A DNA stretch of 64,000 nt from Candidatus Caldarchaeales archaeon (lineage in GTDB: Archaea > Thermoproteota > Nitrososphaeria_A > Caldarchaeales > Wolframiiraptoraceae): contig JBCNVN010000001.1 of the NCBI GenBank assembly GCA_039630055.1, positions 7,588 through 71,587 on the forward strand. Reading direction: 5' to 3'. A program made the position numbers and the translations under genes. Below the pieces are notes generated by a model, which saw only the letters and a program-made list of their open reading frames with translations, did no database searches and had not been told where the DNA came from. This document shows, piece after piece, positions 1 to 64,000 of the stretch. Positions within the stretch are counted from its first letter, which is position 1, and the number at the start of each line of letters is the position of its first letter.

Positions 1-116
1 GCGCTTGATGGTGGCCCTATAGAGAACTCTAGGACGATCGAGAACATGACCCACTTCTTAATCTATCTCAGTAAAAAATATAAGAAGTCTTCTCCATGTA
101 TAAGATTTTCAGGGAT

Positions 117-803
117 CTAGATTATCTTGAACTCGTTGAAGACTGATATCATCAGGTAGACTCCGATTATTACTAAAATGATCGAGAGCGCTAATGATAA
201 TAATTCTATGTGTATGTGTCTCAAGAACTTTTTACCTTTATGTGTTAAATATGAGATAAAACCAAGCCATGCATAATCTAACCATACATGGAATATATAC
301 ATTATTAAGACGCCTAGAAGTGATGCATAAGCTAGAAAGCTTGTGATCAATGTTAAACCGACACTCATCCACCATATGATGAAATATGGGTTAAGACTAG
401 TAAAGATGAATCCGATGAGAATAGCTTGGAAAACGCCTCTCCCGTTTAAGGAAGAATATTTTACCATTCGAGGATCATCTTGGAGCTCTATAGAATTTCT
501 ACGAGACCTAAACATTGCTAGAAGAGACCGGATCTCGATTAATCCAAAGATTATCAGAGCTGTTGAGCCTGCTAAACCGATAGAGAACTTTACTAAAGGA
601 TTATCTATAAAGGATGCTATGCCGATGGAGATCGCTATTACTAGTGGAAGCTCGAATGCTGTATGCCCAAGAGACACTAGTAAGCCAGCCTTCTTACCAT
701 GTCCGAGAGAATATCTTATGGTTGCTACGGTAAGTGGGCCGGGGGAGAGGGCGCCTGAAGATGAAACCACTACGACAAGCAGTAAGAGACTTAACAGATC
801 CAC
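117..803 (-). CDS. LysE/RhtB-family amino-acid exporter (membrane protein)
   Basis: 228-aa ORF with about six hydrophobic helices. The N-terminal GALSPGPLT motif is typical of LysE-type translocators. The antisense ORF 343..828 is a shadow. Confidence 0.7.
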   Translation of the reverse strand: MDLLSLLLLVVVVSSSGALSPGPLTVATIRYSLGHGKKAGLLVSLGHTAFELPLVIAISIGIASFIDNPLVKFSIGLAGSTALIIFGLIEIRSLLAMFRSRRNSIELQDDPRMVKYSSLNGRGVFQAILIGFIFTSLNPYFIIWWMSVGLTLITSFLAYASLLGVLIMYIFHVWLDYAWLGFISYLTHKGKKFLRHIHIELLSLALSIILVIIGVYLMISVFNEFKII

Positions 804-946
804 TAAGATCTGTTCTATTACTCTATAGAGAGATAGATTAACTTTACTCTTTTACCTATACCCCTAGACATAGTGAAGCTGACCAAAAGTTAGAAATAAT
901 AAACCCTAAAATAATGCTGACAGGCTAGACATTAACGAGGGGAAGT

Positions 947-1046
947 GGCCGCGGTGAGGTAGCGGTTAGCCTTCCGGCCTGTGGACTAGTATGAATAGAG
1001 GCTGGGGAGAGAGCCGGATGCCTGGGTTCGAATCCCAGCCGCGGCC
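947..1046 (+). tRNA. tRNA-His (GTG) with encoded G-1 and a 27-nt intron
   Basis: Manual cloverleaf: G-1 at 947; acceptor GCCGCGG/CCGCGGC; D arm AGGT-AGCGGTTA-GCCT; anticodon stem CCGGC/GCCGG; loop CTGTGGA with anticodon at 981-983; T arm CTGGG-TTCGAAT-CCCAG; discriminator C. An insert at 986-1012 lies at or next to position 37/38. Confidence 0.85.
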
Positions 1047-1222
1047 TAAGACATGATCCTAGACCCAATTTTCTATGTTTGCTGACGATTTCTATTTGAG
1101 ATAGAATACTCATGGAGATATTGGAAGCTATGTTGGAGCTTGGAGGATTGGATATATAACTATCATGGAATTACTCCGTTCTAAAAAGTAGATTAATATA
1201 ATTGTCTAGAAGGTTTAGTTGT

Positions 1223-1753
1223 ATGAAGTTTCCGTCAATGATCCTGGTCGTCTTTTTCATCATAGGATTGGTTTTGGGTTTTGTCTCAGGTTCACTAATC
1301 AATGTATACACTACAACTACTACTCTTTTCAATCCTACGACGATAATTTCCCTAGAAGAGAAGACTACTACGAGCACGGTAACCGTAACAATCACTGAGA
1401 TAACTAACAAGACTAATAGAGATAGAGACTCTTCATGCGTAGTCTTTAGAACCAGTAAAGATTTATACAAGATATCGGAAGAAGTCGTCCTAATCTTAGA
1501 GAATGATTGTAGTTATACCTTGACACTTCCTAATCCTGCTCCCTGGTCTATAATAGATGTAGAGGGTGGGATAATCTATTCTCCATTGGCGATACAGGTT
1601 ATTATAGATGTTAAACCTGGTGGAGTGTTAGTATGGGTTTGGGATCAGAAGAACGATCTAGGAGAATATGTATCAGCTGGAGTATATTATGCAAAACTGC
1701 GCACTTTAGATGCGGGTATACATGTAGTCGGGTTCGAGATTATCGAGACCTAG
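1223..1753 (+). CDS. Membrane-anchored or secreted hypothetical protein with a Thr-rich linker and beta-rich C-terminal domain
   Basis: The ATG at 1223 gives MKFPSMILVVFFIIGLVLG, an N-terminal TM or signal anchor. A T-rich linker follows (TTTTLFNPTT, TTTSTVTVT). The C-terminal domain has a W-x-W / G-x-Y pattern reminiscent of Ig-like inhibitor folds. No family is firmly recognised. Confidence 0.5.
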   Translation: MKFPSMILVVFFIIGLVLGFVSGSLINVYTTTTTLFNPTTIISLEEKTTTSTVTVTITEITNKTNRDRDSSCVVFRTSKDLYKISEEVVLILENDCSYTLTLPNPAPWSIIDVEGGIIYSPLAIQVIIDVKPGGVLVWVWDQKNDLGEYVSAGVYYAKLRTLDAGIHVVGFEIIET

Positions 1754-1897
1754 CCAGAATCTCCACCTCATGAGAAGCAATTAAATCGACTCGTGTCGAA
1801 TTGTTCATACTGAATCTTTTAATATTTATAGTCTAGATTAAGATTTTTTAACGGCTTCTCGATATTTAAAATATGTAATTGTTAGGGGTGTTGATGT

Positions 1898-3097
1898 TTG
1901 GGTAGAAAGTTATCACTGGAAGAACAACCTTGGTGTATTGATAAGACTACTGGGAAAGTCTTCATTAATAAAGGTGTCGAGAACGTCTGTATAGATAAGA
2001 GTACGATATGCTTTATAGATGGATTCCATAGCAAACTATACTATAGAGGTTACAGCATAGAAGATTTAGCCCAGAATAGTACATATGAAGAAGTAGTATA
2101 TCTTCTTCTATACGATAAGCTTCCGAATAGAAGAGAACTAGCAGATTTTAGAGGATGGATGAGAGAGGAGAGAGACATTCCGAGAGATGTGGTTGAGCTC
2201 CTCTGCAAGATTCCGAGAGATGTTGAACCGATGGAGGTCCTTAGAACCGCAGTCTCATATCTTGGAAATCTAGATCCGGGAAGACATGATACTAGTAGGG
2301 AGGCCATGGTTAGAAAGACTATTAGGCTAGTATCTAAGATACCTACTATCATCGCATACTGGCATAGAATAAGGAGTAACCAAGCAATAGTAGAACCTGA
2401 TCCTAGAATGGATCATGCAGAAAACTTTCTATACATGATGCATTGTGAGAAGCCCGACACCCTATCCATACGAGCGATGGATGTCTCAAATGTTCTATTA
2501 GCTGAGCACGAGATGAATGCTTCCGCATTCACCGCGGTCGTAATAGCATCTACACTCAGTGATTACTATAGTGCGATAGTTGGAGCGATAGGAGCTCTTA
2601 GAGGGCCACTTCATGGATATGCGAACGTGGCCGCTATGAGGCAATTTGAAGAGATAGGCAGTCCAGATAATGTTGAGAAGTGGTATAGAGAGAATATCTT
2701 GACAGGTAAGAAGAGGGTTATGGGTGCGGGCCACAGAGTATACAAGACGTATGATCCTAGAGCTAAGGTTTTCAGAGACTATGCAAAGCAGTTTGCTGAT
2801 AAGATGGGTGGTAGGGTTAAAGAATTCTATGAGATAGCTAATAAGCTTGAAGATTTTGTAATGAGAGAACTTTGTGAAACTAGGAATATATGTACTAACT
2901 GCGACTTCTGGAGTGGGATCGTATACTATGCTCTGAAGATACCCATAGATCTATATTGTACATTGTTTGTAGCGTCTAGAACGATAGGATGGTCTGCACA
3001 TATACTAGAGTATATAGCCGATAACAGGATTATCAGGCCTAGACTCTACTATGATGGTGAAGTCGATAAAGAATACATACCGATAGAGAATAGATGA
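1898..3097 (+). CDS. gltA: Citrate synthase (or 2-methylcitrate synthase)
   Basis: 399 aa with signature stretches LAEHEMNAS, GPLHGYAN and GHRVYKTYDPRA. TTG start. Confidence 0.9.
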   Translation: MGRKLSLEEQPWCIDKTTGKVFINKGVENVCIDKSTICFIDGFHSKLYYRGYSIEDLAQNSTYEEVVYLLLYDKLPNRRELADFRGWMREERDIPRDVVELLCKIPRDVEPMEVLRTAVSYLGNLDPGRHDTSREAMVRKTIRLVSKIPTIIAYWHRIRSNQAIVEPDPRMDHAENFLYMMHCEKPDTLSIRAMDVSNVLLAEHEMNASAFTAVVIASTLSDYYSAIVGAIGALRGPLHGYANVAAMRQFEEIGSPDNVEKWYRENILTGKKRVMGAGHRVYKTYDPRAKVFRDYAKQFADKMGGRVKEFYEIANKLEDFVMRELCETRNICTNCDFWSGIVYYALKIPIDLYCTLFVASRTIGWSAHILEYIADNRIIRPRLYYDGEVDKEYIPIENR

Positions 3098-3242
3098 AGA
3101 CTCAACCTTCTCTCTTCTTCTTTTTTATCTAAAAAACTATAAGCTAAAAATTATAACATAGATTTAGAATATCATCTTATTCTCTATCTCTCTTCTTCTT
3201 TAATCTTATCTTTAATGTCATATGCCTATCCCTCGTGAATAG

Positions 3243-3715
3243 TCAAGCCGAGATGACTAGTAAGAATAAAGCATAGATCCCTATAACTGTAATAGAGGAT
3301 AGACCTTCCAAGATCTCTCCTAAGATTACGTAATCTATTGCTCTGAAGAAGTGGGTGTAGGGGTTTAACATCATAAGTAGGTAGACCGGGTAGTAGGATT
3401 CTTCTAAGTTTACGAAGACTGTAATAGAGAATGATGGAGACATTGGTGGAGATGTTGCTGCACCAACCAGTTGCTGGGCACCTCTAACATCTTCAGCTAT
3501 TACACCTATGAGTATACCTATAGATATAGTTGATATCATTGCTGTAAATATTGTGGCCATCGAGATTACTACTCCTAACAGGGTTTCAAGACTGTGGCCA
3601 GTATTCTTAGAGTAGTCGTCCTACCTACAACGTTAGGTTCAACCAATCCAAAGATCTCTCCAGGTTCTACTTTGAAGCTCATCCTTTCCGATACATATCT
3701 TTCGTCAAACTTCTA
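3243..3715 (-). pseudogene. Decayed ABC-2 type transporter locus (ATPase N-terminal stub plus permease C-terminal fragment)
   Basis: The minus-strand reading 3682->3575 gives MSFKVEPGEIFGLVEPNVVGRTTTLRILATVLKPC-stop. This is an ABC ATPase N-terminus with a corrupted Walker A (GPNGAGKTT-like changed to EPNVVGRTT), and a stop lies just upstream. The 105-aa ORF 3243..3560 looks like only the last helices of an ABC-2 permease (LNPYTHFFRAI). Confidence 0.5.
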
Positions 3716-3805
3716 GAGATCGACTTTTAGATTCTTTTTGGAGAGAACTCGGGTTGGTTCTCTTCAAGCTATCGTTTTCCAAAAAGTTATATATCGGCTT
3801 CGATA

Positions 3806-4618
3806 ATGCTAGTGAAAATGATTGTTGTAGGTATTGTAGGAGCTGGACAGATAGGCTCTGCTATAGCGAAGATACTTGCTGAGTCTGGAAGGTATCATGT
3901 TATCGCTTCTAGGAGGAATATCTTGAAGATTAGTGAGCTTGAGAGGCTAGGTGTGGAGCTTACCAAAGATAATAGATTTCTAGCTTCTAGATCTGATATA
4001 GTGATACTCTCTGTTAAACCACATAAGGTGGTGGATGTATTGAGAGAGATCTCAGAAGATGTGGTTGGGAAGATCGTTATCTCGGTTGCAGCGGCTATAC
4101 CTATAAGTAGCTTGGTTGAGGCTGCTCCGGGGGCGAAGATAGTTAGAGCTATGCCTAACATCGCTATTCTAGTGAGGGGTAGTTTTACAGCATACTCTAT
4201 CGGGCCCAATCTGGATAGTGAAGATATAGCTAGGGTTAAAGAGTTGTTTAATCTAGTAGGTGAATCTATTGAAGTAGATGAAGAGCTTATGGATGCTATC
4301 ACAGCTTTAAGCGGTAGTGGGCCAGCCTATGTCTCAACCTTGATCGAGGCCATGGCATATGCTGGGCTAAAGGTAGGTCTACCGAGAGAGCTAGCATACT
4401 ATTCTGCAGCCTATACAGTTTATGGTTCAGCTAAGCTCTATCTAGATACAAAGCTCCATCCATCTATAATAAAAGAGATGGTTTTAACGCCTGCCGGGGT
4501 TACGGTTGAAGGGATATTCTATCTAGAGGAAGGTGGGATAAGGACGGCTATAATGAAGGCTGTTGAGGCAGCAACCAAGAGGGCGAGAGAGATAGCTGAG
4601 AAACTAAACAAGAGGTGA
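3806..4618 (+). CDS. proC: Pyrroline-5-carboxylate reductase
   Basis: 270 aa with an N-terminal Rossmann motif GIVGAGQIGSAI, MPNIAILV, and LSGSGPAYV, which is typical of ProC. Confidence 0.85.
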   Translation: MLVKMIVVGIVGAGQIGSAIAKILAESGRYHVIASRRNILKISELERLGVELTKDNRFLASRSDIVILSVKPHKVVDVLREISEDVVGKIVISVAAAIPISSLVEAAPGAKIVRAMPNIAILVRGSFTAYSIGPNLDSEDIARVKELFNLVGESIEVDEELMDAITALSGSGPAYVSTLIEAMAYAGLKVGLPRELAYYSAAYTVYGSAKLYLDTKLHPSIIKEMVLTPAGVTVEGIFYLEEGGIRTAIMKAVEAATKRAREIAEKLNKR

Positions 4619-4727
4619 AGGATTTAGCGGGGCATATCTATAGATTTTTTATAAGGGTTATTATGATAGATCTATGGCCTCTTCTAGTATTATGGTTTTA
4701 TAGAGGTAGGAGCAATATAGATTGTGA

Positions 4728-4842
4728 AGCCCGGTCGTCTAGCGGTCAAACAGAATGGTCAGATTATGGACTAAGGATCTCGGGCTCTGGATCTATTGGG
4801 AGGAGAACCCCGGGGACGCCGGTTCGAATCCGGCCCGGGCTA
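4728..4842 (+). tRNA. tRNA-Gln (CTG) carrying two inserts (introns)
   Basis: Manual fold: acceptor AGCCCGG/CCGGGCT with discriminator A; D arm GTCT-AGCGGTCAA...GGAT; anticodon stem TCGGG/CCCGG; loop CTCTGGA with anticodon at 4787-4789; T arm GCCGG-TTCGAAT-CCGGC. A 73-nt mature form needs removal of about 4750-4774 (D loop) and about 4792-4808 (anticodon loop). Confidence 0.75.
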
Positions 4843-4845
4843 TAA

Positions 4846-5017
4846 CAATATTATTCTTCAAGAGTCCTTTATATTATGTAATACTTTGAGCTAGGTAATA
4901 CATAATATTTATTAGTTGGTTGATCTCCTTTATATATGAATTCCCAGAATAGGGAACTTCCAAAGATTAGAATCGTGAATGCCTAGACAAAGGCTTAAAG
5001 AGGCAGAAAACAATACG
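4846..5017 (+). promoter_or_regulatory. Putative CRISPR leader
   Basis: An AT-rich non-coding stretch lies directly upstream of the first perfect repeat. It has a TATA-like TTTATATATG at about 4929-4938. The degenerate repeat lies at the opposite end of the array. Confidence 0.5.
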
Positions 5018-6224
5018 GAATCTCATAGAGAGAATTGAAAGCTCCACCTCGAGCAGAGCTCTAACCCTCGCCGCCTTCCCCTCTAGAATCTCATAGAGAG
5101 AATTGAAAGGTGAAACAAGTAGTATACTCTTGGGTAGTCCGCCTTCACCTCGTGAATCTCATAGAGAGAATTGAAAGATGCAGCAAACATTCCGGCAGGC
5201 AACTACTATCTTAGAATACTGAATCTCATAGAGAGAATTGAAAGTCTACATAAAAGCTTAGAGGCTTATTCAGAATGGTTTTAAGAATCTCATAGAGAGA
5301 ATTGAAAGTCTATGGTCGTCATCACTCATAAAAATATATGGAATACCTATGGAATCTCATAGAGAGAATTGAAAGAGGGGTAGGGGCTTGAGGGGTTGAG
5401 GTAACCCCTACAGCGAATCTCATAGAGAGAATTGAAAGATTCTCAGGTCTTCCTGCGATGTTCTCTCAGTGCTCCACCTTGAGAATCTCATAGAGAGAAT
5501 TGAAAGTACTCCCATTGGATGATCTTGTTAGGTCTAAAGAATGTTGTGAATCTCATAGAGAGAATTGAAAGCCACAGATCTTCGGGGCCATAGTAAGACT
5601 GGCTAAATATGAATCTCATAGAGAGAATTGAAAGTCTGGATGAATTCCTCAGGCTTAAAAAACATGTAGTCTTTCGAATCTCATAGAGAGAATTGAAAGG
5701 AATAATTCAATAGATAGTATGCTGACAGGTATGCTGCTATCAGAATCTCATAGAGAGAATTGAAAGATGCTAAAGCCATAGTGGTTACGCTAGCCTTACT
5801 CTTCTTCGAATCTCATAGAGAGAATTGAAAGTTGACTGGTTGTAGGAAGTTAAATATATATTTGCCTGATGAATCTCATAGAGAGAATTGAAAGTCCTCA
5901 GTAGGCTTATTCACAAAATTGTATGGAGTTCTGAATCTCATAGAGAGAATTGAAAGTCTTTAATTATTTCTCTGAGAAGTCCTAGGTCTTCATCAATGAA
6001 TCTCATAGAGAGAATTGAAAGAAAACACTAAATCTTTTCCGAAAACATTCTTCCATTTTTTTCCGGAATCTCATAGAGAGAATTGAAAGTATCCCCATTA
6101 GGATAAATAGGTGGTTCTACAACATCTATACCAGAATCTCATAGAGAGAATTGAAAGTTGCACATTTCACGAATACTGTTAATGTATGCTTTGTCGTAGG
6201 GAATCTCATAGAGAGAATTGAGGG
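5018..6224 (+). CRISPR. CRISPR array with 19 repeats of 24 nt and 18 spacers of 38-44 nt
   Basis: The repeat is GAATCTCATAGAGAGAATTGAAAG. It starts at 5018, 5086, 5154, 5221, 5285, 5352, 5415, 5483, 5548, 5611, 5676, 5743, 5808, 5871, 5933, 5998, 6066, 6134 and 6201. The last copy is degenerate (..ATTGAGGG). The 3' ATTGAAAG matches the 8-nt crRNA 5' handle of Cas6-processed archaeal type I/III repeats, which sets the + orientation. Confidence 0.97.
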
Positions 6225-6273
6225 TTTTTAGGTTAAATACTGGTTCTCAGATTATCTTCTAGGATTATACGGT

Positions 6274-6720
6274 ATGGCTAGGATGCATGCTAGGAGAAGG
6301 GGTAGGGCAGGTTCTAAGAGACCTATCAGTAGGCTTCCTCCCTCATGGCTAAAGATCACCCCTGAAGAGGTTGAGGCTCTAGTCGTTAAATATGCTAAAG
6401 AAGGTTATCCTCCCAGCTTGATAGGTATAGTATTGAGAGACCGGCATGGTGTCCCCCTAGTCAAGCAGGTTACGGGAAAGACTATCAAAGAGATCCTTGA
6501 AGAGAATAATGTTAAACCCCAGATACCTGAAGACTTGATGAACCTACTTGAGAGGGCTAGAAGGATGAGGATCCACTTAGAGAGGAACAAGTCTGATAAA
6601 TACAATAGGCATAGGCTTCAGCTTGTCGAGGCAAAGATCCATAGACTCGTTAAATATTATAAGAGGTTGGGTGAACTGTCGGAAGATTGGGAGCCCAGGC
6701 TCGTCTATGCTTATAGATAG
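6274..6720 (+). CDS. rps15: 30S ribosomal protein S15 (uS15)
   Basis: 148 aa. MARMHARRRGRAGSKRP at the N-terminus and a basic helical C-terminus are typical of archaeal S15P/S13e. Confidence 0.92.
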   Translation: MARMHARRRGRAGSKRPISRLPPSWLKITPEEVEALVVKYAKEGYPPSLIGIVLRDRHGVPLVKQVTGKTIKEILEENNVKPQIPEDLMNLLERARRMRIHLERNKSDKYNRHRLQLVEAKIHRLVKYYKRLGELSEDWEPRLVYAYR

Positions 6721-6770
6721 GTCGATCTGGTATAGTATAGGTCTAGGTCAAGTCCTGATCTTCTAGAAGG

Positions 6771-8201
6771 ATGATCCCGATGGGTTATAAAGGATTCATA
6801 GATCTGGTTAATGAGTCTGTAGATAGGATTAGAGAATATATAGATGGCGGTAGGGCTTTTAATATATTCTGCCATATAGATGCTGACGGTATCTCTTCTG
6901 GAGCTATCGTTTCCGTCATGCTCTTGAGAGCCGGTTCAAGATTCACCATTAGGTCTGTGAGAAGCATAGAAGAGATATTCGCGGCAATCCCACATATCCC
7001 AGCCGACTCGGTTATAATCTTGACAGATATCGGGAGCGGTTACCTAAATAGCTTGAAGGAGAGGTTTATAGATAGAGATCTCATAATACTGGATCATCAT
7101 CAACCCGATGGAGAAGCTTTGGAGAAATGGATACACTTAAACCCACACCTATGCGGTATAGATGGTTCAAGAGAGGTGAGTAGCTCCGGCGTATCATACC
7201 TAGCCTCCAAGACTCTTAGAGAAGAGAATATAACTCTATCTCCACTCGCTATAGTTGGAGCTCTAGGAGACCTCCAAGATAAATCTTCTGAGAAGAGAGA
7301 GTTGAGAGGACTTAACAAGATGATAGTTGAAGATGCTGTAAATGCGGGTTTAATAAGAGTCATGGACGACCTACTCTTCTATGGTAGAAGCTATAGACCT
7401 ATACATCTCGCCCTAGCTTCAACAACCAGCCCATATATTCCGACCATATCTGGAAATGAAGCCCATGCTGTAAGCTTCCTAAATTCTCTTAAGATAAAGC
7501 TTAAAGAAGATGATAGGTGGAGGGTCTTCGCCGAGCTAGATGAAGAAGAGAAGAAGACGATATATAATGGCCTGATGAAGTATCTCTCCTCAATAAATTT
7601 TCAACCGAGCATTGTAAAAGAGTTGGTGGGTAAGGTTTACGAGCTTACCAAGGAAGAAGACTGGACACCCTTGAAGGATGCTAGAGAGTTTGCATCTCTA
7701 TTAAATGCTTGTGGTAAGACTGGGAATGAATGGGTAGGTATAGCTGTGGCCATGGGGTCGAGGGGTGAGCTACTCCTACAAGCTCAAAAGATCTTAGAAG
7801 ATTATAGGAGAAAGCTATCAGAGTTGTTGGAGAACTTGGTTAAGAAAGAGGCTTGGCAAGAGCTTAGAAATATAATCGCGATCGATGTCGGATCTTCTGT
7901 CGATGATAGAATGGTTAGCTCAGCCTCATCTATACTATCATCTTCTGAACTCTTACCAGAGGATAAACCGTTGATAATGATGGCCACGAGAGAAGATAGG
8001 GTGAAGGTATCTGCAAGAGCTTCTAGAAAATTAACGGCTAGAGGGATTAATCTTGGACTGGTTATGAAGAAGGCTGCAGAGAGGGTGGGCGGGGTTGGTG
8101 GAGGCCATGACGTGGCCGCAGGTGCAGAGATACCCCTAGGAAAGAAGACCATGTTCCTGGCCGAGGTAGATTCTATTGTCGGAGAAGAGCTTAAAAGTTA
8201 A
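6771..8201 (+). CDS. recJ: RecJ/Cdc45-like DHH-family phosphoesterase (GAN-type)
   Basis: 476 aa with DHH motifs HIDADGISS, ILTDIGS and LDHHQP, and the DHHA1 motif GGGHDVAAGA. It sits downstream of rps15, as in many archaea. Confidence 0.8.
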   Translation: MIPMGYKGFIDLVNESVDRIREYIDGGRAFNIFCHIDADGISSGAIVSVMLLRAGSRFTIRSVRSIEEIFAAIPHIPADSVIILTDIGSGYLNSLKERFIDRDLIILDHHQPDGEALEKWIHLNPHLCGIDGSREVSSSGVSYLASKTLREENITLSPLAIVGALGDLQDKSSEKRELRGLNKMIVEDAVNAGLIRVMDDLLFYGRSYRPIHLALASTTSPYIPTISGNEAHAVSFLNSLKIKLKEDDRWRVFAELDEEEKKTIYNGLMKYLSSINFQPSIVKELVGKVYELTKEEDWTPLKDAREFASLLNACGKTGNEWVGIAVAMGSRGELLLQAQKILEDYRRKLSELLENLVKKEAWQELRNIIAIDVGSSVDDRMVSSASSILSSSELLPEDKPLIMMATREDRVKVSARASRKLTARGINLGLVMKKAAERVGGVGGGHDVAAGAEIPLGKKTMFLAEVDSIVGEELKS

Positions 8202-8451
8202 AGCATCCGCTACTTTAAGTCTAGAGTTTAAAGATCTAGAGGAGGCGATGATAGCATTAAGAGCTATTCAGCCAGATAATTATCCTCTCCCTAGCGGCCT
8301 CTCGATACATATGGAGGCTGAAGGATGTAAAGTATATGTTTACATTGAGTCGAGTAGGACGATAAGATCAGTTCTAGCTACTCTAGATGATGTATTGGCG
8401 ATGATGAATCTGTCTATAAGATCAGCTTCTATACTAGATAGAAAATTCTAG
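8176..8451 (+). CDS. pcc1: KEOPS subunit Pcc1-like protein
   Basis: 91 aa with a small alpha/beta pattern (ATLSLEF..AMIALRAIQPDN...VYVYIESSRTIRSVLATLDDVL) that resembles Pcc1/CTAG. The TTG start overlaps the recJ end. Confidence 0.5.
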   Translation: MSEKSLKVKASATLSLEFKDLEEAMIALRAIQPDNYPLPSGLSIHMEAEGCKVYVYIESSRTIRSVLATLDDVLAMMNLSIRSASILDRKF

Positions 8452-8900
8452 ATACTGCATATACTGTACTTGGATAGACGTTTATGTGAAGATCTATCTG
8501 GAAGCATATATCCACAAGGACATGATTTAGGTCTTCCAAGCTTCTCCCATATATCGTCTACCACCTCTCTCGAGAAGACATCCTCTATCTTCCAGCTTAT
8601 CCTACATGAATCTCTCAGCGGGGTTCCTAGAGAGTATAATGCAGCCTCCAAGACACCATGCTTCCAAAGCTTCTCAACCACTAAGTGTTCACCATAACTG
8701 GTCAATCTAAATCTTCTACCAACTTTTACTACTAAACCCATCCTTGACAGTTTCTTTATCATGAGTGAAGCAGTCGACTTCGATACCTTTAATTCCTCAA
8801 CTATCTGCTTGTTCCTCGCATATCCATCCTCCATAGACCTTCTAAATATTGTTAAGAGATATTCTAGTTCTCTTGCACTAATCTTATGTACGTCTACCAT
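8448..8900 (-). CDS. DtxR/MntR-family metal-dependent transcriptional repressor
   Basis: 150 aa with an N-terminal wHTH (ELEYLLTIF...STASLMIKKLSRMGLV), a dimerisation/metal domain, and a Cys/His-rich tail. It is the last gene of the metal ABC operon. Confidence 0.8.
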   Translation of the reverse strand: MVDVHKISARELEYLLTIFRRSMEDGYARNKQIVEELKVSKSTASLMIKKLSRMGLVVKVGRRFRLTSYGEHLVVEKLWKHGVLEAALYSLGTPLRDSCRISWKIEDVFSREVVDDIWEKLGRPKSCPCGYMLPDRSSHKRLSKYSICSI

Positions 8901-9690
8901 AAACCGTTACACCTAAGACCGCTATAATAGATGTTAATCCTACTCCGCCGCTTGGAGGGATGGCCATCAGGCTGGCTAGAAGGTATCCGGCCACCATGAT
9001 CATCACCCCTAGTAGATAAGAGGCTGAAATATTAAGTCTTCTAAATAATCTCATATAGATGATCCCTGGGATGGCGAGTATAACATGGGTTGCTAGTACA
9101 CCGATGGTAGATGATAGGATCGATGAAGAGATGGCGGTCAAGCTATAGAAGACATATCTGTAGAATCTTATATTCAAACCCATGGCCTCAGCTCCATCCG
9201 GGTCGAATGCTATGTATTTAAACTCTTTGAATAAGAGATGGGTGGTTGGGACCACTATAGATAATCCGAGGAGTAATCTCAAGATATCCTCGATAGAGCT
9301 TATAGTCGATGTTCCAGCGATGTATGCCCAAGCTTTAGCGAAGGCTATACTGGAGACGAGGCTGGACAAGTATCCAAAGATTATAGTCATAGTGGTTGCA
9401 ATCGATACTGAGAAGGCTATAGACATATCTTCTGAGAACCCTCTCTCCATGAGCTCACCCACTATGATCGATAGAGTGATCGCGGTTAAGGTGGATACCA
9501 ATGGTACTGGGATCGGTAGGTCGTATAGAGCGCTTAGATAGACGCCTAAGAGGCTTCCTCCCAAGATCGAGTGGAGAAGCGTTAACCCAAAAGTTACACT
9601 TCTCGAGGTTGTGAGAGGGATGCTTATAGAGCCTACTAGGAGACCGCTCAGGGCAGCGACGATATAGTTTACAATCAGTATCTCAAGCAT
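8884..9690 (-). CDS. ABC-3 family metal (Zn/Mn/Fe) transporter permease
   Basis: 268 aa, polytopic, with ZnuB/MntB/TroCD-like organisation. It overlaps the neighbouring ATPase and regulator genes. Confidence 0.8.
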   Translation of the reverse strand: MLEILIVNYIVAALSGLLVGSISIPLTTSRSVTFGLTLLHSILGGSLLGVYLSALYDLPIPVPLVSTLTAITLSIIVGELMERGFSEDMSIAFSVSIATTMTIIFGYLSSLVSSIAFAKAWAYIAGTSTISSIEDILRLLLGLSIVVPTTHLLFKEFKYIAFDPDGAEAMGLNIRFYRYVFYSLTAISSSILSSTIGVLATHVILAIPGIIYMRLFRRLNISASYLLGVMIMVAGYLLASLMAIPPSGGVGLTSIIAVLGVTVYGRRT

Positions 9691-10450
9691 GGTCTTCTCC
9701 TATGATAAATCCTTGGGGAACCTCTGTTATCCCTGGATAGGCTCTCTTCAATATCTCCAACCTCAATACTTCATCTACTCTACCTATAGCATATATCTTC
9801 TTGTTTAGTAGGATTACTAGTGGATTGTATGCTATGCACGGGCTTATCTCGTGGGCCACGAGAAGGATGTCGACCCCCATCCTAGAGTGAATTCTACTAA
9901 GTAGACCCGCTATCTCACATTTTATATCGAAGTCTAACATCGAGAATGGTTCATCTAAGAGGAGGAGCCTAGCCCCTCTCACCATCGCTCTCGCTATAAG
10001 TACCCTCTGTCTCTCACCACCACTTAGCTCTGAGAATAATCTTTCAGAGTATCCTTCTAGCTCAACAAGCCTTAGAGCATCTTCAACCTCTTCTTCAATC
10101 TTTCTATTGAATATCCTAGGAGGAACGGATTTACTAATGATGCCCATAGAGATGACTTCTCTAACGGTTACTGGAACATGTAGATTTATATTTACGATCT
10201 GTGGAACGTAGCCTACGAACCGCCTAATCTTATTATATTCTCTAACGGAGTCATAGCCATACACTTTGACCATTCCTGAACTGGGTTTTATCATACCGAT
10301 TATACACTTGAGTAAAGTTGTCTTGCCGGCTCCATTCGGCCCCATAACCACCGTCAGAAAAGGCGAGTCCAACTTAAATGAAATATTATCCAGTGCCTTC
10401 AAACCATCAAACGTTACGGTTAAGCCGTCTACTGTCAATTCACCTACCAA
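9683..10450 (-). CDS. Metal ABC transporter ATP-binding protein
   Basis: Walker A GPNGAGKTT, signature LSGGERQRV and Walker B LLLLDEP. Confidence 0.9.
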   Translation of the reverse strand: MVGELTVDGLTVTFDGLKALDNISFKLDSPFLTVVMGPNGAGKTTLLKCIIGMIKPSSGMVKVYGYDSVREYNKIRRFVGYVPQIVNINLHVPVTVREVISMGIISKSVPPRIFNRKIEEEVEDALRLVELEGYSERLFSELSGGERQRVLIARAMVRGARLLLLDEPFSMLDFDIKCEIAGLLSRIHSRMGVDILLVAHEISPCIAYNPLVILLNKKIYAIGRVDEVLRLEILKRAYPGITEVPQGFIIGEDHA

Positions 10451-11498
10451 TTCTCCTCAACCTGATTATCAAGAAGATGACCATCACGGTCAAGACTATG
10501 TTAACTATGATAGAAAGCCATAGTAGGGTGAATGGGTCGATTAGCGGGACATTCGAATAGGTAGAGGTAGGTGATTGAGATGATATTAGAACTGATGCTG
10601 ATAGAGAGATTAGTTCAGGGGTATCATAGAAGATGGCAACAGGCACAACGACATATCGTAGGTTCTCTCTTCTGAGTAGATCGATTAGCTTCTGATTCTT
10701 CACGGCTTCCTCATCGGTGAATATAACAAGATCTGCATCTCCATTTTTCAATCTTGTAAACATGTTCGAGATATCTCTCTCGGATGGTTCTATATCATGT
10801 TCACTTACGACGATATCAACCTGCTCAAGTCCTAAATCGTTGATAAGGTACTGGAGGATCGGAGAGTATATGATAACTCTGTAATGCTTATCCAACGTGG
10901 CTCTAATCTTCTTCTCCAAACTATCGATGCTTTCCAAATACTTCGACAGTCTTCCACGATAATATTCTGAATAATCTCTATCGATCTCAGCGAGGCTGGA
11001 TGCGACTGTAGAGGCTATGGCCCTCAATCCACTTATTGAGTAATAGTAACCATGTGGATTGAGATCGTTCGTCTTCGGATTTACTAGCTGTTTCAACCCA
11101 TTATCTACATAGTCTCCATATCCTACTAATTTAACCCTTAAAAGTCCCTCTTCAACCAACTCGTAGATTTTTTCTTCAACTATTAGGTGGTGCCGACCAC
11201 TCACAACCAGCAATCTTGCTTGAGACAACTTTTCTATAAGCGTACCTGTAGGAGGCTCATAATCATGTGGGTCAACATTAGGCGGTATAATCGTTATGAC
11301 ATCTACTCTCTCTCCACCTATCTCTCTAACTACGGAGGCTATAGGTTCTACCACCGTAACAACCGTTATCTTGCCGACTTCAGCCTCATCAATTCCAAGA
11401 GATACAGATGAACCTTTTAAGATAGATATGAGGAAAAGTGGTATTATTAATATTGAGAGATGTCGATGTCTGTTATCTTTCTTCAAGAAGTGTTCCAT
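10440..11498 (-). CDS. Metal ABC transporter substrate-binding protein (ZnuA/TroA-like) with a C-terminal membrane anchor
   Basis: 352 aa with an N-terminal signal-like helix, the DPHDYEP and NPHGYY motifs typical of cluster-9 binding proteins, and a C-terminal hydrophobic helix followed by RLRRIGR. Confidence 0.75.
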   Translation of the reverse strand: MEHFLKKDNRHRHLSILIIPLFLISILKGSSVSLGIDEAEVGKITVVTVVEPIASVVREIGGERVDVITIIPPNVDPHDYEPPTGTLIEKLSQARLLVVSGRHHLIVEEKIYELVEEGLLRVKLVGYGDYVDNGLKQLVNPKTNDLNPHGYYYSISGLRAIASTVASSLAEIDRDYSEYYRGRLSKYLESIDSLEKKIRATLDKHYRVIIYSPILQYLINDLGLEQVDIVVSEHDIEPSERDISNMFTRLKNGDADLVIFTDEEAVKNQKLIDLLRRENLRYVVVPVAIFYDTPELISLSASVLISSQSPTSTYSNVPLIDPFTLLWLSIIVNIVLTVMVIFLIIRLRRIGR

Positions 11499-11506
11499 AT
11501 CCTTCT

Positions 11507-11527
11507 AAGTTTTATTGAATAAAACTT
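11507..11527. promoter_or_regulatory. 21-bp perfect palindrome, a candidate operator of the metal-uptake operon
   Basis: AAGTTTTATT-G-AATAAAACTT has 10-bp arms and lies 9 nt upstream of the start codon at 11498. Confidence 0.4.
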
Positions 11528-11664
11528 CTATTTAAATCTGCTAAACTTACCAGTTGAATCCATCAATCGTAGAGTTTTTAGTGAGTTTACTTTAGAAAAT
11601 AGTGTTCCGTAGAAGCTTAATTCTTAAGTAGTCCTGATAACGATCTAGTGAGTAAGGGTGTTTT

Positions 11665-13038
11665 ATGAGCCACCCATATATCGGATTGACTCGAGAAGAA
11701 GTCACCTCTATGCTTTTAGAGATGGGTTTAAAGAGTATTGATGAACTCTATATGGATATACCTTCCAGATTCTTTATCAAGAACGCTCTACAATACTCTA
11801 AACCTTTGAGTGAAGAAGAAGTTAGACGCCATCTGAAAATTATAACCTCCAAGAATAAGACGGCCAGCCAGTTTAAATTATTTATTGGCGGTGGATTATG
11901 GCCCCATATAATACCTTCAGCTGTTAAAGAGGTGGTTAGGAGGAGCGAGTTCTTAACATCTTATACTCCTTACCAGCCTGAGGTTTCACAAGGGATGCTT
12001 CAAGCATTATTCGAGTATCAAAGCCTTATGGCGGAGCTTCTAGACGTTGAGGTCGTTAATTCATCTATGTATGATTGGGCTACAGCCCTCGGAGAAGCAT
12101 TTAGAATGGCTTCTAGAGTAACTAAACGTAACAAGATACTCTATCCTCGATACATCTCTCCTGAGAGATTGAAGGTTGCAGAGACCTATTCTAAACCATC
12201 CAACATTAGACTGGTAGAATATCTACAGAATAGAGTTGATGGGTTAGCTGATCTCGAAGACTTGAAGAATAAGATAAGAGATGATACTGCAGCTGTCTAC
12301 ATAGAGTATCCATCCTATCTTGGTTTTATTCCAACCAATATTCGGGAGATTGGAGAGACAGCACACGACCACAACGCATTATTCATAATAGGCGTAGACC
12401 CTATTGCTTTAGGAATATTTGAGTCTCCTGGAAAGCTTGGAGCAGATATTGTAGTAGGGGAGGGTCAACCGCTTGGGATGCCGCTGAATTTCGGTGGACC
12501 TCTCTTAGGAGTAATGGGATGTAGGATGGATAGAGAGCTTATACATAATCTTCCAGGCAGACTTATCGGAATGACTCTCACGGTTAAAGGAGAGAGAGCT
12601 TATACCATGATCTTACAAGCTAGAGAACAGCATATTAAGAGAGAGAAGGCTACGAGCAATATCTGTACAAATCAAGCTCTATGCGCTGTCACCGCCGCTG
12701 TCTATCTAGCCTTATTGGGAAAGAAAGGTATCAAAGAGTTGGGAGAACAGATTCTAGCTAGAACAAAGTATATGATAAATAAGCTATCAAGGATCGGCAA
12801 AGTAGAGGTGCCACTATTCAAAAATATACACTTTAAAGAGTTTACATATAGGGTTCACGGTGTAAAGTCTGGAGAAATCTTGAAGAACCTGTTAGAGAAG
12901 AAGATCTTTGGAGGTATCGATATTGGCGGAATGTTTAATGGATTAGATGACGGTATCTTGACATGTGTTACTGAAGTACACTCAAGAGAAGACTTAGACT
13001 ATTATGTGAGCTCTCTCAGAGAGGTGGTAGAGAGATGA
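11665..13038 (+). CDS. gcvPA: Glycine dehydrogenase (decarboxylating) subunit 1
   Basis: 457 aa with YTPYQPEVSQG, REQHIKREKATSNICTNQAL. It overlaps gcvPB by 4 nt. Confidence 0.9.
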   Translation: MSHPYIGLTREEVTSMLLEMGLKSIDELYMDIPSRFFIKNALQYSKPLSEEEVRRHLKIITSKNKTASQFKLFIGGGLWPHIIPSAVKEVVRRSEFLTSYTPYQPEVSQGMLQALFEYQSLMAELLDVEVVNSSMYDWATALGEAFRMASRVTKRNKILYPRYISPERLKVAETYSKPSNIRLVEYLQNRVDGLADLEDLKNKIRDDTAAVYIEYPSYLGFIPTNIREIGETAHDHNALFIIGVDPIALGIFESPGKLGADIVVGEGQPLGMPLNFGGPLLGVMGCRMDRELIHNLPGRLIGMTLTVKGERAYTMILQAREQHIKREKATSNICTNQALCAVTAAVYLALLGKKGIKELGEQILARTKYMINKLSRIGKVEVPLFKNIHFKEFTYRVHGVKSGEILKNLLEKKIFGGIDIGGMFNGLDDGILTCVTEVHSREDLDYYVSSLREVVER

Positions 13039-14564
13039 GCTTTAGACAGGCCAGATGGTCTGAACCTACTATATTCGAGTTATCTAGAGATGGAGCTGTC
13101 GGCGTAGACTTCACAGATCTAGATGGAGAATTGAAAGAGGCATTGGTTGAGGCCTTAGATGACCTGCCTGAGGGTTTGAGGAGAAGAGAGCTGAATCTTC
13201 CAGAGCTCTCTGAATTGGATGTTATAAGACACTTTACTAGGCTTAGCCAGATGAACTATGGAGTAAACTCTGGAATTTATCCACTTGGAAGCTGCACTAT
13301 GAAGTATAATCCAGCGATAAATGAAGAGATAACAAGCTTTACGGGAATATTCGATGTCCACCCACTACAGCCTGAAGAGACGGTTCAAGGATGCTTAGAG
13401 ATAATGTGGAGGCTTGAGCAGATCCTCAAAGAGATTACTGGTATGCATAGGTTCAGTCTCCAGCCTGCTGCCGGGGCTCATGGAGAATTCTTAGGATGTC
13501 TAATTATAAGGGCATACCATAAGGATAAGGGATTGGAAGAAAAGAATGTTATGATCGTTCCAGATTCTGCTCATGGGACCAATCCGGCTAGCGCGGCCAT
13601 GGCTGGATACGATGTAAAAGTGGTCAAGAGCGATGAGGATGGATGTGTAAGTATAAGCGATCTAAAAAAGATAGTCGACTATAGAGTAGCAGGGATAATG
13701 TTGACGAATCCAAACACGCTAGGCATATTCGAGAAGAATATTGAAGAGATCGTCGATATAATTCATGGAGTCGATGGATTACTCTACTATGATGGAGCAA
13801 ATCTAAATGCTCTACTCGGCAAGGTTAGACCAGGTGACATGGGGTTCGACATAGTCCATCTAAATCTTCATAAAACCTTCTCGACACCTCATGGAGGAGG
13901 AGGCCCCGGATCCGGACCAGTGGGAGTAGTTGATAAGCTCGTCGACTATCTTCCATCTCCTCTAGTAAATTACGATGAATCGAGAAAGATCTTCTATCTA
14001 GATTATGATAGACCTAAGAGTATTGGGAAGATCAAGATGTTCTATGGTAATTTCACTGTTCTAGTCAAAGCCTATGGATATTTGTTAAGAATGGGTAGCG
14101 ATGGGTTGAAGAGGGTGGCTGAGTCAAGCGTCTTATCTTCAAACTATCTACTCCACAAGGTTAGGAAGTTGAGGGGGGTGACTCTACCATATGCTCCACA
14201 ATCTTATAGAAAGCATGAATTCGTGGTGAGTCTATCTAGGCTATTCAAGGAGACCGGTGTATCTGCGAGGGATGTAGCTAAGAGGCTTCTAGACTATGGG
14301 TTCCATGCCCCAACGATATACTTTCCACTGATTGTTGATGAGGCATTTATGGTGGAGCCTACAGAGTCGGAGTCGAAAAGAGAGATAGATGCTTTTTATA
14401 ATGCTCTATCAAATGTCATTAATGAGGCTTATCAGAATCCAGAATTGGTTAAGACTTCACCCCACAATACCTCTGTAGCGAGAGTAGATGAAGTAAGAGC
14501 TTCTCATCCTAAGACGATGATCCCATCATGGAGAGTATATACTATGAGGAGTGAGAGACTGTGA
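13035..14564 (+). CDS. gcvPB: Glycine dehydrogenase (decarboxylating) subunit 2
   Basis: 509 aa with the PLP-lysine region NLHKTFSTPHGGGGPG. Confidence 0.92.
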   Translation: MSFRQARWSEPTIFELSRDGAVGVDFTDLDGELKEALVEALDDLPEGLRRRELNLPELSELDVIRHFTRLSQMNYGVNSGIYPLGSCTMKYNPAINEEITSFTGIFDVHPLQPEETVQGCLEIMWRLEQILKEITGMHRFSLQPAAGAHGEFLGCLIIRAYHKDKGLEEKNVMIVPDSAHGTNPASAAMAGYDVKVVKSDEDGCVSISDLKKIVDYRVAGIMLTNPNTLGIFEKNIEEIVDIIHGVDGLLYYDGANLNALLGKVRPGDMGFDIVHLNLHKTFSTPHGGGGPGSGPVGVVDKLVDYLPSPLVNYDESRKIFYLDYDRPKSIGKIKMFYGNFTVLVKAYGYLLRMGSDGLKRVAESSVLSSNYLLHKVRKLRGVTLPYAPQSYRKHEFVVSLSRLFKETGVSARDVAKRLLDYGFHAPTIYFPLIVDEAFMVEPTESESKREIDAFYNALSNVINEAYQNPELVKTSPHNTSVARVDEVRASHPKTMIPSWRVYTMRSERL

Positions 14565-15670
14565 GAAAGATACCGCTTCTATCGTATTATTCTGAGATCG
14601 GTGCAGAGATAGGAGAGTTTGCAGGATGGATGACACCTCTCTGGTTCACTAATAATAGAGAAGAACATCTAGCTGTTAGAGATAGTGTGGGCATATTCGA
14701 TATTACCCATATGACGAGGATCGCTGTGAAGGGGAGAGATTCAGAGAAACTATTACAGGAGGTCTTAACCATAGATGTTGAGAAGCTTAAGCCGGGGAAG
14801 ATGAAATACTGTTTAATATGTAATGAGAAAGGTGGGATAATAGATGATTTAACAGTCTTTAGACATCCCTCTGATAGAGGATTATTCGTAATAGTATGTA
14901 ATGCGATTACCCATGATAAAGTTTTAGGGAAACTATATGAAATATCCCAAAAAACTGATGTAGAGATAATGGATTTAACATTTGAGACCAGTCTATATGC
15001 TGTGCAGGGGCCGAGATCTGTAGAGCTAATGTCAAAGTTCAGTGGGATAGATTTGGGTAAGCTTAAATGGTTTACCGGGGTTGATTGCAAGATAGATGAT
15101 ACTGATGCGTTAATCACTCGAAGTGGATATACTGGAGAAGATGGTTACGAGCTTATGCTTTGGAGCTGGGATATAGATATGTTGAAGAAGATATGGAGTA
15201 ATATAGTCAAGCTTGGATCCACCCCATGTGGGTTAGCTGCAAGAGATAGTCTTAGACTTGAAGCAGGATATCCACTATACGGGCAAGATATAGATGAGAA
15301 TATAAACCCTGTAGAGGCTAGGTTAACATTTGCAGTTGACCTATCTAAGAGATCTTTCATTGGGAGAGATACTGTGGAAAGAGCTATGAAAGAATCAAAG
15401 CCTAGAAGAGTCTTGATAGGTTTCAAAACTATTGAGAGAAGTATTCCTAGAAGAGGCTACCGTATACTAAGTAGGGATTATCATGTTGTTGGAGAAACGA
15501 CTAGTGGAGGGTTTTCATTCATCTTAGGCATCGGGATAGGTCTCGGATACATTGATCCACTATACGCTAATGAAGATGAAAGATTGAAACTTGAAGTTAA
15601 GAATAAGTACAAAGAAATAGAAGTAACATTGAGACCGATAATACCTCATAGGATGAAGCAACTTCACTAA
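14561..15670 (+). CDS. gcvT: Aminomethyltransferase (glycine cleavage T protein)
   Basis: 369 aa with EHLAVRDSVGIFD, RSGYTGEDGYEL and ARDSLRLEAGYPLYGQD. Confidence 0.9.
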   Translation: MRKIPLLSYYSEIGAEIGEFAGWMTPLWFTNNREEHLAVRDSVGIFDITHMTRIAVKGRDSEKLLQEVLTIDVEKLKPGKMKYCLICNEKGGIIDDLTVFRHPSDRGLFVIVCNAITHDKVLGKLYEISQKTDVEIMDLTFETSLYAVQGPRSVELMSKFSGIDLGKLKWFTGVDCKIDDTDALITRSGYTGEDGYELMLWSWDIDMLKKIWSNIVKLGSTPCGLAARDSLRLEAGYPLYGQDIDENINPVEARLTFAVDLSKRSFIGRDTVERAMKESKPRRVLIGFKTIERSIPRRGYRILSRDYHVVGETTSGGFSFILGIGIGLGYIDPLYANEDERLKLEVKNKYKEIEVTLRPIIPHRMKQLH

Positions 15671-15740
15671 TCCTAGGTCTCTGAAAATCTTACAGAAAAC
15701 TACATATAGACCATTCTGAAGATTCATTTTAAGAACTGGT

Positions 15741-16667
15741 ATGAGGTCCCATATTGAAACGTCTAAACTTAGAGTTCTCTTCCTCGCTACACGTCCATGG
15801 TCATTTCAGCTGACCATCATATCTACTACTCTTGGGCTAGTGTTAGCAACCTATACTCAATCATATAACCTACTACTATTCCCACTGGTCTTGGTTGGGC
15901 TCCTCTCAGCACATGCCGCAGCCAACTTAGTCAATGATCTATATGATGTTAAGTATGGGGTTGATAAACCATCATCTCCAACTGCAAAGTATAGGAGACA
16001 TTATCTATTGACAGGTGAAATCAGTAGAAAAACGTTCATATTAGAGACATTGCTATCATATGGGTTAATGATCTCGATAGCTGCATATCTTACTTTTATT
16101 AGAGGATGGATAGTTCTACTCTTTACCGTTGCAGGGGTATTCATCACATATGCTTATACAGCTGACCCAATAAAGCTTAAGCATCTTTCTATGGGAGAGA
16201 TAGCTGTATTCTTAGCATGGGGTCCATTGATGGTTACGGGAACCTATTATGTATTAACAGGTGAACTCAGCTTGACACCAATATATGCATCTATCCCGAT
16301 AGGATTATTCGTTTCTTTGGTTTTATTCGCAAACAATATTAGAGATATGGATTACGACAGATCTGCAGGGGTAAAGACTCTAGCCGTAATCCTTGGGAAT
16401 AGAAGGTCTCTAGAATTCTATAAATATACAATAATTGTAATATATTTATCGGTTGTATTGCTCACAGCTTTGAGAGTATTATCTATCTTCACACTACTCA
16501 CATACTTGACAATTCCAAGAGCAGTAAGGCTTGTTAAGACATTCTATGAAAAGGTTCCTGATGCAGCTGATCCTATGACCGCCCAATTAGCTTTCAACTT
16601 TGGATTGTTACTGATTATAGGAGAAGGAGTAGATCAGATAATAGGGGCTTTTATAGATCTATTCTGA
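15741..16667 (+). CDS. UbiA-family prenyltransferase, MenA-like
   Basis: 308 aa, polytopic, with Asp-rich motifs NLVNDLYDVKYGVD and NNIRDMDYDRSAGVKTLAV as in DHNA prenyltransferases. Confidence 0.75.
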   Translation: MRSHIETSKLRVLFLATRPWSFQLTIISTTLGLVLATYTQSYNLLLFPLVLVGLLSAHAAANLVNDLYDVKYGVDKPSSPTAKYRRHYLLTGEISRKTFILETLLSYGLMISIAAYLTFIRGWIVLLFTVAGVFITYAYTADPIKLKHLSMGEIAVFLAWGPLMVTGTYYVLTGELSLTPIYASIPIGLFVSLVLFANNIRDMDYDRSAGVKTLAVILGNRRSLEFYKYTIIVIYLSVVLLTALRVLSIFTLLTYLTIPRAVRLVKTFYEKVPDAADPMTAQLAFNFGLLLIIGEGVDQIIGAFIDLF

Positions 16668-16746
16668 CTTTCCAATTTAAACATCTTAGCTACCTCTATA
16701 TTTTATGTTGTGTTAGATTTAAAAGGTGCGTTGATCAATTATCTAC

Positions 16747-16869
16747 ATGATCCCATCTACAATCTTTCCATCAGATATTGAGATGCTGATTAGAGAAGTC
16801 CAGATGTTGAAAGCAGAGGTCGCTAAGATAAAAGAAGCCTTGAAGAAGCATGGAATCGAGATTGATTAG
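16747..16869 (+). CDS. Small (40 aa) coiled-coil ORF below the ORF-track threshold
   Basis: The ATG..TAG frame gives MIPSTIFPSDIEMLIREVQMLKAEVAKIKEALKKHGIEID, 42 nt upstream of the MoaD-like gene. No homology is recognised. Confidence 0.25.
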   Translation: MIPSTIFPSDIEMLIREVQMLKAEVAKIKEALKKHGIEID

Positions 16870-16911
16870 TTAAGATAAGGTTAATATTTCCAAATACCTA
16901 TTGACCATAGT

Positions 16912-17208
16912 ATGACTAAGGTTAAGGTTAGATATCTTGCATTCTTGAGAGAAGAGACGAAGAAGGTTGAAGAAGAAATAGTGCTTCCAGACAACTCAAA
17001 TATCAACGACTACATTAAAGAACTCCTTAGAAGATATAGTGGATTAAAGAGATATCTTCTTAATTCTGAAGGTGGTCTTAGAGATGGAATAAATGTAGCA
17101 GTAAATGGAGATGTTATCCGTAGGAGTGACTATGATAAGACCATTCTTAAAGATGAGGATGAAGTTGTTGTTATACCTCCAATAGCTGGTGGATCCTCAT
17201 TCTTCTAA
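16912..17208 (+). CDS. moaD: MoaD/ThiS-family ubiquitin-like sulfur carrier with a GG-SSFF C-terminus
   Basis: 98 aa with a beta-grasp pattern (VKVRYLAFLRE...VNGD...DEVVVIPPIAGG), followed by four extra residues. It converges on moaE. Confidence 0.7.
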   Translation: MTKVKVRYLAFLREETKKVEEEIVLPDNSNINDYIKELLRRYSGLKRYLLNSEGGLRDGINVAVNGDVIRRSDYDKTILKDEDEVVVIPPIAGGSSFF

Positions 17209-17652
17209 CCAGCTATAGCTTCCATCTATGTAGACTTCTTTCTTAAAGAGTGGAGGCTCTTTCTTATATCTATCAACCAGCTCGGTTAACGCTTTGAAGG
17301 TTTCTTCTCTACCTCTTCCAGCGGCAACCACTACAACTAGTGGCTCACCAACCTCGAATCTACCTATAAGATGCCATATCCCTGCATAAGCTAGAGAGTA
17401 TTTCTCTCTTACATCTAGACAGATCCTCTCGATTATCCTATCTGCATATTCTTTATATGCTTCTATCTCTAGATGGGAGACATTTACACCTTTTCTACTT
17501 AAACTCTTAACTCTTCCAATGAAGATAACAGTGGCACCGGCTTCTCCCTCGAACCCTACATCTAAGATCTCTTGAAAGAGGTCGTTTAAGTTGAGCTTAT
17601 CTTTCTCATAGACTCCTACCTTATACTTGAATCCTCTAACCACCATGTCCAA
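17197..17652 (-). CDS. moaE: Molybdopterin synthase catalytic subunit MoaE
   Basis: 151 aa with GATVIFIGRVK, HLEIEAYKEYA, VVVVAAGRGREETF and PLFKKE. Confidence 0.8.
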   Translation of the reverse strand: MDMVVRGFKYKVGVYEKDKLNLNDLFQEILDVGFEGEAGATVIFIGRVKSLSRKGVNVSHLEIEAYKEYADRIIERICLDVREKYSLAYAGIWHLIGRFEVGEPLVVVVAAGRGREETFKALTELVDRYKKEPPLFKKEVYIDGSYSWLEE

Positions 17653-17793
17653 TATATGGATATATATAGTGATTCGTAAACGTTATGGTTAAACGCCATT
17701 CTTTTGTCAATTTCTATGAATCCATATACTGTGAAGCCTACGTAAATAGTAAGATTATATGTGATGAATTGATGACGTCATCTCTCGGTAGGT

Positions 17794-18702
17794 CTAAAGT
17801 ACTTTTATCATATTAAAGATCTCGGTAGCTCTCTCATTGAGCTTATTTCTAAAATCTTTCGATAGCATAGATCTGATGCCATAATCTTCTAGAGCAATCG
17901 ATGTTGCTGAAGCTCCCACTGAAGATGCCCAAGCGAGATCTCCGCTTCTCGATAATTCTACTAGAAAAGCGCTTCCTAGAACATCTCCCGCCCCCGTTGG
18001 ATCAACTATCTTAACCTTTGGATAAGGTGGAATGAAATACTTCTTCTCTTTATTCATCGCTATAAACCCCTTCGAACCCATGCTTAGTATGATGTTCTCT
18101 ATACCAATCTTCAGTAGTCTTTCACCCGCCTTTACCGGATCAGCCAAGCCTGTCATTATCTCTGCTTCTTCTTGGGAAAGTCTTAAAATCCATAAATCCT
18201 TCAAAATTTTTATATCTAATTTTTTCTCCAGTCTAATCTTTCCAGATTTATCTACCGTTCTCAGCATCCCCTGAGGATCTAGAGCTGTCTTAAACCTTCT
18301 ACTAAAATTTACAATATCATCTTCAGTTATCTCTCCAGCGACTGGGCCAAGATATATTGTATCCAAGCCCTCCACCTCTTTAATTATTATCTTTGGAGCC
18401 TTCTGTATTAAGTACATCTCTCTAGCATCATCTCTATATCTTATTCTATATCTAGTTGTTCTGCATCTATTATTCTTGACCACTCTACTAATATCTACTC
18501 CAATCTTTGAAAGTTCTTCCAAGTACTCATCTGGATAGTCTCCGCCAACAATAGAGTAGATCTTTGTAGAGGAACCTAAGATGCGGGATGTTATAGAAGA
18601 GTAGAATGAGGTGCCTCCTGGAGCGGTTTTCATACTTCCATCAACGAACTCTATCTCATCTATTGTTAGATGTCCAAATATCGAGATCTCCAACACGTTC
18701 AT
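17794..18702 (-). CDS. PfkB-family sugar/nucleoside kinase
   Basis: 302 aa with PGGTSFY near the N-terminus and the DPTGAGD anion-hole motif near the C-terminus. Confidence 0.8.
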   Translation of the reverse strand: MNVLEISIFGHLTIDEIEFVDGSMKTAPGGTSFYSSITSRILGSSTKIYSIVGGDYPDEYLEELSKIGVDISRVVKNNRCRTTRYRIRYRDDAREMYLIQKAPKIIIKEVEGLDTIYLGPVAGEITEDDIVNFSRRFKTALDPQGMLRTVDKSGKIRLEKKLDIKILKDLWILRLSQEEAEIMTGLADPVKAGERLLKIGIENIILSMGSKGFIAMNKEKKYFIPPYPKVKIVDPTGAGDVLGSAFLVELSRSGDLAWASSVGASATSIALEDYGIRSMLSKDFRNKLNERATEIFNMIKVL

Positions 18703-18758
18703 CTCTTAAACTAAGATTGTCATAAAGATTGTTACTTTTTATTCTAGATTCTTCAAGA

Positions 18759-19319
18759 TCATCCTCTTCTAAATGTTATTCCCTCTAGAATTCCTACTCC
18801 TATATGTATTCTATCTATATGTTTTGATAATTCTTCATGAGTCTTGAATATTGATCCACAGTAAGGACATTTCAATCCTTCAGGTATCTCTAGGTCTGGG
18901 AGAGTTATAGATCTCTCCACGATATTTCCAACTACTGCTCTTAAGATCAATACTCCTAAAATTGTATCTGATTTTACTATTGGCAGTCTACGAATATCTT
19001 CTTCTAACATTAATTTGATCGCTTCACCTATCTTAGTCTCTGGATCTACAGCTATCAATGGTCTAGATACTAAGTCTCTTAACTTTACTTTCTTAGGGTC
19101 TCTTCCTTCTGCAACTACTTTGTAAACTATATCTTTTAATGTAAGTATTCCTAAAGGCTTCCTCTCTTCTGTGATAATTATAGATTCATGCTTCTTCTCT
19201 TTCATTATCTGCGCAGCATCATAAACGCTGCTGCCTGATTCAAGTACAAGATAGTCTTTTATAATATAATTTATAACAGGCTGATCTAGAATCTCCTTAC
19301 CGATTAACTTCTTAGACAT
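18759..19319 (-). CDS. CBS-pair protein with a C-terminal C2H2-type zinc finger
   Basis: 186 aa with two CBS repeats followed by CPYCGSIFKTHEELSKHIDRIH. Confidence 0.75.
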   Translation of the reverse strand: MSKKLIGKEILDQPVINYIIKDYLVLESGSSVYDAAQIMKEKKHESIIITEERKPLGILTLKDIVYKVVAEGRDPKKVKLRDLVSRPLIAVDPETKIGEAIKLMLEEDIRRLPIVKSDTILGVLILRAVVGNIVERSITLPDLEIPEGLKCPYCGSIFKTHEELSKHIDRIHIGVGILEGITFRRG

Positions 19320-19399
19320 CTAAAACTATTTTAAAATTCTACAATATATGTTTAAGAGGGGGGTCCGTTAGCTTATCAAGAAATGGGTAGATTTTTAAG

Positions 19400-19831
19400 T
19401 TATTCTTTATCCCTTGATGCCGGTAGGCTTACGGTACCCTGAGAGGCCTTATAATAGGTGTACCGTCTAGGCGTACCCTCTCTTACCAAAGTCCTCTCTC
19501 TTACAAGATCTAGTAGAGAGTGTGAAACCGCTGTAGAATCATAATTATATCCTCTCCTGGCCAATTCTTGAACAGTCTCAGATAGAGTCCTAGGCTTATC
19601 GAACCATCCTTCATCTATCAAGTTCTTGAGCAATATTGAGCATGTTGGGAGACTTCTAGTTCTCTCCTCTTTAATGGATGGCTTCTCCTCTATTTTAAGT
19701 TGGGGTAGAGAAGATCTTAAAGCCGATATTATATTTATTAAGGCTTCTTCTAATTTGTCAGGTGTAGCTTCTATTCTAACCGTAGCAGGTCCTAATGTTA
19801 CCTCTACTTTAACTTTTTCTTGATTGCTCAT
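19400..19831 (-). CDS. Hypothetical protein with a C-terminal winged-helix-like domain
   Basis: 143 aa. The C-terminus LSETVQELARRGYNYDSTAVSHSLLDLVRERTLVREGTPRRYTY looks like a wHTH. It is divergent from the NurA-HerA pair. Confidence 0.45.
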   Translation of the reverse strand: MSNQEKVKVEVTLGPATVRIEATPDKLEEALINIISALRSSLPQLKIEEKPSIKEERTRSLPTCSILLKNLIDEGWFDKPRTLSETVQELARRGYNYDSTAVSHSLLDLVRERTLVREGTPRRYTYYKASQGTVSLPASRDKE

Positions 19832-19902
19832 AATTCATCATGTCCAAGTTGAGCAACATTTATAAGCACATCGATCACAATTATATTGGAGGAATATAGG
19901 GC

Positions 19903-20940
19903 ATGGAACATCTTCAACACCATAATAATATGTATATGGAATTTTTTAAAGCTTTCTATGAGATAGGACGACAGACTCTAACCTCTATAGAGGGTCTGAG
20001 AATGTACGGTTACCCTAGGGAGGATCTCGTTAGAGATTATCTAGATGAATTCCATATTAATTTTGGCTCAACTCTAGATGAATATTTCTTTGAAACTCAA
20101 GAAGTTAGGATTGGTAGAGAACCGAAGAAGGTTATCGCTGTAGATACTTCATCTATAAGAATAGCAGAATCTGCTAGAGGTGTTGTCGTATCTATCAAAG
20201 GGGCTGCAGTCCTTAGGGAGTTAGATGGATCTACAAAAGTAGAGTCTATAGGCCCATTCCTATTCTATATTACGAGAAGAAATATCGTGAAGATCTTAAA
20301 GGAGCATTCTGAATTATTAAAGTCTAGAAGTGGTTACGATTTCTATCTTTATGCTCAAAAGATTTTGACAGAGCTCTTAGAGAGATGGCTCCAAGAATAT
20401 GTCGTAGAAAAATTCAGAGATTCGATAATATTATTTGACGGCTCTCTGACATCGAGCTCATCTAGTATTTCTCCAGATAGCATTGAAAAGATATTGAAGA
20501 AGGCTCTCGAGAATGGGAGTGAGGTTCTAGCCTTTTCTAAAACTTGTTTCCTCCAAGTCTCTGGTGAGCCTCTCCAAATAATTCAGACCGAGAAGAAGCC
20601 ACCATACATAATAGATCTAACTAGAGCCTTAGAATCCTATAATCTAGGTAGATTCAGATTATATGGGAGAACATATCTAGCACGTCTAGTAAAAGGGTCT
20701 CCAGGATATAGAGTAGATACATATCTTCAGAATGATGCTTCGACTGTTTTCGGCCTCCTACTTAGGAGCGACCCACTAGTATATGGATATCCAGAGACAC
20801 TAATACTTGCCCACGACTACTCAACCTTTACTAGGCTAGATACGATAACTCTTCAAATAATGTTGAAGAAGATGAAGGTGGAGCTACTCTATCCAGAATC
20901 TGTGAGAGAAATGTTATTCAACCCTCTAGATGGAGGCTAG
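19903..20940 (+). CDS. nurA: NurA-family nuclease
   Basis: 345 aa with the ordered NurA acidic and other motifs VIAVDTSS, IILFDGSL, AFSKT and GYPETLILAHDYS. Confidence 0.75.
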   Translation: MEHLQHHNNMYMEFFKAFYEIGRQTLTSIEGLRMYGYPREDLVRDYLDEFHINFGSTLDEYFFETQEVRIGREPKKVIAVDTSSIRIAESARGVVVSIKGAAVLRELDGSTKVESIGPFLFYITRRNIVKILKEHSELLKSRSGYDFYLYAQKILTELLERWLQEYVVEKFRDSIILFDGSLTSSSSSISPDSIEKILKKALENGSEVLAFSKTCFLQVSGEPLQIIQTEKKPPYIIDLTRALESYNLGRFRLYGRTYLARLVKGSPGYRVDTYLQNDASTVFGLLLRSDPLVYGYPETLILAHDYSTFTRLDTITLQIMLKKMKVELLYPESVREMLFNPLDGG

Positions 20941-20943
20941 AAT

Positions 20944-22395
20944 ATGAAGATTTTATCTAAGAGTAGTGATAAGATCGAGTTCTTAGCATATCCAGATGAA
21001 GAATTGTTTGAACGTGGAGACTATCTTATAGTAGAAGATGGGGGTAGAAGACTCTTAGTCCAAGTAATCGATATAGAGTATGCAGATCTACCTGGGAAGC
21101 TTGAAGATACTCTTAGAGAGCTCTCAATTGAAGATGTACAAGAGGTCTCTTTAGTCGATCCTTACTCTATCGGTTCTCTGATAGCCAAGCTTAGAGAGAC
21201 CCGGTTAATAATAGCTAAGTTCAGGGGTATAATCATCAACGGTGAGCTTAGAAATGATGTATTATGGCTTCCATCTAGATTCTACTCAAGGATTCAGAGA
21301 GCTTCACCATCATTAATTATAGAGTTATCGAAGAGTGGTGGGAGAAGATCGATAGTGTTAGGCGAATTTATGGGAGATTGGTTTACCATTAATGCCGAGT
21401 CTCTAGATGGTAGGCTAACGATAATAACAGGGAAGAAAGAGATGGGTAAATCCCATCTAGCAAAATTGTTAGTTGCAGGTCTCATAGAGTATGGAGCCCG
21501 AGTAATTGTATTCGATATAAATGGTGAGTATAGTGGATTATCACGAAGGATTGATGGTTCAGAGAGCGAGTTATCTGAAAGACTCGTAATACTGATACCG
21601 GGAAAAAGTTTTAAGGTATCTATAGAAGAAACAGGTCTGAAGACTCTTCTAGATATACTTCGATATGTCTATGATACTCCCCCATCCAGCCTTAGAGAAT
21701 TTAGTAGAATATGGTATCTTGTAGAGAAAACTTACAGGAGGGTAACCCTTAAAGGATTGATCGAGGCAGTATCTAGAGCTCAGATGAATGAATCTATAAG
21801 AGAGGCATTAGTTAGCAGGCTCTCGTCTATAGAGAGTCTAGAATTCTTTGATGATGAGGATCCCACCACGGTAGAAGAGCTTCTCGAAGGTCTAGAGTAT
21901 GGTGGAGCACTAATAGTAGACCTCTCTACCAGTTTACCTAATGGAAGAAGAGTTGTGGTAGAGTATCTCTTGAGCAAGCTATCATCGATGATGGATAGAA
22001 GTCGTGTTCTACCATTATTCCTTGTAGCTGAGGAGGCTCATCTATATCTAAGGGAGACTTACTGGGATGACCTGGTTACTAGGATGAGGCATATAGGTAT
22101 ATTCCCAATATTCGTTACTAATCAGCCCGACATGATCCCAGACTCAGTATACAGGCAAGCAGACAACATATTTCTCTTCAATTTTACAAATGATTCGGAT
22201 CTCGAGTATCTAGCTAAGGCTTCTCGGGTAGATGCAGAGACGGTAAAGGGTATAGTGAAAGCTTTGCCTCCGAGGAAATGTCTCGTTATAGGTAGAGTCG
22301 TAAATGATCTACCTGTCGTCGTCAAGGTTAGAGAACTAATGGTGAAGACTATGGGTGAGACCAGGCTCTTCTTTACATCTATTAGAGAACAGTAA
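20944..22395 (+). CDS. herA: HerA-like (DUF87/FtsK-HerA superfamily) ATPase
   Basis: 483 aa with an N-terminal barrel-like domain (GDYLIVEDGGRRLLVQVIDIEY), Walker A ITGKKEMGKSH and Walker B LFLVAEEAHLY. It begins 3 nt after nurA. Confidence 0.8.
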   Translation: MKILSKSSDKIEFLAYPDEELFERGDYLIVEDGGRRLLVQVIDIEYADLPGKLEDTLRELSIEDVQEVSLVDPYSIGSLIAKLRETRLIIAKFRGIIINGELRNDVLWLPSRFYSRIQRASPSLIIELSKSGGRRSIVLGEFMGDWFTINAESLDGRLTIITGKKEMGKSHLAKLLVAGLIEYGARVIVFDINGEYSGLSRRIDGSESELSERLVILIPGKSFKVSIEETGLKTLLDILRYVYDTPPSSLREFSRIWYLVEKTYRRVTLKGLIEAVSRAQMNESIREALVSRLSSIESLEFFDDEDPTTVEELLEGLEYGGALIVDLSTSLPNGRRVVVEYLLSKLSSMMDRSRVLPLFLVAEEAHLYLRETYWDDLVTRMRHIGIFPIFVTNQPDMIPDSVYRQADNIFLFNFTNDSDLEYLAKASRVDAETVKGIVKALPPRKCLVIGRVVNDLPVVVKVRELMVKTMGETRLFFTSIREQ

Positions 22396-24202
22396 CACTC
22401 TTGGCCAGATTTCTAGGCTTATCTGGATCGAATCCTTTTTCGATGGTTATATAATATGCTAGAAGCTGGAATGGGATTATGTATATTATCGGAGAAAGTA
22501 GTTCCCTTATGGACGGTAATCCTAGATACCAGTCTGAGAGCTCCTCCAATTCTCTATCTTCTTCATCTCCAACACAATAGATATCTGCTCCACGAGCTTT
22601 CATCTCCATTATATTCCCTATAATATGTTTACGTGTACTATCGTTTGGCGCTATAAAGAATACTGGATAACCTTCTTCTACAACACTTATCGGGCCATGC
22701 TTACTCTCTCCAGCTGGATAAGCTATACAGGGAATATAGGTTAGCTCCATAACTTTTAATCTTGCTTCGAGTGCTGTAGCATAGCTTATACCTCTTCCCA
22801 AAAAGAAGATACTTGAGAATCTTGCTGCTTTCTTTGAAAACTCAGCGATAGGCTTCTCCGATTTTTTTATTACTTTCTCAACTATTTGGGGAAGACTTTT
22901 TAAATCATCCTGGAATTCATCTATCTCATGCTGTGAGATCTTTCCTCTCTTCCTCGCGAGTCTCAAGGCTAGTAGAGCTAGAACAGTTAACTGGGATGTA
23001 AAAGTCTTGGTTGCTGCAACACTTATCTCAGGTCCAGCATTCTGTAGAATATATGCTCTCGCAATCCTTGTTAGTGTCGAGCCTAAAACATTGGTTAAAC
23101 CAATTATGGTGGCGGCTCTAAATCTTGCATAGTCTAATGCTGTTAAGACATCCGCTGTCTCACCTGATTGGCTCAGCGCGAATATGACGGTGTCCACCCC
23201 TATCGAGCTACCATAGTTCTCTATAAATTCAGAGGCTATCACAGGATAAGCTGTAAGTCTAGCAAGTTTTGAGAACATGTAAGATCCAACAATACATGCA
23301 TTATATGATGTACCTGAAGCTAGTAAGAATATCTCTCTCCCCCTATCTACTAGCTCCGTTATTAGGTCTAGGTATTTTTCTTGAGTTCTTAATGCTTCTC
23401 TGATAGCACTAGGCTGCTCGAATATCTCTTTAATGAAAAAGTGTGGGAACCCACCCTTAGTCGCCATTTCTAGAGTCCAATCAAGCTCTGTAATCTTTCT
23501 CTCAACCCTCAACCCAGTCTCTATCTGAATGATCTTGACATCTTCTGGGGTTATTATTGATAAATCTCCATTTTGTAGGAAAATTACCTTATTAGTGTGT
23601 TCGATTAGTGCAGCTACGTCGCTTGCGATAAGTTTCATATCTCTTGCTAAACCTATGACTAGAGGCGACTCATTTCTGGCAACAACTATCTTATCCGGCT
23701 CATCAGCATAGATAACGGCTATAGCATAGCTTCCTCTAAGTTTTCTAACAGATTCTAATACAGCCTCAGTAAGATTCTTACCAAGTTTCAGATATTCTTC
23801 TATTAGATGGGCTATAACTTCTGTATCAGTCTTAGACTTGAAGATATGTTTTCTAGCTTCAAGCTCTTGCCTCAGCTCTAGAAAATTCTCCAATACACCA
23901 TTGTGAACTACTACTACTTTTTCTTCACAGTCTAGGTGTGGATGGGCATTAACCTTGGAGGGTGCTCCATGCGTGGCCCATCTAGTATGGGCTACGCCTA
24001 TTGTTCCAGGCATATCTAGAAAGTTCAGTCTAGAATGTATCTCGTCTATCTTACCAACATCTTTTTTAATGATAACCTTATTACCGAATATTGTTGAGAC
24101 CCCTGCTGAGTCATATCCTCTATACTCTAACCTCTTGAGAGAGCTGTAGAGTATTTTGGCCACATCACCTTCTCTGGTAATGCATCCAGCTATGCCACAC
24201 AT
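22382..24202 (-). CDS. glmS: Glutamine--fructose-6-phosphate aminotransferase
   Basis: The ATG at 24202 gives the obligatory MCGI Ntn-Cys N-terminus, so the TTG-extended ORF to 24223 is unlikely. Two SIS domains are present and the C-terminus is NLAKSVTVL. Confidence 0.93.
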   Translation of the reverse strand: MCGIAGCITREGDVAKILYSSLKRLEYRGYDSAGVSTIFGNKVIIKKDVGKIDEIHSRLNFLDMPGTIGVAHTRWATHGAPSKVNAHPHLDCEEKVVVVHNGVLENFLELRQELEARKHIFKSKTDTEVIAHLIEEYLKLGKNLTEAVLESVRKLRGSYAIAVIYADEPDKIVVARNESPLVIGLARDMKLIASDVAALIEHTNKVIFLQNGDLSIITPEDVKIIQIETGLRVERKITELDWTLEMATKGGFPHFFIKEIFEQPSAIREALRTQEKYLDLITELVDRGREIFLLASGTSYNACIVGSYMFSKLARLTAYPVIASEFIENYGSSIGVDTVIFALSQSGETADVLTALDYARFRAATIIGLTNVLGSTLTRIARAYILQNAGPEISVAATKTFTSQLTVLALLALRLARKRGKISQHEIDEFQDDLKSLPQIVEKVIKKSEKPIAEFSKKAARFSSIFFLGRGISYATALEARLKVMELTYIPCIAYPAGESKHGPISVVEEGYPVFFIAPNDSTRKHIIGNIMEMKARGADIYCVGDEEDRELEELSDWYLGLPSIRELLSPIIYIIPFQLLAYYITIEKGFDPDKPRNLAKSVTVL

Positions 24203-24402
24203 CTTAATCCGATTACTCTTCAATATAGCATGCTTTTAGAGATTGCTCTTCTAGAATAATCAAGTCTACCATTCTGACCTCTAGAACCTTTAATGGCCAA
24301 TCCTCCAATATATACAGGGTATTTTCTAAGTATTCTTCATGGAATCTATCTAAACCAATCTACGAGTAAGGGATAAAATAGAGTTAAGACTTATCGTTCT
24401 AG

Positions 24403-25131
24403 ATGAATAGAATGAATGATAATCTATTAGATGAAGAAGTTAGAGCAGAATTCAGAGGCCGATTAGAGAATTTTCTCAGTATACTTAACTCTCAGATAGA
24501 ACGGCTTAGAATTAGATATGTAGAGATGGAGTCGAGAGGTAGAGAATACTTTGAGAAAGTTATTGAGTGCTTGGTGAATATGGATGAAGAGAGAGCTAGA
24601 ATATATGCTGAAGAGATTGCTGAGATAAGAAAGCTTGCCGAGATGGTTAAGAAGAGTCAGCTTCTCCTACTACAGGTAAAGATCAGGGTAGAAACTATCG
24701 TAGAGATAACTGAGGTAATAGGATTGATATTTCCTATAACATCTCTACTGGCTGAAGTAGAAGATGAGCTTAGGCCTATCGCACCTGAAGTAGTTCAGAA
24801 CCTCCATGAACTATCAGTCTGTATAGAAGAATTTACATCTACCACGATCCATAATAGGTTGGAGCCTGTGAGATATGAAGAACTGAGTAGAGAGGCGGAG
24901 AAGATCTTAATAGAGGCTCAGAAGCATGCTGTAGAGATCGTTAAGGATAAGTTTCCAGATATTCCTACGCTGGATGAAAACGAGAGGAAAGTCTATGCCT
25001 ATCTATCTAAAAATAGTAATGAGATAGATCTAGAGAGGTGTTCTAAAGAATTAAAGTTGGATGTTAAAGAAGTAAGGAATATTTTAGCATCTTTAGAAGA
25101 GAAGGGGTTGATAGAAGTAGAAGGCGAGTAG
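24403..25131 (+). CDS. cdvB: ESCRT-III/Snf7-like CdvB with a C-terminal winged helix
   Basis: 242 aa with a long coiled-coil helical hairpin region, then ENERKVYAYLSKNSNEIDLERCSKELKLDVKEVRNILASLEEKGLIEV. This is the CdvB architecture known from Sulfolobus. Confidence 0.7.
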   Translation: MNRMNDNLLDEEVRAEFRGRLENFLSILNSQIERLRIRYVEMESRGREYFEKVIECLVNMDEERARIYAEEIAEIRKLAEMVKKSQLLLLQVKIRVETIVEITEVIGLIFPITSLLAEVEDELRPIAPEVVQNLHELSVCIEEFTSTTIHNRLEPVRYEELSREAEKILIEAQKHAVEIVKDKFPDIPTLDENERKVYAYLSKNSNEIDLERCSKELKLDVKEVRNILASLEEKGLIEVEGE

Positions 25132-25452
25132 GAGAAGTATCACCGGGAACTTAATAACTACAATACTGGGTCTCTCTTTCCAAAGAATTATAGATATAAA
25201 AATTAGTTTGGCATAATCTAATGAAGATCATACAATATCAACTTCTTTGATGAGCCTCCTACTCTAGAATATATTCAAGATTGTTACGAAAACCGCCACA
25301 TACCAAAGGGTAATAATTATTGTTTTGAGGGGTAAAATTAAAAATTTTACAATAAATTTATCATTTTATGGAAAATATGTTATAATCTAGAGTGTGTGGG
25401 TTGGAAAACCTAATAATAGAGTACATTAAAGAACAATATAGATCAGTAGTGT

Positions 25453-26124
25453 ATGTCAAAGACTGTCGATCTATCTTTTAGTAGGATAGGTACCAGTGTA
25501 AGGGCAGCCCAAAAAAAGAGTATTATAAAGATTATTGAAGCTGGTCCTGAGCTTGTAAAGTTAGTTGAAGATGCTGATGATACTGTCATCGATTGTAAGA
25601 TCTCTAAGGGGCCAAGAGAATTTTGGAAGATCGATACTGGGATAAAGCTACTCGACAAGCTTATCCATATTATCTCATATTATTCTAGATTTAATATAGA
25701 GCTCATAGTAAATTATAAATCTGGTAAACCTAGCTACAAGATCGTTGAGGCTTCTGGCAGAGTTTTAGGAAGAACATTCAGAGTTATCGCAGATGAGAGG
25801 TCAAGAAGATATGGGATTTATGGTTATGGGTATGGGCAAGGAATCTTTAAAGAAGCGGTTTCAGAATCAAGGATATCTCTTGAGTCTGGAGCTGGATGCT
25901 GGATAAGCAGAAGCGGAGCTATAAAGGTTTTTGGAAGAGTAGAAGAATTACCAGAAGAATCTATAAAATTATTCTTTGAAGAGTTTTCAAAAGAACTCAA
26001 TGGTACTATTCATTTAGATCTAGTCCGGGCTGAGAGCCCACATAATCTATGGATCTCTGCTTTTATGGCTTTTGGTGAAGCTCTTAGACAAGTATTCCGA
26101 GAAGATGAATGGAGTAAGAAATAG
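25453..26124 (+). CDS. Imidazoleglycerol-phosphate dehydratase-like protein lacking the catalytic His pairs
   Basis: 223 aa. IDTGIKLLDKLIHIISYYSRFNIELIV, KIVEASGRVLG and AESPHNLWISAFMAFGEALR align by eye to IGPD blocks (TGIxFxDHML, HHxxED-GIxLG, GxNxHHxxEAxFKAxxRAL), but the His residues are replaced. Confidence 0.5.
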   Translation: MSKTVDLSFSRIGTSVRAAQKKSIIKIIEAGPELVKLVEDADDTVIDCKISKGPREFWKIDTGIKLLDKLIHIISYYSRFNIELIVNYKSGKPSYKIVEASGRVLGRTFRVIADERSRRYGIYGYGYGQGIFKEAVSESRISLESGAGCWISRSGAIKVFGRVEELPEESIKLFFEEFSKELNGTIHLDLVRAESPHNLWISAFMAFGEALRQVFREDEWSKK

Positions 26125-26173
26125 AGATGGTAGAGATCATGAAAGCTCCCTATTGAACCATATAATATTTCGA

Positions 26174-28303
26174 CTACTTTCTATAGATAAACCCTCTTAC
26201 ATCGACGGCGACGAATCTGTCACCATTAGCTATCAGCGGATTTATCTCAAACTGTTTTATTGAAGGATTCTCAAAGATTATAGATGAGAAATCTGAGATC
26301 TTTTCTGCCAGAATCTTTAGGTTAACACTTGGTAAACCTCTATATCCTTCTAGTAACTTCTTCATCTTTAACTCGCTTATCATTTCTTCAGCTTCATGAG
26401 TTTCTACGGGTGCAACTCTAACAGAGATATCTTTCATGATCTCTGTGAAGACTCCTCCAAGGCCGATGCTAACTATAGGTCCGAAGATAGGGTCCCAGTC
26501 TGAGCCGAGTATTAATTCTAAGCCATTAACCATCTCCTGTATAATCGCACCCTCCCACTCTACTCCAATCTCAGCTACTCTATCCCTAAGATGTCTATAT
26601 GCTTCTAACAGCTCTTCTGGTTTTTTTAATCCTAATATAACTCCACCTACATCGGTTTTATGAGCGATCTTTCTAGAAAAGATCTTCATGACATATGGTG
26701 GTGAGAGATCTTCAATAACTTTTTCTAGTTCTTTTTCCTCTGTAACTTTAATAGTTTTAGGAGCCTCTATACCGTACTGATTTATTATCTCTATAGTATG
26801 CTCTAATGATAGTGGGCCATTAGATAGATCTCCTATCCAGCTTAGTTTATCATTTCTATAAGGATAGTTGAAGGTTCTAGGCATAGGTCTCTTATAAGAT
26901 GTAAGTGCTGATAGTGCTTTTATAGCTCTTCTAATATCTGGATATGAAGGTATTCTCAGCTTGTCAAACTTCTCCCTAATCAGCTTGGACCATTCAGACT
27001 CTCCATACTCACATACAACGGTTGGAGCATTATACTTTCTAATAACATTGAATAACCTATCGGTGATCGTTTCATCTATCGCTGGAGGTTGATGGCTTGG
27101 CAGTATCAGATAGAGATCATAATAACCTTCTGAGCATACTGTTCTGAATACTTGTTCAAATGATTCAGAGGTTCCTTGAGCGGTTAGATCTAGAGGATTC
27201 TGGACTATGGCTATTTGAGGTATAACTCCATGCTTCTTTAATTCTTCAAGATTTTCCTTCAGCTTTACGGTTAGATCTGGTAATGTTAATCCATGAAGTA
27301 AGGCTAGATCCGAAGAAAGTACAGCGAGCCCACCAGCATTAGTTAAGACGAATAGCTTATTTCCATCTACTGGTCTAAGCATGCTGAAGACCTTGACTAC
27401 GTCGACCATCTCTTCTAAATCTTCAACCTCTATCACCCCAGCTTGCTTGAATACACCTCTATAGACCTGCATTCTACCGACCATACTCGCCGTATGAGTG
27501 TATGCAGCTTTGCTAGCTGCCTCCGTCTTGCCAGCCTTCATTATTACCACCGGCTTCATCGTGGAGGCCTCGATAAGAGCATTTAGGAATCTTCTACCAT
27601 CTCTCACACCCTCTAGATATATGACGATAACCTTGGTTGCCTCATCATATGCAAAATATTTTAAGAAATCCTCGGTGCTTAGATCGATCTGGTTACCCAC
27701 GCTAACCACTGCTCTTACTCCTACTCCCCCTGCTTTAAGACAGTCCATCAATATCTCGCTTATCGCACCACTCTGAGAGATTACAGTGACATTCCCTAAT
27801 ACTGCTTCTGGAAGACTCTCGGCAAGCCTTCCATCGGATAGGGGTTTCTGAAATGGTAGAAAGAAGGTATCTATACCTGAAAGCATATCGAGTATTCCGA
27901 TAGTGTTAGGTCCAAGAACACGGATTCCTGTTTCTACGATCACCTTCCTCAACTTTTCATCTAGATCTCTTCTACCGATCTCTCCGAATCCTCCACTGAT
28001 AACTATGGCGGCTTTTACTCCGTTCTCTCCAGCTTCTCTTAAAACATCTATAACAGATTCAGCCGGTATAGCGATTACCACGAGATCAACTCTTTCCCCT
28101 ATCTCAGAGATCTTAGAATAAACTTTTACATTGTTTAGAGTACTTATTTTTGGGTTAACTGGATAGATCTCTGCTTTTAGTCTTCCAGAAATCTTGTTCC
28201 TCATAAGTTTTTGATATATTATGCTACCAAGTTTTGACGGGTCACTAGAAACCCCTATGACGGCAATAGATCTTGGATTAAAGAATGAGTTCAAGTCTTC
28301 CAT
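26174..28303 (-). CDS. ADP-forming acetyl-CoA synthetase (fused alpha-beta, NDP-forming acyl-CoA synthetase)
   Basis: 709 aa with an N-terminal CoA-binding domain (PRSIAVIGVS), a succinyl-CoA-synthetase-like flavodoxin domain and a C-terminal ATP-grasp domain. Confidence 0.85.
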   Translation of the reverse strand: MEDLNSFFNPRSIAVIGVSSDPSKLGSIIYQKLMRNKISGRLKAEIYPVNPKISTLNNVKVYSKISEIGERVDLVVIAIPAESVIDVLREAGENGVKAAIVISGGFGEIGRRDLDEKLRKVIVETGIRVLGPNTIGILDMLSGIDTFFLPFQKPLSDGRLAESLPEAVLGNVTVISQSGAISEILMDCLKAGGVGVRAVVSVGNQIDLSTEDFLKYFAYDEATKVIVIYLEGVRDGRRFLNALIEASTMKPVVIMKAGKTEAASKAAYTHTASMVGRMQVYRGVFKQAGVIEVEDLEEMVDVVKVFSMLRPVDGNKLFVLTNAGGLAVLSSDLALLHGLTLPDLTVKLKENLEELKKHGVIPQIAIVQNPLDLTAQGTSESFEQVFRTVCSEGYYDLYLILPSHQPPAIDETITDRLFNVIRKYNAPTVVCEYGESEWSKLIREKFDKLRIPSYPDIRRAIKALSALTSYKRPMPRTFNYPYRNDKLSWIGDLSNGPLSLEHTIEIINQYGIEAPKTIKVTEEKELEKVIEDLSPPYVMKIFSRKIAHKTDVGGVILGLKKPEELLEAYRHLRDRVAEIGVEWEGAIIQEMVNGLELILGSDWDPIFGPIVSIGLGGVFTEIMKDISVRVAPVETHEAEEMISELKMKKLLEGYRGLPSVNLKILAEKISDFSSIIFENPSIKQFEINPLIANGDRFVAVDVRGFIYRK

Positions 28304-28415
28304 ATTTTCTCCATCCTCAATTATATCTATATGGAGTAAGTAATCAACCTTAATACTAGATAGAGGTTTTACTTATCGGAGAAATATTAATTCGATCTTT
28401 AGGCTCTTCTTATCC

Positions 28416-29762
28416 CTAACTTTCATTCGGCCTGATGAATGTTCCGAGTGCTTTATCTGTAATAACCTCGCCTTCTTCAGCTATCTTAACCCCTCTAAGT
28501 ATAGTGTACCTTATCTTTCCTCTTAGACTCCATCCATCATAGGGTGTTATCTTATGTTTACTATGAAGTTTATTAGATTGAATTATGTTAACTCTCTCTG
28601 GATCAACGATTACCAGGTCTCCGTCTGCACCAATCTTTAAAGAACCTTTTCTAGGATATATTCCGAAGATCCTTGCCGGGTTTTCTGATAGGGTGAGAGG
28701 TATCGTCTCTATCGGGATCCTACCTTTTAATGCAGCATCAAGCATTAGTGGGAACAATGTCTCGACCCCTATGAATCCAGAGGCGGCTTCCCAGATATCT
28801 TTTGTCTTCTCTTCTAATGTATGTGGAGCATGATCAGATGCTATGCAATCTATTATCTTTCTATTTAAACCATTCAATAAGCTTATCTGATCTTTCTTAC
28901 TTCTTAGAGGTGGATTGATCTTTACGAGTGGACCATATTTTAGCTGGTCTTCATAAGTCATCAACAAGTATTGGGGGCAGGTCTCTCCATAAGCATTAAC
29001 CCTCATCATCTTAGCTCTAGCTAGAAGGTTTACAGACTCACCGGTACTCATATGGACTATCAGAACCTTCCCACCTGTTTTCTTTGCATAGATGAGGATT
29101 CTAGATACAGCTTCTTCTTCACATATGTTTGGTCTAGAGTCTGGATGTACAAGCGGATCTCTCCTACCACTACTTTTCACTTTCTCAGTATAATATTTTA
29201 TAAGCTCGTAATTTTCTGCATGGAATGCTAGTGTAAAACCGTATTTATGGCTCTTCTCCATGGCCTCGATGATAAGCTTATCAGGTGGAGGAGGGATATC
29301 TCCCGTGGTAGGACCCATGAAAACTTTGAAGCCGATAGCTCCATCAAACCACATATCTTCTAGTTCATCTATATTTGAGTCATGGAGAACACCGTACAAT
29401 CCATAATCTACATATGCTTTATTCTTCAAGATCTCTCTCTTCTCCCTCAATCTCTCAGCGGAGTCTACAGGTGGAAGAGTATTAGGCATCTCTAATATTG
29501 TCGTCACACCTCCAGCGGCCGCCGCAAGAGTCCCCGTCATGAAATCTTCTTTATACGTTAGTCCGGGTTCTCTCATATGTACATGCTCGTCTACTACTCC
29601 TGGAAAGACTAGTAGGCCTCTAGCATCTAAGACTTCTACACTATTGCTTTTGAGATCTTTACCTATGGCCTCGATGACTCCGTCCACTATGAGTAGGTCG
29701 AGCTCTTCTACCCCGCTAGGTAGTACTAGCCTTCCCCCCTTTACGAGTATGCTACCGTTCAT
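28416..29762 (-). CDS. pyrC: Dihydroorotase (cyclic amidohydrolase family)
   Basis: 448 aa with VDEHVHMREPG, the carbamyl-Lys region GFKVFMG and IASDHAPH. pyrB lies nearby. Confidence 0.8.
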   Translation of the reverse strand: MNGSILVKGGRLVLPSGVEELDLLIVDGVIEAIGKDLKSNSVEVLDARGLLVFPGVVDEHVHMREPGLTYKEDFMTGTLAAAAGGVTTILEMPNTLPPVDSAERLREKREILKNKAYVDYGLYGVLHDSNIDELEDMWFDGAIGFKVFMGPTTGDIPPPPDKLIIEAMEKSHKYGFTLAFHAENYELIKYYTEKVKSSGRRDPLVHPDSRPNICEEEAVSRILIYAKKTGGKVLIVHMSTGESVNLLARAKMMRVNAYGETCPQYLLMTYEDQLKYGPLVKINPPLRSKKDQISLLNGLNRKIIDCIASDHAPHTLEEKTKDIWEAASGFIGVETLFPLMLDAALKGRIPIETIPLTLSENPARIFGIYPRKGSLKIGADGDLVIVDPERVNIIQSNKLHSKHKITPYDGWSLRGKIRYTILRGVKIAEEGEVITDKALGTFIRPNES

Positions 29763-29945
29763 CTTATTCCTCCATTCTACGACTCAACTAATCGTTTACT
29801 CTATATATCTATTTTATTTTAAAAATTATCTAGGTTCTTGGTTTCATCCATAGATTCAATCAATAAACTTTAACATATAAAATCGTCAAGATAAGATGTA
29901 TACAGAATATTTATTATTTAAGTCTGGAGAAGTTATCATCAAGAG

Positions 29946-30701
29946 ATGGGCTCGGACATTGTAGCTTTAATTTTAGCTGGTGGAGAAGGTAGCAGACTTA
30001 GACCATTATCCTACTATTTTCAGAAATGTATGATCCCGATAGGCTCTAGACAGAAACCATTACTCGAATACATTATACGGAATCTTAAAAAACATTCTTT
30101 GAGAGATATCTTGATCGCGGTCGGCTATAAAGCTGAACAGATAATCAACTATTTCAGAGACGGTAACGAATATAGTTTAAACATAAGATATGTACATGAC
30201 AGCCCGGATCTGAAGGGTACCGGTGGATCACTACTAAATATATTCAGAGGAGGATATCTTCAAGAATATAATACGATACTAATCCACTATGGAGACATAC
30301 TTTCAAATATTGATCTATCCCATATGCTTAAGAATTATAGGGAGAGTGGAGCAGACGTAATGGTTGCATTATCTTCAAAATATCAACTGCCTGTAGGAGT
30401 TGCACGGGTAGATGAAGAAAACACGATAGTATCTTTTGAGGAGAAGCCTTCAATAAACATATATGTCAGCATAGGTATAGTAATCTTGAACTCAAAGGTT
30501 TTGGCTGATCTTAATAGACTTGCTACAGATATGAGAAGTCTAGATATTATGTCAGACTTTATCCCTTATCTCATCAAGTCTAAGAGAATGGTTAAAGCGT
30601 ATATTACAGATTCATTCTGGTACGATGTTGGATCGATAGAGAAATATGAAAAGCTTACAAATGAACTAGTTGAGAGATATCTGGCTGATCTAGAGAAATA
30701 A
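29946..30701 (+). CDS. Sugar-phosphate nucleotidyltransferase
   Basis: 251 aa with the N-terminal LILAGGEGSRLRPLS motif. Confidence 0.8.
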   Translation: MGSDIVALILAGGEGSRLRPLSYYFQKCMIPIGSRQKPLLEYIIRNLKKHSLRDILIAVGYKAEQIINYFRDGNEYSLNIRYVHDSPDLKGTGGSLLNIFRGGYLQEYNTILIHYGDILSNIDLSHMLKNYRESGADVMVALSSKYQLPVGVARVDEENTIVSFEEKPSINIYVSIGIVILNSKVLADLNRLATDMRSLDIMSDFIPYLIKSKRMVKAYITDSFWYDVGSIEKYEKLTNELVERYLADLEK

Positions 30702-30810
30702 CCGAGATCATTATACTGAGTATGCTAGAAGCCTATATCGTTACATATAGTCGTGTAAGCATATTTTTATCGGCTAAAGATTAAGAATAGGCAAGCTCAT
30801 CTCTTAAAAA

Positions 30811-31761
30811 GTGAATAGGAGTGAATGGAGATTGAGCCAACTATATTGTAGAGATATAATATCTGCTCTTGAATTCAGTAGGGATATAATGGACTCTATA
30901 TTCGAAGAAGCGGATAGTATTAGAAGAGAGCTGGGAGGCAAGAAGATTCTAGACTATTGTAAAGATAAAATCATGGTCACACTGTTTCTCGAGCCGAGTA
31001 CACGTACAAGGTTAAGCTTCCAGTTTGCAATGATAAGGCTCGGAGGCATAGTAATAGACTTCGGGTTAGAGCAAGCTGCAAGCATAGTTAAGGGAGAGAG
31101 TTTTGAAGATACGGTTAAGATGGTCGATGGATATAATCCAGACATAATCGTGATTAGACATAGAGAGCCTGGCTCAGCGGCGAGAGCAGCAGAGATAGCC
31201 TCTGCACCTATCATAAATGCAGGGGATGGATGGAATGAGCATCCAACTCAAGCATTGCTAGACCTTTACACGATAAGGAGAGAGCTGGGAAGAATAGATA
31301 ACATAACAGTTGGAATTATGGGAGATTTAAGATATGGCAGGACTCCAAGTAGTTTAAGCTACGCTTTATCAAGATATAGAGGTGTTAGGATAGTGTATAT
31401 TGCTCCCAAAGAACTACAGATCCGTCGAGAAGTTTTAGATAAGATAGATGGTTTAGTCGAGTTTAGAATGGTTGAGAAAGTAGAAGAAGTTATAGAAGAG
31501 CTTGATATCCTATATGTGACGAGGCTCCAACGGGAACGATTCTCTGACCTGGCTGAATATGAGAGGCTAAAGGGAAGCTACATTGTAACAAGCGACTTAT
31601 TGAAGAAATTTAAGAGGATACCCTTAATAATGCATCCATTGCCTAGAGTCGATGAGCTCTCGAGAGATGTCGACCTTCTCCCTGAAGCGAAATACTTTGC
31701 ACAAGCAGAGAATGGAGTATATGTTAGAGCTGCTCTAATAAAACATATCCTAACTATTTGA
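30811..31761 (+). CDS. pyrB: Aspartate carbamoyltransferase catalytic subunit
   Basis: 316 aa with STRTRLSF, HPTQALLD and HPLPR. GTG start. Confidence 0.92.
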   Translation: MNRSEWRLSQLYCRDIISALEFSRDIMDSIFEEADSIRRELGGKKILDYCKDKIMVTLFLEPSTRTRLSFQFAMIRLGGIVIDFGLEQAASIVKGESFEDTVKMVDGYNPDIIVIRHREPGSAARAAEIASAPIINAGDGWNEHPTQALLDLYTIRRELGRIDNITVGIMGDLRYGRTPSSLSYALSRYRGVRIVYIAPKELQIRREVLDKIDGLVEFRMVEKVEEVIEELDILYVTRLQRERFSDLAEYERLKGSYIVTSDLLKKFKRIPLIMHPLPRVDELSRDVDLLPEAKYFAQAENGVYVRAALIKHILTI

Positions 31762-31843
31762 GGAATTCATCTCAACGAATAGAACGATTAATATTAATAG
31801 AAGTAGAGACAAGTTAATCAACTAGGACCTTCACATTTAGTTC

Positions 31844-32521
31844 ATGGATCTAAGCTTTAGGTCTCTCTTCTATAGAAGAGAGAAGAAGATCATGGACTTT
31901 ATTGAAGAATATATTGAGAAGGTTGTAGACACGGTTAGATATCTTAGAGTGGTCAGTGAATTGGTTAAGAGTGAAAAGATGGGGGATGCAGCACGCCTCT
32001 ATAACTTTATAGATCTCTTAGAGAGTGAGGCAGATAATATGAGGAGGAAGATCTCTGAAGAACTATGTAAGGGGGCCTTCTTCGCCCATCTTAGAGAAGA
32101 CTTACTAAACCTTGTAGAAGAGATAGATGATATTGCAGATTCTGCTAAATACTTTGTGAAACAGTTTGTAGAGACTACTCCAAGCTGGGATCTATTGTAT
32201 TTCGTATTCAATATCCCCGAGATGGATAGGTACATCCAATCATGTATCGAGGCCTCAGAGAAGCTACTCCATTCTTTCAGGGTTTTTAGAGAAGATGTGG
32301 AGCAGGCTAAACCAATACTACGAGAGATAGAAGATATTGAGGAAGAGGCTGATGAGCTCAAGACATCATTGATAAAGAATATTCTTAGAGAAGCTGATAG
32401 ATTTAGGATAATAGATGTAATACTTGTCAAAGAAATGATTAGTATGATGGATAATATATGTGATTCTGCTGAAGATGCTTCAGACATACTCTTCCAGATA
32501 ATCGCAGAGGGATATGGGTAA
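31844..32521 (+). CDS. DUF47/PhoU-like phosphate-transport regulator
   Basis: 225 aa, all-helical, with ESEADNMRRKI and EEEADELK repeats. It is paired with a PiT-like permease, as is usual for this family. Confidence 0.7.
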   Translation: MDLSFRSLFYRREKKIMDFIEEYIEKVVDTVRYLRVVSELVKSEKMGDAARLYNFIDLLESEADNMRRKISEELCKGAFFAHLREDLLNLVEEIDDIADSAKYFVKQFVETTPSWDLLYFVFNIPEMDRYIQSCIEASEKLLHSFRVFREDVEQAKPILREIEDIEEEADELKTSLIKNILREADRFRIIDVILVKEMISMMDNICDSAEDASDILFQIIAEGYG

Positions 32522-32556
32522 ACACTTTAATAAATGTATACCTCTTTAAGAATTTC

Positions 32557-33462
32557 GTGGAAGAAGCCGAAGCCTTTACGATAGCTATCTTCATATCTTT
32601 CTTGTTCAGCTGGAATAATAGCTCGCTTTTCATAGGCGGTTTAACTAGTTCTGGTATTGTTAAGCTTAGGATTGCAGCTCTCTTTACAGCTCTATCCATG
32701 ATTATAGGATTTTCAGCGGAGAGTCAGAAGATGGATCCTGAGAATATACTCCTTTACGACGGATATCACTCTCCGCTTATCACCATCTTGATTATGCTGG
32801 CTATCTCAAACCTCTTAAGCATCCCGATAAGCATATCAAGTATCTCTATAGCATCTTTAATAGGATCATCGATAGCATCGGGCTCCAGACTAAACATTGT
32901 TTTTCTCTCTATTACAGTATTGGCCTGGCTATTAGCACCCTTATCATCAATGCTCTTAACATCTATCATATATAATATCTTGAGAAAGAGGTTCTCTTCT
33001 ATCAAGATTGACTCCCTTCCTCTACTAAATAAGGTTATAATCTATTCTACTACCTTCTATGCTGCTTATGTAATCTCAGCGAACAACCTCGGATTCCTTA
33101 TATCTATGCTCGATAATGATTCCACGATTACTTATGTAACTACTTTTCTTGGGATAGTTTTAGGATCTTATTTCTTCTCAGAACGTATATCCTACATTAT
33201 GGGCGAGAGGCTTGCGATACTAAGCCCAGTTAAGCTCTCATCAAGCCTTTTATCATCATCTATAATACTCTGGATACTAACTCAGTTCAGTATACCTTCA
33301 GCATTAACTCATATAATTCTTGGAGGGTTTATCGGAGCAGCATCAGCCTCTCCTTCATCCATTATCAACATGAGACTCTTCAAGAATCTTACAAGATCGT
33401 GGATAATTACTACTCTAATATCTATTCCATTATCCTACATCTTAAGAAGTATTATGAGATAG
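32557..33462 (+). CDS. PiT-family inorganic phosphate transporter-like permease
   Basis: 301 aa, polytopic, with an internal repeat. The second repeat has LTHIILGGFIGAASA. The first-repeat signature is degenerate (SWNNSSL where GANDxxN is usual). GTG start. Confidence 0.55.
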   Translation: MEEAEAFTIAIFISFLFSWNNSSLFIGGLTSSGIVKLRIAALFTALSMIIGFSAESQKMDPENILLYDGYHSPLITILIMLAISNLLSIPISISSISIASLIGSSIASGSRLNIVFLSITVLAWLLAPLSSMLLTSIIYNILRKRFSSIKIDSLPLLNKVIIYSTTFYAAYVISANNLGFLISMLDNDSTITYVTTFLGIVLGSYFFSERISYIMGERLAILSPVKLSSSLLSSSIILWILTQFSIPSALTHIILGGFIGAASASPSSIINMRLFKNLTRSWIITTLISIPLSYILRSIMR

Positions 33463-33573
33463 ATGTTACGATCTTGAGACTCTACTAATCTTTTAAAACT
33501 ATGGGGAGCCACTAGTATCTCTGATATAACGAAGATCTTAAAGATTAGATTAGCGAGGTTAGGAGTGGATTAA

Positions 33574-34659
33574 ATGAGTAGAGACAAGGAGACAAAGATC
33601 TTCGAGGTTGATACATTAAATATTAACATGGATTATATTAGTGAGGCTGCTGAAGTGATTAGGGATGGAGGCTTGGTTGTCTTCCCCACCGAGACTGTCT
33701 ATGGGCTTGGAGCAGATGCGTTGAATCGAGAAGCTGTAAGAAAAGTATACGAGGTTAAGAAGAGACCATTAGATAATCCATTGATAGTACATATATCAAA
33801 TATGGGTCAACTAGATAATGTCATATCTAGGATCCATGTAGGAGAAGAAGTCTACAAAATTATGGAGAGGTTCTGGCCTGGTCCTTTAACCCTTATACTT
33901 CCAAAATCAAGAGAATTACCTTATGAGGTGACGGCCGGCCATCAAGTAGTTGCGGTTAGAATGCCTGCCCATCCAGTAGCTTTGAACCTAATAGAATTGA
34001 GCAGGACCCCGATAGTAGGTCCCAGCGCTAATCCAGCCGGTAGACCATCCCCTACTAGTGGAGAACACGTTAAGAAAGATATGATGGGAAAAGTGGATGT
34101 GATAATAGATGCGGGAGAGACACTATATGGTGTTGAGTCAACGATAATAGACTTGACAAGGGATCCTCCGATGCTTCTTAGACCTGGAGCGATCCCAGTA
34201 GAAGAGGTTGAGAAATATATTCAGAAGAGGGTGGATGTGCCGGATTTTGCTAGAGGACTGGTAAAAGTATCTGAGGCAATATCTCCTGGGATGAAGTATA
34301 GACATTATGCACCTATTACACCTTTAATTGTTATTGAGGCTGGAGATTATTCTAATCTGGAGACCTATTGTAGGAAGATTCAGGAGTATGTTAGAGATTT
34401 GAAGAGCTCTGGAAAGAAGATTGTAATATTGGCCTCGAGAGAGACTAGAGAACTCTATGAAAATATTGATGTACTGGTTTTAGGTTCTAGAAGTAATCTT
34501 TTTGAAGTTGCTAAGAACCTCTTCTCAACCCTGAGGATTATCGATGAGCTTAAAGTAGATTTGGCCGTATCTGAAGGATTTGAAGAGAGAGGGTTAGGAT
34601 TGACTATAATGAATAGGTTACGGAAAGCAAGCGGATACAATATCATAAAGATACCGTGA
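33574..34659 (+). CDS. sua5: Threonylcarbamoyl-AMP synthase Sua5 (YrdC plus Sua5 domains)
   Basis: 361 aa with VVFPTETVYGLGADA, KKRPLDNPLIVH and GPSANPAGRPSPT. Confidence 0.9.
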   Translation: MSRDKETKIFEVDTLNINMDYISEAAEVIRDGGLVVFPTETVYGLGADALNREAVRKVYEVKKRPLDNPLIVHISNMGQLDNVISRIHVGEEVYKIMERFWPGPLTLILPKSRELPYEVTAGHQVVAVRMPAHPVALNLIELSRTPIVGPSANPAGRPSPTSGEHVKKDMMGKVDVIIDAGETLYGVESTIIDLTRDPPMLLRPGAIPVEEVEKYIQKRVDVPDFARGLVKVSEAISPGMKYRHYAPITPLIVIEAGDYSNLETYCRKIQEYVRDLKSSGKKIVILASRETRELYENIDVLVLGSRSNLFEVAKNLFSTLRIIDELKVDLAVSEGFEERGLGLTIMNRLRKASGYNIIKIP

Positions 34660-35005
34660 CTTTCTGAATTATCCATCGTATAGAGTTTAGGGAGTTATCA
34701 TGGATCATCTTCATAAAGTTCTAAGAGGAGATCAGCATCACGTCGTTCTTTGAACACACATACTACATAAACGATTATCAATTATCATGTAGATATGTAA
34801 GAGTATGAAGATGTCAAAGGTTGGAGGAAGCATATATAAATGCTAGGAAATTGAATATAGGAAGATGAAGTTCTTCTACTCTTCTCATTGATGTATGTTA
34901 TCGCTGTCGCTCCCAGTAATCCTTTAGTGCCAGTATTCTCAATGATGCTCTTGATTGTAATATTACTGCTGCTCTACTCTATCTACACCATTAGAAGGTG
35001 ATATA

Positions 35006-36109
35006 TTGAATAGTGAAAACAAATTGTTCTCGAGATCTTCTTTAGAAGATCAACTGAGAGTTTATAGATACGTCATGGAAAAAAAGACTGAGAGTGCTAA
35101 AAACCTCGCCCAACAGATTCGAGAAAAATTCCATGTGAGTATACACCCTGACACCATAAAGCGTTGGAAAAAGAGGGGTTCTCGTTTTGACTTCTTGATC
35201 GATTACCTAGAAACTCCAATATTAGAAATATCGTACTTCACCCTCAGAGACGAGGCAATCAAATTACATAACGTATTCGGCTACGTATTGATAAGCAAGA
35301 TACTTCATATGAAGTATGGCATTAGAATCAGTCCCCCAACAATAAATGGGTGGTTGCGGGGTAAAAAGCCCAGAACAACTAATCTCTCACCATCTCCCGA
35401 ACTCGCTGTAGTAGCTGCTGCCGTTGTAGGAGACGGTTGTATAACTACTAGTAAACATTTGCGTCCCAAACCTTATGTACAAAAAAAGATAGAATTGTCC
35501 ATGAAAGACATTGAACCAGTATTGATGGTAAGAGACTGTCTACTTAAAATTTGCAAATATAATTATATAATTAGTGAAAAACAGGGAAGGTATTGGATTG
35601 CTTGTCATAGAAAGGATCTCGTAGATTATCTAAGTAATAGAGACAACATTCTCAATCTATTGCGATCTTTTCCTATAGAATTTATGAGAATGTTATTTGA
35701 GTGTGATGGTCATGTTTCTGCTAGTATTTCCACAGTAAACGATAAAGGAAAAATTAAAAAAGTCTTTGATGTAAAAATATGTCTAACGAACTCGGACAAA
35801 GAACTTTTAGAGGAGGTTCAAAAACAACTAGAAAAGTTAGGGATTCGTTCAAAGATATATTTATCCACAAAAGCTGGAACCCCACTAATAATGCCCAACA
35901 ACTCTAGGATTTATATAAGGAAGAAAGATATATACAGATTGTCCATACAGGAGAAATTGTCAATAATGAAATTCTCTACAATAAACTTTATTACTAGAAG
36001 AAAAAGACAGAAACTGGAAAATATAATCAACATTCTCCAGAAATGCTCAGAGACAGAGGCTGTAGATGAATGGATTAAACTTGTAGCTGAATATATGAAG
36101 GGCGAATAG
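35006..36109 (+). mobile_element. Free-standing double-motif LAGLIDADG homing-endonuclease-like gene with N-terminal HTH modules
   Basis: 367 aa with two LAGLIDADG-type motifs (VVAAAVVGDGCI and FMRMLFECDGHV) separated by about 90 aa. The N-terminus has two HTH-like segments ending in TIKRWKKRG and TINGWLRGKKP. It carries seven CGN Arg codons and many AAA Lys codons. TTG start. Confidence 0.7.
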
Positions 36110-36202
36110 CCCCCTCCCCTCTCTTTATTTTTATTCTTCTCTAGGCTAATATAAAATTTTCAAGTCTTGTAATTGGATCTATTACTACTTCTCTCAATTA
36201 TC

Positions 36203-37183
36203 TCACCCCTCAACCATCTTTATCTTTCCACGTAGCCGTGAGGCGGCTAACGTATATCTATAGAATGTACCCATGAAGTCTGAAAAGTTGTTTAGAGCCT
36301 TCTCAATTTCTTCTTCATTATAGTGGTCTAGGATGCTTGCAAAGTATGATGCTGCCTTACCACCATAGTCTATTACTTCGTCAAGTGGGCCGAAGCATCC
36401 TGTACAAGGCATGGCAGCCTTGACACATAGTGCTCCACATCCTCCACGAGTAACTGGGCCTAAACATGCTAATCCTTGGACTAGAAGACATTTCTCAGGG
36501 TCGACGACTATTTCATGGGGTCTCTTGACCTCCTTTATTAAAACCTTCTCAGGCTTTGTCTCATTTAGAGGACAGTCATAGCATAGGGATCTTTCAGATG
36601 CTCCTAGAACAGAACCTTTAGCTGGAAGGTTTCCTGATAGAAGAGCCTCGATAGCCTTCCATGTAACTTCGGGGGTTGGAGGGCATCCTGGAATATAGTA
36701 ATCCACATCTATTACTAGGTCTAATGGTAAGAGTCTTGGAAAGAACTCGGGTAGCTTAAGATTTATTCCCTCCTCTAATCTTACATTTGTCATAGGTGTT
36801 CTCTTTTCAGAGTTGCTAATGGTTGGAGCCTCATGATATACATAATTAAATATGTCTTCTTTACTGTATAGGTTGGCTAGACCTGGAACGCCTCCCCAAG
36901 ATGAACATGCACCATAAGCTACAACTATCTTGGACTTTTTCCTTAATAGTTTTACAACTTCTTCATGTTCCTCTAATCTTATCCCACCATTTATGAAGCT
37001 GACAGTTATAGATTTATCTGGAAGGTTCTCAACATCCTTAACCTTAAAGTCTAGTGCCACCGGCCAGAATACTATATCTACCAAGCTTACTAAGTCTAGG
37101 ATCTTCTCTGCCAAGTCTACTACAGATTCTTCACATCCACCACAGCTAGCACACCAGTAGAGAGCAACCTTAGGCTTCTCCAA
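36203..37183 (-). CDS. mvhG: [NiFe]-hydrogenase small subunit, MvhG/FrhG-like
   Basis: 326 aa with WCASCGGCEES, YGACSSWGGVPG, YYIPGCPPTPE and the C-terminal cluster region CLGPVTRGGCGALCVKAAMPCTGCFGP. Confidence 0.8.
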   Translation of the reverse strand: MEKPKVALYWCASCGGCEESVVDLAEKILDLVSLVDIVFWPVALDFKVKDVENLPDKSITVSFINGGIRLEEHEEVVKLLRKKSKIVVAYGACSSWGGVPGLANLYSKEDIFNYVYHEAPTISNSEKRTPMTNVRLEEGINLKLPEFFPRLLPLDLVIDVDYYIPGCPPTPEVTWKAIEALLSGNLPAKGSVLGASERSLCYDCPLNETKPEKVLIKEVKRPHEIVVDPEKCLLVQGLACLGPVTRGGCGALCVKAAMPCTGCFGPLDEVIDYGGKAASYFASILDHYNEEEIEKALNNFSDFMGTFYRYTLAASRLRGKIKMVEG

Positions 37184-37601
37184 CTCTCACCTCACCTTCA
37201 ACCCTCAAAGGTCCCAAAGCTTTTATCTCCCTATACATTTCTTGAGCTACTCTAACAAATTTCTCTGCTTCTGAAGCAGATATCCATTCAAGCCTAAACC
37301 TCTCCTTCTCTATCCCAAAACTCTCAAGCATCTTCTTCAGCAAAGTCATTCTCCTCAATGCTTTATAATTTCCTTCTATATAATGGCAGTCTCCTGGATG
37401 GCATCCAGCAACTAGTACTCCATCAGCACCCCGACTGAAAGCCTCCAAGATAAACTGAGGGTCGACTCTACCTGAACACATAACTTTTATAACTAAAAAG
37501 TTTGGAGGATACTTCATCCTACTCGTTCCAGCTAGGTCAAGCGCAGCATATGAGCACCAGTTACATGCAAAAACGATTATCCTAGGTTCAAAATTCTCCA
37601 A
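37170..37601 (-). CDS. mvhD: MvhD (methyl-viologen-reducing hydrogenase delta subunit family)
   Basis: 143 aa with FACNWCSYAALDLAG, VMCSGRVDP and AGCHPGDCHY. Confidence 0.88.
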   Translation of the reverse strand: MENFEPRIIVFACNWCSYAALDLAGTSRMKYPPNFLVIKVMCSGRVDPQFILEAFSRGADGVLVAGCHPGDCHYIEGNYKALRRMTLLKKMLESFGIEKERFRLEWISASEAEKFVRVAQEMYREIKALGPLRVEGEVRVGEA

Positions 37602-37607
37602 AACTGA

Positions 37608-39575
37608 TCACCTCGCTAAGGCTGCTAAGAGCTGAGCCTTAAGCTGGGTATCTTTAAAGCTGAATTGCTGCATAGCACCACTTGGGCATGCGGCTACACA
37701 AACTCCACATCCCTTACATAGAGAAGCATCAACCTTCGCCGACCTCACCCGGTCTATAACCTCTAAACTTATAGCGGTATATGGGCACACACCTATACAT
37801 ATAGAGCATCCGCTACAAATACTTTTATTGACTACTGCTATCGTAGGCTCTACTATAACTTCTTCCTTGGATAGGAGTGTTACAGCCTTAGAAGCAGCCG
37901 CACTACCTGAAGCAATACTTTCAATAATGTTTTTAGGTCCTGTAACTGCTCCAGCTAAGTAGACTCCATCTGTAGTTGCCTCAACAGGTCTAAGCTTTAG
38001 ATGTGCTTCTTTAAGGAAGCCTTCTGGTCCACATCCAACTTTAAGGATTGTTCTGACCTTATCTATACCTTCTGGAGGCTTCATCCCTACAACTAATACT
38101 ACCAAGTCTGCAGGTATAGTCACTTCTTCATTTATCGTTTCTTCAAAGAAGCTTACATATATCTCACCATCAGGTTTAACCGTCACCCTTGGAGATTCTT
38201 TAAATCTTGCGAATCTTATAAAGTGCTCACCGGCTTTTAAGTATAATTGTTCATCTCCTCTACCATACGTTCTAATATCTTTATGGAGTATGTAGATATC
38301 CGTATCCGGATATGCTTCTCTGATCATTAATGCATTCTTTATAGTTGAGGAGCAACACATCCTCGAGCAGTGTGAGTAAGCATTAGGGGTTGTGTTTAGT
38401 GAGCCTACACACATTATGAAGACTATCTTCTTAGGCTTAAACCCATCTACTACCAGTTCTCCATTTGTGGGACCATCTCGGACGAGCAATCTCTCAAGCT
38501 GGAACAATGTTGTGATCCTATTGGATAGCTTATACCCATACTCACCTATAGGAGGTTCATAAGGGTCGTAGCCTGCTGCCACGACTACTGCTCCAACATC
38601 TAGGTCTATCTCTTCAAATCTTTCCTCTAAGTTTATTGCGGCTGTGGGACATACCTCTACGCATTTACCACATCTAGTACAGTTCTGCATATCTATAACG
38701 TATAGCTTTGGATACGCATCTTTAAACGGTAGGTATATTGCTTTTCTTCTAGATATTCCAAACTCGTATTCATTCGGAACTTCTACAGGGCATATCTTAC
38801 TGCACTCATCACATAGAATACATCTCTCATTAACATACCTAGGCTTCTTCGCTAGCTTTACCTTGAAGTTTCCAACGGATCCATCTACTCCTATCAACTC
38901 TGTATTTACGTATATGTTGATGTTCGGGTCTCCAGCAACCTTCTGGATAAGCTCTCTAGCTATATCAGAGCCTTTCAGTTCTGTATAAGGTAATCTTCCA
39001 AGCCTAGCCACTCTTCCACCAAGAATAGGTGCTCTCTCGACCAAGTGAACTTTGAAACCTTTCCCAGCTAGGTCTTGAGCAGCAGCTAATCCTGAAACAC
39101 CTCCACCGATGACTAGCACGCTTCTATCTACCTTAAACTTTATATCTTCTAAAGGTTCTAGCAGAGATGCTTTAGCTACAGCCATTCTAATAAGGATCTT
39201 AACTTTCTCCGTAGCCCTCTCTTTAGTATCTGAATGTGGCCATGAACATAGTTCCCTTATATTCGCCATCTCTAGAACGTATGGATTTAGCCCAGCTTCA
39301 GCTAAGGTCGACCTAAAAGTATGTTCATGCATTGTTGGAGAACATGCAGCTACGACAACCCTGTTTAAACCATGCTTCTTAACGCTTTCCTTGATCAATT
39401 CTTGTCCAGGAGCTGAGCACATGAATAGGTAATCTCTTACCTCTACAACATTTGGTAGATTCTTAACATAATCAACTACTTCTTTAATGTTTACTACGCC
39501 TGCAATATTTGCTCCGCAGTGGCATACGTATACTCCGATTCTAGGCTCTTCACCCATGCTATACACCTCCAGCAA
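37608..39575 (-). CDS. HdrA-type flavoprotein, full length (QmoB-like position)
   Basis: 655 aa with the N-terminal RIGVYVCHCGANIAG domain, the FAD motif VIGGGVSGLAAA, an inserted ferredoxin (CILCDECSKICP, CTRCGKCVEVCP), and a C-terminal 2x[4Fe-4S] region (CSGCSICIGVCP, CKGCGVCVAACP). An alternative start at 39557 is possible. Confidence 0.85.
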   Translation of the reverse strand: MLEVYSMGEEPRIGVYVCHCGANIAGVVNIKEVVDYVKNLPNVVEVRDYLFMCSAPGQELIKESVKKHGLNRVVVAACSPTMHEHTFRSTLAEAGLNPYVLEMANIRELCSWPHSDTKERATEKVKILIRMAVAKASLLEPLEDIKFKVDRSVLVIGGGVSGLAAAQDLAGKGFKVHLVERAPILGGRVARLGRLPYTELKGSDIARELIQKVAGDPNINIYVNTELIGVDGSVGNFKVKLAKKPRYVNERCILCDECSKICPVEVPNEYEFGISRRKAIYLPFKDAYPKLYVIDMQNCTRCGKCVEVCPTAAINLEERFEEIDLDVGAVVVAAGYDPYEPPIGEYGYKLSNRITTLFQLERLLVRDGPTNGELVVDGFKPKKIVFIMCVGSLNTTPNAYSHCSRMCCSSTIKNALMIREAYPDTDIYILHKDIRTYGRGDEQLYLKAGEHFIRFARFKESPRVTVKPDGEIYVSFFEETINEEVTIPADLVVLVVGMKPPEGIDKVRTILKVGCGPEGFLKEAHLKLRPVEATTDGVYLAGAVTGPKNIIESIASGSAAASKAVTLLSKEEVIVEPTIAVVNKSICSGCSICIGVCPYTAISLEVIDRVRSAKVDASLCKGCGVCVAACPSGAMQQFSFKDTQLKAQLLAALAR

Positions 39576-40848
39576 TTATAGATGCTTTGATAGCTGCAGA
39601 GTCGGCTTGGACCACTGAGTCGGGTATATCTTTAGCTCCAGCAGCTACTCCTACAACATATATCCCTTTTATATTTGTTGAGGTTGGGTCTAGGTAAGGA
39701 TTCTCTAAACGTATGTATCCATCTTCGCTCAATGTTATAGGTAGAGCGGTTGGATAGTTCGGCTTAACCCCTAAAGCTAATACAACCATTTCAGCTCTCA
39801 TAGTCTTCTTAATCCCAGTGAAAGTATCTTCATAAGTAATCATAAGGTCTTTAGTCTTAGGGTCTTCCTCGATCTTCGCAGGCTTACTCCTAACGAAGTT
39901 TATCTTAAATTCCTCTCTAGCTCTGTTGTAGAATTCTTGGTATCCTTTTCCGAACGCTCTCATATCCATGTAGAATATTGTGCACTCAACATCCGGCAAG
40001 TGTTCTTTCGCAAGTATTGCATGTTTAATGGAGGCAGTACAGCAGAAGGCTGAGCAGTTTGGATTTATCTTAACATCTCTGGAACATATGCATTGTATAA
40101 ATGCAATACTCTTCGGATGCTTTTTATCCGACCTCCTCACGACCTCTCCACCTGTTGGACCTGTTGCAGACACCAGTCTTTCAAATTCTAAAGATGTGTA
40201 AACGTTTGCATATTTTCCATAACCGTAGAGTGGCTGTAGCTTGGGATCCATGAGTTCATATCCAGTAGCAATAATAATGGATGCAACGTTAAGCTCTATC
40301 GTTTGAGGCTGTTGCTCAAAGTCTACTGCTCTCGTTGGGCAGACCCTCTCACATACTCTACAAATCCCTTTAGTAAAGTAGAAGCAATAGTCTCTATCTA
40401 TTGTTGCTTTTAGAGGGACTGCTTGAGGGAAGAGGAAATATATCGCTCTTCTATTGCTCATCCCTAGATTAAACTCGTCTGGAACTTTAGATGGACACTT
40501 AGACATACAAACTCCGCATCCAATACATTTATCTTCGATAACGTATCTAGGCTTCTTCAGGATCCTTACATTAAAGTCTCCTACTCCTCCTTTAACATCT
40601 AATACTTCTGAATACGTTAAGAGCTTTATCATTGGATGTCTTGCAACGGAGACCATCTTAGGCGTAAGTATGCATGAAGAGCAGTCTAATGTTGGAAATG
40701 TTTTATCGAGTTGAGCCATTTTACCACCAATACTCGGAGCCTTCTCGACCAGATACACTGGGATTCCGTGATCACCGAGATCCAAAGCTGCTTGGATACC
40801 AGCGATCCCTCCACCAATAACCAATACAGGCTTAGGCAAGCGCGCCAC
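39559..40848 (-). CDS. Short HdrA-core flavoprotein (QmoA-like)
   Basis: 429 aa with VIGGGIAGIQAA, DKTFPTLDCSSCILTPKM and an inserted ferredoxin (CIGCGVCMSKCP, CRVCERVCP). It lacks both the N-terminal Cys domain and the C-terminal ferredoxin of full HdrA. Confidence 0.8.
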   Translation of the reverse strand: MARLPKPVLVIGGGIAGIQAALDLGDHGIPVYLVEKAPSIGGKMAQLDKTFPTLDCSSCILTPKMVSVARHPMIKLLTYSEVLDVKGGVGDFNVRILKKPRYVIEDKCIGCGVCMSKCPSKVPDEFNLGMSNRRAIYFLFPQAVPLKATIDRDYCFYFTKGICRVCERVCPTRAVDFEQQPQTIELNVASIIIATGYELMDPKLQPLYGYGKYANVYTSLEFERLVSATGPTGGEVVRRSDKKHPKSIAFIQCICSRDVKINPNCSAFCCTASIKHAILAKEHLPDVECTIFYMDMRAFGKGYQEFYNRAREEFKINFVRSKPAKIEEDPKTKDLMITYEDTFTGIKKTMRAEMVVLALGVKPNYPTALPITLSEDGYIRLENPYLDPTSTNIKGIYVVGVAAGAKDIPDSVVQADSAAIKASIIAGGV

Positions 40849-41962
40849 CTCCTGAAGCTAAGAATCTCTCTTTCAAATTCGAGAAATAGATTGCGAAGGG
40901 TCTGTAAGCTAAGTGGGACCACTTGGTGAAAGGCACTTCAAGTATCAAGAATGGTGCAACCACCATTAAGTGTATCGAGTAGGTTATGTACGTTGCCAGA
41001 GGTAGCTCGATGAGTCTAAAGATTCCGACGAGAATGCCTGTTACCGTTGTGATGAAGAGTAGGATTATAAACATCCAGTCTGTTGGATGAGAGTAGCTCC
41101 ACATAGGTTGAGATCTCTTAATCCTCCCATAGATAGCTACTGAGGAACCGTAGAGCAATGCTATTGTAGAGAATATGCCGAGGATACTTAGAGGATTGAC
41201 TAGTAGGAACGGCTCATTCGTTTGAGTAAATCTAAGCAATGGGACGAATAGTATGAAAGCTGCAGCATATCCGTAGACTATGATCAAATGGTTTATCCAG
41301 TTGGATGCTCTACATAACCTAAACTTTATCTGTGTAAATAAGTGTACTGGAATAGTCTTAATGAAGTCTTTAATCATGAACCTTAAAGGTATCTTTATCC
41401 TTCTCTCATGATCATCCCTCATAATATATCTATACATTCTGTAGAGATTTGTTAAAAGCAATGTTGCAAGTATGAATAAGACTGCTAATCCAGCTGTATC
41501 AACTATATGTATTGGTGCAAAAGTTTCAAGCTCGACACTATCTAATACTATTGGTCCATGTAAGAAATAGATTAATAAGCCCACTATCGCTGCTATAGCT
41601 GCCGTCGCTAATATTTCTACTTTCTTTGAGTAGTATAGTAGTTTCGAGAGTCCAGTCCAGTCATACTTAGTTGTAAGATACCTTCTAAGAGCCATCATAA
41701 AGCCTCCCGGATCAGCATCTCTAGGGCAATATTCACTACACTCTCCACAGTAGTAGCATAGCCATGGTTCTGGGCTTGATAGAAGCCTGTCTTGGACACC
41801 CATCAATGCATAACGGATTAGTTTTCTCGGATAATTTGCACGTCCTTCACCAGTGACAGGGCATATAGCAGTACACTGACCACAGTTAAAACATTTAGAG
41901 AGACCTTTTGCTCCCAGTCTAATTATTTCTCTTGTTGTTTGAGGCACAACTAGACTTATCAT
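40832..41962 (-). CDS. Fusion of an HdrC-like 2x[4Fe-4S] domain with a six-helix NarI/HdrE-like membrane domain (QmoC-like)
   Basis: 376 aa with CFNCGQCTAICP and CYYCGECSEYCP at the N-terminus. About six hydrophobic helices follow and carry His residues (FLHGP, PIHIVD, NHLIIVYGY, YSIHLMV, WSHLAY). Confidence 0.7.
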   Translation of the reverse strand: MISLVVPQTTREIIRLGAKGLSKCFNCGQCTAICPVTGEGRANYPRKLIRYALMGVQDRLLSSPEPWLCYYCGECSEYCPRDADPGGFMMALRRYLTTKYDWTGLSKLLYYSKKVEILATAAIAAIVGLLIYFLHGPIVLDSVELETFAPIHIVDTAGLAVLFILATLLLTNLYRMYRYIMRDDHERRIKIPLRFMIKDFIKTIPVHLFTQIKFRLCRASNWINHLIIVYGYAAAFILFVPLLRFTQTNEPFLLVNPLSILGIFSTIALLYGSSVAIYGRIKRSQPMWSYSHPTDWMFIILLFITTVTGILVGIFRLIELPLATYITYSIHLMVVAPFLILEVPFTKWSHLAYRPFAIYFSNLKERFLASGGGALA

Positions 41963-42082
41963 ATTTCCGATAGAAGGAAAAAGAAAAAGTTTATTAAGTT
42001 TTCTTAAGAAAAAATATACTATTACTACTATATATACCTCCTAATCGGTTAAGGAATATATTCTAAACTAATGAAGTATATA

Positions 42083-43114
42083 CTAACAGATTCTTGGAAC
42101 TATCTCACCTATTGGTGGTTCAAGGATCCTATATCCACCTACACTCGTCCTGACCACTACTAGACTCATATCCTCTCTAGGTCTCACATCGCCTATTATC
42201 TGTGCCTCGACATATCCTACAGAATGTATTTGTTCAAGTACCTCTTCAGCTATTTCTCCTTCTACACCTATGACAGCTACTCCTTCAGATGCTAGTGTAA
42301 GAGGGTCTAATCCAAGCATCCCACAATAATTCTTAACAGACTCTCTTATTGGAATCTTCTCTTCATCGATAACTATAGTGGTATTAGAGGCTGAAGCCCA
42401 GTTGTTTAGAGTCATTGCTAACCCTCCCCTAGTGGGATCACTAGCGGCATGGATGTTTTCACGGTGTCTTCTAGTAATAGGGATCATCAAGTCTGTTAGA
42501 GGTTTAACATCACTTACAAGCTGAGATTCTTCAAGCATAACCTTCTCTCTAGCAGCATATATCGCTACACCATGCTCAGCTATAGGTCCTGAAACTATTA
42601 TCTTATCTCCAGGTCTTAGATTCTTATCGATTATTAATTGTTCTGCAATACCTATACCAGCCATTGTAATGATTATCTTATCCAGCTGCCCTCTAGGCAT
42701 GACTTTAAAATCTCCACCTATCAACTTAACATCCATACTCTTAAGTACAGTGAACATCGAATCTAAGATCTTCTGTAAAACTTCTTCTTCAAACCCTTCC
42801 TCAACTATTATAGAATCTAGGACAGCTATCGGCATCCCTCCAAGCATTAGTAGATCGTTTATTGTTCCAGTGGCTGAGAGTTTTCCAATATCTCCCCCTG
42901 GAAAGAATATTGGGCTAACCGTATAGGCATCCGCTGTTATTATAAGATATCTTCCTCCACCCATAGGTATTGCTGCAGCATCATCTGGAAAATCTATCCC
43001 TATCCCGCCTTCTACAAACTTCATCCAAGATGGCACCCTTCCGAAGATCAAATCTTCAAGTAGCCGGCTCATCTCTCTACCACCAGAGCCATGTGCAAGA
43101 GTTATCTTACCCAT
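42083..43114 (-). CDS. hypE: Hydrogenase maturation protein HypE
   Basis: The ATG at 43114 gives MGKITLAHGSGG. The fold is AIR-synthase-like and the diagnostic C-terminus PRIC is present. Confidence 0.92.
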   Translation of the reverse strand: MGKITLAHGSGGREMSRLLEDLIFGRVPSWMKFVEGGIGIDFPDDAAAIPMGGGRYLIITADAYTVSPIFFPGGDIGKLSATGTINDLLMLGGMPIAVLDSIIVEEGFEEEVLQKILDSMFTVLKSMDVKLIGGDFKVMPRGQLDKIIITMAGIGIAEQLIIDKNLRPGDKIIVSGPIAEHGVAIYAAREKVMLEESQLVSDVKPLTDLMIPITRRHRENIHAASDPTRGGLAMTLNNWASASNTTIVIDEEKIPIRESVKNYCGMLGLDPLTLASEGVAVIGVEGEIAEEVLEQIHSVGYVEAQIIGDVRPREDMSLVVVRTSVGGYRILEPPIGEIVPRIC

Positions 43115-43124
43115 CTCCACACAC

Positions 43125-43418
43125 CTATCTCTCCAAACCTCTCCAATACTTAACAATTTTATCCATCTCTTTTAATTCTTCTATGGAGAGTTCACCTTCT
43201 TCAACAAGCTTCTCAGAAATCTCCTTGATATATTTGAAGCTTTCAAGAAAGTCTTCTTCACTAAGCTTTGAGATAACTATTCCTGCATGGACGATTACGT
43301 AATCTCCGGGAGATAACTCATCTACCGCTGAGAATACTTCTCTCGTAACCCCTCCAAAATCTACTTTAACATTCTTTTCAGATACTTCTACCACCTTCCC
43401 ATATACTCCCCAACACAT
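43125..43418 (-). CDS. hypC: Hydrogenase maturation chaperone HypC
   Basis: 97 aa with the N-terminal MC (Cys2) followed by a beta-barrel-like GKVVEV...VDFGG pattern. It sits between hypD and hypE. Confidence 0.85.
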   Translation of the reverse strand: MCWGVYGKVVEVSEKNVKVDFGGVTREVFSAVDELSPGDYVIVHAGIVISKLSEEDFLESFKYIKEISEKLVEEGELSIEELKEMDKIVKYWRGLER

Positions 43419-44587
43419 TACCTAACCACCTTTAATCCACGGTATCTAGCCCATATAGAGCATGTTCCCTCTAAGCTCACCATGCATGGTCCATAAGGAG
43501 TATCTAGGGTACACTTAGTCAAGAAGAGAGGACAGTCTACAGGTTTTATCCTTCCCAAGATTACCTCCCCACATCTACATCCTGCCGATAGGTCGTGGGT
43601 CCACTCACTCTCCGAAGGTTCTTTGAAACCGTAGAGGCTTAATCCATCTAGTTCAAGATACTCTTTTCTCAGCTTATATCCACTTGATGGGATGAACCCT
43701 ATACCTCTCCAAGCTGCATCACATACGTCAAAGACTTGACCGATCATCTTTTTCGCAAAAGTATTACCCTCCCAACTTACAGCTCTAGTATACTCGATCA
43801 CTACCTCCGACCTACCCTCATCTATCTGTCTAAGTATCTCCGCTATCGATATGAGGACATCTATCGGCTCGAATCCTGAGACCACTGTCGGAATACCATG
43901 CTCTTCAGATAGCTTCTTCCAAGCTTCTCCCCCTATAATTGTTGATACATGTCCAGGAGCGATGATCCCATCTACTCCACCCACTTTCTTTATAGCATAA
44001 TCGGCTGCAGGTGGAGTTAACCTACCTGCAACTATAAAACTGAACCCTTTAGGTATAGAGTTCTTTATGATCATTGAGGCGTAGACTGGATATGTAGTCT
44101 CAAAACCTATTGCTAGAAATACTGATTCTCTCCCATCGCTTCTAGCATCTTTAACAGCATCGAGAAGGCTGTAAACTATCGAGACGTCTCCACCAGCTGA
44201 CCTAGCCTCCGCAAGACTCTTAACTCCTTCAGTAATCCTGACTGTGGGAAGCCTATAGGCATCACCGTATGTATAAACTCTTATCCCTTCGAGGGCGAGC
44301 TTGATCGCTGCCTCGATATAGAATGATGGAGTTATGCAGACTGGACAGCCTGGGCCTGCTACCAACTCTATACCTTCAGGTAGAATGCTCCTCAGTCCAT
44401 AGTGAGTCGTGGCCCACTCATGGGTTCCACAGAAGTTCATTATCTTTACCCTATCAATCCCATTACGTTTAATATTATTCCATAATGTATCTATAATTTT
44501 GACTATCTTTGAGGATAATTCCCGATTACTTCTAAAGATTTTATCGGTAGCCGTTCTTAGGTCTGACCACTCCAACATTATCAACAT
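43418..44587 (-). CDS. hypD: Hydrogenase maturation protein HypD
   Basis: 389 aa with GPGCPVCITP, FETT, PGHVS and a C-terminal Cys cluster. Confidence 0.92.
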   Translation of the reverse strand: MLIMLEWSDLRTATDKIFRSNRELSSKIVKIIDTLWNNIKRNGIDRVKIMNFCGTHEWATTHYGLRSILPEGIELVAGPGCPVCITPSFYIEAAIKLALEGIRVYTYGDAYRLPTVRITEGVKSLAEARSAGGDVSIVYSLLDAVKDARSDGRESVFLAIGFETTYPVYASMIIKNSIPKGFSFIVAGRLTPPAADYAIKKVGGVDGIIAPGHVSTIIGGEAWKKLSEEHGIPTVVSGFEPIDVLISIAEILRQIDEGRSEVVIEYTRAVSWEGNTFAKKMIGQVFDVCDAAWRGIGFIPSSGYKLRKEYLELDGLSLYGFKEPSESEWTHDLSAGCRCGEVILGRIKPVDCPLFLTKCTLDTPYGPCMVSLEGTCSIWARYRGLKVVR

Positions 44588-44728
44588 GTTTATACAGACT
44601 TAAAAACCTAGCACTCTTCTAACATTTTTAGTAAGAAGATCGCTTCCGCTAGTCTAGGGATTCAACGTTATCAATCTTCATGATTCGATGTAGGATGTCT
44701 TGTATCTGAGGATCTTCTGAATTTATCT

Positions 44729-46720
44729 CTATGCGATTGCCTCTACCTTTACTACACGTCTTGGAATTATAGATTCTATCTCACTAAGTATCTGTTTGTC
44801 TGTAAACCCTCTCTGCCTCAGCGTTCTCGCTCCAGATGGACATGATGCTACACAGGTTCCACACCCTTGGCATAATGCTTCTTGAATGAGTGTGGTCTTA
44901 CTCTGAACATCATATACGGCTGCTCCATATGGGCAAACCGATACACACATCCTACAACCTGAACATGTATTCCTATTAACCTCAGCTATTATCGGCTCTA
45001 CTTCTATCACACCCGAGCTTAGTAGCGCTAACGCTTCAGATGCGGCCGCAGCTCCCTGGGCCACAGAATCAGGTATATCTTTAGGCCCTTGACATGCTCC
45101 TGCTACGAATACTCCTGTTGTCACAGTTGAGACGGGGGCTAGCTTTGGATGCTTCTCTAGGAAGAACCCATCTTTATCGAGTGGTACTCTGAATAACTTG
45201 GCAAGCTCTCTCGCATCCTTTCTAGGCTCTATAGCTGTAGCGAGAACCACCATATCTGCCTCAATGTTTTGGACTCTACCGAGTAGAGTATCTTCAAATG
45301 TTACTGTCAGCTTTCCATCTCCATTATCTACAACTTCAGCAGCCTTACCTCTAATGAAGATCACACCTTCTTCTTGAACCTTCCTATAAAATTCTTCATA
45401 CCCTTTCCCATGTGCTCTGATATCTATGTATAGATTGTATACGGTAGAGTTTGGTAGTCTTTCTTTAATTAAGTGGGCGAGCTTGATAGCGTACATACAG
45501 CAGATTCTTGAGCAATATATGTGATAATTCTCATCTCTAGATCCAACACAATGTAAGATTACTATCGTTGAAGGAGTTCTACCATCTCTCATAACAATCT
45601 TTCCACCTGTTGGACCTGATGCACTTGTGAGTCTCTCAACTTCTAGACCTGTATAGACATTTGTGTACCGCCCATATCCATATCTTTTTATTATCGTTGG
45701 GTCAAAGAGATCATATCCAGTAGCAAGAATAATTGCTCCAACCTCCAGAATTACTTCTTCAGGTTTCTGTTCAAAGTTTATCGCCTTAGTAGGACAGAAT
45801 CTCTCACAGACTCTACATATTCCCTTAGTGAAATATAAACAATGCTTTCTATCGATAGTATATTTTCTCGGTACTGCCTGAGGGAATTTTATGTATATTG
45901 CTTTCCTAAAGTTTAATCCCATATTAAATTCATCTGGAACTTTGGATGGGCATTTAGTAGCGCAAACTCCGCATCCTACACACTTGCTCTCATCAACGTA
46001 TCTAGGCTTCTTGACAACCTTGACCTTATAGTTTCCAACATGTCCTGATACTTCTTTTACTTCAGAGTAGGTAAATAAAACGATGTTCGGGTTGGATGCT
46101 AAATCAACCATCTTCGGGGTCAAGATGCATGCTGCACAATCCAATGTTGGGAATGTCTTTTCTAACTGTGCCATCCTACCTCCTATCGATGGTTCTTTCT
46201 CCACTAAGTAGACTTTCTTACCAGCTTTAGCTATCTTTAAGGCTGTCTCTATACCTGTTATTCCCCCTCCGACGATTAATACAGATTGTTTTACTGGGAG
46301 ATAGATCTTATTGAGCGGTTCATGGAATTTAACCCTGTTTACTGCTGCAGAGACTAGAAGCTTAGCTTTTTCTGTAGCTTTATCTACATTGTCTGTAACC
46401 CAAGATACTTGCTCACGGATATTCACCATCTGGAACATGTAAGGATTTAAGCCACCCTCTTCACAGACTCTCTGAAACGTCGCTCCATGCATAGTGGGAG
46501 AACAAGAAGCTACGACAACATTCGTAAGATTGTAATCCTTGATGTCTTTCTTTATTAGCTCCTGGCCTGGATCAGAACACATATATGGATAGTTTCGTGC
46601 TATGACTACTCCATCCAGATCTTTAACATACTCTCTTAGTTTCTCAACATCTACCATTGAGGCTATATTAAGACCACAATGGCATATGTATACCCCAATC
46701 CTCCTAACCATTAACATCAC
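44729..46720 (-). CDS. hdrA: Heterodisulfide reductase subunit A
   Basis: 663 aa with RIGVYICHCGLNIA, VGGGITGIETA, EKTFPTLDCAACILTPKM, an inserted ferredoxin and C-terminal ferredoxin domains. It lies downstream of hdrC-hdrB. Confidence 0.9.
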   Translation of the reverse strand: MMLMVRRIGVYICHCGLNIASMVDVEKLREYVKDLDGVVIARNYPYMCSDPGQELIKKDIKDYNLTNVVVASCSPTMHGATFQRVCEEGGLNPYMFQMVNIREQVSWVTDNVDKATEKAKLLVSAAVNRVKFHEPLNKIYLPVKQSVLIVGGGITGIETALKIAKAGKKVYLVEKEPSIGGRMAQLEKTFPTLDCAACILTPKMVDLASNPNIVLFTYSEVKEVSGHVGNYKVKVVKKPRYVDESKCVGCGVCATKCPSKVPDEFNMGLNFRKAIYIKFPQAVPRKYTIDRKHCLYFTKGICRVCERFCPTKAINFEQKPEEVILEVGAIILATGYDLFDPTIIKRYGYGRYTNVYTGLEVERLTSASGPTGGKIVMRDGRTPSTIVILHCVGSRDENYHIYCSRICCMYAIKLAHLIKERLPNSTVYNLYIDIRAHGKGYEEFYRKVQEEGVIFIRGKAAEVVDNGDGKLTVTFEDTLLGRVQNIEADMVVLATAIEPRKDARELAKLFRVPLDKDGFFLEKHPKLAPVSTVTTGVFVAGACQGPKDIPDSVAQGAAAASEALALLSSGVIEVEPIIAEVNRNTCSGCRMCVSVCPYGAAVYDVQSKTTLIQEALCQGCGTCVASCPSGARTLRQRGFTDKQILSEIESIIPRRVVKVEAIA

Positions 46721-47630
46721 CTTTTATAGTAGTGGTTAAAACTATCTTCTTGCCGAGATTCTCTAACATATCCTTGCTGACTCCGAGCTCATGGAACGGA
46801 AGATTAAAAGACAATCCAATTAGTTGAGTGAAATAGACTATCTGAATATTAGAGATATCTTTAACTTCTCTCTTCATCTTGATCTTAGCTATCTCTAAGT
46901 TTAAATGACATAGTGGGCATGCTGTAACGATACATTCTGTACCGAGCCGGATATATGATTCAAATATTTTCTTGATCATTGGTAATACTTTCTCTTCATT
47001 TGTCATCATCAGCATTCCTCCACAGCACTTTGTTTTTAAAGGAGAATCGATAGGTTTACCACCTATCCATGAGATCATCCGTTCTATAGAGTTGGGAAAT
47101 TCTGGGTCATCGAAGTATCCGTATGGTCTAGTTATCTGACATCCATAATACGGTGCGACTTTCAATCCATCCAACCCTTTAACAATACTCATCTTAAAGA
47201 GTTCTTCTCCTACATCATTTACTAGAAAATCTATTATGTGACGTACTTTAAGCTTTGATGATTCTGAATTGTTGAAGACATTATACTTTTTCTTAATCTC
47301 ATTTAAGAGTTCCATGTTTTCTGATATTTCGGTTAAAGTTCTTTTTAGTGATAGAAAGCATGCTGGACAGAGAACAAGGATTTCGGGGACACCCATCTCT
47401 AATGCTTTTGCCAGATTTCTAGCTCCTAGAAAGTATGCTCTCTTCTCATTTAATATTCTATAAAGATTTGATCCACAACAGTTCCAATCTTTTATCTCTG
47501 ATACCTGTACACCTATCTTCTTGAGTAATGCGAGGGTAGACTTCCCATAATATCTTGCTATTCCATTTTTAGAACATGAGCAGCCCGGATAATAACTGAC
47601 GTTTTTAGTTAGCTTACTATTCATAACCAC
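46704..47630 (-). CDS. hdrB: Heterodisulfide reductase subunit B
   Basis: 308 aa with two CCG domains (YYPGCS..WNCCGS..CPACF and YYGCQ..KCCGG..CPLCH). Confidence 0.88.
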   Translation of the reverse strand: MVMNSKLTKNVSYYPGCSCSKNGIARYYGKSTLALLKKIGVQVSEIKDWNCCGSNLYRILNEKRAYFLGARNLAKALEMGVPEILVLCPACFLSLKRTLTEISENMELLNEIKKKYNVFNNSESSKLKVRHIIDFLVNDVGEELFKMSIVKGLDGLKVAPYYGCQITRPYGYFDDPEFPNSIERMISWIGGKPIDSPLKTKCCGGMLMMTNEEKVLPMIKKIFESYIRLGTECIVTACPLCHLNLEIAKIKMKREVKDISNIQIVYFTQLIGLSFNLPFHELGVSKDMLENLGKKIVLTTTIKGDVNG

Positions 47631-47637
47631 ACCTCAG

Positions 47638-48150
47638 CTATGCTCTAATCTCTTCAAGATTTTCTAATTTTTCAGGAGATAGAGAGAGGACCCCTTCACG
47701 TAGTAATCTGGCTGATAGAGGTAACATCTTTAAAAGCTTCAGAGGGTTTGTTCTTAGTGAGAAAGTTATCATAAGCCTAGTCTCAGATATCCTACCATAC
47801 TTATCCACCAAGTCTACGTATGTCTTCATAAGCTTCGGATAGGTCAATCCATCAGAATATCCATTCTCCAATGCATATCTTTTCAGTGACGTCATAAACT
47901 CTCCAATATTTATCTTGGCTGGACAGCGTACAGCGCAGAGATAGCATGTTGAACATAACCATAACGTATTGCTTTTTAAAGCTTCTTCGACCAACCCCTC
48001 TCTAATCAATACGATCAATTGTCTAGGAGTATAATTCATATATTGGTTAAGTGGGCATGAGGCAGAACAGGTCCCACATTGTATACATTTCTCAATTACT
48101 GTCCGAATATACTTACTATCTTTTATAAGATGAATAGTTTGAGAGTTCAA
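47638..48150 (-). CDS. hdrC: Heterodisulfide reductase subunit C
   Basis: 170 aa with CIQCGTCSASCP and CSTCYLCAVRCP. Confidence 0.85.
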   Translation of the reverse strand: MNSQTIHLIKDSKYIRTVIEKCIQCGTCSASCPLNQYMNYTPRQLIVLIREGLVEEALKSNTLWLCSTCYLCAVRCPAKINIGEFMTSLKRYALENGYSDGLTYPKLMKTYVDLVDKYGRISETRLMITFSLRTNPLKLLKMLPLSARLLREGVLSLSPEKLENLEEIRA

Positions 48151-48154
48151 GTTC

Positions 48155-48508
48155 TCACCTAATATTATCTTCTAATTCTGACGATTTTCCACTTAGCTTC
48201 ATGGTCCATTCTAATGCATAATCTTCTCCCATTTTGTTTGCTGCAATTATTATCAAACTACTCTCAATTTCTAAAATATCTTTGGATAATTGGGATAGTG
48301 TTTTATAGTACTCAACGAGATTATCTTCTCCATCTAGATGATATTTACAATGATTTATCAGAGATTTGCAACATGTAAAAGCTGTCACTATTCTTTCTGG
48401 TACATATACATCTCTTTTCTTTAAATCGATGATAAGTTCTGCTAAAGACTTCCATTTATCTTCAATCTTGACGAGAGCCATTCTTCCATCTATGTTTTTA
48501 CCTATCAT
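48155..48508 (-). CDS. Hypothetical helical protein, first gene of the hdrCBA operon
   Basis: 117-aa ORF ending 4 nt before the hdrC start. It contains FTCCKSLINHCKYH. No family is recognised. Confidence 0.45.
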   Translation of the reverse strand: MIGKNIDGRMALVKIEDKWKSLAELIIDLKKRDVYVPERIVTAFTCCKSLINHCKYHLDGEDNLVEYYKTLSQLSKDILEIESSLIIIAANKMGEDYALEWTMKLSGKSSELEDNIR

Positions 48509-48569
48509 CCCCTCTCAGTAATAATTTATAATTCTAAATGTATATAGTTTATGTATAAAATGTTAATTC

Positions 48570-48628
48570 AGTATATACTTTATTTGTAATGTAAGTATAT
48601 ACTAAATTCGAGCTCTGCAAGTATATCC
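48570..48628. promoter_or_regulatory. Repeated palindromic box AGTATATACT in a divergent promoter
   Basis: Perfect 10-bp palindromes lie at 48570-48579 and 48594-48603, with a near copy AGTATATCC at 48620-48628. They sit between the hdr operon start (48508) and the AbrB-PhoU regulator start (48666). Confidence 0.4.
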
Positions 48629-48665
48629 GTTTATAATTGTAATAACAATAATTCTTAAATATTAA

Positions 48666-49775
48666 ATGGTATATATTCTATCTGTGATAGTAAGGAGATT
48701 GCAGAAAGTTGGACATAATACGCTATCTGTTACATTGCCGAATCAATGGATTAAGGAGATGGGGTTAAAAAAGGGTGATGCAATAGTCTTTACTTTTGAG
48801 AATGATGGTTCTATAAGACTTAAACCGAGCTCGCTAACTGAGAGAGAGAAACAGAAGAAGGAAACAATAATATACTCAGACCAGTGTAAAGACCCCTCCT
48901 TACTTGAGAGGTTAATCGTTAGTAATTATATTCTTGGACAAGATATTATAAGGATAGTCTCTTCGACCTCTCTTAGGGCGAGCTATCTTGAAACCATAAA
49001 GGGAACTGTAGGCAAGCTGATCGGTGTTGCAATAATAGAAGAGACTCCTCTCCAAGTATTACTTCAATGTGTTATCAATCCATCATCCTTTCCATTACAG
49101 GTTCTTATTAGAAGACTTTACATTATAGTATCAACTATGCATAAAGAGCTGTCTGATGCCTTAAAAGAACTCAATTTAGACCTATCTAGACAGATAATCT
49201 TGAGAGAGCCTGAAGCTGATAAGATTCACTTACTGATTTCGCGTCTCCTAACCGTAGCACAAGAGAATAAAGAAATATCTTCAGTTATAGGTATCGAAGA
49301 TGTTAAAGATATAATTCAGTATAGAATTGTATCGATGAATCTAGAGAGGATTGCCGACTGGATAGAGAGCATGTCTAGGTATATTGAGTATCTTGAGCCT
49401 AATAGAAAACTCATAGGTGAAGAAGCATTAAATTATCTATTTGATATGAGTAACCTATCACATACACTATGTTTCAATGCGATAAGCTCATTATTCTCAG
49501 GAGATCTAGAAGAAGCAAATAATGCTATTCAAAGTTATAAAGAAACTTTTCAAGATAGAGACTCGAAGATTATGCATAAATTGGCTGAGTATATTCAATG
49601 TATGCCGTGTGGACCATTGATAGGTGTAATAGCTTTTGGCCTAATAAGGGTGGCTGAACTCGGGTCAGAGATAGCTGAACTTGCAATAAACAAGGGAATA
49701 AGAAAACCTTCTAAATATTCAGAAATCCTAGTAGAAGATGAGGTGCTGAAAAAACTCTACTCAATAGAATCTTAA
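48666..49775 (+). CDS. AbrB/SpoVT-domain plus PhoU-like-domain regulator
   Basis: 369 aa. The N-terminus [34 protein letters not shown] is a swapped-hairpin AbrB motif. The C-terminus has helical PhoU-like repeats. Confidence 0.7.
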
Positions 49776-49791
49776 TACCCTAAGATAACAA

Positions 49792-52098
49792 TCATATTTC
49801 TTCTCTTACCATGTATCCGGCGATAGCTAATTGTCCTAATGCTATACCCCCATCATTTGCAGGATACTTCTCCGGTAATAACAGCCTCAGCCCAGACTCT
49901 TTAATAGCCTCCTCAACTCCCTCAATAATAAATTCATTTACTGCAGCTCCTCCAGATAGTACCAAGTATCTATGTCTCCTCTTTGCAGATTTAGAAGCTA
50001 TCAAACCTAAACCATATCCGAGAGATTTCTGAACCATGTAACCTATCCTACCCTTATTCACACCATTTTCCAGTAGCTCTACAGCCTGCATGATGATAGA
50101 AGTAGTATCTATGATCTGATCCTCCATATCAAGTATCTTTACGTTAAGCATCTCCTCACATTTCTCAGATGATGCTTCCAGTCTTATTGCAGGCTCACCC
50201 TCATAGGTTCTTTCAAAGCATAAGCCGAGCAAGGTTGAAGTAGCGTCGAGAACTCTCCCTATGCTAGATGTTTTAGGAGAATTGTTAATATGCGTCAACA
50301 TCATCTCCAATTCCATCTCACCTTTTTGAAATCCTTTCTCTACTATCCCAAGTTTTCTAAACAGGTTTATCAGTTCTTTCCCATTCAACACTTTACTCAG
50401 TATCCCTCCAAGCATTCTAGCTGGATATCTTACTGCTAGGTCTCCTCCCGGCATAGGCTGTAACTCTAGATGACCTACCCTTTTAAAATCTGAATAATCT
50501 GCGATTAGGACCTCACCACCCCACAATGTTCCATCCAATCCATAACCTAATCCATCAACAGCAATTCCAACAACCTCTTCATCAATGTGATGCTCAGCCA
50601 TCACAGACGTTATATGAGCCCAGTGATGCTGAACCTTGAAGAGTTTTACATCTTTCTCTCTAGCCCAAGCCTCAGCCAGTAGTGTTGATGGATATCTAGG
50701 ATGTAGGTCTGCGGTGATGATCGAAGACTTAACATCTATTCTATAGCTTTTTACTAGAAAGCTAATATAACGTTCCAGGTCTCTGAAGCAATTATACTCA
50801 TCGATATCTCCGATGTACTGTGTTAAGATTGCCCGATCATCGAATCCAATAGCACCAGTGCTCTGAAGCATGGCCCCGAAAGCTATTATCGGTCTCTTCA
50901 ACCTGAAGGGTAGCTTACTCCATGCAGGTGTATAGCCTCTTCCCCTCCTTAAAAGCATGGGTCTTCCACGGCTAAATCTTACGACACTATCATCCACTCT
51001 ATTAATTATTCTTCTATTATGTATGAGAAAATAGTCTACATATTCAGAGAGCTTTCTCCTTGCACAGTCTTCATCGGTACACATGGGTTCATCTTTAGGG
51101 TTACCGCTAGTCATAATAGCAAATTTATCTAAAGTGTTTTTTAGAAGTAGATAGTGAAGCGCAGTATATGGGAGGAAGATTCCAAGCTGTCTAAGTCCAG
51201 GAGCAACTAAACCTGACACCTTCGAATCTTTTATAATATCTAGTAAGACTATAGGCTTCTCCTTAGACAGGAGAAGGCTTATCGCATCATCCGTTAAGTG
51301 AACTATCTTAGAAGCTGTCTCTATGTCTAGAACCATGACTGCGAATGGCTTGCTCGGTCTCTTCTTCCTAATTCTAAGACGTGTTACAACATCCTCCAAA
51401 GTAGCTGACGCAGCTATATGATATCCACCCAAGCCCTTGACAGCTATGATGTATCCTTCATCTATAAGTTTCGCTGAAGATTTTATCGCATCATATCCTT
51501 CATCAATATATTCATAGTTTCTCGTGTAGAGTTTTACGAGTGGGCCACATTCTGGACAACTAATACCTTGAGCATGAAATCTACGTCGATCATCTGGATC
51601 TGTATACTCAGAATAGCATCGAGAGCATAGTGGGAAGTCTTTCATGCTTGTATTCTTTCTATCATAGGGTATGTTTTCTATCATCGAGTATCTTGGACCA
51701 CAGTATGCACATGAGTGGAATGGATATAGGTAGAATCTGCTAGATGGATCTAATACTTCTCTTAGACAATCTTCACATATAGACGTATCAGGGGGAATCA
51801 TCGAACTTCTATGAACTTGTGGATCGCTCTCAAAGATCTTGAAACCACTATATCCTAGAGGTGTAACTTCAACTAGTTGAAAGCTTTCTACATAAGCTGC
51901 AGAGGGTCTATCTTCATCAAATGCTTTCAAGAATTTTCTAATATCCTCCTCTTCACCTTCAACATGTATCTCCACCGCACTACCACCAATATTCTTTACA
52001 TATCCATTAACCCTAGACTTTGAAGCTATCCTATAGATGAATGGTCTAAAACCAACTCCTTGAACTATCCCAACAACCAGTATTCTTACTGCCCTCAA
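49792..52098 (-). CDS. hypF: Carbamoyltransferase HypF
   Basis: 768 aa with an acylphosphatase domain (VQGVGFRPF), two CxxC-x18-CxxC zinc fingers, a YrdC-like domain and a Kae1-like domain. Confidence 0.93.
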   Translation of the reverse strand: MRAVRILVVGIVQGVGFRPFIYRIASKSRVNGYVKNIGGSAVEIHVEGEEEDIRKFLKAFDEDRPSAAYVESFQLVEVTPLGYSGFKIFESDPQVHRSSMIPPDTSICEDCLREVLDPSSRFYLYPFHSCAYCGPRYSMIENIPYDRKNTSMKDFPLCSRCYSEYTDPDDRRRFHAQGISCPECGPLVKLYTRNYEYIDEGYDAIKSSAKLIDEGYIIAVKGLGGYHIAASATLEDVVTRLRIRKKRPSKPFAVMVLDIETASKIVHLTDDAISLLLSKEKPIVLLDIIKDSKVSGLVAPGLRQLGIFLPYTALHYLLLKNTLDKFAIMTSGNPKDEPMCTDEDCARRKLSEYVDYFLIHNRRIINRVDDSVVRFSRGRPMLLRRGRGYTPAWSKLPFRLKRPIIAFGAMLQSTGAIGFDDRAILTQYIGDIDEYNCFRDLERYISFLVKSYRIDVKSSIITADLHPRYPSTLLAEAWAREKDVKLFKVQHHWAHITSVMAEHHIDEEVVGIAVDGLGYGLDGTLWGGEVLIADYSDFKRVGHLELQPMPGGDLAVRYPARMLGGILSKVLNGKELINLFRKLGIVEKGFQKGEMELEMMLTHINNSPKTSSIGRVLDATSTLLGLCFERTYEGEPAIRLEASSEKCEEMLNVKILDMEDQIIDTTSIIMQAVELLENGVNKGRIGYMVQKSLGYGLGLIASKSAKRRHRYLVLSGGAAVNEFIIEGVEEAIKESGLRLLLPEKYPANDGGIALGQLAIAGYMVREEI

Positions 52099-52234
52099 CG
52101 TATAATAATCTTTAATTCGAGAAGATTAATTTATTCTATCAACGCTAGATGACGTATTTCCCCTATGGGCCATACTTGATCATTATCATAGACCGGGAAT
52201 ATAGCTAAATTCTAGAGTCATGTGATATATTGAG

Positions 52235-52684
52235 ATGCATGAGTGGAGTATCGCTGAGAGCATAATCACAACTATAGTAGAGTCGGTTAAATATGAGAAA
52301 ATCTTGGAAGTCGATATAAGAATAGGTGAGTTGAGGGACCTAAATATCGAGGCCCTTAGAGAATCATTGAGAATACTCTCAGAGGAAACAAAATTAAAGA
52401 ATACTAAGTTTAACATCACTGTATCTAGAGCAGTTTTCAAATGTTTAAGCTGTGGAGAAGAATGGGGCATGAGTGAAGCTCTCAAGATAATGGAAGGATT
52501 GATGACCAGGGAAGGATATATTCTTGAAGAAGATGAGCTAGAGCCTCCAACCCACTTTATTCCAAGCTTGATAGTTGGATTTCAGAAGTGTCCTAGCTGT
52601 GGAAGGATGGATATAGATGTAAGATCTGGAAGAGAAATTGAGATCTATAGTGTTAAGGTGGAAGAATGCTCGACCCAAGGGTAA
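52235..52684 (+). CDS. hypA: Hydrogenase nickel-insertion protein HypA
   Basis: 149 aa with the N-terminal MHEWSIA and zinc motif CLSCG...CPSCG. Confidence 0.88.
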   Translation: MHEWSIAESIITTIVESVKYEKILEVDIRIGELRDLNIEALRESLRILSEETKLKNTKFNITVSRAVFKCLSCGEEWGMSEALKIMEGLMTREGYILEEDELEPPTHFIPSLIVGFQKCPSCGRMDIDVRSGREIEIYSVKVEECSTQG

Positions 52685-53418
52685 AATTGGTAGAGAGAAA
52701 TTTTGAGAAAGTTGAAAGAATCGTGGCCTTTGCAAGTGGGAAGGGTGGGGTTGGAAAGAGCTTAATCTCATCAGCCACATCGTATATCTTATCCCTTAAA
52801 GGATATAGAGTAGCCTATCTCGATCTAGATTTCTACGGATATGCTGGACCCCTACTCTTTTCAATAGATGGACAGATAAAAGCATGTAAAGAAGGTATCG
52901 AATTACCTATCTCAGCCGGCGTTAAAGTCATGTCTACAGGATATTTTCTAGCTGATAATCCCTTCCCATTGATGGGGAAGGATAAGATAGATTATCTACT
53001 AGATCTCTTCTCAGCCGTAAAATTTGGAGAGATTGACTTAATGGTAATAGATCTTCCCCCCGGATTAGGGGATGAACTAACATATACTCAGAGAATTTTT
53101 AGAGATAAGATTAACATTGTCCCTGTAACTTTAAGCTCAGAGATGAGTTTAAACGTGGTCGAGAAGCTTGTTAAATATTTGAAGACTGAAGAAATAAGCA
53201 TTATAGGAGTCATAGTAAATATGTTTAACATATTTAGAGAGTATGAGATCGATGAGATAAGAGCGAGGCTCGAATTGAAGATACTTTCTACGTTGTCCTA
53301 TCATCCCGAGGTGGAGAATTTTAGAACTATAAAAGAGAAGCTAGAGAACGCACCAAGATTCAAGAAAGAGATAGAAGAAACCGTGGAGAATCTTCTGAAA
53401 GAGTTAAGATTAGATTAA
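52666..53418 (+). CDS. Mrp/MinD-family P-loop ATPase, probable HypB analogue
   Basis: 250 aa with the deviant Walker A ASGKGGVGKS and DLPPG. It overlaps hypA by 19 nt. Confidence 0.8.
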   Translation: MLDPRVKLVERNFEKVERIVAFASGKGGVGKSLISSATSYILSLKGYRVAYLDLDFYGYAGPLLFSIDGQIKACKEGIELPISAGVKVMSTGYFLADNPFPLMGKDKIDYLLDLFSAVKFGEIDLMVIDLPPGLGDELTYTQRIFRDKINIVPVTLSSEMSLNVVEKLVKYLKTEEISIIGVIVNMFNIFREYEIDEIRARLELKILSTLSYHPEVENFRTIKEKLENAPRFKKEIEETVENLLKELRLD

Positions 53419-53609
53419 AGAGTTATCCTTTAAGAATCGTTCTACTCCGACCACTATAGTTCACCTATCTATTTTTTACAGATACTCTAGACCATGAGTT
53501 CAAGATATCTATAATGTTCAAGTATGTATCTAAAAATATTGAGGTATTGGATCCGAGTATTTGCTATGCTTAGAAGTTTTAATATGGTGTTCGATTTAGA
53601 TTTTAGACT

Positions 53610-54716
53610 ATGAGAGAACTGGAGAGATTGGCTGCAGAACGTGCACGTGAAGCTGTAAAATATGATAAGCTAGGTATGAAGGAAGATGCGCTGGTTAATT
53701 ATAGAGAGGCAGTTCAACTCTTGTTGAAGCTTATAAAGTTCGTGGATGACCCCGTGATGAAGAAAGTGTATGAAGAGAAGATTAAACAGTATAGTGAGAG
53801 ATTGGAGGTTCTATTAGAGAAGAGTACCGAATCATCATCAGCATCTTCAAAAACTAGAGATCGGGAGAACTATCTAATAGTTGATCCTCCACCGATTAAA
53901 TGGGAAGACATAATAGGTTTAGAAGAAGCTAAGAAGGCTCTTAGAGAGAGCATAGTATATCCATCTCTAAGACCTGAGTTGTTTCCTTTGGGATGGCCCC
54001 GAGGGATACTCTTCTTCGGTCCTCCGGGATGCGGAAAGACTATGCTGGCGGCCGCTGCCGCTAACGAGATAGACGCAGTCTTCATGCAGGTTGATGCTTC
54101 TATGATTATGTCTAAGTGGCTTGGAGAATCAGAGAAGAATATTGCATCCATCTTTGAGGATGCTAGAAGATATGAGAGGGAGGGGAAACCTGTAATAATC
54201 TTGGTAGATGAAGTAGATTCATTGACAACTTATAGGGAGAATGAGGTAGGTGGAGAGGCTAGAGCTAGGAACCAGCTTCTAAAAGAGATGGATGGTCTAC
54301 AAGATAAGGGTAGGATACCTAGAATATATGTGATAGCTGCAACGAATAAGCCCTGGCTACTTGATGAGCCATTCATCCGTAGATTCCAGAAGAGGATCTA
54401 TATCTCTCTACCAAGCTATGAGTCAAGGCTCAACATGTTTAAACACTATACAAAGAGGCTTGAACTTGAAGATGATGTAGATTTTGAAGAATTGGCAAGG
54501 ATTACAGAAGGATATAGTGGAGCAGACATATATAATATCTCTATGGAGGCGCAGTTAAAGGTTGTAAGCGAGTTCTTTGAGAAAGGTAGAGGAGATAGAC
54601 CGAGAAAGATTAGTATGAATGATTTTTATGAGATTATAAAGAAGAACAAGCCAAGTATCGAGGCAGAATCATTAAAGAAGATCTTGGAATGGGCTAGAAG
54701 ATTTGCATCAGGATAA
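53610..54716 (+). CDS. cdvC: Vps4/CdvC AAA+ ATPase (MIT domain plus AAA)
   Basis: 368 aa with an N-terminal MIT-like three-helix region, Walker A GPPGCGKT, Walker B ILVDEVD and a second region of homology. Confidence 0.88.
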   Translation: MRELERLAAERAREAVKYDKLGMKEDALVNYREAVQLLLKLIKFVDDPVMKKVYEEKIKQYSERLEVLLEKSTESSSASSKTRDRENYLIVDPPPIKWEDIIGLEEAKKALRESIVYPSLRPELFPLGWPRGILFFGPPGCGKTMLAAAAANEIDAVFMQVDASMIMSKWLGESEKNIASIFEDARRYEREGKPVIILVDEVDSLTTYRENEVGGEARARNQLLKEMDGLQDKGRIPRIYVIAATNKPWLLDEPFIRRFQKRIYISLPSYESRLNMFKHYTKRLELEDDVDFEELARITEGYSGADIYNISMEAQLKVVSEFFEKGRGDRPRKISMNDFYEIIKKNKPSIEAESLKKILEWARRFASG

Positions 54717-54758
54717 AATCATGCTTCCATTATATCTCTCTATAGAATTATCTTTACA

Positions 54759-54908
54759 TTATCTTAGAACCTCATATATGAATAAGGTTATAATTCCTGC
54801 TAAAGCTATCGTTAGATAATCTGATATAAGCGGCCATCCCGTAGATAACCCTACTATTATCAACATCAACCCTATATAGGTCTTTACAAACTTCAAAGGT
54901 CTTCTCAT
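54759..54908 (-). CDS. Small (49 aa) two-helix membrane ORF below the ORF-track threshold
   Basis: Reading MRRPLKFVKTYIGLMLIIVGLSTGWPLISDYLTIALAGIITLFIYEVLR. No homology is recognised. Confidence 0.25.
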   Translation of the reverse strand: MRRPLKFVKTYIGLMLIIVGLSTGWPLISDYLTIALAGIITLFIYEVLR

Positions 54909-55000
54909 CTATCCATTCAGCATCTGATTATTATATAAATTAACTTTTCTACTCTGATAACTCGTTAAATTCGATCTGAACCCAGCCATGGAAACCAAGC

Positions 55001-55654
55001 TTATATATCTTCTCTGTATAGTCCACGAGCTCCTATGAATGGATTGTAGAGCTTCTCAACCCCTATAGTTGTGGATGGACCATGACCTGGATAGACGCTA
55101 TAATCATCTGGTAATGTAAGAATCTTCTCTCTCAAGGACTTCAATAAGATCTCTAGACTTCCACCTGGAAGATCATGTCTACCTATCCCTCCAGCAAATA
55201 ATGTATCTCCTGTAAATACTGCTTCGTCTAGAACATAGGATACGCTTCCAGCAGTGTGTCCAGGTGTGTGCAGTGTCTTGATCTTATTAGAACCAATATT
55301 TATCATATATCCATCCTCCACATATCCATCTGGTCTAGGAGGCTCATCGACCTCTCCTCCAACTATCTCCTTATAGTCGATTACACTTCTATTAAGTATA
55401 GGTACATCATCTCTATGGATATAGAATTTACATCCTAAATATTCTTTGAGCTCTCTTACAGCCATAACGTGATCGAAATGTCCATGTGTAGCGTATATAG
55501 CTTTAACCTCTATACGGTTCCTATCAATACTCTTCAAAATCTTCTCAGCCTCGTCTCCAGCATCCACCAAAACACCCTCTCTATATACTGGGTCAAAGAC
55601 TAGGTAAGAATTACTCATTAAAGGTCCGACCAAGATCCTTTCAACAATCAGCAT
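55001..55654 (-). CDS. Metallo-beta-lactamase fold hydrolase (glyoxalase II-like)
   Basis: ATHGHFDH motif, HTPGHT, and a GD...H tail. The ATG at 55654 (MLIVERILVGP) is preferred over the TTG-extended ORF to 55726. Confidence 0.8.
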   Translation of the reverse strand: MLIVERILVGPLMSNSYLVFDPVYREGVLVDAGDEAEKILKSIDRNRIEVKAIYATHGHFDHVMAVRELKEYLGCKFYIHRDDVPILNRSVIDYKEIVGGEVDEPPRPDGYVEDGYMINIGSNKIKTLHTPGHTAGSVSYVLDEAVFTGDTLFAGGIGRHDLPGGSLEILLKSLREKILTLPDDYSVYPGHGPSTTIGVEKLYNPFIGARGLYREDI

Positions 55655-55915
55655 CGAAGACCCTCCCAAGACTGTATGCATCGATGATATATTAATTCTA
55701 TCAGACCTCCTATTATATTGTAGCAAATTATTCTACAGTATCTGTAAATGGTTCTAGGTAGTTTGACAACATTTAAATTTTAATCCGGCTACAGACCATC
55801 AGGACCTCACATACCCATATCGGTGTCTATATGTTATTCGGAAGAAGTTATACAATCTTTAACATAGTTAGAGATGGAGAAACTTAATAATCAGCGTATA
55901 TAGAGTACTCTGAGA

Positions 55916-56194
55916 ATGAAGATCCCTGAGAACATCAATACATATTGTCCGAGATGTCGAAGGTATACCGAGCATAAGGTAGCTCTTTATAAGAAGGGTA
56001 AAGAAAGGTCTCTCGCTGCAGGAGCTAGAAGACATGAGAGAGAGCTACATGGTTATGGAGGTCAGAAGTATCCTTTACAACGTAAGAAGTCGAAGACAAC
56101 CCAGAAGCAGACTCTAAAACTAATCTGTAAAGAATGCAGTTATACTATCCACAGAGAGGGTATAAGATTAAAGAAGCTAGAGATTAGCCGTTAA
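55916..56194 (+). CDS. rpl44e: 50S ribosomal protein L44e (eL42)
   Basis: 92 aa with a zinc ribbon (CPRCRRYTEH...CKECS) and a basic sequence. Confidence 0.92.
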   Translation: MKIPENINTYCPRCRRYTEHKVALYKKGKERSLAAGARRHERELHGYGGQKYPLQRKKSKTTQKQTLKLICKECSYTIHREGIRLKKLEISR

Positions 56195-56255
56195 AAATCT
56201 CTAAACACTGTCATAAAGTTAGGTTCAAGAAAGATCATCTCTGAAAAGAATATGG

Positions 56256-56528
56256 TTAGTGAATCGTGATGAGGATCTCGATAAAGCTTACGTACCTCTT
56301 CCTACCCCCATCCAGCTCTGCCTCATCATATCCTAGCTCAATATTCTTTATCTTGAGATTTGAGTAGAAGCTCTTCTTGAGAAGTAGGGCCACATCTATA
56401 CAGTTACTGATACTCCTTCCCCGAGCTCTAAGCAAAACTTCTCTCTCCCCCTTGTTAAATAAGGTTATACATGCTGTAACATACCTCATCTTAGATTTCT
56501 TCCCTACTATTACCATCGCCTTCCTCAA
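56256..56528 (-). CDS. albA: Alba (Sac10b) DNA/RNA-binding protein
   Basis: 90 aa with VGKKSKMRYVTACITLFNKGEREVLLRARGRSISNCIDVA and VSFIEI. Confidence 0.88.
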   Translation of the reverse strand: MRKAMVIVGKKSKMRYVTACITLFNKGEREVLLRARGRSISNCIDVALLLKKSFYSNLKIKNIELGYDEAELDGGRKRYVSFIEILITIH

Positions 56529-56575
56529 ATCTCTTCTTACCCTATAGATGGTTCACGAGGAATATATCTTTGTTT

Positions 56576-58336
56576 CTAGAATAGTAAGTATAATATTGTG
56601 AAGGTTAATAAGCCTGAGATGACAATCGTCGAGAAAATTGTTAAGAAGAGTAGTCTTAGGGATTTCTGCGTCTTGTCTGCAGCCTCTTCAAGGAAGTCGT
56701 TAGACATTACCTTTATATTGTTGAAAATGAATGAGATCCTCGCCGCCTCCATCTTCTTGATATTGTTCTTAGCCTTTCTCACAGTTCTCAAAACAGACTC
56801 GACTATCTCTTCTATGGGAATCACCTCTCCCAGTGGATGGTATCCTCTACCTCCAAGCTTGACCCCATTAACAATATGGGTATCTGTTGTTAATACTTCG
56901 CAATAATCTATTCCGATCCTTTTGACTTCTTCTAAGATCTTATCTCTAACCTGTGGAACCGCATTATTACTATCGATAACTGTGAGAGCTGAAAACTTAT
57001 CGTTATTCTTTAATAAAATTGTTCTGATGCCTAGTGGCCCTATACCATCTTCTAAGCCATAACCATCGATGTCTGTCTCACCATATCCAAGAAATATTTC
57101 AGAACATCTATCAACCGATACTCTAGATGCATTCTTTAGAGCTCGCTTAACATCTTCCAGTCTATCATTTAGCTCTCTAACATCTTCAGAGAAACTATTA
57201 TGAGCATCAACAACCACTAGTTCATCATTCCTTATATCATCCATAACCTCAAGAGGTATGTCTTCCATCCCTTCTGGATGTAGAGTTACTAGAGTAAGGA
57301 TTGTTTTTCCTATGGGTATAAGAGTTGTAGTTACAGAACCAGAGTTTAATATCTTCGTAGAACCCAGTAGACTAGAGTAATCCGAGTCATGGTTTAATAT
57401 CTTTCTCTCAATCTCATCAGATATAAACTCGCAATCTATTCTCGAGATGATGTTCTTAGAATGGTCTGATAATCCTTTAACGATAACTGATCTGATGTTA
57501 TGTCTAGAAAGCTTCTCATCGATTAGATACGGTAGTATGGTGCTTCCAAAATCTTTGAATGGACCGGGATGAAAACCTGGGACTATTAGAGCTATGTCAA
57601 CCTTACGGGATGAAACCTCTCTGAACGCTATCAACTCTATCTTTATATCCGATTTACTTTCAAGTTTTTCAGCCAGTCTCTCTAGATTCTCTCTCACACC
57701 ATCAAGGAATATTGCCAACATCGCTGATAAGAGTTCTAACGGCTTCAACCCCCTAATCTTCAATAAGACATCGATCGTTGAAGAATAACCTATGTATGCT
57801 ATACTTCCAACGAGTTGACCGATAATCATAGTAATCTTAACATCTTCTAGATTAGAAAGTAGGAAAGGAAGAACTTGAAGTAGGGAGACTGTGGTTGAAT
57901 ACTTGAGTGTATAGGTTAAGCTGTCTCCACTTAGAACTCTAATTATTAATCCTCTAAGCATGGTTGCTAAAGCTACAAGTGATGAGAGGATGGATAAAGC
58001 TAAGATTATCGGAAATCTTAAGATATGTGCTAAATAGATGGTTGCTAATCCAATACTGGCCATGGACAATTCTATCAATGTAATTCCGTTTAGCCTTCTA
58101 AAATTAACTAGTTCTCTCCGATTCCTGGAGAAGATGTAGTTGACTAAGATTATAGAGTAGAAGGATACTGCTGATAATAATATGATTGGATAAGCGATCA
58201 GAGAGACTAGAAATACCGTTATAGTAGCGGACGTTATCGTTATGGTTACCAGGCTACCTTTACCTGGAAGCCCCTTAATGTATGGATAGAGAGAGGCCAA
58301 TCTCGTTGTATGGTTTCTCAACTTCAAATTTTTCAT
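56576..58336 (-). CDS. Large archaeal membrane protein (possibly DUF2070-like)
   Basis: 586 aa with an N-terminal half of about six or seven helices, a soluble middle/C-terminal domain and a final TM helix. The family assignment is from memory only. Confidence 0.5.
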   Translation of the reverse strand: MKNLKLRNHTTRLASLYPYIKGLPGKGSLVTITITSATITVFLVSLIAYPIILLSAVSFYSIILVNYIFSRNRRELVNFRRLNGITLIELSMASIGLATIYLAHILRFPIILALSILSSLVALATMLRGLIIRVLSGDSLTYTLKYSTTVSLLQVLPFLLSNLEDVKITMIIGQLVGSIAYIGYSSTIDVLLKIRGLKPLELLSAMLAIFLDGVRENLERLAEKLESKSDIKIELIAFREVSSRKVDIALIVPGFHPGPFKDFGSTILPYLIDEKLSRHNIRSVIVKGLSDHSKNIISRIDCEFISDEIERKILNHDSDYSSLLGSTKILNSGSVTTTLIPIGKTILTLVTLHPEGMEDIPLEVMDDIRNDELVVVDAHNSFSEDVRELNDRLEDVKRALKNASRVSVDRCSEIFLGYGETDIDGYGLEDGIGPLGIRTILLKNNDKFSALTVIDSNNAVPQVRDKILEEVKRIGIDYCEVLTTDTHIVNGVKLGGRGYHPLGEVIPIEEIVESVLRTVRKAKNNIKKMEAARISFIFNNIKVMSNDFLEEAADKTQKSLRLLFLTIFSTIVISGLLTFTILYLLF

Positions 58337-58444
58337 GGAGATTCTCTACCACGAATTATATTAACCAATCGTTACAGCACTAGATATAGATATTTTTTAT
58401 GTTGAGAAAGCGTTAAGAATATCTAATATGTTGAGATTTGTAGA

Positions 58445-59425
58445 TTGAGTAGGGTTAAGGTTCTTAGAGGTTATGGACCAGCTATAGATGTTAGAGGTGT
58501 TAAGCTTGTATTCGATAGTAGTCCTCACGGAAAGAGTATTCAACTTATCTCACACGCTCACCTTGACCATGTTCAAACTCTTTCTCCAGTAAATGTTATA
58601 ATGACCAGAGAGACCCACTCGATACTTGAATCTATAGGTAGGAGAGGTGAATGGACTAAGATAGAATATGGAAGAGGATTAACAATATTGGATGATGTAA
58701 AGATATCTGCAGAGCCTTCAGGCCACGTTTTAGGATCAGCTCAGTTTATAATAGATCTAGATGGAAATAGATTGGTGTATACAGGCGACTTAAACATCTA
58801 CGATAGCCTAGTACATAGAGGAGCGAACCCCATAGAGTCGGACATACTAATAATAGAGTCTACTTATGGTGAACCATCATACAGATTTCCTAGTAGAGAG
58901 AAGATATACGCAAACATAATTAGATGGATACTGGAAACTACGAACTCAGGCGGGATACCTGCATTCAAAGTATACTCTCTAGGTAAGAGCCAGGAGATAA
59001 TACAGTTAATCAATACTTATCTAGATCTTCCCGTCGTGGTAAGTTGGCCAGTTGCAAGAATATCTGAAAGATATAGAGAATATGGAATCCCTCTAGAGTA
59101 CATCATCATCAATAGCCTTGAAGGATTAGAATTATTAAAGCATGGTGATTGCGTCTATGTCTCTAGCTCAAGAGAGGATCTTCCAACCAAAAGGAATATT
59201 CGATGGGCCGTTGCCACAGGATGGGCCTTAAGATATAGATATAATAGCTATGATATGGCTTTTCCACTTAGTGGTCATTCAGACTATGATGGATTAATAA
59301 AATATGTTGAGGAGAGCTGTCCGAAACAGGTTTACACATTCCATGGATACGCCAAGACATTCTCACAGCATCTTACACGTAAAGGTATAAGCTCTAAACC
59401 TCTCACTGAGATTAGTGAAGTATAG
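58445..59425 (+). CDS. Beta-CASP/metallo-beta-lactamase family nuclease (short form)
   Basis: 326 aa with SHAHLDH, TGDLN, ESTYG and PLSGHSDYDGL. Confidence 0.75.
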   Translation: MSRVKVLRGYGPAIDVRGVKLVFDSSPHGKSIQLISHAHLDHVQTLSPVNVIMTRETHSILESIGRRGEWTKIEYGRGLTILDDVKISAEPSGHVLGSAQFIIDLDGNRLVYTGDLNIYDSLVHRGANPIESDILIIESTYGEPSYRFPSREKIYANIIRWILETTNSGGIPAFKVYSLGKSQEIIQLINTYLDLPVVVSWPVARISERYREYGIPLEYIIINSLEGLELLKHGDCVYVSSSREDLPTKRNIRWAVATGWALRYRYNSYDMAFPLSGHSDYDGLIKYVEESCPKQVYTFHGYAKTFSQHLTRKGISSKPLTEISEV

Positions 59426-59531
59426 ATTAAGAGGATTTAAGTGGGTAATATAGTGAGTTTCTTAAGATCTTTGAAGTAGAAGTATGAGATCTTTATTAGT
59501 AACCAGGATGAGCATCATGGTAGTGTAGCTT

Positions 59532-59699
59532 ATGAGTGCTAGGAGAAGACGGAGAGAGGCCCCGATGCCCCAGTCTGCTGCAGGTCTATTAAGATTCTTT
59601 GAAGAGGAGATAAAAGGTATTAAGATTAGAGCTGAGCTCATCCTCATACTTGCAGCGGTCATGATCGCCACGGTCATCATCGCAAATCTATTCTTCTAA
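59532..59699 (+). CDS. secG: Preprotein translocase subunit Sec61beta/SecG
   Basis: 55-aa ORF absent from the ORF track: MSARRRRREAPMPQSAAGLLRFFEEEIKGIKIRAELILILAAVMIATVIIANLFF. It has a basic N-terminus, the AGLxRFF motif and a single C-terminal TM. Confidence 0.75.
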   Translation: MSARRRRREAPMPQSAAGLLRFFEEEIKGIKIRAELILILAAVMIATVIIANLFF

Positions 59700-59860
59700 A
59701 TGTTCCTCTTGTAAAATTCTGAAATGAACTAAACTATCTATTTATGATTCAATTCTTCCCCTAGATACTTATATTAACAAACAAAACTATCAAGAAGCTT
59801 CATAGTCAAACAACATGCTTTATCATCTCTTTCACATACGATCAAACTTCTACAACTTTA

Positions 59861-60130
59861 TTAAAACAAGTCTAGTTCTGTCTGACCCATACCAGTCTGC
59901 GTCCAAATTACTCTCCTTTTATACTTATAAGACTTAACTATCCCTTCTGCCTCCATATTCTTTAGATGTCTCCTAACTGAAGAATTACTTCTCTTGACTT
60001 CTTCTGCTATATTCTTTAGAGTTGAGGGTTTAGAAGATATAATCTCGAGGATTCTAGACCTGGTATCTATCCCCCTCTTAACATTCTTGATCCTAGATAA
60101 GTATGCTCTAGGGTTGACCTTAGACATCAA
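59861..60130 (-). CDS. ArsR-family winged-helix transcriptional regulator
   Basis: 89 aa with RILEIISSKPSTLKNIAEEVKRSNSSVRRHLKNMEAEGIV. Confidence 0.75.
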   Translation of the reverse strand: MMSKVNPRAYLSRIKNVKRGIDTRSRILEIISSKPSTLKNIAEEVKRSNSSVRRHLKNMEAEGIVKSYKYKRRVIWTQTGMGQTELDLF

Positions 60131-60177
60131 TTATAGGATCTTTACATCTTCTAGATATCTATTTACCCTTTATGGAG

Positions 60178-63100
60178 CTAGCTGGAGAAACTTTCTAGAG
60201 AGGCTTGCCTGCCAACTTTCCCCCCGACCATTCTCTGTCTTGACAACATTCTTTCAATATTCTCTATAGACATATAACCGTACTCTTTAAGATATGGTGT
60301 TTTTACATATCTTGATAAAAGTTTTCTTGCGAGCTCGACATATTTCTCCACCGCCCCTCTGAACACGGTCTGCATAAGCTCTCCACCGCATCTAGAGCAC
60401 TTGGTGGTGATCGGTAGCCTCCTATACTTTAAACCACATCTCTTACATCTAAATTCTTGTGTAAAGAATGCTCTAGCATTTCCAACTATATCCGGTAAAA
60501 TGTGGGTCTGCATTATCTTCTCAACTACTAGGGTAACGTCGATTCCTGCTAACTTATTAGCAATATCCAGCTGTCCAACTATCTTATCTAGCATTGAAGA
60601 GTGTTTTTTGTATGCTGACTCTTTAACAGGCGTGGTTAGAGAAGTTTGTGGATGTGTGAACCTTGTAGACGTGTAAGATCCAGCTTCTCCAAGGAAATTC
60701 TTTACAGTTAATATAATTCCAGATACTTTAGATATGTGTTCTCTATCCTCTGCCCTCCTATAAAATTCTAAAGGATATCTATCTGCAACATCGAGATTAT
60801 GTGCTTGTTCATCTACCTCTTCTGGATAAACTATAGAGGTTATCAAGAGAGGTGTATCCATTCTTCCACCAATTCTATCTGGGAGATATAGTTTAGAGAA
60901 GTTTATTAGAGGGTCTAATAGAAGCATTATGCTATCCTCATCTCCATCACAGTCTCTTCTCTTTGCTGCATGAAGGACCGGGTGAGCGAAACATACAAGA
61001 GCATCCACTATGCCGATCACTCTCGATACGGAGGCTGCATATGTGTGAGGTGATAAGACTACTACGAGTTCTCCTATAACATCTTCAGGACTATTGAAAT
61101 TATAGTATGGATTCATTCCTGCAAGCTTCACTAACTCATCATCAATCACTTTTGAGACCTTGAATAAGTGTTCAGCAGCTTCTCTCGGGATGATTATGTC
61201 TTGTATTCTCAGCTCAAGATACTGGTCTGGAGATGTCAATAGATTACCATAGATATCATGTGTATATCCAAGCTCTCTAAGCTTCTCTACCTTCGTCCCT
61301 ATCTGTCTTGGAGTAAAGTGGGTTAGAGGAGCATTCGTTACATCAAATCTCATCGTGCCATCCTTGTATATGAAAAGTCCATGTTTTGCTCTCATTATAC
61401 CTTTAGAGAGCTCTTCAGGGGTTCTGGTTAGACTAGTCAATCTTTTAACACCTTTAATCTTTGATGGGGGTGCTTCACCAATCCTTCTCAAAGCCTCATA
61501 AACTTCTTCCGCTACATTCACCACGAACTTCTCAAAATAGTGAACGGTACCTCCACACTTCACGCAAGTGCTCTCCCCATCATACTTCTTCTCTGATCCA
61601 CATGATTCACATAATCCTATAATATCTGTTATAATTCCACATTTAGGACATCTATGCTTCCACGTCTTCATTCTGCAATTCGGACAAATTCTCCTAACCA
61701 ATTCAACGGCCACTCTCTCGTTATTGTTTGAAGCTTGTACGATGTCTCTTGAAGGCCCTCCACTCAACCCTATCGGGAAGAGGATGTTTACGGGAGGGGT
61801 CGTCTCTCTCTGGGCAGCTTTTTCAGGCCTACCCATTCTAGCGCTTATAAAAGTTCCAGTCTTATCCTTAATCTTCAACCCTGATAATCTGGATAAATGC
61901 TCAAGTATGGGGCCATCAACTAACCGTTCTTCTCTAAATGGTTGAAGCGTTGCGATGAGAGCTTTGAACCATGATTTGGGGATAACTATCCTATCAGACT
62001 CAACTCTATGCTCTACAAGTATCCTAATTAGAAGCTCTCTAATATCATCAGATCTAGGTAGATGTATTTCTTCATCTTTATGAATGAGCGGCCTTATACC
62101 ATTTCTAATCCATCTTCTAATCATCTCTGACTCCTCTACCGTTATGTTTGTCCAGAAAGCAGTGTATCGAGGGTGGAGAGGAGCACCGGTCCTAAAACTT
62201 ATAATGATAGCCTCATCTACGGAAGGAATCTCATGGAAGGGGTCAGTGATTAGAGAATCGATCCTCTCTAAAAGTTTTCTATCAACTTTATCGAGAGAAT
62301 TGACCAAGGCCATCCTAAGCTCTTCCGCCCACCACTCTTCACAAAATCCCGGTGGATAAAGTATAACATTGTTCTCTATCAGGTCTCCTACCGATATCAG
62401 TATATCTCCAAGAAACAGTATTTTAGCAATCTTCTCTTTTATCCTCATATACTTTGAATGATCATCTAGTCTTAGGAGCTCACCATCCTCCGTCAATACA
62501 TGTGGTGGCTCGATAGTATCTACTACGGCCACGACCCCTCCTTTCCCTGGATAGTCCAACTTTAGCTGAGTTCCAGAGACAATATACCAATTCAAGACTT
62601 CCAAGGTTAATGGGTGGAGACCTATAGATGCTAAGCCTGTTGATGGAGCCCTTCCATATCTAATCCTCAAACCACCGAACCTATCTGGGAGAGAGAGTAT
62701 GGGTCTTCCACCAACAACTTCATCAAAGTATCTCTCATCTTCATTCTTCACTTGCTCCATCATCTTGATTACTTCTTTTATCCAATCCCAGCCATCTAAT
62801 CCTACCTTTTCAACGAGTTTTAGAACTTTCTTGGCTCTACCCGCTATACCATCGTTTACAACTCTGAGAGCTCCTCCTCTAAGATAGTTTGTCTCAATCC
62901 TCGGCAGGTTCCGGAATGAAGATACAAGTATCCTATCTGTCGGGATACCTGTTACTTCTACTGGAAGATTCTTCAAAACATACTCAATTATGTTATCTGG
63001 AACATTGTATTGGAATCTCGAGACCATCTTCTTATAGACTCTCAGTTCCTCTATGAACCTTACTATCTCCTCATAAGTGGGAATATACTTATCTAATCCC

Positions 63101-63606
63101 ATTAGCCTTCTAACGTAATCTGCTAAGACTACGACTGCAGCTAGTTCTGTTCCTCCTGCAGACCTGATGGGTCCTGCAAAATATACGGCGAGATATCTCG
63201 TACCATCTAGATTCTTCTTAATCTTCACTTTAACTATGCCTTCTGTAGGGGCAGCGGTTATACATGGAGGGGTCATCACTGCTAAAGATGTCCTTATAGC
63301 TTGAAGTATGATCTTTTCATCATCTCCTCCTGTACCATGTTCTAAGATGATGTCCTCCGCCAATCTTAGTGCCAGCTTCTCTATAGTAGTCTTGCTAAAC
63401 AGTTTTCTAATCTTCTCTGCAATACCTTTCGGTCCAACTAGAAGCTCAACCCTCTCTGCTAAGTCTCGTGCAAACATTACCTCGATGTATGGTGTTGGAG
63501 ATGATATCCTCTTCCTAGCTTCAACAGCTATCTTCTTAGCATGATTTATCTTTTCAATTAGTGAACCATAGTATCCTTGTAACTCTTTGGGGGTCTCACC
63601 AATCAT
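60178..63606 (-). CDS. polC: DNA polymerase II (PolD) large subunit DP2
   Basis: 1142 aa with multiple Cys4 zinc modules (CPNCRMKTWKHRCPKCG, CESCGS..CVKCG, CKRCGLKYRRLPITTKCSRCGG) and a two-barrel catalytic core pattern. No intein-sized insertion is present. Confidence 0.92.
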   Translation of the reverse strand: MIGETPKELQGYYGSLIEKINHAKKIAVEARKRISSPTPYIEVMFARDLAERVELLVGPKGIAEKIRKLFSKTTIEKLALRLAEDIILEHGTGGDDEKIILQAIRTSLAVMTPPCITAAPTEGIVKVKIKKNLDGTRYLAVYFAGPIRSAGGTELAAVVVLADYVRRLMGLDKYIPTYEEIVRFIEELRVYKKMVSRFQYNVPDNIIEYVLKNLPVEVTGIPTDRILVSSFRNLPRIETNYLRGGALRVVNDGIAGRAKKVLKLVEKVGLDGWDWIKEVIKMMEQVKNEDERYFDEVVGGRPILSLPDRFGGLRIRYGRAPSTGLASIGLHPLTLEVLNWYIVSGTQLKLDYPGKGGVVAVVDTIEPPHVLTEDGELLRLDDHSKYMRIKEKIAKILFLGDILISVGDLIENNVILYPPGFCEEWWAEELRMALVNSLDKVDRKLLERIDSLITDPFHEIPSVDEAIIISFRTGAPLHPRYTAFWTNITVEESEMIRRWIRNGIRPLIHKDEEIHLPRSDDIRELLIRILVEHRVESDRIVIPKSWFKALIATLQPFREERLVDGPILEHLSRLSGLKIKDKTGTFISARMGRPEKAAQRETTPPVNILFPIGLSGGPSRDIVQASNNNERVAVELVRRICPNCRMKTWKHRCPKCGIITDIIGLCESCGSEKKYDGESTCVKCGGTVHYFEKFVVNVAEEVYEALRRIGEAPPSKIKGVKRLTSLTRTPEELSKGIMRAKHGLFIYKDGTMRFDVTNAPLTHFTPRQIGTKVEKLRELGYTHDIYGNLLTSPDQYLELRIQDIIIPREAAEHLFKVSKVIDDELVKLAGMNPYYNFNSPEDVIGELVVVLSPHTYAASVSRVIGIVDALVCFAHPVLHAAKRRDCDGDEDSIMLLLDPLINFSKLYLPDRIGGRMDTPLLITSIVYPEEVDEQAHNLDVADRYPLEFYRRAEDREHISKVSGIILTVKNFLGEAGSYTSTRFTHPQTSLTTPVKESAYKKHSSMLDKIVGQLDIANKLAGIDVTLVVEKIMQTHILPDIVGNARAFFTQEFRCKRCGLKYRRLPITTKCSRCGGELMQTVFRGAVEKYVELARKLLSRYVKTPYLKEYGYMSIENIERMLSRQRMVGGKVGRQASLESFSS

Positions 63607-63890
63607 CTAGTAGAAGAATATCTCTGGATGTTATTATGTATAGTTTTATCTTATATTTTTATTGTGATGATGTTCTAGAAGAAGATTGGGAAAGAATTAG
63701 CTTTGGCCATGTCTTTAACATGGTCCGAATAGTTCTACATCGTGAGGGAAGGATTAATCTATATTTATCGGACACTCAATCATCTATTATCTTATGATTG
63801 TATATAGATGGTAGATGGATCCAAAGCTGTAAGAATGTTTAGCTATAACTTAGTATAAGGTCTATTAAGATGTGAGAGAAGACGACTGTC

Positions 63891-64000
63891 TTAACCCTTA
63901 TACTTCATCCACTCTTCTACAAGATCGTATCCTAACAGCTTCTTTAAAGCTTCTCGTCCTTCAGGTGTAACTTTCAGCGGTGTCCATGGAGGCTCAAAAA
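63891..64000 (-). CDS. Partial gene (3' end only), DUF59/MIP18-like C-terminus
   Basis: The reverse frame reads ..FEPPWTPLKVTPEGREALKKLLGYDLVEEWMKYKG-stop. The PPWTP motif recalls DUF59 Fe-S assembly proteins. The gene is truncated by the window edge. Confidence 0.3.
   Translation of the reverse strand, partial: FEPPWTPLKVTPEGREALKKLLGYDLVEEWMKYKG

Follow-up and report, generated by a model that had tools for sequence, protein, structure and literature searches.

Genes related to those of the Qmo complex raise a question when they lie beside hydrogenase genes in an archaeon: what does the module they encode do there? In the 64-kb stretch of Caldarchaeales DNA analysed here (the window), the minus strand carries five closely packed genes. 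Their products are a full-length QmoC homologue, two HdrA proteins of different length (the short one first, then the long one), MvhD and a small subunit of the MvhG type. Our best explanation, to which we assign a probability of about 60%, is that the first three genes form the membrane-anchor and flavoprotein half of a seven-gene archaeal cassette for H2-driven electron bifurcation to menaquinone and ferredoxin. The gene set and its tight packing, as described in the initial annotation, were confirmed by profile matches and by five ORFs verified at the coordinates given there. Adjacent genes share 8-17 nt or leave gaps of 1-6 nt, according to which start codons are chosen.

Subunits encoded at the locus

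The QmoC-like subunit (376 aa; 40832-41962, minus strand) consists of an HdrC-like domain fused to a six-helix membrane domain with conserved histidines. Its cytoplasmic N-terminal part has two CX2CX2CX3C sequences, i.e., two [4Fe-4S] motifs, and the profile of its family matched solved HdrC chains (E 4.6e-20). With the NCBIfam qmoC model the protein scored 204.8 bits (E 2.6e-60), residues 10-360 aligning to positions 6-360 of 360. The AlphaFold2 model (mean pLDDT 91.2) places helices at residues 113-134, 151-180, 221-239, 259-282, 293-317 and 321-345. Eight cysteines, C217, H225, H331 and H350 are invariant in 82 of 82 family members, H292 is present in 74 of 82 and H135 in 68 of 82. The protein had been described as NarI/HdrE-like with conserved-looking histidines. 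Its membership of the QmoC family and retention of the family's histidines stand, but structure comparison of the model gave a weak NarI-type match for the membrane domain (Foldseek rank 37, probability 0.82, target-normalised TM-score 0.43).

The short, QmoA-like HdrA (429 aa; 39559-40848, minus strand) has a FAD-binding thioredoxin-reductase-like core with an inserted ferredoxin domain. [quoted passage not shown] The long, QmoB-like HdrA (655 aa; 37608-39575, minus strand) aligns with 5ODC_A from end to end (E 1.3e-197). It has all four HdrA domains, namely an N-terminal domain, the FAD core, a C-terminal ferredoxin domain and the inserted ferredoxin domain that is missing from canonical QmoB. 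Four CX2CX2CX3C motifs are present, and there is no DCxxC and no fused MvhD. Its true start is probably Met7, giving 649 aa; a separate gene call on an identical contig (L087) gave HdrA lengths of 426 and 649 aa. At every Mvh-linked locus checked, DCxxC is found in the short HdrA and is missing from the long one, a division that would fit an obligate heterodimer.

MvhD, the [2Fe-2S] connector subunit, is a separate protein (37170-37601, minus strand) that covers the full Pfam FlpD profile (196.6 bits) and also matches NCBIfam VhuD (136.5 bits). The small subunit is of the MvhG/VhuG [NiFe]-hydrogenase type (326 aa; 36203-37183, minus strand). Its residues 2-321 align to positions 3-285 of 286 in NCBIfam VhuG (224 bits), and Pfam Oxidored_q6 matches too. 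These family matches bear out the proposed subunit logic, in which proteins like QmoC, QmoA and QmoB are accompanied by an unfused MvhD.

Neighbouring genes

An AT-rich spacer of 120 nt (41963-42082, minus strand) separates qmoC from hypE. Direct reading revealed a T-run (TATATTTTTTCTT) as well as a TATA-like TTAATAAAC some 35 nt upstream of the ATG, and the spacer is a candidate terminator and promoter region for the cassette. Directly upstream lie the [NiFe] maturation genes hypE, hypC and hypD (42083-44587, minus strand; NCBIfam 348, 53 and 364.6 bits, all above cut-offs). The same neighbours occur at loci L001, L007 and L088, and hypF and hypAB also flank the genes in the window. A DUF2096-hdrC-hdrB-hdrA group (44729-48508, minus strand) encodes a separate soluble HdrABC set, which might pair with the same hydrogenase instead.

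The window also contains a UbiA-family prenyltransferase gene (15741-16667, plus strand), previously called MenA-like. MenA models are indeed among its nearest NCBIfam matches, but the best matches score under their cut-offs (prenyltransferase model 215.7 bits, cut-off 239; MenA models 153.8 bits, cut-off 277). Lipid-synthesis (GGGP-type) models reached 31-34 bits only. As judged from these scores, the gene may point weakly to a naphthoquinone pool. The earlier remark that no apr, sat or dsr genes lie nearby was upheld: tblastn searches of the 64 kb for AprA, AprB and Sat gave no match, and no Dsr family matched among about 50 window ORFs scanned.

Distribution of the cassette

A survey of other archaea showed that the order qmoC-hdrA(short)-hdrA(long)-mvhD-mvhG-mvhA-hycI is conserved and recurs in five lineages: Caldarchaeales, Archaeoglobaceae (Ca. 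Methanoglobus), Bathyarchaeia, Thermoprotei and Korarchaeia. Loci with the same order followed by mvhA(-hycI) were found in Nitrososphaerota/Caldarchaeales (L001, L004-L006, L008), Archaeoglobaceae (L007), Bathyarchaeia (L009), Thermoprotei (L010), Ca. Methanoglobus (L092) and Ca. Methanodesulfokora (L094). What the initial annotation regarded as an unusual context, i.e., the C-A-B order, the split MvhD and the small subunit, is thus the standard arrangement of a seven-gene cassette shared by at least five archaeal lineages. The hydrogenase small subunit is not appended to it; it is an ordinary cassette part, standing ahead of mvhA-hycI in relatives. In close relatives (L088-L090) the hdrCBA set adjoins hypDCE-mvhDGA-hycI with no intervening qmoC-hdrA-hdrA, which indicates that this three-gene module is dispensable.

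A neighbour-joining tree groups the Mvh-linked QmoC proteins in a single clade, with L017 as the one nested exception. Mean QmoC identity is 64% inside this clade and 44% to all other QmoC. Apr/sat genes flank six canonical A-B-C (qmoA-qmoB-qmoC) loci, whereas no AprA, AprB or Sat was found within 10 kb of any Mvh-linked locus.

These data bear on whether the genes encode an ordinary QmoABC that works with APS reductase, for sulfate reduction or for sulfur oxidation, and have merely left the vicinity of aprBA, the adjacent hydrogenase genes being unrelated. The qmoC score of the window protein is close to that of the apr-adjacent Ammonifex locus (198 bits) and of Desulfacinum (206.6 bits), as such a relocation would lead one to expect. 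Nevertheless, the separate QmoC clade and the lack of apr and sat in the 64 kb argue against a plain relocated Qmo, and the linkage to mvhDGA-hycI is conserved over five lineages. Unlike canonical QmoB, the long HdrA carries an inserted ferredoxin domain and no fused MvhD. Moreover, the Ca. Methanoglobus cluster exists without Sat, AprAB and DsrAB (bioRxiv 10.1101/2022.12.01.518715; PMC10945360). We consider a displaced Qmo hardly credible.

A break in mvhA

The gene for the [NiFe] large subunit, mvhA, is present in the window only as a remnant (36141-36197, minus strand). Its start follows mvhG, from 36197 down to about 36159; direct reading showed that codons 1-13 (L/M-REVVIDPITRLE) are sound and that five unrelated codons and a stop come after them. 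With MvhA of relatives as query, tblastn matched no more than residues 1-14 here. DNA homology to seven relatives ends at 36159-36165, and past about 36159 synteny with relatives is wholly lost. Where relatives have mvhA-hycI, hycI is missing and an orphan LAGLIDADG-type endonuclease gene is found (35006-36109, plus strand; Pfam LAGLIDADG_3, E 1e-14), whose protein matched itself only among 5.8 billion proteins. The GC content of this stretch is 31-34%, against 40-44% in the flanks; a search for flanking repeats found none. The initial annotation overlooked both the cut after codon 13 and the orphan gene. Judged from its sequence, the locus as assembled cannot make the hydrogenase, and since mvhA is truncated on this contig, function may be lost in the strain.

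The locus could accordingly be a decaying remnant in this strain, in which a rearrangement removed mvhA-hycI and the other five genes are unused or being lost. We find this possible, though short of an even chance. The early end of mvhA with complete loss of synteny beyond it, the low-GC orphan DNA at the junction and the fact that the three-gene module is already gone from a sister lineage speak for decay. Also, a de Bruijn-graph branch at the junction would arise more easily from strain variation than from a repeat. On the other hand, the five remaining ORFs (qmoC to mvhG) are all full length and undamaged, with 67-92% identity to relatives, comparable to the adjoining hyp genes. Furthermore, an intact allele of the same strain exists. 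The contig from another run (L087) is 100% identical up to the break and then continues into GHGKIVVVLDEMGNCSRAYL, an intact mvhA, and a different contig of the same MAG, of 18.9 kb, has a complete mvhA. The nearest type to the MvhA of the MAG (P0130) is VhuA, F420-non-reducing. Given the intact mvhA elsewhere, the break is explained either by strain variation, with a recent rearrangement carried by some of the population, or by a chimeric join at the junction.

Proposed function

By homology with the solved MvhADG-HdrABC complex, we infer subunit assembly, bifurcation and the use of a quinone as acceptor. H2 would be oxidised by MvhA/MvhG, and electrons would pass via MvhD to the flavin of a long/short HdrA heterodimer. 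The high-potential electron would reach menaquinone by way of QmoC, passing first its HdrC-like iron-sulfur domain and then its membrane haem-b domain; menaquinone would take the place of the heterodisulfide and HdrB of methanogens. The low-potential electron would reach ferredoxin through the inserted ferredoxin domains. Overall, the complex would carry out flavin-based, H2-driven bifurcation to menaquinone and ferredoxin. The earlier suggestion of a quinone-linked, H2-linked and possibly bifurcating complex agrees with this scheme, with the gene context in relatives and with the proposal made in two papers on Ca. Methanoglobus.

A cytochrome-b-anchored hydrogenase needs no bifurcation, because established redox potentials make electron transfer from H2 to menaquinone strongly exergonic in itself. 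The complex might thus be a plain uptake hydrogenase in which MvhAGD passes electrons from H2 to an HdrA pair acting only as a wire, and on to QmoC and menaquinone, with energy conserved by a redox loop at cytochrome b. Conserved histidines in a membrane anchor are a usual feature of quinone-reducing hydrogenases, and the cassette encodes no ferredoxin partner. However, all lineages keep both inserted ferredoxin domains as well as two complete FAD-binding HdrA cores, which would be a costly wire, and HdrA is the bifurcating module in every solved relative among the PDB matches. A wire-only role is therefore unlikely in our view.

Operation in reverse or without H2, either as a ferredoxin:menaquinone oxidoreductase or as confurcating H2 evolution from reduced ferredoxin and menaquinol, is less probable still. 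Redox potentials make menaquinol a very poor source of electrons for H2 formation, even when ferredoxin is the co-donor. Mvh-type hydrogenases are known as H2 oxidisers, and the tight, universal linkage to a hydrogenase of this type argues that H2 is the substrate. In favour of the reverse direction, a confurcation scheme has been proposed for canonical Qmo (PMC3333476), and relatives in the host family have been described as fermenters that have plenty of reduced ferredoxin and evolve H2 with a separate membrane-bound hydrogenase (PMC9246946).

Comparison with known systems

This kind of cassette is already in print, and the Caldarchaeales locus is a further member. An "Mvh-Qmo-Hdr" cluster was described for the hot-spring methanogens Ca. 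Methanoglobus nevadensis and hypatiae (bioRxiv 10.1101/2022.12.01.518715; 10.1101/2023.09.08.556235 = PMC10945360), where it is highly expressed, at 995-2,431 RPKM, and was proposed to bifurcate electrons from H2 to menaquinone and ferredoxin (10.1101/2022.12.01.518715; PMC10945360). As checked on L092, both have the HdrC-QmoC fusion, short HdrA, long HdrA, MvhD and MvhG in the same order, which in Ca. Methanoglobus goes on to MvhA and HycI. The nearest Archaeoglobaceae locus (L007) shares 68-83% protein identity with the window and about 70% DNA identity over 7.9 kb. Unlike Ca. Methanoglobus, the host belongs to the Caldarchaeales (Nitrososphaeria) and is not an Archaeoglobi methanogen, hypDCE and hdrCBA lie directly upstream, and the contig has a truncated mvhA and no hycI.

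The canonical Qmo complex (2003 work, as summarised in PMC3333476) likewise has a QmoC made of an HdrC-like domain with two [4Fe-4S] clusters and a cytochrome-b-type membrane domain, with the same invariant cysteines and histidines. Both systems combine two HdrA-derived flavoproteins, one of them short (QmoA-like), with an MvhD module. The gene order is C-A-B in the window and A-B-C in canonical Qmo, and MvhD is free rather than fused as in canonical QmoB. Unlike in canonical Qmo, the long subunit retains the inserted ferredoxin domain and the short one the DCxxC motif. The window genes are linked to a [NiFe] hydrogenase, those of canonical Qmo to aprBA/sat, and the two QmoC types share about 44% identity and fall in separate clades.

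Type II Qmo, reported from Vulcanisaeta moutnovskia and Ammonifex degensii (Chernyh et al., 2020; Neukirchen et al., 2023, PMC10504309), is closer to HdrA and is found with or without Dsr/Apr, its function being left open (PMC10504309). The QmoA- and QmoB-like proteins of the window are similarly nearer to true HdrA than they are to bacterial QmoAB. The widespread Type II order among the surveyed loci is mvhD-hdrA(short)-hdrA(long)-qmoC without hydrogenase genes (e.g., L011, L012, L014 and L016); the Vulcanisaeta locus (L031) has this order with no upstream MvhD match. The window type is set apart by its layout, with qmoC first and mvhDGA-hycI after.

With MvhADG-HdrABC (PDB 5ODC, 8RVU), the methanogens' electron-bifurcating hydrogenase/heterodisulfide reductase, the cassette shares MvhD, MvhG and, in relatives, MvhA of the same kind, a long HdrA that aligns end to end with solved HdrA, and a QmoC N-terminal domain that matches HdrC. 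In contrast, where the methanogen complex has the disulfide-reducing HdrB, the cassette has a membrane domain of putative haem type joined to HdrC, and a pair of long and short HdrA stands in place of the HdrA homodimer. The high-potential acceptor proposed for the window type is menaquinone, as against CoM-S-S-CoB in MvhADG-HdrABC.

Organization of the gene cluster

Five closely packed open reading frames occupy positions 36203-41962 on the minus strand, in agreement with the gene set proposed in the initial annotation. The first encodes a QmoC-like protein of 376 amino acids with two N-terminal CX2CX2CX3C motifs (40832-41962, minus strand). It is followed by a short HdrA (39559-40848, minus; 429 aa), which matches residues 145-563 of 5ODC_A, the solved HdrA of Methanothermococcus, with E 1.7e-137, and by a long HdrA (37608-39575, minus; 655 aa), whose alignment with 5ODC_A spans the full length (E 1.3e-197). 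Directly after the long hdrA lies mvhD as a separate gene for 143 aa (37170-37601, minus), and directly after mvhD the gene of a VhuG-like small subunit, mvhG (36203-37183, minus). Adjacent genes of the cassette overlap by up to 17 nt or are separated by up to 6 nt, depending on the start codon chosen; in an independent gene call on the identical contig L087, the two HdrA proteins have 426 and 649 aa. The QmoC-like protein is also recorded in a 371-aa version in the NCBI MAG named Candidatus Caldarchaeales archaeon, with the LAGLIDADG protein of the window (see below) on the same contig. Among species representatives, Ca. Geocrenenecus arthurdayi is the closest (QmoC identity 81%).

The neighboring genes are hypE, hypC and hypD, then, following a DUF2096 gene, hdrC, hdrB and hdrA, and also hypF and, further on, hypA and hypB, so that the hypDCE and hdrCBA sets reported earlier are all present in the window. 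The prenyltransferase gene at 15741-16667 (plus strand) is indeed MenA-like, as had been proposed, but it scores below the curated cut-offs. Its assignment as an archaeal lipid prenyltransferase was rejected, lipid-type models scoring far below the MenA models.

The DUF2096 gene (48155-48508, minus) precedes hdrC, and a divergent AbrB/MazE-PhoU-type gene (48666-49775, plus) lies between it and hypF. Both positions are conserved in the related loci L001 and L088, and the two genes may have regulatory and accessory roles in the hdr-hyp-mvh region. Further window genes encode NurA and HerA as a pair (19903-22395, plus), CdvB (24403-25131, plus), CdvC (53610-54716, plus) and the large subunit of PolD (60178-63606, minus), which fits a Nitrososphaeria/Caldarchaeales host; CdvB, CdvC and PolD mark the host as a TACK archaeon.

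Distribution of the cassette and relation to sulfate reduction

A search with the QmoC-like protein gave 2,777 relatives. Scanning one genome per species yielded at least 597 loci, and the best 80 of these were read. Mapping the window proteins onto these 80 loci revealed three layouts around qmoC. Layout (a), that of the window, is Mvh-linked and has the order qmoC, short hdrA, long hdrA, mvhD, mvhG and mvhA, with or without hycI. It occurs in Nitrososphaerota/Caldarchaeales (L001, L004-L006 and L008), Archaeoglobaceae (L007), Bathyarchaeia (L009) and Thermoprotei (L010), and by direct look-up also in Ca. Methanoglobus (L092) and the korarchaeon Ca. Methanodesulfokora (L094). Layout (b) starts with mvhD, followed by short hdrA, long hdrA and qmoC, and lacks hydrogenase genes; it is found in many bacteria and some archaea. 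Layout (c) is the canonical qmoA-qmoB-qmoC order, with MvhD fused to a QmoB that has no inserted ferredoxin domain. The initial annotation, which had placed a Qmo-like module in an unusual context, is thus partly supported: the module is Qmo-like, but its context recurs across at least five archaeal lineages.

Layout (b) is very widespread (L011, L012, L014, L016, L019 and about 40 further loci), with hosts among the Chloroflexota, Desulfobacterales, Planctomycetota, Acidobacteriota and some archaea; no hydrogenase and no apr or sat genes were found within 10 kb of these loci. In L094, the region directly upstream of the cassette (positions 1-2804) codes for a further [NiFe] hydrogenase large subunit, together with an iron-sulfur protein, a membrane protein of the NrfD type and a protease resembling HycI. 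In L004-L006, genes for a ubiquitin-like protein, an E2-type UQ_con protein, a JAB deubiquitinase and Urm1/ThiS lie just upstream of hypC (positions 6705-8419); such a eukaryote-like ubiquitin system is typical of Aigarchaeota/Caldarchaeales.

In a simple neighbor-joining distance tree of 82 family proteins, calculated without support values, the window QmoC clusters with those of L001, L004, L007, L009 and L010, plus that of L017. The QmoC proteins of layout (a) form one clade, with identities of 54-79% (mean 64%) inside it and 44% to the rest. Links to sulfate reduction were examined by tblastn with AprA, AprB and Sat, using queries confirmed on the Ammonifex and Desulfofundulus loci. Matches were obtained at layout (c) loci only (L015, L033, L034, L046, L055 and L081), and none in the 64-kb window or within 10 kb of any layout (a) or (b) locus, which bears out the earlier statement that apr and sat genes are missing nearby. 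The arrangement of the window genes is not unusual, and a relocated sulfate-reduction Qmo is very unlikely, with no apr or sat in these 64 kb; the genes are a Caldarchaeales member of a known, published cassette. For annotation, Mvh-linked qmoC and hdrA genes should not be taken as evidence of sulfate reduction.

The membrane subunit

Residues 10-360 of the 376-aa protein align with positions 6-360 of the 360 in the NCBIfam qmoC model, with 204.8 bits. The curated cut-off of this equivalog (NF038018) is 300 bits. The QmoC proteins of Ammonifex thiophilus, encoded next to apr genes, and of the sulfate reducer Desulfacinum hydrothermale also score below it (198.1 and 206.6 bits). The cut-off therefore does not discriminate, and since QmoC proteins of bona fide sulfate reducers fail it as well, it was rejected as a membership criterion.

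An AlphaFold2 model built on 120 homologues had a mean pLDDT of 91.2 and a pTM of 0.90. Six hydrophobic helices are present (residues 113-134, 151-180, 221-239, 259-282, 293-317 and 321-345). The N-terminal domain matches solved HdrC chains in a profile search (E 4.6e-20), and a Foldseek search of the PDB likewise recovered HdrC for this domain with probability 1.0. The Foldseek match to NarI (1y5l_C) was weak (rank 37, E 1.2, probability 0.82, target-normalised TM-score 0.43). Sequence-profile searches with the QmoC-like family matched no membrane proteins, and profile and fold searches found no solved Qmo or HdrE structure; the relationship of the QmoC membrane domain to HdrE is taken from the literature (PMC3333476).

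The eight cluster cysteines, C217, H225, H331 and H350 are invariant in 82 family members covering all three layouts. H292 occurs in 74 of the 82, among them every layout (c) member (15 A-B-C-type loci); H135 occurs in 68, among them every Mvh-linked member. The window protein and apr-linked QmoC therefore have the same histidines in common. A lack of candidate haem ligands or a grouping with unrelated families, either of which would have spoken against the initial annotation, was not observed, and the protein stays in the QmoC family. If the Fe-S domain is cytoplasmic, the topology would put H225, H292 and H350 near the cytoplasm and H135 and H331 nearer the outer face, an arrangement that would suit two putative haems.

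Two complementary HdrA proteins

The long HdrA aligns with 5ODC_A over residues 9-649 and carries four ferredoxin-type Cys motifs, the number seen in layout (a), whereas long HdrA proteins of layout (b) have one or two. The short HdrA spans the flavin-binding core and the inserted ferredoxin domain, which holds its only such motif, and lacks the terminal domains. The asymmetry of the pair is twofold: N-terminal and C-terminal ferredoxin domains occur only in the long subunit, and the HdrA-type DCxxC motif of the flavin domain only in the short one, as in layouts (a) and (b). In canonical QmoA and QmoB the DCxxC motif is absent, save for one off-register regex match in the short subunit of L015. 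Because the features of the long and short proteins are complementary, we suggest that they form an obligate heterodimer in place of the HdrA homodimer of methanogens. As judged from these motifs and domains, the window HdrA proteins are closer to true HdrA than to canonical QmoAB.

Interruption of mvhA

Five nucleotides past mvhG, on the minus strand, the sequence L/M-REVVIDPITRLE corresponds to codons 1-13 of MvhA, the [NiFe] large subunit, after which the frame runs through five unrelated codons into a stop. Seven related loci lose their DNA similarity to the window at 36159-36165. Neither a further piece of MvhA nor HycI was found across the 64 kb, and tblastx comparison of the window with the regions downstream of mvhA in relatives gave no counterpart and no resumed synteny. 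The place of mvhA-hycI is taken by a LAGLIDADG-type ORF of 367 aa with an N-terminal helix-turn-helix on the opposite strand (35006-36109, plus), located exactly at the break in synteny with all relatives. The low-GC stretch around it (34660-36158) has a GC content of 31-34%, against 40-44% in the flanks. No flanking repeats that would mark an insertion were found, and among 5.8 billion proteins the sole match of the LAGLIDADG protein was itself.

Two other sequences show that an intact mvhA allele exists. Over 5,482 nt, exactly to the break, the 5.5-kb contig L087 from another run (SRR28200752) matches the window with 100% identity; beyond the break it reads GHGKIVVVLDEMGNCSRAYL, an intact MvhA. 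P0130 is a complete MvhA of 487 aa encoded on an 18.9-kb contig; its N-terminus is exactly that of L087, it carries the same Ca. Caldarchaeales MAG name, and it has an accession number close to those of the window proteins. The junction in the window therefore either reflects a real rearrangement in some of the population or is a product of chimeric joining. A 37-mer just upstream of the break had no match in a metagenome scan. We lean slightly towards a real strain variant, because an assembly branch at unique sequence arises more easily from strain variation than from a repeat. Use of H2 by the host should not be deduced before the mvhA break has been checked against reads.

Variation among close relatives and transfer

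The Aigarchaeota loci L088-L090 (GCA_026413845.1 and GCA_025058515.1) have 77-80% DNA identity to the window. Their order is hdrCBA-hypDCE, 280 bp of unrelated AT-rich DNA (8301-8580) and mvhDGA-hycI, so that exactly qmoC-hdrA-hdrA is missing, with an ORF of 50-74 aa in its place. Between hypE and mvhD in L088 there is no deletion scar and no similarity to the three genes. Close relatives thus differ in whether they have the QmoC/HdrA module, and a soluble HdrABC set adjoins the same hydrogenase in all of them.

The Archaeoglobaceae locus L007 shows 70% DNA identity to window positions 36159-43999 over 7.9 kb, from hypD to mvhG, with protein identities of 68-83%. This is far above what is expected between these phyla, which suggests that the hyp-qmoC-mvh block was moved as a whole by horizontal transfer.

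Two further observations concern other genes. TIP49 has 455 aa in L001, and L088 (13973-15445) has only a C-terminal fragment of 99 aa, preceded by about 1.2 kb in which no gene is called; TIP49 may be disrupted there or contain an intein. In L092, an IS605 OrfB/Cas12f-like TnpB gene lies directly 3' of hycI (11007-12386), so that in this locus, too, the cassette has a mobile-element gene at its 3' edge.

Proposed function

By analogy with the solved MvhADG-HdrABC complex, MvhAG would oxidize H2 and MvhD would pass the electrons to the flavin of HdrA. The HdrC-like domain, which is fused to a membrane haem-type domain and not paired with HdrB, would carry the high-potential electron onward, and in the simplest reading menaquinone (about -75 mV; PMC3333476) would replace the heterodisulfide as its acceptor. 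The main rival reading is a plain H2:menaquinone uptake hydrogenase. Bifurcation is predicted from the long HdrA, which has the FAD-binding core and the inserted and C-terminal ferredoxin domains of the solved HdrA; the low-potential electron would reach ferredoxin through the conserved inserted domains. From this comparison we infer that the subunits assemble, that quinone is the acceptor and that electrons are bifurcated. The full reading is a membrane-anchored flavin-based bifurcating hydrogenase, transferring electrons from H2 to menaquinone and ferredoxin, built on an obligately asymmetric long/short HdrA heterodimer, spread horizontally among hot-spring archaea and exchangeable for HdrABC at the same Mvh hydrogenase; we give it a probability of roughly 0.4. 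If such bifurcation occurs, oxidation of H2 would feed the membrane quinone pool and low-potential ferredoxin simultaneously, and a single enzyme would provide both respiratory energy and biosynthetic reducing power to methanogenic and non-methanogenic hot-spring archaea.

Comparison with known systems

The question of a quinone-dependent bifurcating hydrogenase has already been posed in the literature, and the window contributes distribution and anatomy. In Ca. Methanoglobus nevadensis, the genes for Mvh hydrogenase subunits, a pair of HdrA homologues and a QmoC-HdrC fusion were described as "a fascinating gene cluster" in a MAG without Sat, AprAB and DsrAB, and the authors speculated about how electrons pass between H2, ferredoxin and menaquinone (10.1101/2022.12.01.518715). 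In Ca. M. hypatiae the cluster was expressed at 995-2,431 RPKM and named Mvh-Qmo-Hdr, with H2 bifurcation to menaquinone and ferredoxin as the authors' hypothesis (10.1101/2023.09.08.556235). The Wolframiiraptoraceae paper naming Ca. Geocrenenecus makes no mention of the cluster but reports Hyp proteins and, separately, a membrane-bound Mbh hydrogenase (PMC9246946); the Mbh hydrogenase could explain the intact hyp genes in the window. Biochemical studies of any cassette member were not found in the literature. Three points are added here: the seven-gene order is constant in at least five archaeal lineages; the cassette forms a clade of its own within the Qmo family, without a link to APS reductase; and, within the Caldarchaeales, the three-gene module comes and goes between close relatives beside a soluble HdrABC set.

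The order qmoC, short hdrA, long hdrA, mvhD, mvhG of the Ca. Methanoglobus cassette is identical in the window, L001, L004-L010, L092 and L094. In Ca. Methanoglobus, mvhG is followed by intact mvhA and hycI, whereas the window has neither. With canonical QmoABC, the window protein shares the QmoC architecture, an HdrC-like 2x[4Fe-4S] domain joined to a cytochrome-b-type membrane domain, with eight invariant cysteines and six transmembrane helices. The other subunits differ: canonical QmoB ends in a fused MvhD-like domain (VhuD at residues 612-744 in L067) and has no stretch matching residues ~252-326 of the window long HdrA, whereas the 655-aa window protein ends with a C-terminal ferredoxin domain and MvhD is separate. 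Finally, the canonical genes are linked to aprBA and sat, and no such link is seen for the window cassette within the 64 kb.
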